Positions 1-37,780 of a stretch of 37,780 nucleotides of DNA are shown here, piece after piece. Source of the stretch: a virus (taxonomy: Duplodnaviria; Caudoviricetes); IMG/VR virus record IMGVR_UViG_3300027790_000053, positions 1 to 37,780 of that record. One strand, given 5' to 3'. The position numbers were made by a program, and so were the translations under genes. The notes under the pieces were generated by a model. That model was not told the origin of the DNA. It did not search any database and saw only the letters and a list, made by a program, of their open reading frames with translations. Each line of letters starts with the position of its first letter. Positions within the stretch are counted from its first letter, which is position 1.

Positions 1-55
1 CAAGCGCGCCCCAAGAAGCCCAGCCCATAGCTATATCCAAGATCTGTCCAAACAT
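1..55 (-). CDS. N-terminus of a hydrophobic protein running off the window edge (possible spanin/lysis gene)
   Basis: ATG at 55-53 directly after the stop of the holin-like gene; reads MFGQILDIAMGWASWGAL with no stop before the edge. Confidence 0.4.
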   Translation of the reverse strand, partial: MFGQILDIAMGWASWGAL

Positions 56-56
56 C

Positions 57-281
57 CTAGTCCCCTTCCGGCGTGCTTCGTGTGTCTTCGTACACAGCGC
101 CACCAAAGTAAGTGCCTAGCACTACCGAGACTACGGTAGCCATAGTGGGCAGCACTGCCTGTGTCATTTCAACGCCCTGCGTCATGGCATAGATACTCAT
201 AGCTGCGCAGAATAGCAACACACTGATAGCTAGTCTACGCCTGAATCTCCAAGGGCGCCCCTGTAGGTTACGATCCTCCAT
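57..281 (-). CDS. Holin-like small membrane protein
   Basis: 74 aa; basic N-terminus (WRFRRRL), two hydrophobic helices, 'GTYFGGAVYED' C-terminal pattern typical of small phage holins. Confidence 0.55.
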   Translation of the reverse strand: MEDRNLQGRPWRFRRRLAISVLLFCAAMSIYAMTQGVEMTQAVLPTMATVVSVVLGTYFGGAVYEDTRSTPEGD

Positions 282-330
282 GCCCCAAGTTTACACTATG
301 GCAGGCATGCCCTGTAACCTTTCAGGCACA

Positions 331-723
331 TTAGCTAATGCTGTGAAAAATCTTCGCAAAGGCCCGTACTTCAGGTGCAAATAGGCCGATCCACATCCAC
401 TTGTTGACTAGGTACGATAGGGCCATAATAGTTAGTATCATACAGGGGCTTACACAACCCACAGTAAGGAAGAACTTAATTTGTGCTTCAGAGCCATACT
501 CGTCCGCCTTAAGGGCATCTCTAAAAGACTTCACAGCCCTCTTTGCTAAAAAGGCCATGATAATAGCAAGCACTAGGAATACAAGGGCGATTACTAATTC
601 TGCTACGCTTTCAGCGAAGGACATAGCAACGAGCCTATTCCACGCCTGCTCAGTTAAAGGCTCTACGCTTCTGCCTATAGCCTCTAAGAATTCTAGTAGG
701 CTGTTCTCAGTTTCCTGGTTCAT
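331..723 (-). CDS. Hypothetical membrane protein
   Basis: 130 aa, two TM segments, AAGGAG RBS upstream of the ATG. Confidence 0.7.
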   Translation of the reverse strand: MNQETENSLLEFLEAIGRSVEPLTEQAWNRLVAMSFAESVAELVIALVFLVLAIIMAFLAKRAVKSFRDALKADEYGSEAQIKFFLTVGCVSPCMILTIMALSYLVNKWMWIGLFAPEVRAFAKIFHSIS

Positions 724-735
724 CTCAAGTCTCCT

Positions 736-2568
736 TTAGTGAGTTTCTGCCCAGTTCTGCCCTGTCTTGTACTCGCCTGCCAGGGGACACTTGGACCCCA
801 AGGCTTCCCCAGCCTTCTCGAACAAACCATTGATGTGCTTGCCTAGCATATCTGCATGCTTCTTGGCTACTTCAATCTGCAGCTCATCGTGAATACAATT
901 CCTTTGCCAGAAGGGGATACCCTTGGCCATCATATCCCTGTGATACTCCCGCATAACCCACGCCATGACTATGCGCTCAAAGCTCTGTAGCCCTGTGGAC
1001 AGGCTGAGGTGGGCGCTGGGGATGTGTATGCGGCGTCCGTCCAGGGCCACAAAGGCACTGCCCTCAGCATAGCCCTCGAAGGTCTCTTTGACTTTCCCAA
1101 GGAAAGGCATGCGGTCAAGGAAGATTTTCATAGAGTGTTTTCCCTGCCTTACGTCACCCCCTAGGACGCTCCCTAGCTTCACAGGGCCTGCGTTGAGTAG
1201 CCACGCATAGATCCATGTCTTCGCGGCGTTCCTGGAGCATCCTAGGGCCTCTGCGTGGACACTGTGGATGTCACCGTAGCAGACCTTCTTGGTGTACTCA
1301 GCATCATCCGCATAGTGGGCCAGAGCTCTTAGCTGGATACTTGAAGCGTCACAACCTAAAAGGGTATTAACTTCGGGATGTTCTACTGTCCAGCATTCTC
1401 GGCACTCTTTGCCGTATATAGAGCCTACACGGGGCACATTGCCCATGTTTGGCGCCCTATGTCCCATTCGGTGCGTTCTCGCTCCTAGGGTAATAACCTG
1501 TCCGTGGACATAGCCTTGGTCATCCTTGAGATCCAGCCATTGCTTTACTGTGCGCATGCGAGAGGCCACCATTAGATACTCGCCTAGTAGCTTGGCTTCC
1601 TTGGGGATGTCCTTGGGGGCATGCTTGAGGCTGTTCTCTGTGAACTTGGGGGCGCCGGTAGCTGTGCGCTCTGTAGGCTTCCACCCCAAGGCCACAAGGC
1701 GATCTACCCTTTGCTTGGGGCTATCAAGATTAAAGGAGGCAAAGGTTATCCTTGAGTAAGGACCTGCCAGTATCTCGTCAGGCGTTGCGTAGTAGCCCTC
1801 AGGCATCAGGGCATCACACTGGGCCTCGAAGTAGCGCGTGTCTACCGTGTGCCATGTCCCATCCTTCTTCTCCCTTGGGATAACCTCAGAGATAAGCTTG
1901 GCTTGAGTGGGGAAGGCACCCTGTATCTTCTCGGTTAGCTCTGCATGCTTCTGTGACAGCAGGGCGTAGAGTCTGGGGGTCTTTTCGGGGTCCAGGTAGA
2001 ACCCGTTGTCGGCCTGTCTTAGCATGATCCACTGCACTGCCTGCTCTAGCTCCAGGCATTCCCAAGGTGTCCCCATCTTCTCTCGTACCTGACATAGGTA
2101 TTTGTATATTTTCTTTTGAATGATAGTGTCTTGGTAGCATCTCCAAAGCATATCCCAAGAGAACCTGGACCAGTCCTCGTGGGTAGGCTTGGCTACACCA
2201 AACTGTTCACCATAGGCCGCTACACTATGCTTGCTTCGTTCTATCAAGAGAAGCCGGGATAGAATCAAAGTATCCACAGTTTCATCCAAGGGTATTTGAA
2301 GCCCTAAAATTTTCTTGAGTGCCCTGACATCAAAAGCAATCCCGTTGTGCATGATCCACCTGTTGATGCTCTTGCCCCACGCAGGGAGATCAGAGACCTG
2401 CTTCAGAGTGAACTCTGGTGTCTTGAATATCTTGGGGATTTCATGTGCTTGGAATTGCTTAGGTAGAAAAAGGACAGCCTTGTTACTCTCCGTATCCAAA
2501 GCAACAGCGCAGTGGATCTTGGTGTAGTCAAGGCCATCTGTTTCTACGTCAAGGATGCAGGATGACAT
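736..2568 (-). CDS. polA: Family A (T7-like) DNA polymerase with 3'-5' exonuclease
   Basis: ExoI DVETDG, ExoII HNGIAFD, ExoIII CYQD; 'GARTHRM..PNMGNVP', motif A GCDASSIQLR, motif B RNAAKTWIYA, motif C IHDE, C-terminal GQNWAETH. Confidence 0.97.
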   Translation of the reverse strand: MSSCILDVETDGLDYTKIHCAVALDTESNKAVLFLPKQFQAHEIPKIFKTPEFTLKQVSDLPAWGKSINRWIMHNGIAFDVRALKKILGLQIPLDETVDTLILSRLLLIERSKHSVAAYGEQFGVAKPTHEDWSRFSWDMLWRCYQDTIIQKKIYKYLCQVREKMGTPWECLELEQAVQWIMLRQADNGFYLDPEKTPRLYALLSQKHAELTEKIQGAFPTQAKLISEVIPREKKDGTWHTVDTRYFEAQCDALMPEGYYATPDEILAGPYSRITFASFNLDSPKQRVDRLVALGWKPTERTATGAPKFTENSLKHAPKDIPKEAKLLGEYLMVASRMRTVKQWLDLKDDQGYVHGQVITLGARTHRMGHRAPNMGNVPRVGSIYGKECRECWTVEHPEVNTLLGCDASSIQLRALAHYADDAEYTKKVCYGDIHSVHAEALGCSRNAAKTWIYAWLLNAGPVKLGSVLGGDVRQGKHSMKIFLDRMPFLGKVKETFEGYAEGSAFVALDGRRIHIPSAHLSLSTGLQSFERIVMAWVMREYHRDMMAKGIPFWQRNCIHDELQIEVAKKHADMLGKHINGLFEKAGEALGSKCPLAGEYKTGQNWAETH

Positions 2569-2570
2569 GC

Positions 2571-3026
2571 TTAGCTACTCCAAGTGAGCCCATCTCCGTC
2601 TGTGGTCAATGTGAGCCTCATAGGGGTAAGAGTCTCTCCTGCTATTGATGTTGGCACTGCGGTCCACTTGGCTACTTCCGGGTTGTCCCAGAGTTCTTCA
2701 CGTAGCGCATCTGTAACACGGATAGTATTGAGTTTTAGCTTAGCGTGCATTTCGTGCTGGAGCCTATTCGCTATGAGGCGTCGAATACGCTTGGTTCCTT
2801 CCTCTTGTTTAGCCCTACGGGGTGCGAGCCATTTCTTGTCTATGATCTCGTAAATACCTTGACCCGCGAAGTACCCGCCTAGCATCATTCCGGCCCAAAA
2901 TAGGATAAGTACAGGGATAACAAAAATAAGGGCAAGGGGCCTGATGTCCAAGATCGCTCCAGCGATTCCTGTAATAAGCCATGCAGGCAGTAGAACAGCA
3001 CCTAGAATTTGAAAAGTGAGTTTCAT
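2571..3026 (-). CDS. Hypothetical membrane protein
   Basis: 151 aa, two N-terminal TM helices; abuts the polymerase gene; GAGGA RBS. Confidence 0.7.
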   Translation of the reverse strand: MKLTFQILGAVLLPAWLITGIAGAILDIRPLALIFVIPVLILFWAGMMLGGYFAGQGIYEIIDKKWLAPRRAKQEEGTKRIRRLIANRLQHEMHAKLKLNTIRVTDALREELWDNPEVAKWTAVPTSIAGETLTPMRLTLTTDGDGLTWSS

Positions 3027-3202
3027 AGCGTTTCCTCGACGGTCTCTTCTGTGAAATCTGTAAGGGGACGTAGGAATTCCAGGTTTACTCCGGGAGTAAC
3101 TTGTCTCTTGACATAAAAAGGATGAAGGGTGCCTTCTGTTTTGGACAGAGCTAGAATAACTGTGTAGATTACAAATTCACGATCATGCCAAGCATGTCTC
3201 AT
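3023..3202 (-). CDS. Small hypothetical protein (59 aa, not in ORF track)
   Basis: MRHAWHDREFVIYTVILALSK...EETVEETL*; ATGA overlap with the next gene; GGAGG upstream. Confidence 0.6.
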   Translation of the reverse strand: MRHAWHDREFVIYTVILALSKTEGTLHPFYVKRQVTPGVNLEFLRPLTDFTEETVEETL

Positions 3203-3203
3203 A

Positions 3204-3238
3204 AGAAAAGGGCCTCCAAGCTATTCATGGAGACCCTT
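3204..3238 (-). terminator. Putative intrinsic terminator
   Basis: Minus strand GGGTCTCCA-9nt-TGGAGGCCC followed by TTTTCTT. Confidence 0.5.
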
Positions 3239-3266
3239 TGTACGCAACGATACTTACCGTTGTCAA
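3237..3266 (-). promoter_or_regulatory. Putative sigma70-type promoter
   Basis: TTGACA (3266-3261), 18-nt spacer, TACAAA in an intergenic gap. Confidence 0.55.
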
Positions 3267-3270
3267 GCGC

Positions 3271-3642
3271 TTAGTCTTCTACCCTACGATAGCCCTCTGG
3301 TGAGTATTCCCGTTGACGGCGAATCTTGTAGAGGCCAGGGTTAAGAAGCACAGGCTCATGCGTGTCAAAGCTACGCTCGTGTACGAGGGGCGTAGGCTTC
3401 TCCACCTTCAGCAGAGCATTGAAGGCATCGTCAGGGTCTGTGAAGTACGAAGTGTCTTCACGTTCAATGACATGGTGGTGCCCGGTTTCACTGTGGGCAA
3501 CAATATGGGTCCTGCCTTCAGGTGTTTGCTCCTGGAAGTTCTCAGGGATTTCGGTGAGAGCCACCTTGTTCCCTCCGTGTACTGTGTCAACACGGATGAT
3601 CATCATGTCACCCTGTGCTGCCATATTCTCGAAAGTTTTCAT
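3271..3642 (-). CDS. His-rich partner protein of DUF6745-like gene
   Basis: AAQGD...AHSETGHHH...H....THEPVLLNPGLYKIRRQREY, the conserved pattern of small proteins encoded beside DUF6745. Confidence 0.8.
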   Translation of the reverse strand: MKTFENMAAQGDMMIIRVDTVHGGNKVALTEIPENFQEQTPEGRTHIVAHSETGHHHVIEREDTSYFTDPDDAFNALLKVEKPTPLVHERSFDTHEPVLLNPGLYKIRRQREYSPEGYRRVED

Positions 3643-3653
3643 TGTTCTACCTT

Positions 3654-3700
3654 TCTTAGCTAAGAGATCCTTGGTACCACAAAGAGTTTCCTCGTGTCAA
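3654..3700 (-). promoter_or_regulatory. Putative sigma70 promoter with downstream 12-bp palindrome
   Basis: TTGACA (3700-3695), 18 nt, TACCAA (3676-3671); TCTTAGCTAAGA at 3654-3665 just before the AAAGG RBS. Confidence 0.55.
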
Positions 3701-4567
3701 TCAGGTCCTGACTTCGGGCATGAGTTCATCAGGGTTCATCCCATACGTCCAGGCATTGGCCTCGATGGCCGTCTTCATATTGTTTGGCACAGGCAAAGCA
3801 AACTCTCTGCCAGTACCACAGAGCACCCTAAGAAAGCGCTCTTTGCCAATCTCAGGGATATCCACTTCGAGAAGCTCGCCTATCTCCGGGTCAGCATCCT
3901 TGTTAATGATCTTGGCCTTGAGCTCTTTGAGAACATTGTGCCATCCCTTGAGTTCACAAGCCGCTCTGCGCTGCTCAATGTTTTGCCAAGTGAGACACAT
4001 CTGAGGCGTCAAGGCTTCAGGGTTTTCAATCCATTCACCTGGAATACGCACGCCATGCCAGCTATAAACCTTGAAGCCGTCACGGTACTCAATAGCTGAG
4101 CCTGTCTCAGCGTGTAAGCGGTTCTCGTTATCCATCTTGATAAACAAAGGGCGCTCTTGCAAGTACACACAGTCATCTATGGCAGTCCACCAGCCGCATG
4201 ACATCACTACGTCAGCCATCAGGTCAATCTGGTCAATGTCTTTTATCCCAAGGACATCCTTGTAGAACTTGTAGAGGGCAACCCACTCGACTTCCATAGA
4301 GCCGCAAAGAGTATGAGACAAGAACTCCGAGGAATCCATGTTCTTGTTGTGCCGCTTCTTTACCAAGTCAAAGGCAGCCTTGGGCCCATCACAGTAAAAG
4401 AACTTGGGCTTCTTGAACTTGAGGTACTTGAAGAAGGCCAAGAGAGAAGCCTCGGCTTTCTCCCTGTTGATAAGCTCAGTGGAAAGCCCAATGGCAATCC
4501 ACTTCTCATTCCACGCAGGGATTAAATCAAGTTGTTCTTGTGTAAGCTCGGTGATTTTCTGTGTCAT
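3701..4567 (-). CDS. DUF6745-like protein
   Basis: SCGWW....ERP..IKMDNENRLHAETGSAIEYRDGFKVYSWHGVRIP, NIEQRRAA, V.CGTGREFAL.VP....A.EANAWTYG. Confidence 0.85.
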   Translation of the reverse strand: MTQKITELTQEQLDLIPAWNEKWIAIGLSTELINREKAEASLLAFFKYLKFKKPKFFYCDGPKAAFDLVKKRHNKNMDSSEFLSHTLCGSMEVEWVALYKFYKDVLGIKDIDQIDLMADVVMSCGWWTAIDDCVYLQERPLFIKMDNENRLHAETGSAIEYRDGFKVYSWHGVRIPGEWIENPEALTPQMCLTWQNIEQRRAACELKGWHNVLKELKAKIINKDADPEIGELLEVDIPEIGKERFLRVLCGTGREFALPVPNNMKTAIEANAWTYGMNPDELMPEVRT

Positions 4568-4578
4568 AGGGACCTCCG

Positions 4579-5574
4579 TTAGCCATAGAGTCGTTCCAGC
4601 TCTGTCATCGGTATAGCATGGTTTGAAATGATGTGTCCACCCTGAAGCTTCAATTCAACAATACCCCACCACCAGCCTGTCGTAGCCTTGCTTGCATAGT
4701 CTTCTACGTGTCCCCAAGGTAAGGCACAACCTACGTTAACTATCTTGACATAGTTCTGGGGGCCTATCTTAGGCGCTCTATGCGTTCCTTCTTTATGTGT
4801 ATGCCCAAAGACAATATCAAAAGTAGCGTCATTGGCTATCGGCGCCATTGTCTTGCCGCCATAGGGTCTACCCATGATGTTCATAGGTGTGTGGATAAAT
4901 CCCACCCCTCCGATAAACTTGAACTCGCCATAAGGTGTTTCCTGGATACGGTATCGCTCCAGTATTCTTCGGTACTCCCCTGCGATCATTCCAAAGATCT
5001 CAGGGTTACGGTTTTCAAATGATTTAATTCTATCCTCATGGTTGCCCATTGTTTTAAGCCGAGGGCCTTGCCATGTGGGGCAAGCGCTATAGAGCGCGTC
5101 CATAGCCTTGTCGTAGCTATCCAGGTCCGCCTGTACCGAAGGCTTCAGCTTGCCCTCATAGGTATCATTAGCAGAGTAGCTACACAGGCTATCAAAGGTA
5201 CAGCTATCGCCTATGTCCACCACATAGTCCGGCTGGGTCTCTTCAATGTGTTTGCCTATCCATGTAAAGCGTGACTTGTCAGGAAGGCCGGGACCGTCAT
5301 GCGCATCACCGATTACCAGGACTTTCAAGAGTGGCCCTTCAGGTGGCGTCTCTGAGGTAATGGCGCGGACACGCACCACAGGGCGAGGCTGTGTTTGTAT
5401 CAAGGGAGGTAGGGATGCGCCCTGACTGGCAAGAAGCCCTTTCTTGCGCATCTCCTTTAGACGGTACTGAACTGTTCTTTGGCTAACTCCCAAGGCATCC
5501 GCTGTGAGGTCAGAGTCCTGACCACAGGCAATGTAAGCTTCCTTGGTTTGTAGCAAGGTTGCTGCCTTGGTCAA
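4579..5574 (-). CDS. Calcineurin-like metallophosphoesterase with N-terminal HTH
   Basis: GDAHD, GDSCTFDS, GNHE, GHTH metal motifs; 'TADALGVSQRTVQYRL' HTH. Confidence 0.9.
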   Translation of the reverse strand: MTKAATLLQTKEAYIACGQDSDLTADALGVSQRTVQYRLKEMRKKGLLASQGASLPPLIQTQPRPVVRVRAITSETPPEGPLLKVLVIGDAHDGPGLPDKSRFTWIGKHIEETQPDYVVDIGDSCTFDSLCSYSANDTYEGKLKPSVQADLDSYDKAMDALYSACPTWQGPRLKTMGNHEDRIKSFENRNPEIFGMIAGEYRRILERYRIQETPYGEFKFIGGVGFIHTPMNIMGRPYGGKTMAPIANDATFDIVFGHTHKEGTHRAPKIGPQNYVKIVNVGCALPWGHVEDYASKATTGWWWGIVELKLQGGHIISNHAIPMTELERLYG

Positions 5575-6497
5575 TGTGCAAACCTCTTCTGCACCGAAGG
5601 AAAGATCGTGTTGTTCTTGGTGTGCTCTACGATATTACCGCCGTAGGATCTCTGAGGGTCCATGCCATAGAACCTTACCTCCAAGTCAGAGAGCTGCATG
5701 TTCTGCAGCGTAGCCTCTATGTCCTGTGCCTGCGCAATAAGCTCTCCCGTTGACCAGAAAGAAAACCTGTCTCTCTTATCAGCGGGGTTGAATACCTCAA
5801 CGTACTTGGGCTTCTCCTTCTGCTTACCTTCGGCAGGACCTGCCATCACAGTGATATCTCTTTGATCTTCAGGGGGAGGGCCCGCAAGCGAGCAATCATA
5901 GCCTATGCACTTGGCCTTGCGGTAGCCGAGGTGATGCACCAGGGAGATAGCACGCATGGCACTGCTTGTCCCCCCTGCGATAGTAATAGCGGACTTCATG
6001 ACTTGCTTTTCAACAAGATCATTGATCACACTTGACGCGGCATGCCATCCGATAACTCTGTAACCCCTCATCAAGAGATACTCGGTAACACTTGGATGCG
6101 TCATGGACGCAATCATCATGATGGTCTCTCGGGGCGCCGCTGCGTAAAGGTCTTCGCGCACTATGTCATGCGTAGAAGTACCCTTGATATCCCTTGGGTC
6201 CAAGGCAACACAAAAGTTGGGAACGATACCCGCCTTGGCAAGCTGAGGTAGTGCATGCTTGATGCAGAATATCCCGTAGGAGTCTTTTGGAAGCCCTAAA
6301 AAATACTCCTTGGTGAACATGCTGTTCGTAGCGAAGTCAAGGGAATGCCCCGCAGAAAAAAGCCAAGCGGTTCCCTCGTTAACACGGCAAGGGCCAGCCC
6401 ACTCCTTGATCAACTTAAGGTTCTGCAAGATGTTTTCCTGTAAAGCTTCCTGAGGGATGCAGTCAACGGGTTTAATTTTTATTGCTTGTGCAGCCAT
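5571..6497 (-). CDS. DUF115 / Maf-like (MptE-like) putative glycosyltransferase
   Basis: SAGHSL, 'K.A...L.KAGIVPNFCVALDP', 'ASMTHP', 'GGTSSAMRAISL..HLGYRK...IGYD' match the DUF115/Maf pattern. Confidence 0.75.
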   Translation of the reverse strand: MAAQAIKIKPVDCIPQEALQENILQNLKLIKEWAGPCRVNEGTAWLFSAGHSLDFATNSMFTKEYFLGLPKDSYGIFCIKHALPQLAKAGIVPNFCVALDPRDIKGTSTHDIVREDLYAAAPRETIMMIASMTHPSVTEYLLMRGYRVIGWHAASSVINDLVEKQVMKSAITIAGGTSSAMRAISLVHHLGYRKAKCIGYDCSLAGPPPEDQRDITVMAGPAEGKQKEKPKYVEVFNPADKRDRFSFWSTGELIAQAQDIEATLQNMQLSDLEVRFYGMDPQRSYGGNIVEHTKNNTIFPSVQKRFAH

Positions 6498-6498
6498 G

Positions 6499-7017
6499 TT
6501 ATTCTACATGCCCCCAATTTAATCTGTTGACTATGCTCGACACGCTTTGCTGCGGCATCTTGAATATTTTTGCGATCTCTTTTTGAGTCTTGCCCTCAGA
6601 GTAAAGATTCCGAATCTCCCTTATATCATCCTCAGTTCTCTTAGACTTGACATGCGCAGAGCCCCTTGGGTGTGTCCCGTGCTTAATTTTGTCCGCCATG
6701 TTTTCTTTCGGGGTCGCCCACCTAAGATTTTCAGGACAGTTATTCTGTGGGTTTCTATCTGCATGAGCAGCCTCATATTGCCCCCTAGGCGGAACACCGT
6801 GGAAGGCAAGGCAGACGAGTCTATTAACTCTCTGGAGCCTGTGCTCATCTAAATCGTTAGTCATACCGAACACTAAATAACCATCCTTTCTTAAGTACCC
6901 TGTCATAACCTTGTCTGAAGGATTTCCCTTATGTGTTTTTATCCTCTTTATACGGCCCAAGCTGCTTACTTGGTAGCGAGAGAACCCAGGGATATCCTTC
7001 CAAATCTCTTGAGACAT
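6499..7017 (-). mobile_element. Free-standing NUMOD4-HNH homing endonuclease gene
   Basis: EIWKDIPGF..YQVSSLGRI (NUMOD4), RLVCLAFHG...AAHADRNPQNN..NLRWATPKEN (HNH), C-terminal HTH. Confidence 0.9.
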
Positions 7018-7021
7018 GTCC

Positions 7022-7759
7022 TTACTCCTTCCAGTGTTCTTCTATCCAGGGATACGCATCCTGGAACTTCTTCATGGACATATCTCGGCGCATACCGTTG
7101 AAGCAAATGATGCGGGCGTTCTCAGGAAGTCTCGGCAAGCCTTCGATATTCCAGAAGTCATAGATACCATCTTCCCAAGACCAACACGGGTGTTTGCCTT
7201 CGCCTATGGCTGTGGTCTGCCAGCACTGATCAGAGCCAACGTACTCAGCCTCACCTAGGTCCATAGCACGTACCAAGCGTATCGTGTCCCATACCTGGTT
7301 CTCTGCTTCGGCATCCTTCATCCAAAGGGCGCCGGAGTAGGCCCTTGGGTTCTTGGAATCCCTGTAGCCCACGAAAGGCTCAGGGCGATCAAAGATCGGT
7401 GTCACATCATCAACAAGCAGCATGTCCAGATCCACGGAAACAAAGCGCGGTCCAATGGTTTCTTTCATTTCCTTGGAGAAAGCCTTTAGGCGAGCAAAAC
7501 AACGCCCCCAGTCACGCAAGTCATCCCACATGGGGATAATGCGCACCTTGGAAGCGTCGAGTTCAGAGGCCCTGTCAGTAATGACACAGAACTCATGAGG
7601 GATATGAAGGTGGCGCTTGAACCCTGCGGCTAATTTGTGGACATGATCAGGGGTCCACTCGAAGAACTCCCTGTTCTTGGCATTGGGGTTGTCCCAAAAC
7701 CATGTCACAATGCGCAAAGGATTGTCCTGAGATACTTTGTTTCCGCTATAGGTTGTCAT
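7022..7759 (-). CDS. GT-A fold glycosyltransferase
   Basis: PHEFCVITD, VSVDLD (DxD), GSDQCW, RIICFNG..D. Confidence 0.85.
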   Translation of the reverse strand: MTTYSGNKVSQDNPLRIVTWFWDNPNAKNREFFEWTPDHVHKLAAGFKRHLHIPHEFCVITDRASELDASKVRIIPMWDDLRDWGRCFARLKAFSKEMKETIGPRFVSVDLDMLLVDDVTPIFDRPEPFVGYRDSKNPRAYSGALWMKDAEAENQVWDTIRLVRAMDLGEAEYVGSDQCWQTTAIGEGKHPCWSWEDGIYDFWNIEGLPRLPENARIICFNGMRRDMSMKKFQDAYPWIEEHWKE

Positions 7760-7760
7760 C

Positions 7761-8372
7761 TTAATTCCCTGTCCCTATTGTAATTCCACGCAACAGTCCA
7801 ATACCCATAGGGCGTGCTGACTCTGCATCAATAAATTCATCTACACTACGACTAAGCTTAAGGACACTCCAGGCATGTGCTGCGCAGGGCTTCTCAAACC
7901 AATGTTTTTCTACCTGTTTTTGAATACACCTTGGGTCTATATCGTGCATTGCCACGTAAGAGCTCAGCGGTGAGTAGTTGCCCAAGTCCGCCACCACATA
8001 GGAGAAGTCATGGCAACCATCTATGAAGCACAGGTCAAAGGAATGCGGAGGGCAGAGGTCTCGTACCTTGCTGATTACCAGAGGGTCAGTTGAATCCCCT
8101 GTAACCAAGTGGATGTCTAAGCCGCCTTCGCCCTCATAGCTTTTACAGCGTTCAAGGAGCTTCTCTCTGGCAGCCTTGTTATCCCCAAGATCTACTAAGA
8201 CAACCTTGGCACCACTGGCCAAGATTTTAGTTACATACTCTAAAGACTCGCCCGCATAGCTACCAATTTCCAGGTAGGAAGTAATAGTGCCTTTCGGCAT
8301 CATGGTGCGCATGTAGTTACACATGGCCGTAATCTCTTTTGGGTTCTGGCTTTGTTTATACTTCATGGCCAC
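7761..8372 (-). CDS. Class I SAM methyltransferase (Methyltransf_24-like)
   Basis: LEIGSYAGES, GDS, FDLCFIDGCH, VAMHD. Confidence 0.88.
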   Translation of the reverse strand: MAMKYKQSQNPKEITAMCNYMRTMMPKGTITSYLEIGSYAGESLEYVTKILASGAKVVLVDLGDNKAAREKLLERCKSYEGEGGLDIHLVTGDSTDPLVISKVRDLCPPHSFDLCFIDGCHDFSYVVADLGNYSPLSSYVAMHDIDPRCIQKQVEKHWFEKPCAAHAWSVLKLSRSVDEFIDAESARPMGIGLLRGITIGTGN

Positions 8373-8376
8373 TAGG

Positions 8377-9039
8377 TCACACTCTTCTCAGGAAATAGTA
8401 AGGCTTTCGGGAACGTACTATGAAAGGCTTCCATTCTTTGTTGTCTTCAAGGAATTCTTCTGTGGCTTGCTTCGCGCCTTGCCATGTATAGTAATCGTCT
8501 ACATAGATAACCCCGTCAAGGGTAACTTGGGGAGCAACGGTCTCAAAGAGATGCCGTGTACTGTCGTAGTAGTCTACGTCAAACACAGCGAAAGCCACGC
8601 TGCCTAAGTTGTCCTTGGTGACAAGGTTTCTAACATCGCCTTTGTGCAATTTGTACAGACCTGTTTCTCCACAGAGCTCCAGAAGAGCCTTGGTAAAGGT
8701 GCTTTGGAAGTCCTCTAGGGAATATGTAAGAGTGCCGGGGGAGTAAGGCCCTTGTGTCTTGGCTTTGATCTTGATGTCTTTCTCAGGGTCGCCCTCTGGT
8801 AGCCCTTCAAAGGTATCAAAGAGATGCAAGACAGCAGAGGAAGGTTCACGGATGATAGTGCAGGCAAGGGGGACAGAAGTGAAACCTTTCCACACACCAA
8901 ACTCGAAGACATCCCCCTTGACATCCCTATCAAAGACATCTCTAAGGCCCTCGCTGAGAACCTTGATTTTCTCTATGTGAGATTCATGCGCGCCATTAGG
9001 GCGAAGAGCCTCGTATATCTCTCTCGCCCTTAGGTGCAT
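8377..9039 (-). CDS. TylF/MycF-family sugar O-methyltransferase
   Basis: GDVFEFGVWKG, LFDTFEGLP, FDVDYYDST, YVDDY..WQGAKQA. The start is likely at 9039 or 9054 rather than the ORF-track 9120. Confidence 0.88.
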   Translation of the reverse strand: MHLRAREIYEALRPNGAHESHIEKIKVLSEGLRDVFDRDVKGDVFEFGVWKGFTSVPLACTIIREPSSAVLHLFDTFEGLPEGDPEKDIKIKAKTQGPYSPGTLTYSLEDFQSTFTKALLELCGETGLYKLHKGDVRNLVTKDNLGSVAFAVFDVDYYDSTRHLFETVAPQVTLDGVIYVDDYYTWQGAKQATEEFLEDNKEWKPFIVRSRKPYYFLRRV

Positions 9040-9563
9040 AAAACCCCTAGCCATCCCTTCCTGTTGTCCACAAGTTTTTCTACGGTATATTCGTGTTCCT
9101 CCAAGCGGTCTAGCCACCATCCTCTTGGCTGAATAATCAAGTGAGCGTTGCGCCCGTCTGGCAGCTTCTTGTTAGAGGGGGCGGTAGAGATAAGAAGAAA
9201 GGCTTTCTTGGTAAAGCAGGCTTTGATATCGTCCAAGACAGGCTTGATGCTGTCAGGCTCCACATGCTCCAACACATCCAGACAGGCAAGATAGTCAAAA
9301 GGGTACCCTTCGCGCTTGGATGGGTGCTCCTCGAAAGCTTTCAGGGCAGGGTCGTAGTTGATAACAGTGATATCACGCTTGGCAAATTCTCTGTGAAGAG
9401 AAGCCTTACCACAGCCGTAGTCCAGGAGCGTATCCCCTGCTTTGAGGTCTAGGGAGAACTCTACGTTAGCAGCCTGTCGGTACGCCTTGGAGCCAAACAA
9501 AGGATCTCTTGAGTGGAGATTAGAGTTCATCTCCTGGTATTCCTTGGTAATCAAGGTGCTCAA
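9030..9563 (-). CDS. Class I SAM methyltransferase
   Basis: LLDYGCGK, YDP, CLDVLEHVEP, LPDGRNAHL. Confidence 0.9.
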   Translation of the reverse strand: MSTLITKEYQEMNSNLHSRDPLFGSKAYRQAANVEFSLDLKAGDTLLDYGCGKASLHREFAKRDITVINYDPALKAFEEHPSKREGYPFDYLACLDVLEHVEPDSIKPVLDDIKACFTKKAFLLISTAPSNKKLPDGRNAHLIIQPRGWWLDRLEEHEYTVEKLVDNRKGWLGVLCT

Positions 9564-10420
9564 AGAACATTCCTCATAGTCCCGTCAGGCATCACAATGT
9601 TCCCGCCCTCAGTTAAACGTATCTCGGGGTCTTCCTGGACGTTCTTGGGCCCCACGAAGTTAGCCTTGAATATCCCGTTAAGTTTCGAGGGGTCCATGAA
9701 TGTCCCCTTCATCTTTCTCTCGGCGCCCTTCAAGTGGGCAAGGCGAGGCGGGAGAGTACTGGCGTCAAAAGGGTGAGCGGCTGAGGACATCATGTTCAAG
9801 TTCTTCATCCTGAGCTTATTCTTGTACTCCTTGAACACTACGGTAAAGAGGTAGGCGTCATGCCATTCCGTTTGGTCAAAGATTCTGCCGGAGGTGTACA
9901 AGTCATATACATCTTTCACGAGGGGAAGCGCCTCGGGTATCTTGAGTGCCAGAAACCCTGTATCCCAAGTATTCCAGGGCTTGCCTCTTACAAGGGTTGA
10001 TACGTCCGCCTCGTCTGTCCAAAGCTTCAAGTCTTCCATAGTAATTTCTTTAGCGGAGGCTACGTCAGCGTCAATCCATATCACATAGCCTTCTGTATGC
10101 TTGCCTACTTCCTGATAGAGGGCACAGACCTTGTTCCAAAAGGGAAGAAAGTTAAAACGGAATTGATGTCCTGGCTCTACTTGGGGAGCAGGCGTGTGCT
10201 TGTATTTCTGCCTGAAGTATTGGAAGTCACCAACTGCGTTCAGGTCTTCAAAGCGTACATCAGGGAGTGCCTCTGCCCACTCTGAGGAGTAGATCCCGTT
10301 ATACCAAGCAGACATCGTAACCTCCTTGGGTAAACCATTGCGCACTGAGGGCACTGTGCTACTCGCATATCTCTTCCACAGCTTATCTGAGAAGGATGTT
10401 ACTACGTGGTACTTAGTCAT
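9560..10420 (-). CDS. GT-A fold glycosyltransferase
   Basis: VVTSF, F..KV.A, WIDAD (DxD), DTGF, EWHDAYLF, HLKG.RK. The start is probably MTKY at 10420 (GAGG RBS). Confidence 0.85.
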   Translation of the reverse strand: MTKYHVVTSFSDKLWKRYASSTVPSVRNGLPKEVTMSAWYNGIYSSEWAEALPDVRFEDLNAVGDFQYFRQKYKHTPAPQVEPGHQFRFNFLPFWNKVCALYQEVGKHTEGYVIWIDADVASAKEITMEDLKLWTDEADVSTLVRGKPWNTWDTGFLALKIPEALPLVKDVYDLYTSGRIFDQTEWHDAYLFTVVFKEYKNKLRMKNLNMMSSAAHPFDASTLPPRLAHLKGAERKMKGTFMDPSKLNGIFKANFVGPKNVQEDPEIRLTEGGNIVMPDGTMRNVL

Positions 10421-11213
10421 AGAAGCCTCGTTCAATTTCTAGCTCGTTTACTTTGCGTCTGTATGCGTTCCATATAGCGGCGTACCTTGTGTACTCATAG
10501 CCGGGAATACAAGGCAGCCCTTCGGTCCAATGGATTGCTCCAATGTCTTCGGATTCAATGCGTTCCTCTGAATGGTTTGGGATAAAGTTCCAGCGCTCGC
10601 TCAGGCTACCCAGCAAGGGATTGCCCTTTGCATCCTTGGGGAGCCACTGGAATGTGTGCAAGTCTCTCCCCGACATAGTATTGGCCTTTTCTTTGTCCAA
10701 GTCCAAGGGGCGCCCTAAGTCAAAGAGCATCAAAGAAGACCAGAGCTTCATTTGGTATTGCGCTTGATCCTGGTTATCCATTTTGACAGTACCCTCCGGG
10801 CTGTAGTTATGCTTAACGCAATATACTGGATACCCCGGGGCTTGTGTAGCCTCCCGTAGAATCTTATAGGGATCATCCAGAAAAACAAAATCCGAATCAA
10901 CAAATAGAGCGGCATCGTTAACAGAGAGCCCAAGATGATTGCAAAACGCAGGGACAAGGAACCGAGAGTGCGCAAACTGCGTAGAGAAAGGGCGCCCGTC
11001 AGACTTGTCCACAGAGCGGCCCGTATCTCCTTCCACTTCCCAGCCTCTATTAAAGAGACCAAGGCTTCTGAGGAGCCTATGGTCCAACTTGTAGATGGAT
11101 ATAGGTCTCGAAGCCTGTTCACGGATGGACTCGGCACATATCTTCCATGCTGTGTCTTGTCTTTCGTCATATCCAATTAGGACATGCAAGTTGGAATCGG
11201 GTCTCATGAGCAA
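10413..11213 (-). CDS. GT8/CDI-like glycosyltransferase
   Basis: VLIGYDERQ, STQFAHSRFLVP, FVDSD, VKHNY...KMD.Q.Q..Y..K.WSSLMLF, LHTFQWL, WN, HWTEGLP. Confidence 0.9.
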   Translation of the reverse strand: MLMRPDSNLHVLIGYDERQDTAWKICAESIREQASRPISIYKLDHRLLRSLGLFNRGWEVEGDTGRSVDKSDGRPFSTQFAHSRFLVPAFCNHLGLSVNDAALFVDSDFVFLDDPYKILREATQAPGYPVYCVKHNYSPEGTVKMDNQDQAQYQMKLWSSLMLFDLGRPLDLDKEKANTMSGRDLHTFQWLPKDAKGNPLLGSLSERWNFIPNHSEERIESEDIGAIHWTEGLPCIPGYEYTRYAAIWNAYRRKVNELEIERGFYD

Positions 11214-11234
11214 ACCCCTTGTATTTCTTCGGCG

Positions 11235-11393
11235 TCATCCTTCATCTCTTAGTTGGTCCATTATCATCCTCCGACAGGGCTTCATTGCGGTATGCGTAGT
11301 CCCCAGCATCATAAATAAGCTGTAGTGCATTGTTTCTGGCGCGTGTAACTTGCACAGCAGGTCAACCATCTTGTTCCATTCTGCGACAATCAT
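11235..11393 (-). CDS. Small hypothetical protein (52 aa, not in ORF track)
   Basis: MIVAEWNKMVDLLCKLH...DQLRDEG*; ATGA overlap with the DUF3310 stop; GGAG RBS. Confidence 0.55.
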   Translation of the reverse strand: MIVAEWNKMVDLLCKLHAPETMHYSLFMMLGTTHTAMKPCRRMIMDQLRDEG

Positions 11394-11671
11394 ATGTCTT
11401 CTCCATAGGTAAGCTTGGCTTCCAAGCGAATACAGTGCAGTGCTTTGCGCAAATCTTCTACGCCATTCTTGAACCTGTGCCGCGTAGCATACTTGATAAC
11501 TGCATGTTCTGCGGGGGTTAGCTTGTTTAAGTGTGCGTAGATAATGGGGTCGATAGCCAAGCTTTTGTAGTGGCTTCCTCCAACTTGTTCATCAAAGACA
11601 CCCCCTGTGTACTTATCAGGACACCAAGCTTCGTGCCCTTCCTCTTGTAAGCACTTCTCGCATTTAGGCAT
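11390..11671 (-). CDS. DUF3310 (SaV-like) protein with N-terminal Cys/His cluster
   Basis: QVGGSHYK...PI.Y......E..VIKY..RH..KNGVEDLRKA; start MPKCEKC at 11671. Confidence 0.85.
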   Translation of the reverse strand: MPKCEKCLQEEGHEAWCPDKYTGGVFDEQVGGSHYKSLAIDPIIYAHLNKLTPAEHAVIKYATRHRFKNGVEDLRKALHCIRLEAKLTYGEDI

Positions 11672-11891
11672 CTGAGTCCCCCTTGAACATTGCATCCAGA
11701 GAAAGCTTGGCCTTTGTCACTACGTCTAACAGAGATAGCAAGTGAGCCTCTACGTCTTCCAACTTTCCTATGTTTTCTTGCATCTCATCCTTGGTTGGCT
11801 CTGTATTCAAAAAAGCCATGTACTGGGTTAAGGCGGCTACTAACTCAGTGGCCTCGCTATACATTGAAGTTGCGCGCACTGAGGACTTCAT
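11664..11891 (-). CDS. Hypothetical protein
   Basis: 75 aa helical ORF tiling the gap between the radical SAM and DUF3310 genes. Confidence 0.6.
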   Translation of the reverse strand: MKSSVRATSMYSEATELVAALTQYMAFLNTEPTKDEMQENIGKLEDVEAHLLSLLDVVTKAKLSLDAMFKGDSDA

Positions 11892-12848
11892 CTAGTACGC
11901 TACGCAGTCCTCACAGACAGTTCCTGTGACATCTTTATCAAGGTGAGCCCTTCGCACTCTTTCAAACTCTTTGCCATGCCATACCTCTTTGAAGCTTTGA
12001 GTATTCAAGTCTCCTACCTGGAAGCGCCCGTCAGCATCGAAGCAACACAAAGAGAACTTACCATCGGCCCTTACATGCCCCTCAGTAAACGCAGACCAGC
12101 ACGGCAACGGAGACACCAGACCACCAATGCGGCCCATGTTCCCGGCAGTGGGTTTAAACCCCAGCTCTTCTTCTCTTTGGGTCGCAACGGCGCCCATCGA
12201 ATAAAGGGGCAGCCAATAGTGTTCATCAACGTAAGGTTCAATGTGTTCTTTCACCAAGGCTTCCATCTTCTTTTGTTGCTCTCCGTCATACATAATTGAA
12301 GAGGCATAGACTTTTGTCTTGTAGCCCTTGGCATCACGTATAGCCTTTGTGCTTTTCAAATACAACATGGCGTCATGGAAAAGCTTTCCCTTTACTTGGG
12401 TAATGTCTTTGAACTGCTCTTCGTCTGCATTGTTCATGGAAAACTTCAAAGAGTCCAGCCCCGCAGACATAAGACCTTCGATAGCCTTGGGCGTGGCAAG
12501 GGAGCCGTTGGTAGTAAGAAATACATAAGGACACTTAAGCTCCTGTTTAAGGTACTCTACTGCCTCTACTGCCAGTTCCGGCGCCATCAAGGTTTCCCCA
12601 AGGTAGAAGATGCCTATCTCCTGGACGCCTGCATCAATCATTTCCTTGGTTATTCTTTTGAATAAGGCAAGGTCCATATCGCCTACGGGCTGGTGGGTGC
12701 GGGATCTAATAGCGCAAAAGCCGCACCTGTAATTACATCTCCCCGTCAATTCTATCTTTACGCTACGTGGGATAGGAGGGTTCGGTACTAAGAAGTCCTC
12801 CGGTATATGGGTAATACTGTCGATTCTCTTCGTTATGCTTTCTGTCAT
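11892..12848 (-). CDS. Radical SAM protein with SPASM/twitch domain
   Basis: CNYRCGFC (CxxxCxxC), GE, TTNGSL, C-terminal PC...ADGKFSLCC..GDLN..VW..CEDC. Confidence 0.95.
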   Translation of the reverse strand: MTESITKRIDSITHIPEDFLVPNPPIPRSVKIELTGRCNYRCGFCAIRSRTHQPVGDMDLALFKRITKEMIDAGVQEIGIFYLGETLMAPELAVEAVEYLKQELKCPYVFLTTNGSLATPKAIEGLMSAGLDSLKFSMNNADEEQFKDITQVKGKLFHDAMLYLKSTKAIRDAKGYKTKVYASSIMYDGEQQKKMEALVKEHIEPYVDEHYWLPLYSMGAVATQREEELGFKPTAGNMGRIGGLVSPLPCWSAFTEGHVRADGKFSLCCFDADGRFQVGDLNTQSFKEVWHGKEFERVRRAHLDKDVTGTVCEDCVAY

Positions 12849-12863
12849 GCTCTCCTTTTCTTC

Positions 12864-15851
12864 CTAAGTGATCTCACAAAAGCCACCAGCACAGGCAAGC
12901 TCTTGGCTCCCTACTGTTGTGTCTTCTTTCTCATACTCCCGAAGGCCGTCCCAATTAACTTCCTTTGGCATCTTTCCAAGCAACTCTTTGTACTCGTCTT
13001 CTGTTATTTCCTCGTAAGGCGCTTGCTTGTACGTGTGCTCCTCGTAAGGCAAGAAGGATACACCAGAGATATGATCAAAGTTCTCGTAGACCCATGCCCC
13101 TACCTGGAGCCATTCATCTTCACGCACTGAGATCGTGGCGCTTGGCTTATGTTCACACCAATAAACCTGGTATGCCTTCCATAATTCCAAATGATCCGTA
13201 GCCGTAATCTGGCCTCTCGTCAAGGATGACTTGGGGGATGCCATTGGAAAATCAAAGACTACGCTATGTGAATTGAAGAGATCATCTTCGTGCGGAAATC
13301 CCTGCGCAATCATGAATTGGGATAGAGGGTCTTTCTTGTCGCCCCTTACCCTGCGGATATACCAAGGTGCATGCCTAGGATGAATGCCGGACGCAGAGTC
13401 TACTAGCTGGGACACAGTGCCCGAAGGTTTAACGCAAGTAATCGCAGCGCTCTCTTCTATGCCCAGCTTCTTGGCGAAGTCTTTGTTTGCCACAAGAGCT
13501 TTTTCTTTGAGGGCGACCATGTAGTCCTTCGCATCAAGGCGTGCCATCTGTGCATTGTCCAAGATACCTGTCATGGATACGCCAAGAAGACGTTCTTCTT
13601 CTGTATTCTTTTTCCAGATCTTACGCAGGTACTTGAAGTCGTTCAGAGTGCTTTGGAATGTCCCCAAGATCGTGGCAAGGCGTACCTTGCGCTCCAGGTC
13701 TTCTGGCTTGTCATCAGGGCGCACCACTACCTCGGTAAGGTTACAGAATTGGTATGGTCTGAGATTGATCTCCGAGTTATGTGCCCAAAACCCATTGGCA
13801 TCAAAGGACACTACGTCTGCTACTTCGGCATCCCAAACATCTTGGGTATCGTAGTATTCCACAGTAGCTAGCTTTGTGCTCCAAGGTTCCTCTTTCCACC
13901 GGACGCCTTCGATAAGGGACTGTTTCGCCGCCTTTCCTTTATGGGAAAACCCAATTTGGGCGAAGTACTTTTCCACAGACTTTCCTGAGATGATAAGCCG
14001 CCACGAAGCCCGACACAGGTACTCTTTATGCCCTCCCCGCCCATCTGGCATAGACGTTTTTCTTTCGGGAGCAGCGTCTCTGATCACAGACTTCATCCCA
14101 AACCGTAAGAGCATTCTTTGTACAGTCTGGAGAAGCGAATAGGAAGATTGTCCAAGACGAACAGAGTAACTCTTTTCTCGGGTTCCTTCAAAGTGTCCAT
14201 CGGCGTCAAAGAGACCTCTCAGAAAAGCCTTTTGGAAGGAAGAAGATGTCAATGTTTCAAGATGTTCAATGTCTGTCTTAGCGCCATACTCAAACCCATA
14301 ATCAAAGGGAAGACATCCAATGTTCATTACATAGTAATCTTTATGTTCTCCCCATCCGTTCCAATCAGACCTCCGTTTCCACGGCGCCCTTAGCGCAGCT
14401 TGCTCTATTTCTTCGTAGATCCCCTCGTGTCCTGCACTGTCCCTTTTGAAAACCTTTACTTGACCAAATTGGGATCCATTAGTGCCCTGAGAGAAATTAC
14501 CATCTCCAACAAAGGCCCCAAGAAGGTAGCCGTGTTCCTCCCCGCCTTCTCCTGCCCACTCAAGAGGTTTTTCTGGGGGCTTCGACAGAAGCAGGGTCTC
14601 ATCCTTGCCCAGGTCTTTAACCTGTTTCCAGCCGTCTTTCGTACGGAGCTTGTGATCATCTGTAAGAGTCAGTGCATAGCCATCCTTAGAGAGGAGTCGC
14701 CACAAGTCTTTTTTACCCGATACCCAAGACCCCTTAGCGGCTCTGTGTACCTTCCCATTTACCACCGCCGAGAAAGACAGGTCCTCTAGGTCCTTGATTT
14801 TCTTTGGCCCTTGGTCCGTCATTAGAATAGTATCTTTATGAAGACTGCAAGGATTGCACCCAAAGGGGTGGTCAGGGTCTCTTCGAGTAACATGGTTCTT
14901 CAGGTGCTGCTTGACTGAATCTCTGTTGAAAATACCGCGCTCGCCACTCTTGGAATTGAACAGGGAATGCCACTCGTCAAAGAAAAGGGACATATCAGGC
15001 TTACGTGAGTAGACGGCTGAGTTATTAGCGAGAGACCTTTGTGGTTCTGTGCGCCACCACTCGCCTGTCTTGGAATCTCTCAAGCGAATGTCTTTGATAT
15101 CACTCAAGGAGATTAAGGCACTTCTGCGGACCCCACCTACGACTACTACCTCGCCAATCTTGCAGCAGATGTCATGGCACTCTAAGGAAGTTAGCTGGCG
15201 CCCCTGCGCATCCTTGAATATCTCTACTGTAAATTTAAGCAAGTCATCCAAGGGGTCTGGTCCACTAGACCTTCCGCCGAAAGTAACAAGGCGATCTCCC
15301 GCAGCCCTTAGCTTGCTCAAGTCCCAGCTAGGAATTTGTCCCACGTACAGCAAAGAGATAAGCTGACGTAAAGCCTTGGCCCATCCCTGCTTGCTATCGT
15401 CTACGACTATCGTGGTTTCACAGTTTTCTAGAATCTCGTTTACGTCAGGAAGCTTCCTTGTATTCTCTTCCTCAACAGAGAAGCCTACGCCTGTGCCACA
15501 CATGAGGATATACAAGAGCTCATCGAAAGCCCTAGGATGATCAATGGGGAGATAGGAACAGTTGAAGCCCGCCACGTTACACCTAGCTAGGGCAGGGCCT
15601 GCGGTCATCAGAGCTCGCATGCTAGGCATGATCTCCAAGTCATACACAGCCGCTCTCAGGTCTTTCCTCAGAGCCTTGGGTATCTTGTAGGAATACTTTT
15701 CTTCTAAGTGCTCTCCCATGAAACGGAAGTAGCGCTCTACTGTCTCATCCCAGGTTTCTCTGCGCTTCTCTTCGGGGAGCCAGCGGGCATAGCGACTGAG
15801 CGCAATGAATCTCGAATACTCAGGGTTACTGAGGCTGTCAAAAGGGTCCAT
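12864..15851 (-). CDS. nrdJ: Class II (adenosylcobalamin-dependent) ribonucleotide reductase, intein-containing
   Basis: PSMRAL, FNCSY, GTGVGFSV, VGGVRRSALISL, NPC|SEI, CNLTEV, TCVKPSGT, C-terminal ACAGGFCEI. Confidence 0.96.
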   Translation of the reverse strand: MDPFDSLSNPEYSRFIALSRYARWLPEEKRRETWDETVERYFRFMGEHLEEKYSYKIPKALRKDLRAAVYDLEIMPSMRALMTAGPALARCNVAGFNCSYLPIDHPRAFDELLYILMCGTGVGFSVEEENTRKLPDVNEILENCETTIVVDDSKQGWAKALRQLISLLYVGQIPSWDLSKLRAAGDRLVTFGGRSSGPDPLDDLLKFTVEIFKDAQGRQLTSLECHDICCKIGEVVVVGGVRRSALISLSDIKDIRLRDSKTGEWWRTEPQRSLANNSAVYSRKPDMSLFFDEWHSLFNSKSGERGIFNRDSVKQHLKNHVTRRDPDHPFGCNPCSLHKDTILMTDQGPKKIKDLEDLSFSAVVNGKVHRAAKGSWVSGKKDLWRLLSKDGYALTLTDDHKLRTKDGWKQVKDLGKDETLLLSKPPEKPLEWAGEGGEEHGYLLGAFVGDGNFSQGTNGSQFGQVKVFKRDSAGHEGIYEEIEQAALRAPWKRRSDWNGWGEHKDYYVMNIGCLPFDYGFEYGAKTDIEHLETLTSSSFQKAFLRGLFDADGHFEGTREKSYSVRLGQSSYSLLQTVQRMLLRFGMKSVIRDAAPERKTSMPDGRGGHKEYLCRASWRLIISGKSVEKYFAQIGFSHKGKAAKQSLIEGVRWKEEPWSTKLATVEYYDTQDVWDAEVADVVSFDANGFWAHNSEINLRPYQFCNLTEVVVRPDDKPEDLERKVRLATILGTFQSTLNDFKYLRKIWKKNTEEERLLGVSMTGILDNAQMARLDAKDYMVALKEKALVANKDFAKKLGIEESAAITCVKPSGTVSQLVDSASGIHPRHAPWYIRRVRGDKKDPLSQFMIAQGFPHEDDLFNSHSVVFDFPMASPKSSLTRGQITATDHLELWKAYQVYWCEHKPSATISVREDEWLQVGAWVYENFDHISGVSFLPYEEHTYKQAPYEEITEDEYKELLGKMPKEVNWDGLREYEKEDTTVGSQELACAGGFCEIT
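13776..14846 (-). mobile_element. Intein with LAGLIDADG homing endonuclease (357 aa)
   Basis: Block A SLHKDTILMTDQG, block B LTDDH, LAGLIDADG motifs LLGAFVGDG and FLRGLFDADG, block F VWD, terminal AHN followed by Ser. Confidence 0.93.
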
Positions 15852-15862
15852 CTACGCGCCCC

Positions 15863-16153
15863 TCAGTTCATTGTCTTGTCATCTGTGGCGAGAAACTCAA
15901 GGTTGTCTTCCGCAATAGATTTATGGAGAGCCAAGCGGATAGCCTGCGCTTGCCAGAACTGATGAAGGCAGTTGTTGCATACGTCCACCATGTACTTAAG
16001 TTTGTCATCCCACTCTTGGTCCAGGTCCTGCGCTTTCATCTGCGCCACCCCTTGCAATATCGCTCCTGCACCCTTGAACACATCTATCTCTACAATTTGG
16101 ATCGCAGGGTTAAGCCCCTCCAAGTGCGCAGCAAGTTCGTCTTCTTTAGTCAT
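15863..16153 (-). CDS. Hypothetical protein
   Basis: 96 aa; TAATG overlap with the helicase stop; GGAG RBS. Confidence 0.7.
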   Translation of the reverse strand: MTKEDELAAHLEGLNPAIQIVEIDVFKGAGAILQGVAQMKAQDLDQEWDDKLKYMVDVCNNCLHQFWQAQAIRLALHKSIAEDNLEFLATDDKTMN

Positions 16154-17913
16154 TAGTATTCTCCCTTCAGGAAAACCAAAGCCTCTTCCTCGCTGTCGAT
16201 GGACTGGAGTGCTTGGTATTCTTCTTTCGCAAGTTCTTTAAGCTGCCCGCGCTCTTTGATATAGGCCAATCGCGTAGCAATTCCGGTTTCACCAGAGAGT
16301 CGGGACTTCAAGACACGCACGGTGGTTATGAGACGTAAAGCACGGTTGTCGTGTTGACCATCGCGCTCCAGACCTAACACTGTATCACTCAGTTGGTATA
16401 TGCTGCCAGCACCCCGCGCATGGCTTAGGCGTACCCTGCCTCCCTCCTCGTGAGGCGTGCCATCGCTGCCCCCTCCCTTGGTCACATGGCTGATTGCGAC
16501 ACAAATAAACTCCAGTTCATTCACTAAAGTTCTAAGCCCTGTCATGAATTGGTCAATGGCTTTTCTTTCGTCCACATGCGTCCCACCAGAGAGGACAATA
16601 GAAATATGATCAAGCAGAATTACCTTGGCGCCAAAGTTAGCCACCATGTAACGTATCGTGTCGAGCACAGAATCAATAGTGTTAGAACCCCAGTGATCCC
16701 ACAGTACCCACCTGTCATTATCAAGAACCTCGCCCCATGCTTTGTCCACCTGCTCGACAGGCGTTGCCTCAAAGATATCGGGGAGGGCCAGGTTCACCCC
16801 CATGTGCATCCCTGTGAGAATCTTGACTGTCTTCTTTTTGTTCTCTTCAAAGAAAAGGCAACCAAGCTTAAGATCTGTGGTCTTGTAAAAGTGAAGCCCT
16901 AAATCTTTCATGACCGTGCTCTTACCAAGGCCGCTGCCTGACAGGATGGTTATGAGCTCTCCTGCGTCAGAGGCGCCGTAGATCATCTCGTTCAGGCCAG
17001 TATATGGGTAAGAATAAAATACCTCGGGATCTTCGTGCAGATACTTGAGGGTGTCGCGGCCAAGGACCAAGCCCTGTCTTACCACTGACTTGGCAATGGA
17101 CACAGCAAAGTTAAATTCGTCTATCTTTCTCTTTTCCAAGTAGTCATTGGCGTCCTTGAGACCGTCCTCAAGTTGAACAATGCGTATCTTGGACGGAGGG
17201 AAACTCTGAGAAAATCTCTTGGCAGCCTTTTGTCCCGCCGCATCTGCATCAAAGCAAATATAGATGACCTCGAATTTATCCAGGAACTCCTTTTGAAAAT
17301 CATTAAGGCGGGTATCATTGGCCCCGTTCTTGAGAGAGACCACGGGCATCTTGCGCTTGAGCATTTGCCACGCGCTCATAGCGTCCAGTTCACCCTCGGT
17401 AATCATTAGCCACTTGGACGGCCTGAATGAAGTAGTCTGCCCAAAGAAGCCCGCATCTCTTGGCGCCTCATGGAATGTCTTGGTCCACTTGAAGGTCTTG
17501 TTCACGCCCCTTGTTTTCAGGGCTACCAAGTCAACCTTGGTATTGCCATCGGCATCCTTGGTATTGCCGTAGAGGCGAAAGCGCAGGCATTCCTTGGCTA
17601 CGTCTACCTCGTACATCTTCAGGGTGCTTGGGACAATTCCGCGTATGGCGCTGGGGGTAGTGGAAGGGGACCAGGGGGGAAGTGTTTCTACGAGAGTACC
17701 ATTGCCTTCAAGGGGTCTGATCTTGCCTCGGTTCTCTTTGATGTATTCCTCTGCTTCTGCCTTGGTAAATTCCTTGGTGCAACTATTAGCATAGCAGATG
17801 CCGTAGTAGCGCTCGTCATTCTCCTTGTCCTGGTATATCGAAGCGGCATCCGAAGATGTACACCCCCAGCAAGGCAAGTGTTCCGAGAGGGGCTTCCCAT
17901 AGGATCTAGTCAA
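16153..17913 (-). CDS. T7 gp4-like primase-helicase
   Basis: Zn finger HLPCWGC.SSDA..C...C, TOPRIM ITEGELDA / FDADAAG / KDANDYL, Walker A SGSGLGKST, LDHIS, RGAGSIYQLSD, KSRLSGETG. The likely start is TTG at 17913, overlapping the upstream TGA (ORF track extends to 18015). Confidence 0.95.
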   Translation of the reverse strand: MTRSYGKPLSEHLPCWGCTSSDAASIYQDKENDERYYGICYANSCTKEFTKAEAEEYIKENRGKIRPLEGNGTLVETLPPWSPSTTPSAIRGIVPSTLKMYEVDVAKECLRFRLYGNTKDADGNTKVDLVALKTRGVNKTFKWTKTFHEAPRDAGFFGQTTSFRPSKWLMITEGELDAMSAWQMLKRKMPVVSLKNGANDTRLNDFQKEFLDKFEVIYICFDADAAGQKAAKRFSQSFPPSKIRIVQLEDGLKDANDYLEKRKIDEFNFAVSIAKSVVRQGLVLGRDTLKYLHEDPEVFYSYPYTGLNEMIYGASDAGELITILSGSGLGKSTVMKDLGLHFYKTTDLKLGCLFFEENKKKTVKILTGMHMGVNLALPDIFEATPVEQVDKAWGEVLDNDRWVLWDHWGSNTIDSVLDTIRYMVANFGAKVILLDHISIVLSGGTHVDERKAIDQFMTGLRTLVNELEFICVAISHVTKGGGSDGTPHEEGGRVRLSHARGAGSIYQLSDTVLGLERDGQHDNRALRLITTVRVLKSRLSGETGIATRLAYIKERGQLKELAKEEYQALQSIDSEEEALVFLKGEY

Positions 17914-18197
17914 AGCTTTTGCAGCTCCCTCTTGTAATGAGAGAACTCCTGGAACAACGTCTTGCCTGCCGTGTGAGATAGCTTGGAGCGCTCTTCCAGC
18001 GCTATGGCTTTCCACATGATGTTACAGATGTGATGAAGGAGATGTACCTTGCGCTGTGCTTGCCGCGAAGAATTATAGAGCATGCTGGCAAGCCGCTCTT
18101 CGTAGTGCATGACTGTTTTTTCAAGGATATGGGGCGGGGTATTCTTAAACGTCTGTCGTAGGGACACTTTTGATTCACCTTGGATTTCGGGCTCCAA
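17910..18197 (-). CDS. Hypothetical protein
   Basis: 95 aa ORF tiling between the protease and the primase. Confidence 0.55.
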   Translation of the reverse strand: MEPEIQGESKVSLRQTFKNTPPHILEKTVMHYEERLASMLYNSSRQAQRKVHLLHHICNIMWKAIALEERSKLSHTAGKTLFQEFSHYKRELQKL

Positions 18198-18209
18198 GTA
18201 AGGCTAATC

Positions 18210-18707
18210 TTATTTGAGTGTATCCGCAACAGGAACTTGGGGAACACCATGCAAGAACGCTTGGTCTTTAGTAACGGAAATTATAGGAAGGAATAAACCA
18301 TCCATAGCAGAAACAGGAATAGCCCACTCTACCTTGTTGTCCAGTATTTCTTGGCGCCTAGGTAGATAAAGAACTGCATGGTGTTGACCTTGCATCTTGC
18401 CCACAACGATTGCCATGTCGTCTGCGTCTATGGTCGTAGAAAGAATGCCAAGCTTGGCCAAAGCATAGTCTTCGCAGTCACCCGACATATCGTCAAAGAG
18501 TTCCTCAGGAAGTTTCCAATGGTCTACGTCTTCGTGTTCATAGGCGATATTCCAGTTAATCCACTTATTAGTCCCATGCAAAAGACAAGATGTCATGAGA
18601 TTCTTTGGAGGTTCCCAGTCTAGCCATGCTTGCACAGCCTCAAGCCAGTTTCCCCTGTCATTTATAGGCCGCGCTATGGTGCCTAAGATATTCAGATCTT
18701 CAGTCAT
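18210..18707 (-). CDS. Transglutaminase-like cysteine protease (BTLCP / LapG-like, Peptidase_C93)
   Basis: N.WIN..I.Y..ED.DHW..P.E......GDCEDYALAK, HAVL, ILDN giving a Cys-His-Asp triad; AAGGAGG RBS. Confidence 0.9.
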   Translation of the reverse strand: MTEDLNILGTIARPINDRGNWLEAVQAWLDWEPPKNLMTSCLLHGTNKWINWNIAYEHEDVDHWKLPEELFDDMSGDCEDYALAKLGILSTTIDADDMAIVVGKMQGQHHAVLYLPRRQEILDNKVEWAIPVSAMDGLFLPIISVTKDQAFLHGVPQVPVADTLK

Positions 18708-18852
18708 GGCTAAGATCCTCCTTGTGTTTCCTACGGCGCGGAATTACCTGTGCCTTGTTCTTGAACACCCTATGGCCAAGCTTTCTCAAGATAGCCACAG
18801 GTCTTCTTGTCTTACGCTTAGGTTTCCGCTCTTTGAATGTCTTCTTCTTCAC
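18700..18852 (-). CDS. Highly basic 50-aa peptide, ArfA-like (not in ORF track)
   Basis: GTG start; MKKKTFKERKPKRKTRRPVAILRKLGHRVFKNKAQVIPRRRKHKEDLSHD fills the gap between the cupin and protease genes. Confidence 0.55.
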   Translation of the reverse strand: MKKKTFKERKPKRKTRRPVAILRKLGHRVFKNKAQVIPRRRKHKEDLSHD

Positions 18853-19189
18853 ACCGCTTACCTATTTGCACCTCAGAAATAACCAAGGGTTCTGTGGCGG
18901 ACAAGTTGGATACTGTATGCCACTCCGTTGGGATAATAATGATCTGAGAGCCGGGGCCATAAGAGCGGCCACGCATTTCCTCAGGGCTATCGCCTGTAGA
19001 TACCAAGGCATTGCCCAGCACAATGGTCCAATACTCGGTTCTGTGTTCGTGTCGTTGCACTGAGATAGCTTTACCTGGATCAAGTACCAGGGTTTTACAG
19101 ACATAGCTCGTAGTGCGCAGGGCATCTACATAATAGCCCCAAGGCTTCCTGACATATTCTCTGCAGAAACCTTCAACGAAATTAGTCAT
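18818..19189 (-). CDS. Cupin, type II mannose-6-phosphate isomerase C-terminal-like
   Basis: KPWGYY, K.L...PG..IS.QRHEHRTEYW, H...N, L.ISEVQIG..CEEEDIQR. Confidence 0.9.
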   Translation of the reverse strand: MTNFVEGFCREYVRKPWGYYVDALRTTSYVCKTLVLDPGKAISVQRHEHRTEYWTIVLGNALVSTGDSPEEMRGRSYGPGSQIIIIPTEWHTVSNLSATEPLVISEVQIGKRCEEEDIQRAET

Positions 19190-19223
19190 AATGTAATTAC
19201 CTCCGTAATTCCTCCGGCGTCAA

Positions 19224-19325
19224 GTGCCCCCGGGAGGGGTGATAGGGGATCTCCCGGGGGCGTCCTTAACAGGCTGGAGGAGAACCTGCCAAGGGGCTAG
19301 GCTTAACCGTGGAGGTAGCCTAGAA
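19224..19325 (-). ncRNA. Candidate three-hairpin sRNA with CU-rich anti-Shine-Dalgarno loops (cuckoo/CcsR-like architecture)
   Basis: Three adjacent stems on the minus strand with loops ACCUCCACGGUUA, UUCUCCUCCAG and AUCCCCUAUCACCC; the middle stem has two G-U pairs that form only on the minus strand. Confidence 0.55.
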
Positions 19326-19350
19326 GAAGTAAAGGGTTACGCTGTGCGTA

Positions 19351-19539
19351 TCACCTGGAATCCCACCATAGAAGAACCAAGGCAACACCGTGCCAGCCCA
19401 CCATCCAACCGCCTGTAATACCAGCCCAGACAGTAAAGAGGGTTGTTTCAGGGATTAGCGCAACACCTACGATAAGACCAAGGCCAAGAATGCTTGACAT
19501 CGCAACGTAAGCAATTTCCAAGGGGTCAGTACCTAGCAT
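19351..19539 (-). CDS. Small membrane protein
   Basis: 62 aa, two TM segments, GAGGAG RBS. Confidence 0.65.
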   Translation of the reverse strand: MLGTDPLEIAYVAMSSILGLGLIVGVALIPETTLFTVWAGITGGWMVGWHGVALVLLWWDSR

Positions 19540-19987
19540 GACTTGTTCTCCTCAGGTAATCTTCGAGAATACTACGTGAACTATTAGCTTTACCTGTTTG
19601 CATAAAGCGAGGGGCAATACGAAGCCTTTCCAAAGCCTCCCTTTCCGCTACAGGAATGTCTTTGCTGCTCTTTCTATCGCCGCCGTTCACAAAGACCATC
19701 CTTTGCTCAGGCCCATACATCTCTCTTACTTTCTCCAGGAAGTCCACAGCGTGTCCTTGCGAATCATCAAAGGCAAGCACTCTGCTAACCGTTCCGAGGG
19801 CTTCCAGGATTACCTTGCGTTCTTTCCAAGGTAAAAACCAAGTTTGCTCAGGGCGATCCTTGCGCTTCTCTTGTAGCCAAGCATCCGAGTTTAGACCTAC
19901 GACTACATTAGAGCCAATGCCGAGTAGTTCAATGTGGCCGGAGTGCAAGGGGTCCATGCCGCCAGTCACGAGGTAAAGAGGCGTCAT
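19526..19987 (-). CDS. Cytidylyltransferase-like (HIGH-superfamily) nucleotidyltransferase
   Basis: VTGGMDPLHSGH, VVGLNSDAWL, ER..IL.AL..V..V..FDD, FVNGGDR, K.NSS. Confidence 0.9.
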   Translation of the reverse strand: MTPLYLVTGGMDPLHSGHIELLGIGSNVVVGLNSDAWLQEKRKDRPEQTWFLPWKERKVILEALGTVSRVLAFDDSQGHAVDFLEKVREMYGPEQRMVFVNGGDRKSSKDIPVAEREALERLRIAPRFMQTGKANSSRSILEDYLRRTSHARY

Positions 19988-20268
19988 TGTTCGCCCCTTG
20001 CTTTTTTCATAGCGTCAGCGGCGGCTTGCATTTCAGGGCCTTTGAGGTCTTCGGCTGGCAAGCGCCCCAAGGCAAACATGGCGAGGCCGTTTAGTGCGTC
20101 ATGTAATGCCTGTGTGATCATCGCGGCCTTTTCGACTTCCATCAACAGCCGCATTTCTTCGTTGGGTATTGGATAGGGCGAACCGGACGGTTGGTCTGCG
20201 TCCGTCCTGTTGTCAAAGTAGTCCGCAACCTCGTCCAAAATGTCGAGGATGATTCTTTCGCCGCTCAT
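19984..20268 (-). CDS. Hypothetical protein
   Basis: 94 aa; ATGA overlap with the next gene. Confidence 0.65.
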   Translation of the reverse strand: MSGERIILDILDEVADYFDNRTDADQPSGSPYPIPNEEMRLLMEVEKAAMITQALHDALNGLAMFALGRLPAEDLKGPEMQAAADAMKKARGEQ

Positions 20269-20277
20269 CGCCTGCCC

Positions 20278-20490
20278 CTACATCTGTTCTGCAATTAGAG
20301 CAGCGATATCCGCCGTAATGGGATCATTCCAGGCAGACCTACGAATGGTCATCTTACCCTCAGGGTTTCTTAGAACTTCCTGAATGTAAGCGTCTTCAAT
20401 CTCAAGGGTGTTCTGGTGGGTGGTGACATGAAAAGACACGGTGGCGTCTTTGATATCTACGTCAATGATGTGGAAGTCTACGGGTCGCAT
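20278..20490 (-). CDS. Hypothetical protein
   Basis: 70 aa; AAGGAGG RBS. Confidence 0.7.
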   Translation of the reverse strand: MRPVDFHIIDVDIKDATVSFHVTTHQNTLEIEDAYIQEVLRNPEGKMTIRRSAWNDPITADIAALIAEQM

Positions 20491-20532
20491 TGCTTTGGTC
20501 CTCCTTAGCTTTAGCGATATGCCTTAGTACGC

Positions 20533-20823
20533 TTAGATTACCTTCGTGTCAAGAAGTTTTTCCATTTGGTCTACAATGAATTCCTGGGGGTCACCATCGC
20601 GAGCCTTGGCAGTGCCATAAGGCATATCCCCAGTGGCCAAGTAATACTCGTAGAGCTCATCTGCTACGTCAGGATGATCACAAGCCTCTGCAAAGTCAGC
20701 GGCGCCATTAACCAAGTCAATAACCAGGGCTTTGCCTAACCAATGTTCAACAATGTCCAAAGGGCTTTCTACGTCTACCGTGTTGGGTCGCCCGTCAACG
20801 GATCTGCGGTATATCTTGGTCAT
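20533..20823 (-). CDS. Hypothetical acidic protein
   Basis: Start MTKIY with GGAGGAG RBS; 'LYEYY...GDMPYGTAKARDGDP' resembles a motif recurrent in phage proteins. Confidence 0.7.
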   Translation of the reverse strand: MTKIYRRSVDGRPNTVDVESPLDIVEHWLGKALVIDLVNGAADFAEACDHPDVADELYEYYLATGDMPYGTAKARDGDPQEFIVDQMEKLLDTKVI

Positions 20824-20986
20824 GCAAGTCTCCTCCAAGGGTTCCAATGATAATCCATTCCTCGCCAGCTAAGGCCAGCCAGGTAAGATAAATGATACTC
20901 ACGGGAAGCATGAGGGGCGGGGCCACAAAGATCAGCCCCATGATGCAGAACCAGGTCCACATTAAGTCATGCTGATTCATGTTCAT
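20795..20986 (-). CDS. Small membrane protein, first gene of the leftward early-like operon
   Basis: 63 aa, hydrophobic, AAGGA RBS. Confidence 0.55.
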   Translation of the reverse strand: MNMNQHDLMWTWFCIMGLIFVAPPLMLPVSIIYLTWLALAGEEWIIIGTLGGDLHDQDIPQIR

Positions 20987-21003
20987 TTTGCCATCCTTGG
21001 TTA

Positions 21004-21120
21004 TACTAAGGAACCTTGTAAGGGCTCTTAGGAACCATGTAAGGTTCCTTAGTAAAACTAGACTAAACTTGGTTTATCCTTAGAACCCTTAGGGTGTCCT
21101 AGACTCCCTAGAACTTCCTT
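21004..21120. repeat. Inverted/direct repeat cluster in the main non-coding region
   Basis: Perfect 14-bp inverted repeat TACTAAGGAACCTT (21004-21017) / AAGGTTCCTTAGTA (21041-21054); direct repeat AGGAACC(T/A)TGTAAGG at 21009 and 21030; repeated CCTTAG/CCTAG words. Confidence 0.85.
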
Positions 21121-21186
21121 TGGTCTTACGAGGATTGATTCTTTTCCCTTATTCCCTTTATTCTATGTCCTCTTAATCAAAGGCGT

Positions 21187-21221
21187 TCCTAGGTACTACC
21201 TAGGAGAAATCTGCCTGTCAA
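21187..21221 (-). promoter_or_regulatory. Sigma70-type promoter overlapped by a 19-bp palindrome
   Basis: TTGACA (21221-21216), 17 nt, TAGTAC; palindrome TCCTAGGTA-C-TACCTAGGA (21187-21205) covers the -10. Confidence 0.6.
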
Positions 21222-21369
21222 GAAAAAAGAAGGGAAAGGGGGCAATAAAATAAGGTAGCTAGGCTGAGCTAAGAGAGACCCTAAGAGGTAGCAAAAGGGG
21301 CTCTCAGAAGCCTCAGGAGTGCCCTCTTCTCTTAGTGCGTTTAGAAAGGGTATCCGTTAGAATGGTTAC

Positions 21370-21804
21370 ATGGAATGTACTTATTGTGGAGATAGAGCTG
21401 AAACCTTAGATCATGTGGTTCCTTTTTGTTCTGAACGTCCTCAGAAGCGTAGAACATATCCTAAGAATAAAGTTGTTCCTTGCTGTCAAGAATGTAACAC
21501 ATTACTCGGAGCTAAGTATTTGATAACGATAGGAGAACGTGCCCTATTCCTTGCGAAAAAACTTAAGACGCGCTACGAAAAGGTTCTGTTGTCCCCTGAG
21601 TGGGAGCCAGAAGAACTAGAAGAACTTGGCTATACTCTGCGCCCTGCGATAGAAAAGGCTTTGATCATTAAACGTGAGGTTGAAATACGTGTACTCCATT
21701 GCCAGAAAGTAGCCTTAGAAGGACCCTCCATTAAGGACATTTGGAAAGACGCTAAAAATGATGCCTTAGAGGGCGTAGCACGCGTCTCTAGCGGGCTCCT
21801 CTAA
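21370..21804 (+). CDS. HNH endonuclease (zinc-binding, CxxC type)
   Basis: CTYCG..A.TLDHVVP ... VVPCCQECN..LG.K; transcribed against the surrounding genes. Confidence 0.85.
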   Translation: MECTYCGDRAETLDHVVPFCSERPQKRRTYPKNKVVPCCQECNTLLGAKYLITIGERALFLAKKLKTRYEKVLLSPEWEPEELEELGYTLRPAIEKALIIKREVEIRVLHCQKVALEGPSIKDIWKDAKNDALEGVARVSSGLL

Positions 21805-21830
21805 CATTTTCAAAGCCGTGTTAGTTAAAC

Positions 21831-21865
21831 AGAGAAAGCCCTCAGTAAGCGCCTGAGGGCCTCTC
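21831..21865. terminator. Hairpin terminator between convergent genes
   Basis: GCCCTCAG-7nt-CTGAGGGC (21838-21860), followed by TTTCTCT on the minus strand. Confidence 0.6.
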
Positions 21866-21894
21866 ATACGATATACCTAGGTATGGTTGCAGGT

Positions 21895-21981
21895 TTAGTC
21901 GAGGCCTGCCGCAAGTAGCATCATGGGTGCAATACCAAGGGCTGTGATGATAACAGCCAAGTCAATTATTCTGAATAGCAT
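21895..21981 (-). CDS. 28-aa single-TM peptide (not in ORF track)
   Basis: MLFRIIDLAVIITALGIAPMMLLAAGLD*; AAGGAG RBS 7 nt upstream; own promoter. Confidence 0.55.
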   Translation of the reverse strand: MLFRIIDLAVIITALGIAPMMLLAAGLD

Positions 21982-22001
21982 GTGAAATCTCCTTCATTCC
22001 C

Positions 22002-22030
22002 AATGTAGTATAGCTTATCCCGCAGTGCAA
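22002..22030 (-). promoter_or_regulatory. Putative sigma70 promoter
   Basis: TTGCAC (22030-22025), 17 nt, TACATT (22007-22002). Confidence 0.5.
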
Positions 22031-22074
22031 TATACACAGGGGTATGCTAGGTATGCTTGAAGGGTATAGGAGGC

Positions 22075-22338
22075 TTAGTTGGTTCCTAGAGTTTTCAGGG
22101 CAGTCCAAAGGGCTACAACCCCGGTCCCTATGCCGCCAAGCCAAACCAGGAGTTTCACTGTGTTCTTCCCTGTGTTGACTTCTTCGCGAAGGTGGCGGGT
22201 CTCTTTGAGAGCCTGATCTGCCTTTTCACCGTTGCCTTTCATCTCTTTTTGTACTACGTTTAATTGAGACGTAACCTCAGCGTGATTCTCGACAATTTTT
22301 TGGTAAAGAGTTAGTTGAGTAACGGTTTCATCATCCAT
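22075..22338 (-). CDS. Coiled-coil protein with C-terminal TM (XhlA/holin-like)
   Basis: 87 aa from MDDETV; heptad-rich region, then LLVWLGGIGTGVVALW; AGGGGG RBS. Confidence 0.65.
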   Translation of the reverse strand: MDDETVTQLTLYQKIVENHAEVTSQLNVVQKEMKGNGEKADQALKETRHLREEVNTGKNTVKLLVWLGGIGTGVVALWTALKTLGTN

Positions 22339-22363
22339 TGGAGCCCCCTGGAAAGGAAAGAAC

Positions 22364-22510
22364 ATGAGAGAGTGGAATTACTACGTTGCCATAGGAATTG
22401 CTTTGCTGGTCATTGCCTTCTTTGGTCTTTGGGGCGCTGTGACAGTTATCACAGTGTGTCTGGTAATCCAGTATATTCATCACGCTAAAACAGGGCGTTG
22501 GATAGAGTAG
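22364..22510 (+). CDS. 48-aa membrane protein convergent with the last ejection gene (SieA-like position; not in ORF track)
   Basis: MREWNYYVAIGIALLVIAFFGLWGAVTVITVCLVIQYIHHAKTGRWIE*; AAGGA RBS; stop 3 nt from the stop of the gp16-like gene. Confidence 0.6.
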   Translation: MREWNYYVAIGIALLVIAFFGLWGAVTVITVCLVIQYIHHAKTGRWIE

Positions 22511-22513
22511 CCC

Positions 22514-25132
22514 TTATTCCTCCTCAGATGGCGCGGTTACTTCGGTACCTGCCAAGGCACCAAGCCCCGCTGCCCCTGCGGTAAAGAGAGGCGCATTATA
22601 ATATTCAAAGTCACGCACAGGGCGAAGGGCCTGCCGGACGGCTTGTCTTCCCGCGTGTTCTCCTGCAGGTCTTGCCGCTTGCTGTGTAAGAAGGCGAGCG
22701 CCTGAGACCGTTCCAATGGCATTCCACAGAGCCCACCCTGTTCTTGAGATGACACCACCAGAGCCAGAACGGTTCCTAAGATTAGCGGGCGTAGTGTCGC
22801 CTACGATATCTCTAAGTGTATTCCTGTAGTTTCTGAAACGACTAAGTTCTGCGGGTGTAAAGAGTTCAGCAAGATACTCAGGGTTCCTGGACATCTCACT
22901 GTCAATTCTGCGCAAGATCGTGTGATAGCTTGCCCGCGCTTCATTAAGCCCTGCATCTGTAGGATTAAGGAGTGCTTGGCGTGCCGTAGGGTTGTCCCCA
23001 AAGAGAAGACGCGCAGCTACAGCTTCTCGGGTGACTTGAAACTGTTCAGGGAAGTTTGATTTAAGATGCCTTACCATTCCCAAAGAAAGGTCATTGCGGC
23101 CAACACGCCCGTTACCCATTATCCAGTTAGCCACTTGATTGGCAGAGCGCTCATCGCGGACGATTCTATCCATTGTTTGCCCTACCCGGGAAGGCATGGA
23201 ACCCGCCCGCCCTCTGGGCTCAAACAAGCGTCCCTGTTCTGCTCTAGCACCTCTTGCAGCGGCGTAGGTTTCAAAGAACTCAGGGGGCGAATCAAAGAGC
23301 TTGGCATCCACAGCATCGTCTAGCCAGGTATCAAGCCCGTCCAGAACACGCTGTGCTCCCATAGCATCCGTAGGTGTTCCGTTTCTACTGGCACTTTCAA
23401 TACGTTGTCTAAGAAGTCTGCGCACTCTGTCGAAGTCCCTTGAATACTCAAGGATGTCCCCGCCTGCCATGCGCTGTGCTAGGCCGTCTACATCGTTAAG
23501 GGCATTGATTGTCTGAGGGGTTAAGCCACTGTCAATGACTATGCCACTCTGATCCATAGATCCTGTGATACCTTCTCTCAGGCTCTCTAAAGAATCCCCT
23601 GTAAATTCAACGTCACCAAAGGCGCGGGTTTGGTCATAGAGTTCGCCCACAGTAGCGCGTTGCTGTTCAAAGGAAGAGGACAAATCATCTCTGAGCATAG
23701 TCCCCGCTTGTGCTTCGGGGTTATCCAGCGAATCAATATCAAGGGTATTGCCAAATTCATCTCTTTGCGCTCTTGCGTGTCGCGCAACATCCCGCGCTTG
23801 GCGAAGGTCTTGGGCGCGTACTTCAGCAGAGGCAGCGGGGCCATAAGAGCCTCCGCGTGCATCGTCCAGCGTACTCATCAAGGCCGGGTCTTGTGTCGTC
23901 TGGGCTCTGTTAAGGGTTACGCCCTGTTCTCTTGCTCTTGCTACACGCGCAGCCGCATCCGGAGTAAGGTTTGATTCTTCTCCGAGAGCACCGCGTACTC
24001 TGCGTCCCGCGTCACCCACGGTTCTCCCTGCCCTGTGAGCCGCAGAACCTTGTGGCCTTGTAGCACTCTGTGGCCCCATAGGCACAGCCGCAGGGTCAGG
24101 AACTGATCTCACGCCTCTCCCTAAGTGTCTCGCAGCGTTTCTCACGCCACTACCTACGAGAGGTGCCAAGGCTTCCCCTGCACCGCCAGCGCCCGCAGCT
24201 AAAAGCATGCGCCCGGGGTCTACGCCTTGCTCTGAGCCTTGGCTCATCGCTGTTACATCTTGGGCCAGACTTGTAGTGCCTGAGAGCGCTGCGTTTGCAA
24301 GGATACGTCTTAAAGGGGTACGAGCGGCGCCCGCAACCCTCGCCGCAGGTGCATACCACACACCCTCTGCAATAAAGGTAAAGAGATCCTGAGGGGAAAC
24401 ACCTGGGGAGTTCAAATAAGCAAAGCCATCTGTAGTCTCGGAATTTTCGAAGTTAGGATCATTGGGGTGCCTAGCTAAAATTCTTCCTTCACTGTCTTCT
24501 CTTACTTCAATTCCCGGGATACCCCGCCTGATAATGTCCATCTGAGCACGGGGGTCTGGGGTTATTGCCAAGGCGCCAACCACATCCCAAGAGTCCTCGA
24601 AACCCATGTCCACTGCCCCGAGTTCTCGCGCCCCTTCAAAGTCTGGGTCTCGCCGAGGGGCAAACATATCTCTCACGAAGTCCTGCGCCCCACGGGGGCG
24701 GTATTCCTCTGCTCTAGCGTTAAGCCTTGCCGCTTCTTCAGGTGTAATCACGCCCGCTCTGCGTGCCCTGCTAATATGAGTTGTTTGACCCATGTGCCCT
24801 TCATTAAAGACAGGAGGGTCGTTAGGATGTCTCTGGTCAGGAAAAGGTTCACCTGTCTCGACATGCCTGCGGATATTGTAGTAGTCCTCGCTAGGTGCGG
24901 GATAATCCTCAGCCCTTACAAGGTTCTCCCCTCTTTGGGCAAGAAGGGTATCAAAGGCACTTGGGGTATCTTCTTGGGGTCTGCCTTGATCTTGCTTTAG
25001 AGACCTGCGCGGTTTGTCGTAGCTTGCTCTTTGCACAGACGGCGGATTAAAGGGGCCACCATAAACAGGAGTGTTTCCCGGCTTTCTTGCTGACCGCGTA
25101 AACCAATCATGTGGAAAACCAAGATTCATCAA
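22514..25132 (-). CDS. DNA ejection (transfer) protein, P22 gp16-like
   Basis: 'YLNSPGVSPQDLFTFIAEGVWYAPAARV' matches the LNxPGxSPQDL segment I recall from P22 gp16; last of three ejection genes; Ala/Gly/Arg-rich helical protein. Confidence 0.8.
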   Translation of the reverse strand: MMNLGFPHDWFTRSARKPGNTPVYGGPFNPPSVQRASYDKPRRSLKQDQGRPQEDTPSAFDTLLAQRGENLVRAEDYPAPSEDYYNIRRHVETGEPFPDQRHPNDPPVFNEGHMGQTTHISRARRAGVITPEEAARLNARAEEYRPRGAQDFVRDMFAPRRDPDFEGARELGAVDMGFEDSWDVVGALAITPDPRAQMDIIRRGIPGIEVREDSEGRILARHPNDPNFENSETTDGFAYLNSPGVSPQDLFTFIAEGVWYAPAARVAGAARTPLRRILANAALSGTTSLAQDVTAMSQGSEQGVDPGRMLLAAGAGGAGEALAPLVGSGVRNAARHLGRGVRSVPDPAAVPMGPQSATRPQGSAAHRAGRTVGDAGRRVRGALGEESNLTPDAAARVARAREQGVTLNRAQTTQDPALMSTLDDARGGSYGPAASAEVRAQDLRQARDVARHARAQRDEFGNTLDIDSLDNPEAQAGTMLRDDLSSSFEQQRATVGELYDQTRAFGDVEFTGDSLESLREGITGSMDQSGIVIDSGLTPQTINALNDVDGLAQRMAGGDILEYSRDFDRVRRLLRQRIESASRNGTPTDAMGAQRVLDGLDTWLDDAVDAKLFDSPPEFFETYAAARGARAEQGRLFEPRGRAGSMPSRVGQTMDRIVRDERSANQVANWIMGNGRVGRNDLSLGMVRHLKSNFPEQFQVTREAVAARLLFGDNPTARQALLNPTDAGLNEARASYHTILRRIDSEMSRNPEYLAELFTPAELSRFRNYRNTLRDIVGDTTPANLRNRSGSGGVISRTGWALWNAIGTVSGARLLTQQAARPAGEHAGRQAVRQALRPVRDFEYYNAPLFTAGAAGLGALAGTEVTAPSEEE

Positions 25133-28100
25133 AGACCAAGTTCCTCTTTAAGGCGATTAACCGCCTCTTGTCTTGCAGCACCCTCAGACATATTGGGGTT
25201 TGCTTGGCGCAACTCTTGTGCGTATTGCCCTGCCCTCCGGTTAAATTCACTTTCTGCTTCGTCCAAGGTTATAAAGTCCAAGGGGGTATTAGTGGCGCCC
25301 AGTGCAAGGCGCATAGATGCTCGGATTCTTACCTGCATAATGTTGCGTCTGAAACCGTCCACCTTGGCTTGGAAGGTCTCTGGGTCATCCCCGTCAAAGG
25401 GGTTAAAAGAGTCCCCAATGTCAGGCAAGAAGCCCATCATACGTGCCTCTTCCGCGCCTGAAACTGTAGCCCCTGCGAATTGTTTGATGTAGTTATTCAT
25501 AATCACCAAGGCCGCTTGGCGTGTTCTCGCAAAGTCGTATAACCGGGCGTCTTCTTCAGGAGTTGTATTGTCATCACCAAAGCGGCGTCTCAGACTTATC
25601 CAAGCCATCTGCATGCGTGGCCAAACCTCAAATTGCTCCCCGTCCCCATACAAGCGTTGTAGCTCATCAACCTGATCTAGGGTTGCTGTGGTGGCGTTAA
25701 AGGCGTCAATGTATTCCCGCTCTTGGGGAGCCCCGCCTTGGATACTCCCGCTCCCCGTGCCTACCGCAGACCCCGGAACACCTTCCTGTGGTCTTCCTTG
25801 TTCTTGTTTCAAAGGCATACGTGGTTTGTTCTGAGGCATACCCTGAGGCGGTCTTTGTTGCCCTTGGGGCGGTCTTTGCTGCATACCCTGAGGTGGTCTC
25901 TGAGGCATACCCTGAGGTAGTCTTTGCGGCCCTTGGGGAGGGCTCTGAGGCATACCCTGAGGCGGTCTCTGAGGCATCCCTTGGGGAACCTTCTGCGCCA
26001 TGCCCTGAGGTGGCCTGATCTGGGGTGAAGGCATAGGCCCTGCGGGCGCGCCTTGCGACATTTGATTCACAAAGTCCAAAGCAGGGGAAGCCCGTGCAAC
26101 CACGGGATCAACCCCTTGTCCACCCTGCCCTGCTCCGAGGGCCAAAGGAGACGCGGATTGTTTCAGTGCTGCTTGCTGTGGCTGTGTGTAAGAGCTCATA
26201 GCATCAGCGGCTAGTGTGGAAGCCATCTGCATGATAGGACCTTGAATGTCATCCCACCACTTAGGCTCTTCCTCTTCCTTTTCTCTTCCAAGGATCTCAG
26301 ACGCAGCTTCAGCTAGAATTTTACTCAGGTCCTTGCTTTTTACAGCAGGGCCACCGTTAGCATAGCCTTGGACACCGCCGCCGTCTTTGAAACTCGAAGG
26401 GCCTCCAAAGGCAGCTTGATTACCTTGACCGCCTTGACCGCCTTGTGCGCCAAAGTCCATCAGAGGATTACTGACACCTTGCCAGCCAAAGTTATTGCCT
26501 CCGCCGCCCATAGCTGATCCTTGGGCGCCTGCTGGCCCTGTAGGGGTCTGCTGAGGCTGGCCTTGGTTCCCAAAGGCTGGCTGTTGGTTTTGATTCCACT
26601 GAAAACTAGTGCCGCCAAAGTTCATCAAGGGGTTACTTCCGCCTTGGCCACCAAAGGGGGTCTGCATATTTACAGGTTGCTGGGGAAGCCTAGAAGGGCC
26701 TCCAAAGGTATTCTGAGGCTGGCCTTGGTTCCCAAAGGCTGGCTGTTGAGGCTGTCCTGCCTGAGGCTGACCTGCACCGCCGCCAGGCCCAAATGGGTTG
26801 GCTACGCCTATGTTACCAAAGGCAGTGTTTTGCCCCATGTTGTCAAGAGGATTCAAAGGTTGTCCTTGGCCTTGACCTTGGAATTGACCTTGAAATGGCC
26901 CGTATCCTATGGCCTTTCCCGGTTGAACGTATCCTTGAGGACTTCCAGAGCGATTTATACGATACGTGGAAGAAAAAGGAACCTGGTACCCAAGGGGGTT
27001 GGCAGTACCGCCATCAGCGTACCCTTGAACTTGGCCACCATTGGCATATCCCCCAGTAAGACTACGAGAGTCAGGCGTGCCTATTCTCCCCAAGCGCTCC
27101 ATGTGGCGCTGAGCTGCCTCAGGTGGAACAAAGATGACTTCACCGTTACTTAACTGAACGGGAACCTTCTCGCCATTGCGCGCTTCATCAAAGCCCTCTA
27201 GCCCCCCTAGATCCAAGGCTCTTCCGTAAAGAGACTGTTCGTCCCAGAGAGGTTCCCTAGTGTCGCGGAAGGGGTCTTGGACAGACCTGCGTACTTGACT
27301 GCCCTCAGCATAGCCCTGTACCCCGCCACCATCGGCAAAGCGCAGCGCGGGACCCCTTGGATCTTGCGTACCACCAAGAGGGATAAAGGGATTGTTTCGA
27401 CTTCCAATAGGCCCTGAATTTTTATGGAAAGAGGCAAGCATTTGCTCTTCTGCCTTAGATTCATCTATTGCTTTTTTTCGGTTAGCCGCTCCAATGCGAC
27501 CAGACCCCGCACCGTAGATAGGAACTCTAGCACCTCCTGTGTAAGCCTCGTGCGCTGGGGTACCTGAAGCCCAATTAGGTGCATTGCTAAAATTGTCAGA
27601 GGCCCCCGATAGCCTGTTTAAGGCTTGGAAGGCTGCGTTAGGAACCATGTTCATTGCTTGGCGATCAGATATGCCATAACCGCCCATGCGCGTAATGTTG
27701 GTCAGAGGGTTCATGGTTGTATTCTGGGAAGTAAACCCGTTGACACCGCCGCCCTCTGCATAGCGTCTGGGGTTTTCTTGCGGACCAAAACCAAAGCGCT
27801 CTCCAAGAGAGGTCCTTGCTTGTTCCCGCTCAACATTGCCGCCTAGGGAAGACAACGGATTACCTTGAGTTCTTCCTAAGCCTCTCCTTGCTTGACGGGC
27901 AGCACGCCTGCCTTCGTTTCCGAAGTTACCGCCTCGGTTTCCAAACTGGCCCCCGGGAGCAGGCGCGGGTGGAGGAGGAGCTGCCTGAGGCGGCATAGCA
28001 TTGTACCCCTCTGGGCCATAGACTTGAGGATAGTGGTCCTCAGCATAAGGACTCATTCCATAGAGTTGATTGATATAAGGATTATAGGCAATGGTTCCTA

Positions 28101-28563
28101 AAGGCGTTCCATGTGCAATAGAGCCTTCTGGTATCCCAAAGGGTGCTTCGCTTTTCTCGCCAAACTGAGCCATGAAAGCGTCTAGACCTTCTTGTGAGCC
28201 AAAGAGTTCTTGAATCCAAGGGTCACTAGCCGCGTCTGCGGGAGTTGCTCCGGCATTCGTTGGCGCGGGGGCAGCAGTAGAATTGCCTCCCATCTGGTTC
28301 ATCAAAGCCATTGTTTCGAGGGCATTGCGATATCCAGAGCCTTGCCTATTGTACTTCCTGGAATCAAAGGGGTTTCTACTTGCCCATGAGTCCAAAGCTG
28401 CTTGGTCTTGGGCATTAAAGATTATCTGGTTTGTATCCGGGTCTACGTTGTAGTAAATCTGGTTATTGCGAGGTTTACGGCTTGCATATGTCAAGGAAGA
28501 CCTGTTGCCTTGTGTGGCATTGCCCCCGTCTTGATACCCCTTGTATGTGCGCCGATTATTCAT
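25129..28563 (-). CDS. Internal virion/ejection protein (gp20 position) with [YF]x[DEN]GG repeats and Q/G/P low-complexity regions
   Basis: 1144 aa; AAGGA RBS; C-terminal helical domain with 'GATVSGAEEARM..FLP..GD' as seen in ejection proteins; synteny. Confidence 0.75.
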   Translation of the reverse strand: MNNRRTYKGYQDGGNATQGNRSSLTYASRKPRNNQIYYNVDPDTNQIIFNAQDQAALDSWASRNPFDSRKYNRQGSGYRNALETMALMNQMGGNSTAAPAPTNAGATPADAASDPWIQELFGSQEGLDAFMAQFGEKSEAPFGIPEGSIAHGTPLGTIAYNPYINQLYGMSPYAEDHYPQVYGPEGYNAMPPQAAPPPPAPAPGGQFGNRGGNFGNEGRRAARQARRGLGRTQGNPLSSLGGNVEREQARTSLGERFGFGPQENPRRYAEGGGVNGFTSQNTTMNPLTNITRMGGYGISDRQAMNMVPNAAFQALNRLSGASDNFSNAPNWASGTPAHEAYTGGARVPIYGAGSGRIGAANRKKAIDESKAEEQMLASFHKNSGPIGSRNNPFIPLGGTQDPRGPALRFADGGGVQGYAEGSQVRRSVQDPFRDTREPLWDEQSLYGRALDLGGLEGFDEARNGEKVPVQLSNGEVIFVPPEAAQRHMERLGRIGTPDSRSLTGGYANGGQVQGYADGGTANPLGYQVPFSSTYRINRSGSPQGYVQPGKAIGYGPFQGQFQGQGQGQPLNPLDNMGQNTAFGNIGVANPFGPGGGAGQPQAGQPQQPAFGNQGQPQNTFGGPSRLPQQPVNMQTPFGGQGGSNPLMNFGGTSFQWNQNQQPAFGNQGQPQQTPTGPAGAQGSAMGGGGNNFGWQGVSNPLMDFGAQGGQGGQGNQAAFGGPSSFKDGGGVQGYANGGPAVKSKDLSKILAEAASEILGREKEEEEPKWWDDIQGPIMQMASTLAADAMSSYTQPQQAALKQSASPLALGAGQGGQGVDPVVARASPALDFVNQMSQGAPAGPMPSPQIRPPQGMAQKVPQGMPQRPPQGMPQSPPQGPQRLPQGMPQRPPQGMQQRPPQGQQRPPQGMPQNKPRMPLKQEQGRPQEGVPGSAVGTGSGSIQGGAPQEREYIDAFNATTATLDQVDELQRLYGDGEQFEVWPRMQMAWISLRRRFGDDNTTPEEDARLYDFARTRQAALVIMNNYIKQFAGATVSGAEEARMMGFLPDIGDSFNPFDGDDPETFQAKVDGFRRNIMQVRIRASMRLALGATNTPLDFITLDEAESEFNRRAGQYAQELRQANPNMSEGAARQEAVNRLKEELGL
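25830..26012 (-). repeat. Coding tandem repeat, 8-aa unit approx. PQGMPQRP
   Basis: Degenerate units of about 24 bp (ctgaggcataccctgagg...) repeated several times. Confidence 0.9.
26551..26748. repeat. 36-bp exact direct repeat (QQPAFGNQGQPQ)
   Basis: ctgaggctggccttggttcccaaaggctggctgttg at 26551-26586 and 26713-26748. Confidence 0.9.
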
Positions 28564-28572
28564 AGGTGTTCC

Positions 28573-31251
28573 TTAGTATCTGCCTTGCGATTTTAAAGGA
28601 GGAAGAGGCCGTGTGGACATAAGATTATCTAGATCCTCTTGGCTGTCAGGGTCTGTGAAAGTTTCATAGACACGCGACCTGATTCTGTCCACCGCATCAT
28701 AGTCAATTTGAGGTCCCCCAGGGGCTGCTCCCATATGATCATTCGAAACCAGGCGAATAAACTCAGAATCCTCTGGGTAATCCTGCAGAGTGTTGTTTTG
28801 CAAATCCCATTCCAAGGCACGGTAAACAGCGCTCTCAGTTAAACCATAAGGACCTACAAGTCTGCTCACACTTTCTTGGATCACAGGGTCACTTCGTAGA
28901 AACCCGTAGTTTTCACTGGTATGACCTTGGCGATCAATGGGCCCTACTGCCTTAATCTTGTCTTCGTGCCTACCCTGTTCTGAAAGCATATCCATGCTTC
29001 TGCCTTGATACCTTGAATCTCTCTCAAAGGGATGCTCTTGTGAAAGCATGTCCATGCTTCTGCCTTGATACCTTGAGTCTCTTTCAAAAGGATGCTCTTG
29101 TGAAAGCATCTCCATGAGACCGCTGCGGCCCCAAGGCGCATAGAGGTTCTCTGTGGCCTGAGGGCGTACTTCGCCACCGTCTGCATATTCTCTTCTTGTA
29201 TCATTACCAAAATGTTCTTCCCAAGAAGGCTGTGGCCCCCAAGTATTATCCAAAACATTACCTGTAACATTTTCCCATGCTTCATAGATCATTAAAGGTC
29301 TTGTTTCTCTAAGCTGTTCATGTAATCTCTCAATCTCAGCTTGGGTTTCAGGCCCTCTGCCTCCAGATACCCACTTATAATAAAGGTCTTCCAGTTGTCT
29401 TTGTCGTTCTTGATCCCTTAGGGTGCCATCAATGCTGCTGCTTGACGCATCTGTGTCAAACCCGTGTGCAGGACTTCCGTAGGAGCCTACTTCTCCACCG
29501 TCTTGGTAATTCCTTGGCATAACTCTACCTCCTTCTCGGTAATCTTCGGGTCTTGAGCCCTGTCTCATATTCAAGCTAACACCGGGCACACCAAATTCTT
29601 CGTCTTCAAAGAAGGCGCCATAAACGACACTATCAGGATGATAGGGGACAAAATCTTCATTGTATAAGCCTGTACGTGTGTCTTCCCCTCTGACACGGTT
29701 AAGCATCTCTCCCAGCTCTCTAACGGCCTCTTGCGCAGTAGCGCCCTCAGAAATTCTTTGGCGAACATAGGCGTCTTGTGCTTCAAAAAGTTCTTCTTCG
29801 TGGGAGCCGACATCTTGGTAAAATCCTTCAATCTTTCCTTGAACACCTCCGCCGTCTTGATAATTCCTTGGCATAACTCTACCTCCTTCTCGGTAATTCT
29901 TCGAGGGTTCTCCTTGTCTTAGTCTTTCTTGGTATTCTCTTACATGCGGGAACCGCTCTACAAAAGGTTCCCAGAAATTTGGCCTGTCCTCTGTCCTCGA
30001 AGGACGAAGAAGCCAATTAGCGTTATCTTCTTCTCCCCACGCGATAGGGACACCTTTGTGGAAGTAGATGCCAGACTCTTCGTCATAAGTCTCACCTCGC
30101 CGCAACAACTCTCCCATTTCTACAATGTTCATTTCTTCAAGGTCAGACCTTGTGGCGTGACTGCCCGTATAATAACCGTCTTCATCAAAGGAAGCATCGC
30201 CACCCAAAATTCCAGAGATATGCCCTATTTGATCCCGAATAGGAAGCTCCCCTAGGGTTCTTCGGGTATCCTCTCTCTCTTGGTGGTTCTTAGTAACCTG
30301 CGCCAAGGGGTTGCTGACCCCGCCACCGTCTTGGAAAAAGCCGATTACCGACTTTCCTATGCCCACAGCCTGTCCCAGTTGATCAAGGAACGATGGGTTC
30401 TCTGTGGCTGTACCTGTAGACGAGCTTGAGCCCGTTCCTGTTGTGTGCTGTGGCGAGAGTTGTCCCCAAGTTCCGCCTATGCCCTGTGCCATGTCACCAT
30501 AGAACTGAGCTGTATTAAATGGGTATTGTACCCCGCGTCCAAACTCGTCCACCCCGAAGTCCAGGCCGCCCTGCGCTTGTTGCTCGAAGGCTTGTCCTAT
30601 GTTTGTCAAGTTGGACGCATTAGCAACCTGTTGGTTTCTTAGCATATCACTAAGGGCCATCCCGGTTCCCACAGCCCCGCCTTGATATCCCAGGTCTTGT
30701 TGGCGAAGCCCTTGAGCTCTGTCCCAGTTATCCTGGAGACTGCCGTAATTCAATTCCTGCTTTTGGCGCGCATAATCCCTTGCCATCTGTGCATCTGCGA
30801 TTCCAAAGCGCCCACCACCGAAAGAGCCTGCGAGTGCCTTTTGACCCGCAAGCCTTTGCCGGTCTTGATCATGCTGCTCGGCAAGGCGCTCCATCGCAAT
30901 GTCGGAGACATTACCTTCATAGGAGTTCAAGTATGGCTGGAGGTCTTCTTGTGTGGGCGCCTGCCCTGTTTGGGCGAGGTAGCTAAGGGCGCTTTCTTGT
31001 GTGGCTTGGTTTAGAGGGTTCTCTGCATCAGCGATCTCGCGCATGCGCTTGTAGCCTTCAAGGCTATCAGGAGCAAAGGGGGCTTGGGGAACACCGGGGT
31101 AAGGGGTAAAGGGCTGTCCTGCCGCATTCCCTGCCATGCCAAGGGCTTTAGACCACGCGGCTTTGACCTCAGGCGGAATGTCATAGTTTGACCATTGATC
31201 AAACGCCTCTTGAGAGTTACTTGTTTCTGTAGTGCTTGAACCTTTTCCCAT
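28573..31251 (-). CDS. Internal virion/ejection protein (gp7 position) with appended GG-delimited modules
   Basis: 892 aa; N-terminus MGKGSSTTET, 'PY.....D.A...L', 'GSFGGGRFG', Gln-rich helices and Gly-rich hydrophobic segment typical of first ejection/pilot proteins; directly follows the GNAT gene. Confidence 0.78.
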   Translation of the reverse strand: MGKGSSTTETSNSQEAFDQWSNYDIPPEVKAAWSKALGMAGNAAGQPFTPYPGVPQAPFAPDSLEGYKRMREIADAENPLNQATQESALSYLAQTGQAPTQEDLQPYLNSYEGNVSDIAMERLAEQHDQDRQRLAGQKALAGSFGGGRFGIADAQMARDYARQKQELNYGSLQDNWDRAQGLRQQDLGYQGGAVGTGMALSDMLRNQQVANASNLTNIGQAFEQQAQGGLDFGVDEFGRGVQYPFNTAQFYGDMAQGIGGTWGQLSPQHTTGTGSSSSTGTATENPSFLDQLGQAVGIGKSVIGFFQDGGGVSNPLAQVTKNHQEREDTRRTLGELPIRDQIGHISGILGGDASFDEDGYYTGSHATRSDLEEMNIVEMGELLRRGETYDEESGIYFHKGVPIAWGEEDNANWLLRPSRTEDRPNFWEPFVERFPHVREYQERLRQGEPSKNYREGGRVMPRNYQDGGGVQGKIEGFYQDVGSHEEELFEAQDAYVRQRISEGATAQEAVRELGEMLNRVRGEDTRTGLYNEDFVPYHPDSVVYGAFFEDEEFGVPGVSLNMRQGSRPEDYREGGRVMPRNYQDGGEVGSYGSPAHGFDTDASSSSIDGTLRDQERQRQLEDLYYKWVSGGRGPETQAEIERLHEQLRETRPLMIYEAWENVTGNVLDNTWGPQPSWEEHFGNDTRREYADGGEVRPQATENLYAPWGRSGLMEMLSQEHPFERDSRYQGRSMDMLSQEHPFERDSRYQGRSMDMLSEQGRHEDKIKAVGPIDRQGHTSENYGFLRSDPVIQESVSRLVGPYGLTESAVYRALEWDLQNNTLQDYPEDSEFIRLVSNDHMGAAPGGPQIDYDAVDRIRSRVYETFTDPDSQEDLDNLMSTRPLPPLKSQGRY
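28981..29115. repeat. 60-bp coding tandem repeat (2.25 copies)
   Basis: Unit encodes MDMLSQEHPFERDSRYQGRS; the two full copies differ at 4 positions. Confidence 0.95.
29498..29897. repeat. 46-bp direct repeat pair flanking a module
   Basis: 29498-29543 and 29852-29897, 45/46 identical, encoding YREGGRVMPRNYQDG. Confidence 0.95.
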
Positions 31252-31253
31252 GG

Positions 31254-31757
31254 TTATTTAGCTAAGACCAGGACACTCCCCAGCTTCTCGAAGCCCTTCC
31301 TTTTAAAGTACCGCTCCAGCAAGTCTATCTGATCTGTGTATTGAAAGGTGGACCCAACAAAGGGAAAGCCTGAGGCCCTTGCAAATTCAATACCAATGTT
31401 CAGAAGACGGTTAGCTAGATTGTAGCTGCGGTAGTATGGATTGACATAGAAAACAAGATTAACCAGCATTCTATGTTTACTCCACCAGACCCCCTCTAAC
31501 CGGAGGGCCAGTATGCCTGTAATTGTATCATGATTAGCCTTATCCGTGTAAGTAGATAGCCAAACGATGCCTTCCTCGGAAGGACCTAGCAGATTCCAGA
31601 AGGTCGTCTTGACCGTTTCAGGGTCTCTAGGGAGAAATTCATGTAGATTATTCTGTTCATCAAGAGCATCCCCTACGAGAAACCCCACGATATCTTCAAT
31701 GTCTAGAACAGTAGCGCGGCGTAGCTTATGGCGCTCCGGGAGGGCCTCCTCGGGCAT
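31254..31757 (-). CDS. GNAT-fold acetyltransferase-like protein (P22 gp14 position)
   Basis: LRRATVLD, FYVNPYYRS..LA.RLL, RYFKRKGFEKLG. Confidence 0.85.
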   Translation of the reverse strand: MPEEALPERHKLRRATVLDIEDIVGFLVGDALDEQNNLHEFLPRDPETVKTTFWNLLGPSEEGIVWLSTYTDKANHDTITGILALRLEGVWWSKHRMLVNLVFYVNPYYRSYNLANRLLNIGIEFARASGFPFVGSTFQYTDQIDLLERYFKRKGFEKLGSVLVLAK

Positions 31758-32013
31758 TCAATGGTCCTTTCAGTGCTTGATTGTCCACGGGTCTTTCCGC
31801 ACTGCCTTTGTAATTCCTCCGAATGTTGTCTACCAAGGCGTCAAAAGCCTTAACTCCTGCGTCTGTATTTCCATCCCCGACCATTGACACGATGTCAGCG
31901 GGAATAACGTATTCACCCTCGCTAAGCATAGCGGGGACATCATCTGCCCTGCCGCCACCAGGTATTTCACCCATTGCCCCGGAGAGCATGTCCATTAAAG
32001 CGTTTTCAGCCAT
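31726..32013 (-). CDS. Small conserved protein with 'DDVPAMLSEGEYVIPADIV' motif
   Basis: 95 aa; the motif resembles the 'SDSIPAxLSxGEFV' segment of many tape-measure/internal virion proteins. Confidence 0.8.
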   Translation of the reverse strand: MAENALMDMLSGAMGEIPGGGRADDVPAMLSEGEYVIPADIVSMVGDGNTDAGVKAFDALVDNIRRNYKGSAERPVDNQALKGPLNARGGPPGAP

Positions 32014-32029
32014 GTATTATCCTAACATA

Positions 32030-32533
32030 CTAAGCGCTTGATACATAAGCGCCCGCTCTGACCCAGACAGGGGCATCTGTCGCCTGCATCAAGGTCATAG
32101 TTCCATTCTTTCCCAGAGACGTAGTGGCCTCTATGGAGATCTCTGCATTCTGCTCGATGATCATATTGTTGGTGCCATCTCTGTTGAGAAGGTGAACAAG
32201 GGTCCAGGTATAAGCATTGTCAAACCCCGCAATAGACACGTTGCCCCCTAAAGCGTCTGCGTAGACTACAACAGGAGCGCCCTTGGATAGTTGTGACTGT
32301 CCTAAATCAACTCTGATTGAGCCTGACTTTCCGTCCAAGGAGATAGCCTCACGCTGTGGGTTGGAATCTGTCGTAGCCACTTTGCGTGCCTCTGTGTAGC
32401 ACCTTTCCACAGCCTTCTCCATGTCTCGAAGAGCCTTCTCAAGGTAGTTTTTCTGCCCTTCTTCAAACAAATCCTCAGGCGGGTTTGTCAAGCGTACCGT
32501 GAAAGCCTGTGGTGGAAGTCTCTCAAAGGCCAT
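32030..32533 (-). CDS. Putative tail protein (gp26-like position)
   Basis: 167 aa, N-terminal helix then a beta-rich domain; synteny. Confidence 0.6.
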   Translation of the reverse strand: MAFERLPPQAFTVRLTNPPEDLFEEGQKNYLEKALRDMEKAVERCYTEARKVATTDSNPQREAISLDGKSGSIRVDLGQSQLSKGAPVVVYADALGGNVSIAGFDNAYTWTLVHLLNRDGTNNMIIEQNAEISIEATTSLGKNGTMTLMQATDAPVWVRAGAYVSSA

Positions 32534-32799
32534 TACTCTGCCTCTTCATCCTTGTCAGCCAAGATATCTTCTACGTCTTCAATAAAGGGCTTAACAAAAG
32601 CGCAATCGTCTGCAGTGACATCAATTCCAATGCGGCACTTAATTAGAACAAGATCCCTTTGGATTTCTGCATCACGTACCGCCGCGTCTTTCCAAGCAAC
32701 AAACCCTGCACCCGCAACGGAGAACCCGGCTACTACTATGCTTACGATCCATACCGGGAGCATTTTCTTGAAGTGATCTTCAATATATTTAAGCATCAT
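32533..32799 (-). CDS. Small single-TM protein
   Basis: 88 aa; translationally coupled on both sides. Confidence 0.65.
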   Translation of the reverse strand: MMLKYIEDHFKKMLPVWIVSIVVAGFSVAGAGFVAWKDAAVRDAEIQRDLVLIKCRIGIDVTADDCAFVKPFIEDVEDILADKDEEAE

Positions 32800-34607
32800 C
32801 GTTCTCCATCGGGCTGCGCCCTGACACGGATATCTCCAAGGCGGAAATTAGCGTTAGCCACAGTGCATGTTACAGTAAGATTCATTTGCCGCCCTCTAAG
32901 GCGCACACTTTTCTTGCCTGTCATAGTGTTCACGTTGAAAGGCCCCTTCTTGGAAAACTCAGCAGCTTGAGGGTACTTCTTGGATTCAAGGAAGAATTTA
33001 ACGCTGTCTGTCTGGTCAACATCAGGGACAAACTGGTCTACAAACATCATCTGGTCGCCGTCTTCTATCTGGACCGCGCCTGACTGCAAGAAGGCGCCCA
33101 GAATGCTTGTTCTATCGTCGTACCCACTTTCATGCGTGTAAAGGGACGAGGACACAGAGGCCGCTGTGGTAGCAAGAGGGTTAGCGTAGAGCTTGGTGCC
33201 TGTCCAGGTTGTGCGTGTGAGGTTCCCATCATACCAGGTATTTTCAGAGTAGTTATGGATGATATAACGAGAGTTCTCTTTGTTACTCCCGGCAGGATAA
33301 AACCACCATATCTCTGAGAACTCTGTGTTCACTCCACAGAATGTCTTTTCTTTTTGATTCAGGTTCAAACGGTAGGGATGACTTTGAGAGAACACGGCTT
33401 CGTCCAATGTGCTGTTAAGCTGTCTTACCGTACCATCATAAACGTAGAAAGACCCCTCAGACATCCAGTAAAGAATCCCGTTAAGGTCCACCCCTGCATT
33501 CATCCCTGCAATCCCGCAGTTCGACCCCAATCGGCTAAACCCGTAGTAATCAGGAGGCCCCACATAGTTCATGGAATACGCACCTTCATCTGTGAAGATA
33601 ACGTGCTCTTTCTTTGAATCCAAAGCGCCTACTATTTCAGAGCCAATAGGAAGCCTGTAATCCCCCGCACCATTTGTAGCCGCCGCTGTCCACTCGGTAT
33701 AATCCTCTGTATCAGACCAGCGGACAAGCATGGGATCAAAGTTTCCCCCGGCAACACAAGTGCCGCAAAGGACAACCTGGCGCGAAGGGTTACTGAGGAA
33801 CATCACGTTATTCTTTGTCGGTGCATTGTTCACAATGGAGGCTCGCCCGCCCGCAGATGTCTCTCTGTAATACAAAGAACCATTCTTCTGGCACGCAATA
33901 AGATCTTCACCCCAGTTATCCAAGGTCCATTGTCGCAAGGCTCTGGCTACACCCCCGCTGCCTGCCTCGCCCCAATTACCATCACCCCAGGGATCAGAGC
34001 CCCACCCAAATAAAGCCCCATTGGATTTAAGACCCGCTGTAATAAGGAATTGAAAAGAAGCGGAAACATTGCCTTCCGCCGTGTATGTGCTTGTGGCAAC
34101 TTCGGATGAGGGCAAGGAGACATCAAAGTGATTCGTACCTGCCGAGACAATGCGGTAGTGCCCTGCGGAAACTGTTTGTCCCCCATCGGTAAGCTCGACA
34201 GAGGAGTTTATGTAGAGAAGGTCATTTGCTTGTGCGCCGTGCGCGACCAGAGAGACATTAACTACGTTAGACCCGGCTGTTCCCGAGAAAGCAGAGGCGT
34301 GGGCAACAGATGCCCGAAGAGGCGTGATGTCTTCCCATGTACCGCCCTTATCAACCCAAAGGCTGTTATGCGTTCCCAAGGCTACATATTTGGAGCCGTC
34401 TAGCGCCGCCCAAGGATGGATAGCCCTGCCTACACCGTGGTACCAGGTCGCTGTATCGCGCTCTTCCCAGCCACCTATCTTCTCGGCATACCCGGAAGAG
34501 AACCTGACTTTATCCGCAGAGGTCCAAGACCCCTCAGCTTGATACTGAGTGACATTGCGGTTAATCCCCGGCTGTATATTAAGTTTTTTGAGAACCCCTT
34601 CGCTCAT
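32796..34607 (-). CDS. Tail hub / packaged-DNA stabilization protein (P22 gp10-like)
   Basis: PGINR..T.Y..EG.W...DKVRF..G..EKIGGW, W.LDNWGEDL, VRWSD.ED..W....N.AG..RL, EIWWFYP, RLRGRQ, R..PDGER; beta-propeller-like. Confidence 0.85.
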   Translation of the reverse strand: MSEGVLKKLNIQPGINRNVTQYQAEGSWTSADKVRFSSGYAEKIGGWEERDTATWYHGVGRAIHPWAALDGSKYVALGTHNSLWVDKGGTWEDITPLRASVAHASAFSGTAGSNVVNVSLVAHGAQANDLLYINSSVELTDGGQTVSAGHYRIVSAGTNHFDVSLPSSEVATSTYTAEGNVSASFQFLITAGLKSNGALFGWGSDPWGDGNWGEAGSGGVARALRQWTLDNWGEDLIACQKNGSLYYRETSAGGRASIVNNAPTKNNVMFLSNPSRQVVLCGTCVAGGNFDPMLVRWSDTEDYTEWTAAATNGAGDYRLPIGSEIVGALDSKKEHVIFTDEGAYSMNYVGPPDYYGFSRLGSNCGIAGMNAGVDLNGILYWMSEGSFYVYDGTVRQLNSTLDEAVFSQSHPYRLNLNQKEKTFCGVNTEFSEIWWFYPAGSNKENSRYIIHNYSENTWYDGNLTRTTWTGTKLYANPLATTAASVSSSLYTHESGYDDRTSILGAFLQSGAVQIEDGDQMMFVDQFVPDVDQTDSVKFFLESKKYPQAAEFSKKGPFNVNTMTGKKSVRLRGRQMNLTVTCTVANANFRLGDIRVRAQPDGER

Positions 34608-34616
34608 GGGGCCCCC

Positions 34617-35486
34617 TTACTGCGTTTCGCCTTGGAAGAAGTACCATGCGTGACTGTTGGAACCCTCCTGCTTCACTACCATTAGTGCAGCGCCTGATCC
34701 ATAGTTATTCAATCCCGTATGTCCTGATGTGTTTACCAGGGAGGTGCTGGTAGGTGCGGAAATCGCAACGGTAACACCAAGGGCAATAAGAGTTGTGTTC
34801 CAGCCCACAGGAAGGGCCTTGTTAAGGTTCAAGTTCATGGACGTAGCGTTTTGCAACACCCAGACCTTGCCTGTATCAGCAGAGGTGAAGGTAAAGGCGC
34901 CCGTGGTTGTTTCCACTGAGACCGTGTAGTTTGTAATCACGTTGCCTGCGAAGTTATTATTTGCGTCAAGACGGGCAACAGAACTAGCTATTGTTTTCGA
35001 GACAGTGCCGAGCTCTGTGCGGATGCTTGTCAGGTCATCTCGCAGCGCCGCTGAGACTTGCGAGGTTACGTTCATTTGCCGGGCTACTTCAAAGACATTG
35101 GTGCCATCTGTGTGTACCAGACCCATGAAGTCCGAAGGGATTTTAAGGGCTGTTCCTGCGTCTGCTTCTACGCGCACGCGCACGGAGGCGCTATTAGAGA
35201 TGTTATTCCTGATCATGTAGTTCTTGCCTACATTCGGAACATACACTGCGATATTAGAGGTAGGAGCGCCCGTAAAGACCAGCACAGCGTTTCTCGACTC
35301 GTCAACTACCCCGTTAGCCTGTGATAAGGTAATACCCCCTGCCGAAGTAAGATCTACTGAAACGAGACCTGCTATAGAGTCTTCAAGAAGGGAAAAGACG
35401 GTATTGGCCTTGGTTCCCCAAGTATCCTGGTTTTCACCTGTTGCCTGAAGTTCTAGTCTAAGTTGTCCTGAATATGTGCTCGCCAT
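34617..35486 (-). CDS. Tail fiber/baseplate-like protein
   Basis: MASTYS..LRLELQATGEN..TWG.K.N N-terminus common to podovirus tail proteins; Ser/Thr-rich. Confidence 0.75.
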   Translation of the reverse strand: MASTYSGQLRLELQATGENQDTWGTKANTVFSLLEDSIAGLVSVDLTSAGGITLSQANGVVDESRNAVLVFTGAPTSNIAVYVPNVGKNYMIRNNISNSASVRVRVEADAGTALKIPSDFMGLVHTDGTNVFEVARQMNVTSQVSAALRDDLTSIRTELGTVSKTIASSVARLDANNNFAGNVITNYTVSVETTTGAFTFTSADTGKVWVLQNATSMNLNLNKALPVGWNTTLIALGVTVAISAPTSTSLVNTSGHTGLNNYGSGAALMVVKQEGSNSHAWYFFQGETQ

Positions 35487-36155
35487 TTAGTTTTGTCCTG
35501 CAAGTGTATTGTTGACCTGGTGCGGGTTAGAGAGAGGTTCCCCTGAATCTCTCCGCGCTCTTCGGCCTTCGTTATTAGCCCCTTGGACGGCTTCCATGTA
35601 TTTAGCATCCCATAACTGTACTTGGCTCCACTGCTTGGAAAACTTGGACATCTCAGCCATAGAGCCGTAGAAGAGAGCGTTGGGGTAGGAGGCTGTCAGG
35701 GTATTCACTGAACTGCCCGCTGTAAGCTTTGTAGGCTGCTTCTCGTAAGTCATAACAACCTGAGAGTTGGCTTGTGGGGTAGGTGCGATAAGGAACGTGC
35801 TAACATCCGCGTCTGCATAGTAAACAGGCTCAGCGGTAGATGTCTCGTAAGGCCAATAAACATCACAATACCCGCGCGTTCTCTTCCTTAGAAGCCTGCG
35901 ATCTCCTGAGGATGTCTTGAAAAGTATCTCATGCCCCAAGCGATACCCTGAAGGCTTGCCTAAAAACCGAGAGCCCTGTGTTAGAGAAACAGTGGTTTGT
36001 ACGAGGAAAAGCTGTGAATCCAGTTCTCGCGCCAAGCGGTCCTCTGTCAGACCAATGGCTGTGGGGATATACGCCCGGAATTCCGCAGAATCGTCCTCAG
36101 TGACGTTTACAACTGCAGATACCAGAGTAGTATAATTAGAGATAACTTCGGCCAT
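35487..36155 (-). CDS. Head-tail adaptor (gp4/gp11-like)
   Basis: NYTTL...V..., IPT.I.L.E.RL.REL, P.YYA......F.IAPTP, YPNALFYG, Y..A...NNE..R.RRD. Confidence 0.8.
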   Translation of the reverse strand: MAEVISNYTTLVSAVVNVTEDDSAEFRAYIPTAIGLTEDRLARELDSQLFLVQTTVSLTQGSRFLGKPSGYRLGHEILFKTSSGDRRLLRKRTRGYCDVYWPYETSTAEPVYYADADVSTFLIAPTPQANSQVVMTYEKQPTKLTAGSSVNTLTASYPNALFYGSMAEMSKFSKQWSQVQLWDAKYMEAVQGANNEGRRARRDSGEPLSNPHQVNNTLAGQN

Positions 36156-36204
36156 GTCCTAAGTTTATCACAGGGCTCGCCCTTAGGCGATACATGGCAA
36201 AAGC

Positions 36205-37071
36205 CTAGCTTCCCGTGAAATCATCAAGGCGAATAGAGATAGAAATGGCATCTAGTGTCGTATCTCCATCGGACGTATTCACAATAGTTGTTGTTCCACT
36301 CCAAGTAGCATCTGTTTCGGACCCTACAGAGAAAGTGTACTCAAACTGGATGGTGTCATTGTTTGTAACGGTAAATGAGACAAGCTCTGCCTCGTTAAAG
36401 GTTGCAACAGTGCCAGCATTGACTAGAACCTTACCAGAGGCTGTCGCCCCACCCACCCCTGCGTTAATAGTAATTGCCGGAGAGGTAAACTCAAGGGTGA
36501 GCGTAGTATCAATACCAGTGATTGTCTCAGTGCTGGTAGACTCAGTCTGTGTTGTATCTACAGCATCGTAGCTAATCCCGGTCCAACTAATAGCATTGGG
36601 TGTCTTGTCAAAGACCGTATTAGAGATTGCTTCTAGTTTGTAGTACCCTGTGTCTTGGATTGTCTGTGTTGCAACATCTCTGACTTCTATCTTTAAGACA
36701 ATATCCATAGTACTATTATTCTGGAAGTTATTAAGGAGTTCATAGGTCCTGTTTGAACTTAGGGCTTGCCATGAATTAAGTGTCCCAGTAGAGAGGCTGG
36801 ACTCAGATCCACTTGATTTAGTTGCTCGTATCTCATAGAGAGCCCCCGGACTGGCCGACGCAGGATCTGCCCAATCATCGTGACTTAGGGTATAAGAGTC
36901 TCCTTGTCGAATATCAGTAGTACCATCGGTATTAAATCTGAAACCCGCTTCGGCTCTTGCATCTGTATCAGTGTTGGTGGCTTCCTCAGGTGTTCCTAAA
37001 GTTCCAAGCAGGCTAATAACGTAGACAATGGGTCTTGATCCACTCATCACTCCAATGTTTATTAAAGGCAT
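36205..37071 (-). CDS. Virion structural protein (beta-rich, acidic, Thr/Ser-rich)
   Basis: 288 aa; AGGAG RBS; two Ig-like beta regions by composition; located in the tail module. Confidence 0.65.
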   Translation of the reverse strand: MPLINIGVMSGSRPIVYVISLLGTLGTPEEATNTDTDARAEAGFRFNTDGTTDIRQGDSYTLSHDDWADPASASPGALYEIRATKSSGSESSLSTGTLNSWQALSSNRTYELLNNFQNNSTMDIVLKIEVRDVATQTIQDTGYYKLEAISNTVFDKTPNAISWTGISYDAVDTTQTESTSTETITGIDTTLTLEFTSPAITINAGVGGATASGKVLVNAGTVATFNEAELVSFTVTNNDTIQFEYTFSVGSETDATWSGTTTIVNTSDGDTTLDAISISIRLDDFTGS

Positions 37072-37080
37072 TTTATTCTC

Positions 37081-37780
37081 CTATGCACAACTTACTTGCC
37101 ACTCAAACAAAGCGACTTCATGGTTATTAGACGCGGTTACGTTAGGAAGACTTGAAACCGAGAAGCCTGTTCTTGCCGCGTCAGACCCTTGCAAATGGTG
37201 TATGTTTCCAACGGCGGGTGGATTATCCGTTCTTTTCACTGTGTCTTGGACAGATACAGGGATAGCGCCTGCAGAGGCAGGTCTAGAGGTAATAAGCCAG
37301 ATCATAGACTCAGCAGACGAGGGAACATTAGTGCTAACATTTATAGTATAATCTTGGCCAGCAGACGCACCAGTAATCCCGCCAACACTGCTCCTCATAG
37401 TAATTTCTGGGGTGCTTGACCTGAGCTTCCACGAAGAAAGAATAGCCCTAACATCAAGGCCTCCCCCGCCTATGCTTGCTGCAAAATTTACAGAGACCCC
37501 AAGAGAGTCTATGTTAGCAGGAACTTGGTGCTGAAACATATGGTAATACCAAGTACGAAGAGCATTAGCAGTGCATACACCAGCACTGTACAAAGGGGTA
37601 ACTGATGTTCCACTTACAGCAACCCAAGTAATACTTTCACCGTTATCCCTAACTGAATACGTAGTCAAAAAGAGAGCCGGGTAGCTTTCACTCTCGTTGT
37701 AGACACTTACCGAGGTATGAAATTTCTGTGAAAATTCGTCTTTTTCGAAGCTATTTGCTGCCATGAAAGACAAAACACTT
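37081..37780 (-). CDS. C-terminal part of a tail fiber-like protein (5' end probably outside window)
   Basis: The frame stays open to the window edge; Ser/Thr/Val-rich beta composition. Confidence 0.6.
   Translation of the reverse strand, partial: SVLSFMAANSFEKDEFSQKFHTSVSVYNESESYPALFLTTYSVRDNGESITWVAVSGTSVTPLYSAGVCTANALRTWYYHMFQHQVPANIDSLGVSVNFAASIGGGGLDVRAILSSWKLRSSTPEITMRSSVGGITGASAGQDYTINVSTNVPSSAESMIWLITSRPASAGAIPVSVQDTVKRTDNPPAVGNIHHLQGSDAARTGFSVSSLPNVTASNNHEVALFEWQVSCA

Follow-up and report, generated by a model that had tools for sequence, protein, structure and literature searches.

This locus raises the question of why two large proteins encoded among the virion genes of a phage carry many copies of a short Gly-Gly tag, and why the small module that accompanies such a tag in tape-measure proteins is encoded beside them as a separate protein of 95 aa (p95, the free body). 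An earlier note on this DNA had interpreted the arrangement as a motif split into a repeated tag and a reader of that tag. The parts of this interpretation were analyzed by comparing the locus with its relatives and with the few phage proteins for which cutting at or near such a tag has been described.

Results and Discussion

Gene Order in the Window

The window, that is, the whole stretch of DNA that was analyzed, is a virus record of 37.8 kb (37,780 nucleotides) that is ~73% complete and contains T7-like replication genes (DNA polymerase A and primase-helicase). The virion block, to which all of the coordinates below belong unless otherwise stated, is encoded on the minus strand. It begins with an SU10-type adaptor, a fibre-like 289-aa protein, and a 603-aa virion protein (32796..36155; phrog_3287, phrog_12796, and PF24175), the last of which is read as a tail nozzle. 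These are followed by two small genes, p95 (31726..32013), a 167-aa acetyltransferase-like gene (31254..31757; phrog_1249, E = 1e-8), and the genes for proteins of 892 aa (28573..31251), 1144 aa (25129..28563), and 872 aa (22514..25132). The order of p95, the acetyltransferase-like gene, and the tagged proteins is common to the related loci L002, L088, L165, L169, L172, and L189.

No Pfam or NCBIfam family was matched by the three large proteins, and a PHROG family search with the 892- and 1144-aa proteins was also negative. The 872-aa protein has a weak match to the transglycosylase family phrog_29864 at aa 198-334. The window has the arrangement that is typical of podovirus ejection proteins such as gp7, gp20, and gp16 of P22, namely, three large genes that come after an adaptor and a nozzle and are accompanied by an acetyltransferase-like gene. 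The name of ejection proteins, given to the 892- and 1144-aa proteins in the earlier note, is consistent with the position of the genes and is not backed by any family match of the window's own proteins; among the relatives, one block matched phrog_4287 ("DNA ejection protein") and one weak record is labelled internal virion protein. From gene order, it is likely that the 892- and 1144-aa proteins are packaged in the head of a short-tailed phage.

Gly-Gly Tags in the 892- and 1144-aa Proteins

The pattern [YF]x[DEN]GG was found 13 times, together with one degenerate copy: 6 tags in the 892-aa protein, 7 in the 1144-aa protein, and 0 in the 872-aa protein. When each protein was shuffled 5000 times, the mean number of tags was 0.18 (892-aa) and 0.26 (1144-aa), with a maximum of 3 and 4, and the observed count was reached by none of the shuffled sequences. 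The counts first reported (six, seven plus one degenerate copy, and none in the gp16-like protein) are borne out.

The 892-aa protein is composed of a conserved 305-aa N-terminal block followed by four swappable acidic blocks. Its tags are FQDGG at aa 306 (30322..30336), the doublet YREGG (453)/YQDGG (464) (29848..29895), the doublet YREGG (571)/YQDGG (582) (29494..29541), and YADGG at aa 689 (29173..29187); the two doublets share a 51-nt DNA repeat of 96% identity. The 1144-aa protein has a basic 9-aa leader and five blocks. Its first tag, YQDGG at aa 10 (28522..28536), directly follows the leader, and the others are YAEGG at aa 268 (27748..27762) and the doublets FADGG (409)/YAEGS (418) (27298..27339), YANGG (506)/YADGG (515) (27007..27048), and FKDGG (725)/YANGG (734) (26350..26391), where YAEGS is the degenerate copy. 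All five of the close doublets claimed earlier are present, with a spacing of 9 or 11 aa. The length of the blocks, which had been put at roughly 80-260 aa, is corrected to a range of 88 to 411 aa.

The codons of the tags differ synonymously, except in one recent 51-nt duplication, and the tag is therefore kept at the protein level. Across distant phages the pattern aromatic-x-x-G-G-x-V is fixed. An Ala after the first residue, as is found in T5, is present in only 7 of the 14 tags of this phage. Some tags sit after short basic leaders or at the end of a protein. No enrichment of tags at the termini was found (13 at N-ends vs 12.2 expected and 8 at C-ends vs 13.1 expected, of 394); a role in head-to-tail ligation or as a terminal address label was rejected on this ground. 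A literature search, whose coverage excluded most subscription journals, found no paper in which the tag or the module is described.

Exchange of Blocks at the Tags

In the relatives fetched with p95, the gene order is kept and the blocks differ. Between close relatives, blocks are gained, lost, moved, and fused at tags. The counterpart in L002 (600 aa) shares the N-terminal block and block 582-688 of the 892-aa protein (100% over 77 aa), lacks blocks 306-452 and 464-570, and has other content between the shared blocks. In L088, the N-terminal block of the 892-aa protein and the first block of the 1144-aa protein are fused in one 1589-aa protein, where the 1144-aa part begins at YQDGG, the tag that follows the leader in the window and is here an internal joint. 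A separate 294-aa gene of L088 has a first block that resembles block 306-452 of the 892-aa protein. After masking of the tags, 9 of the 17 internal alignment ends fell within 20 aa of a tag vs 3.3 expected (p = 0.002; the seven pairs are related and not independent). These comparisons bear out the claim of modular exchange at motif boundaries. The N-terminal block of the 892-aa protein is homologous across the relatives and in 6 cultured-phage records. The tags are also short DNA repeats, and recombination alone can place block borders at them; the exchange is demonstrated, and the reason for which the tags are retained is a separate matter.

The blocks had been proposed to be anti-defence or host-takeover effectors, and this was not supported. 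The 498 blocks lie in 100 clusters, and 93 cluster representatives plus three blocks of the window were scanned (96 in total). No effector domain was found among these 96; a Pfam family was matched by one (a laminin-G fibre domain) and PHROGs by four. Several blocks are low-complexity stretches that are rich in Gln, Pro, and Gly.

The Free Body p95

The sequence of p95 begins with a helix in the place of the tag, continues with G-G-G-R-A-D24-D-V-P-A-M-L-S31-E-G-E34-Y-V-I-P, and ends with two helices. The conserved core (aa 18-55; 31849..31962) contains the candidate Asp, Ser, and Glu within the pattern D-x-P-A-x-L-S-x-G-E. In the alignments, Asp24, Ser31, and Glu34 show no or almost no variation, a conservation that was partly built in by the member search, as the search patterns contained these residues. 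p95 matches the profile of the S-type tape-measure module (E = 3e-14), and the tape-measure and podovirus sets of bodies match each other in hhalign at 99%. The module to which the body belongs is uncatalogued: it has no Pfam entry and comprises ~15,800 clusters (15,824 matched by the p95 profile at 50% identity, mostly within longer proteins). A scan of genome contigs gave 1 locus. Small homologues of p95 number 23. The complete body-bearing open reading frames in the loci studied number 194, of which 171 are embedded and 23 have ≤170 aa. An embedded body often closes the first cargo protein and is directly preceded by a tag.

The degenerate body copy that the earlier note had reported in the 1144-aa protein was also found, as was the 95-aa gene itself. 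It reads E-K-V-P-V-Q-L-S-N-G-E-V-I-F (aa 466-480, ~27124-27168) and lies within a region (27094..27174) that matches the S-type profile with E = 4e-4. This copy is kept in L002 and absent in L088. It resembles the second copy of proteins with tandem bodies (second-copy profile, E = 1.2e-3) and was not matched by the first-copy profile. Among the 143 best profile hits, 130 are such tandem-body proteins. All of the 111 second copies that could be read retain the Glu, and the first copies have Asp, Ser, Ala, or Thr at this position. This pattern resembles that of enzyme/pseudo-enzyme pairs and fits a Glu that would be catalytic or essential for binding.

At ~50 residues, the body is smaller than would be expected of a peptidase. 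For modules of tag plus body, both AlphaFold models consist of helices only (pTM 0.49 and 0.38), with no strands and with an N-terminal half that the folding did not define. No solved fold in the PDB was matched by these helix-only, low-pTM models in Foldseek, and a structure search of BFVD returned uncharacterized homologues. A predicted complex between p95 (77-row alignment) and aa 674-706 of the 892-aa protein received a score of 0.00 and is not counted as evidence.

Residues 18-42 of p95 are identical in the L002 orthologue, and the two genes differ by 23 synonymous and 15 non-synonymous codon changes. This bears on the possibility that the tags are flexible joints spread by short-repeat recombination and that p95 is a domain that has broken off and has an unrelated role or none. 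That the tags are partly DNA repeats and that many blocks are of low complexity would be expected from neutral joints. The synonymous variation within the tags, the tag pattern that is fixed across distant phages, the unchanged core of p95, and the fixed gene order around the 23 free-body genes all argue against them, and we consider this explanation very improbable.

Linkage of Tag and Body

The linkage was determined without bias by fetching loci with the body pattern alone and searching for x-A-x-G-G within 30 aa upstream. The motif was found before 107 of 123 S-type bodies, 97 times at exactly 15 aa, against 7 in control windows. For the bodies of the VGExGPE type, it was found before 111 of 121, nearly always at one spacing, against 4 in control windows. 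The statement that tag and body form one unit in tape measures is thus supported by the S-type modules. Its companion, that the motif is split in this phage, also stands: p95 is an S-type body that lacks its own tag ~15 aa upstream of the Asp and has a helix there instead.

The co-occurrence of the stand-alone gene with proteins that carry the Gly-Gly repeats, which had been suggested as a check, was found as predicted. Among the 23 short free-body genes, 10 have at least 2 kb of downstream sequence, and tagged proteins follow in 10 of 10 (one of which is this phage and one of which has a single strict tag). In a second sample, 79 loci were fetched by a nozzle-like gene, with no use of the motif, and 34 of these had 5 kb downstream. 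In these 34 loci, an excess of free tags was seen in 5 of the 7 body-bearing clusters vs 0 of the 4 body-less ones (Fisher p = 0.045). The exceptions among the body-bearing clusters are one without a strict free tag and another with one such tag. Among the body-less records, 12 of 13 are fragments, and the sole complete body-less genome has neither body nor tags. As a whole, the earlier interpretation is partly supported, by the missing tag of p95, by the exchange of blocks at tags, and by the free body beside tagged proteins; the docking, packaging, or cutting of cargo is a candidate role of p95, and the effector content of the blocks was not supported. We conclude that the cassette system is real and that its tag and its candidate reader are encoded apart.

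Comparison with Tape-Measure Proteins

The pb2 protein of T5 is reported to be cut after R1127 (PMC10038345, PMC11937500). The sequence at this position is R1127|AEGG, followed by a body of the VGExGPE type (profile E = 1e-8), and the computed mass of the C-terminal fragment is 9701.7 Da, compared with 9702 Da as reported. In pb2, the cut lies after the first residue of an x-A-x-G-G tag, and a small Glu-bearing module follows; such a cut would be the feature that is shared with the cassette proteins. In contrast, pb2 (pb2* plus pb2C) is a tail protein with one tag in cis, and homology of its body to p95 is not demonstrable: the T5-type and S-type bodies align only at the tag (profile comparison, p = 0.01-0.02), and this link failed. 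The His of the cited "metallopeptidase motif" of pb2C is Arg or Lys in most of the VGExGPE-type bodies, and the motif is therefore not general. The ruler of a T5 relative is also cut (PMC10713586). An intein-like shift is unlikely, as the cut is not followed by a nucleophilic residue and the masses of the T5 fragments are those of plain hydrolysis.

Residues 711-798 of lambda gpH match the profile that p95 matches (E = 1e-6; E = 0.0025 in a PDB-wide search). The module is of the S-type and is arranged as tag-body-tag, with the Glu kept and a His at the position of the Ser. Cutting at F733|ATGG would give computed fragments of 79.8 and 12.5 kDa; the loss upon maturation is reported as ~14 kDa (PMC12617516). 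The same 2025 paper states that the cleavage site and the catalyst are unknown and that gpH is cleaved only after tail assembly. gpH (gpH* plus gpHC) thus resembles the cassette system in having a module of the p95 family and fragment sizes that fit the prediction, and it differs in that the body is in cis. Among the carriers of p95-type bodies, cutting is on record only for lambda.

An S-type module is also found at residues 1022-1066 of the JBD30 tape measure (E = 8.5e-15) and in the tape measure of Douge. In JBD30, this segment is the "hook", which was predicted to be two helices plus a short hairpin; in that report, no peptidase motif was seen and the cut was guessed to be at R1066, not at the tag (PMC11445458). 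Judged by their sequences, lambda is a homologue, and T5 and crAss001 are analogies that share the tag and a G-E-like string.

The tags may instead be cut by another protease (a host enzyme, a prohead protease, or another phage peptidase), with the body only presenting the site or anchoring a fragment. Neither p95 nor the module was matched by a known peptidase family in Pfam, NCBIfam, or PDB fold searches (prohead S21/S49/S78, JAB, NlpC, C93, and intein/Hint were considered), the same tag precedes different bodies, the host is named in the title of a cited 1973 paper on the cleavage of T5 tail proteins, and the timing of lambda cleavage would also be compatible with a separate enzyme. The sole other peptidase seen in the window, of the C93 family (18210-18707), is present in only 1 of 30 related records and was rejected as a general cutter. 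Retention of the Glu in one of two tandem copies and the use of the same tag by phages whose hosts (E. coli, Bacteroides, and cyanobacteria) are unrelated also speak against an outside protease, which we regard as distinctly unlikely.

Comparison with gp45 of crAss001

The cargo protein gp45 of crAss001 contains seven tags. According to PMC10172136 and PDB 7QOG, a gp45 fragment of residues 425-552 is bound to the portal in 12 copies, and a fragment of residues 214-245 is found in the tail. The former has the Ala of N424|AFGG as its first residue and stops short of the next tag, and the latter lies inside another single block. The authors describe gp45 as one chain that spans head and tail, and the accessible text describes no motif and no cutting. 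None of the four gp45 peptides quoted there crosses a tag, as might also happen by chance with so few peptides. The tag-and-block layout is the same in the 22 distinct relatives that were compared, and relative L599 lacks exactly the 95 aa between two tags, where an assembly slip at the repeat is possible.

The cargo protein C1, gp45 (PF25725, crAss_CARG1), and the cassette system are alike in that head and tail cargo consists of tag-bounded blocks; the portal-bound domain of gp45 has a tag at its start and contains an L-x-x-G-E-V string like that of the body. They differ in that this domain is embedded and has ~128 aa, and its homology to p95 is not significant. PF25725 was not matched by p95 at E ≤ 10 or by 53 relatives at E ≤ 1. 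Alignment of the domain with the body covered 15-17 columns (hhalign p = 0.026-0.033, not significant), and an Atlas score of 0.84 is a lead only.

The crAss001 structure is one point for docking without cutting, which is the main rival to cutting of the tags. Here the tag would be a strand that completes the body, and p95 would be a portal or scaffold adaptor that gathers tagged cargo into the prohead, with the chains left whole. The tag-led domain of crAss001 is bound to the portal in a chain that was read as intact; in phage CRP-1, a body is found at the start of the gene directly after the portal; short basic leaders precede some tags, and others close a protein; and doublets could add avidity. 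Against docking, the cut of T5 pb2 falls precisely on such a tag, the tags sit at internal joints with the lack of enrichment at ends given above, and tape measures need no docking in the head yet carry both tag and body. We hold docking without cutting to be somewhat unlikely.

Proposed Mechanism

We give about an even chance to the reading that the tags are cut sites recognized in trans by the free body p95. That p95 is itself the peptidase, which is part of this reading, is a tentative suggestion. Under the reading of the tags as cut sites, the 892- and 1144-aa proteins would be cassette polyproteins, probably packed in the phage head. Their Gly-Gly tags would probably be cut after the first residue, by analogy with the cut in T5, the mass fit in lambda, and the fragment boundary in crAss001. 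Recognition in trans by p95 is suggested by the vacant place of the tag in p95 and by the co-occurrence of free bodies and free tags. Catalysis might depend on the conserved Glu together with the Asp and Ser, as the conservation pattern hints, and the analogy with the crAss001 C1 protein and the CRP-1 gene suggest action at the portal. The outcome would be that one or two genes yield about ten pieces that can be ejected separately, and recombination at the tags could exchange what these pieces contain.

A broader and tentative proposal is that the ~50-residue body is a phage peptidase, undescribed and very widespread, for which x|A-x-G-G is the cut site. Acting in cis, it would mature tape measures and be the catalyst for lambda gpH and, as a diverged variant, for T5 pb2. 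Short-tailed and crAss-like phages would have it as a cutter seated at the portal, here as a free 95-aa enzyme, that splits cassette polyproteins into separately ejected pieces.

The head protease gp21 of T4 is a standard prohead protease that acts at sites ending in Glu, with a capsid targeting sequence on its cargo. By analogy, the cassette system may work like the processing of internal head proteins with different parts. With T4 gp21 and SPN3US gp245, as is proposed here, a short motif marks the cargo and the processing points inside the head. The cassette system differs in that the candidate reader is a 95-aa module derived from tape measures and the site is a Gly-Gly tag.

If the enzyme reading is true, then the body represents a new class of peptidases. 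The cutting of lambda gpH and T5 pb2 has posed a question since the 1970s, to which this locus offers a testable candidate answer: the candidate catalyst is present as a free 95-aa protein, next to 13 natural sites that may be its substrates; for lambda, the exact bond is predicted to be F733|A734. The same reading rivals the published model of crAss001 ejection: if the body is a peptidase, gp45 would be several fragments and not one portal-threaded chain. If the tags address or release cargo, they would provide a handle for loading proteins into phage heads.

Results and Discussion

The genes for the two cassette proteins (25129-28563 and 28573-31251, minus strand), in which the tag [YF]x[DEN]GG is repeated, contain 24-nt and 60-nt tandem repeats (25830-26016 and 28975-29116) that encode Q/P-rich and 20-aa repeat stretches of these proteins. 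An N-terminal tag is preceded by a short basic leader of 5-9 aa in the window (28522-28563) and in other loci (L088:10211, L007:9975, L032:11043, and L046:8412). Such leaders resemble removable capsid-targeting leaders.

A transglutaminase-like cysteine peptidase (PF06035, above the cut-off; 18210-18707, minus strand) with the string D-C-E-D-Y is encoded in the replication region. Among 30 records, this gene was found only in the closest relative. The ribonucleotide reductase gene (12864-15851, minus strand), whose product has a B12-type insertion domain, is split by an intein that carries a LAGLIDADG endonuclease. A minus-strand cluster (5571-12848) with an MptE-like gene, one TylF-like and one CmcI-like methyltransferase gene, and a radical SAM/SPASM gene, together with a cytidylyltransferase-like gene (19526-19987), is a possible glycan or DNA modification pathway.

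The body, the D-x-P-A-x-L-S-x-G-E module, is found at the N-terminus of Roseobacter phage CRP-1 gp49 (L322:8956-9315), and in HMO-2011-type phages this body-bearing gene immediately follows the portal gene. In the free-body proteins P0012, P0014, P0016, and L099:603-914, the tag lies inside the loop, with D-D-V-P-A and L-S-E-G-E on either side, as if the body bore its own site there. Q-T-E-G-L-I replaces the cis tag in a large subgroup of body carriers (L108, L119, L223, and similar loci) and is possibly an uncuttable stand-in.

A C-terminal tandem pair of bodies was identified in 130 of the 143 best profile hits (P0027-P0169), and the Glu is absent from the first body of the pair. This arrangement suggests that the working unit of the body is a dimer. 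In the window, the stand-alone 95-aa protein (31726-32013, minus strand) and the degenerate body copy embedded in the 1144-aa protein (27094-27174, minus strand) might constitute such a dimer.
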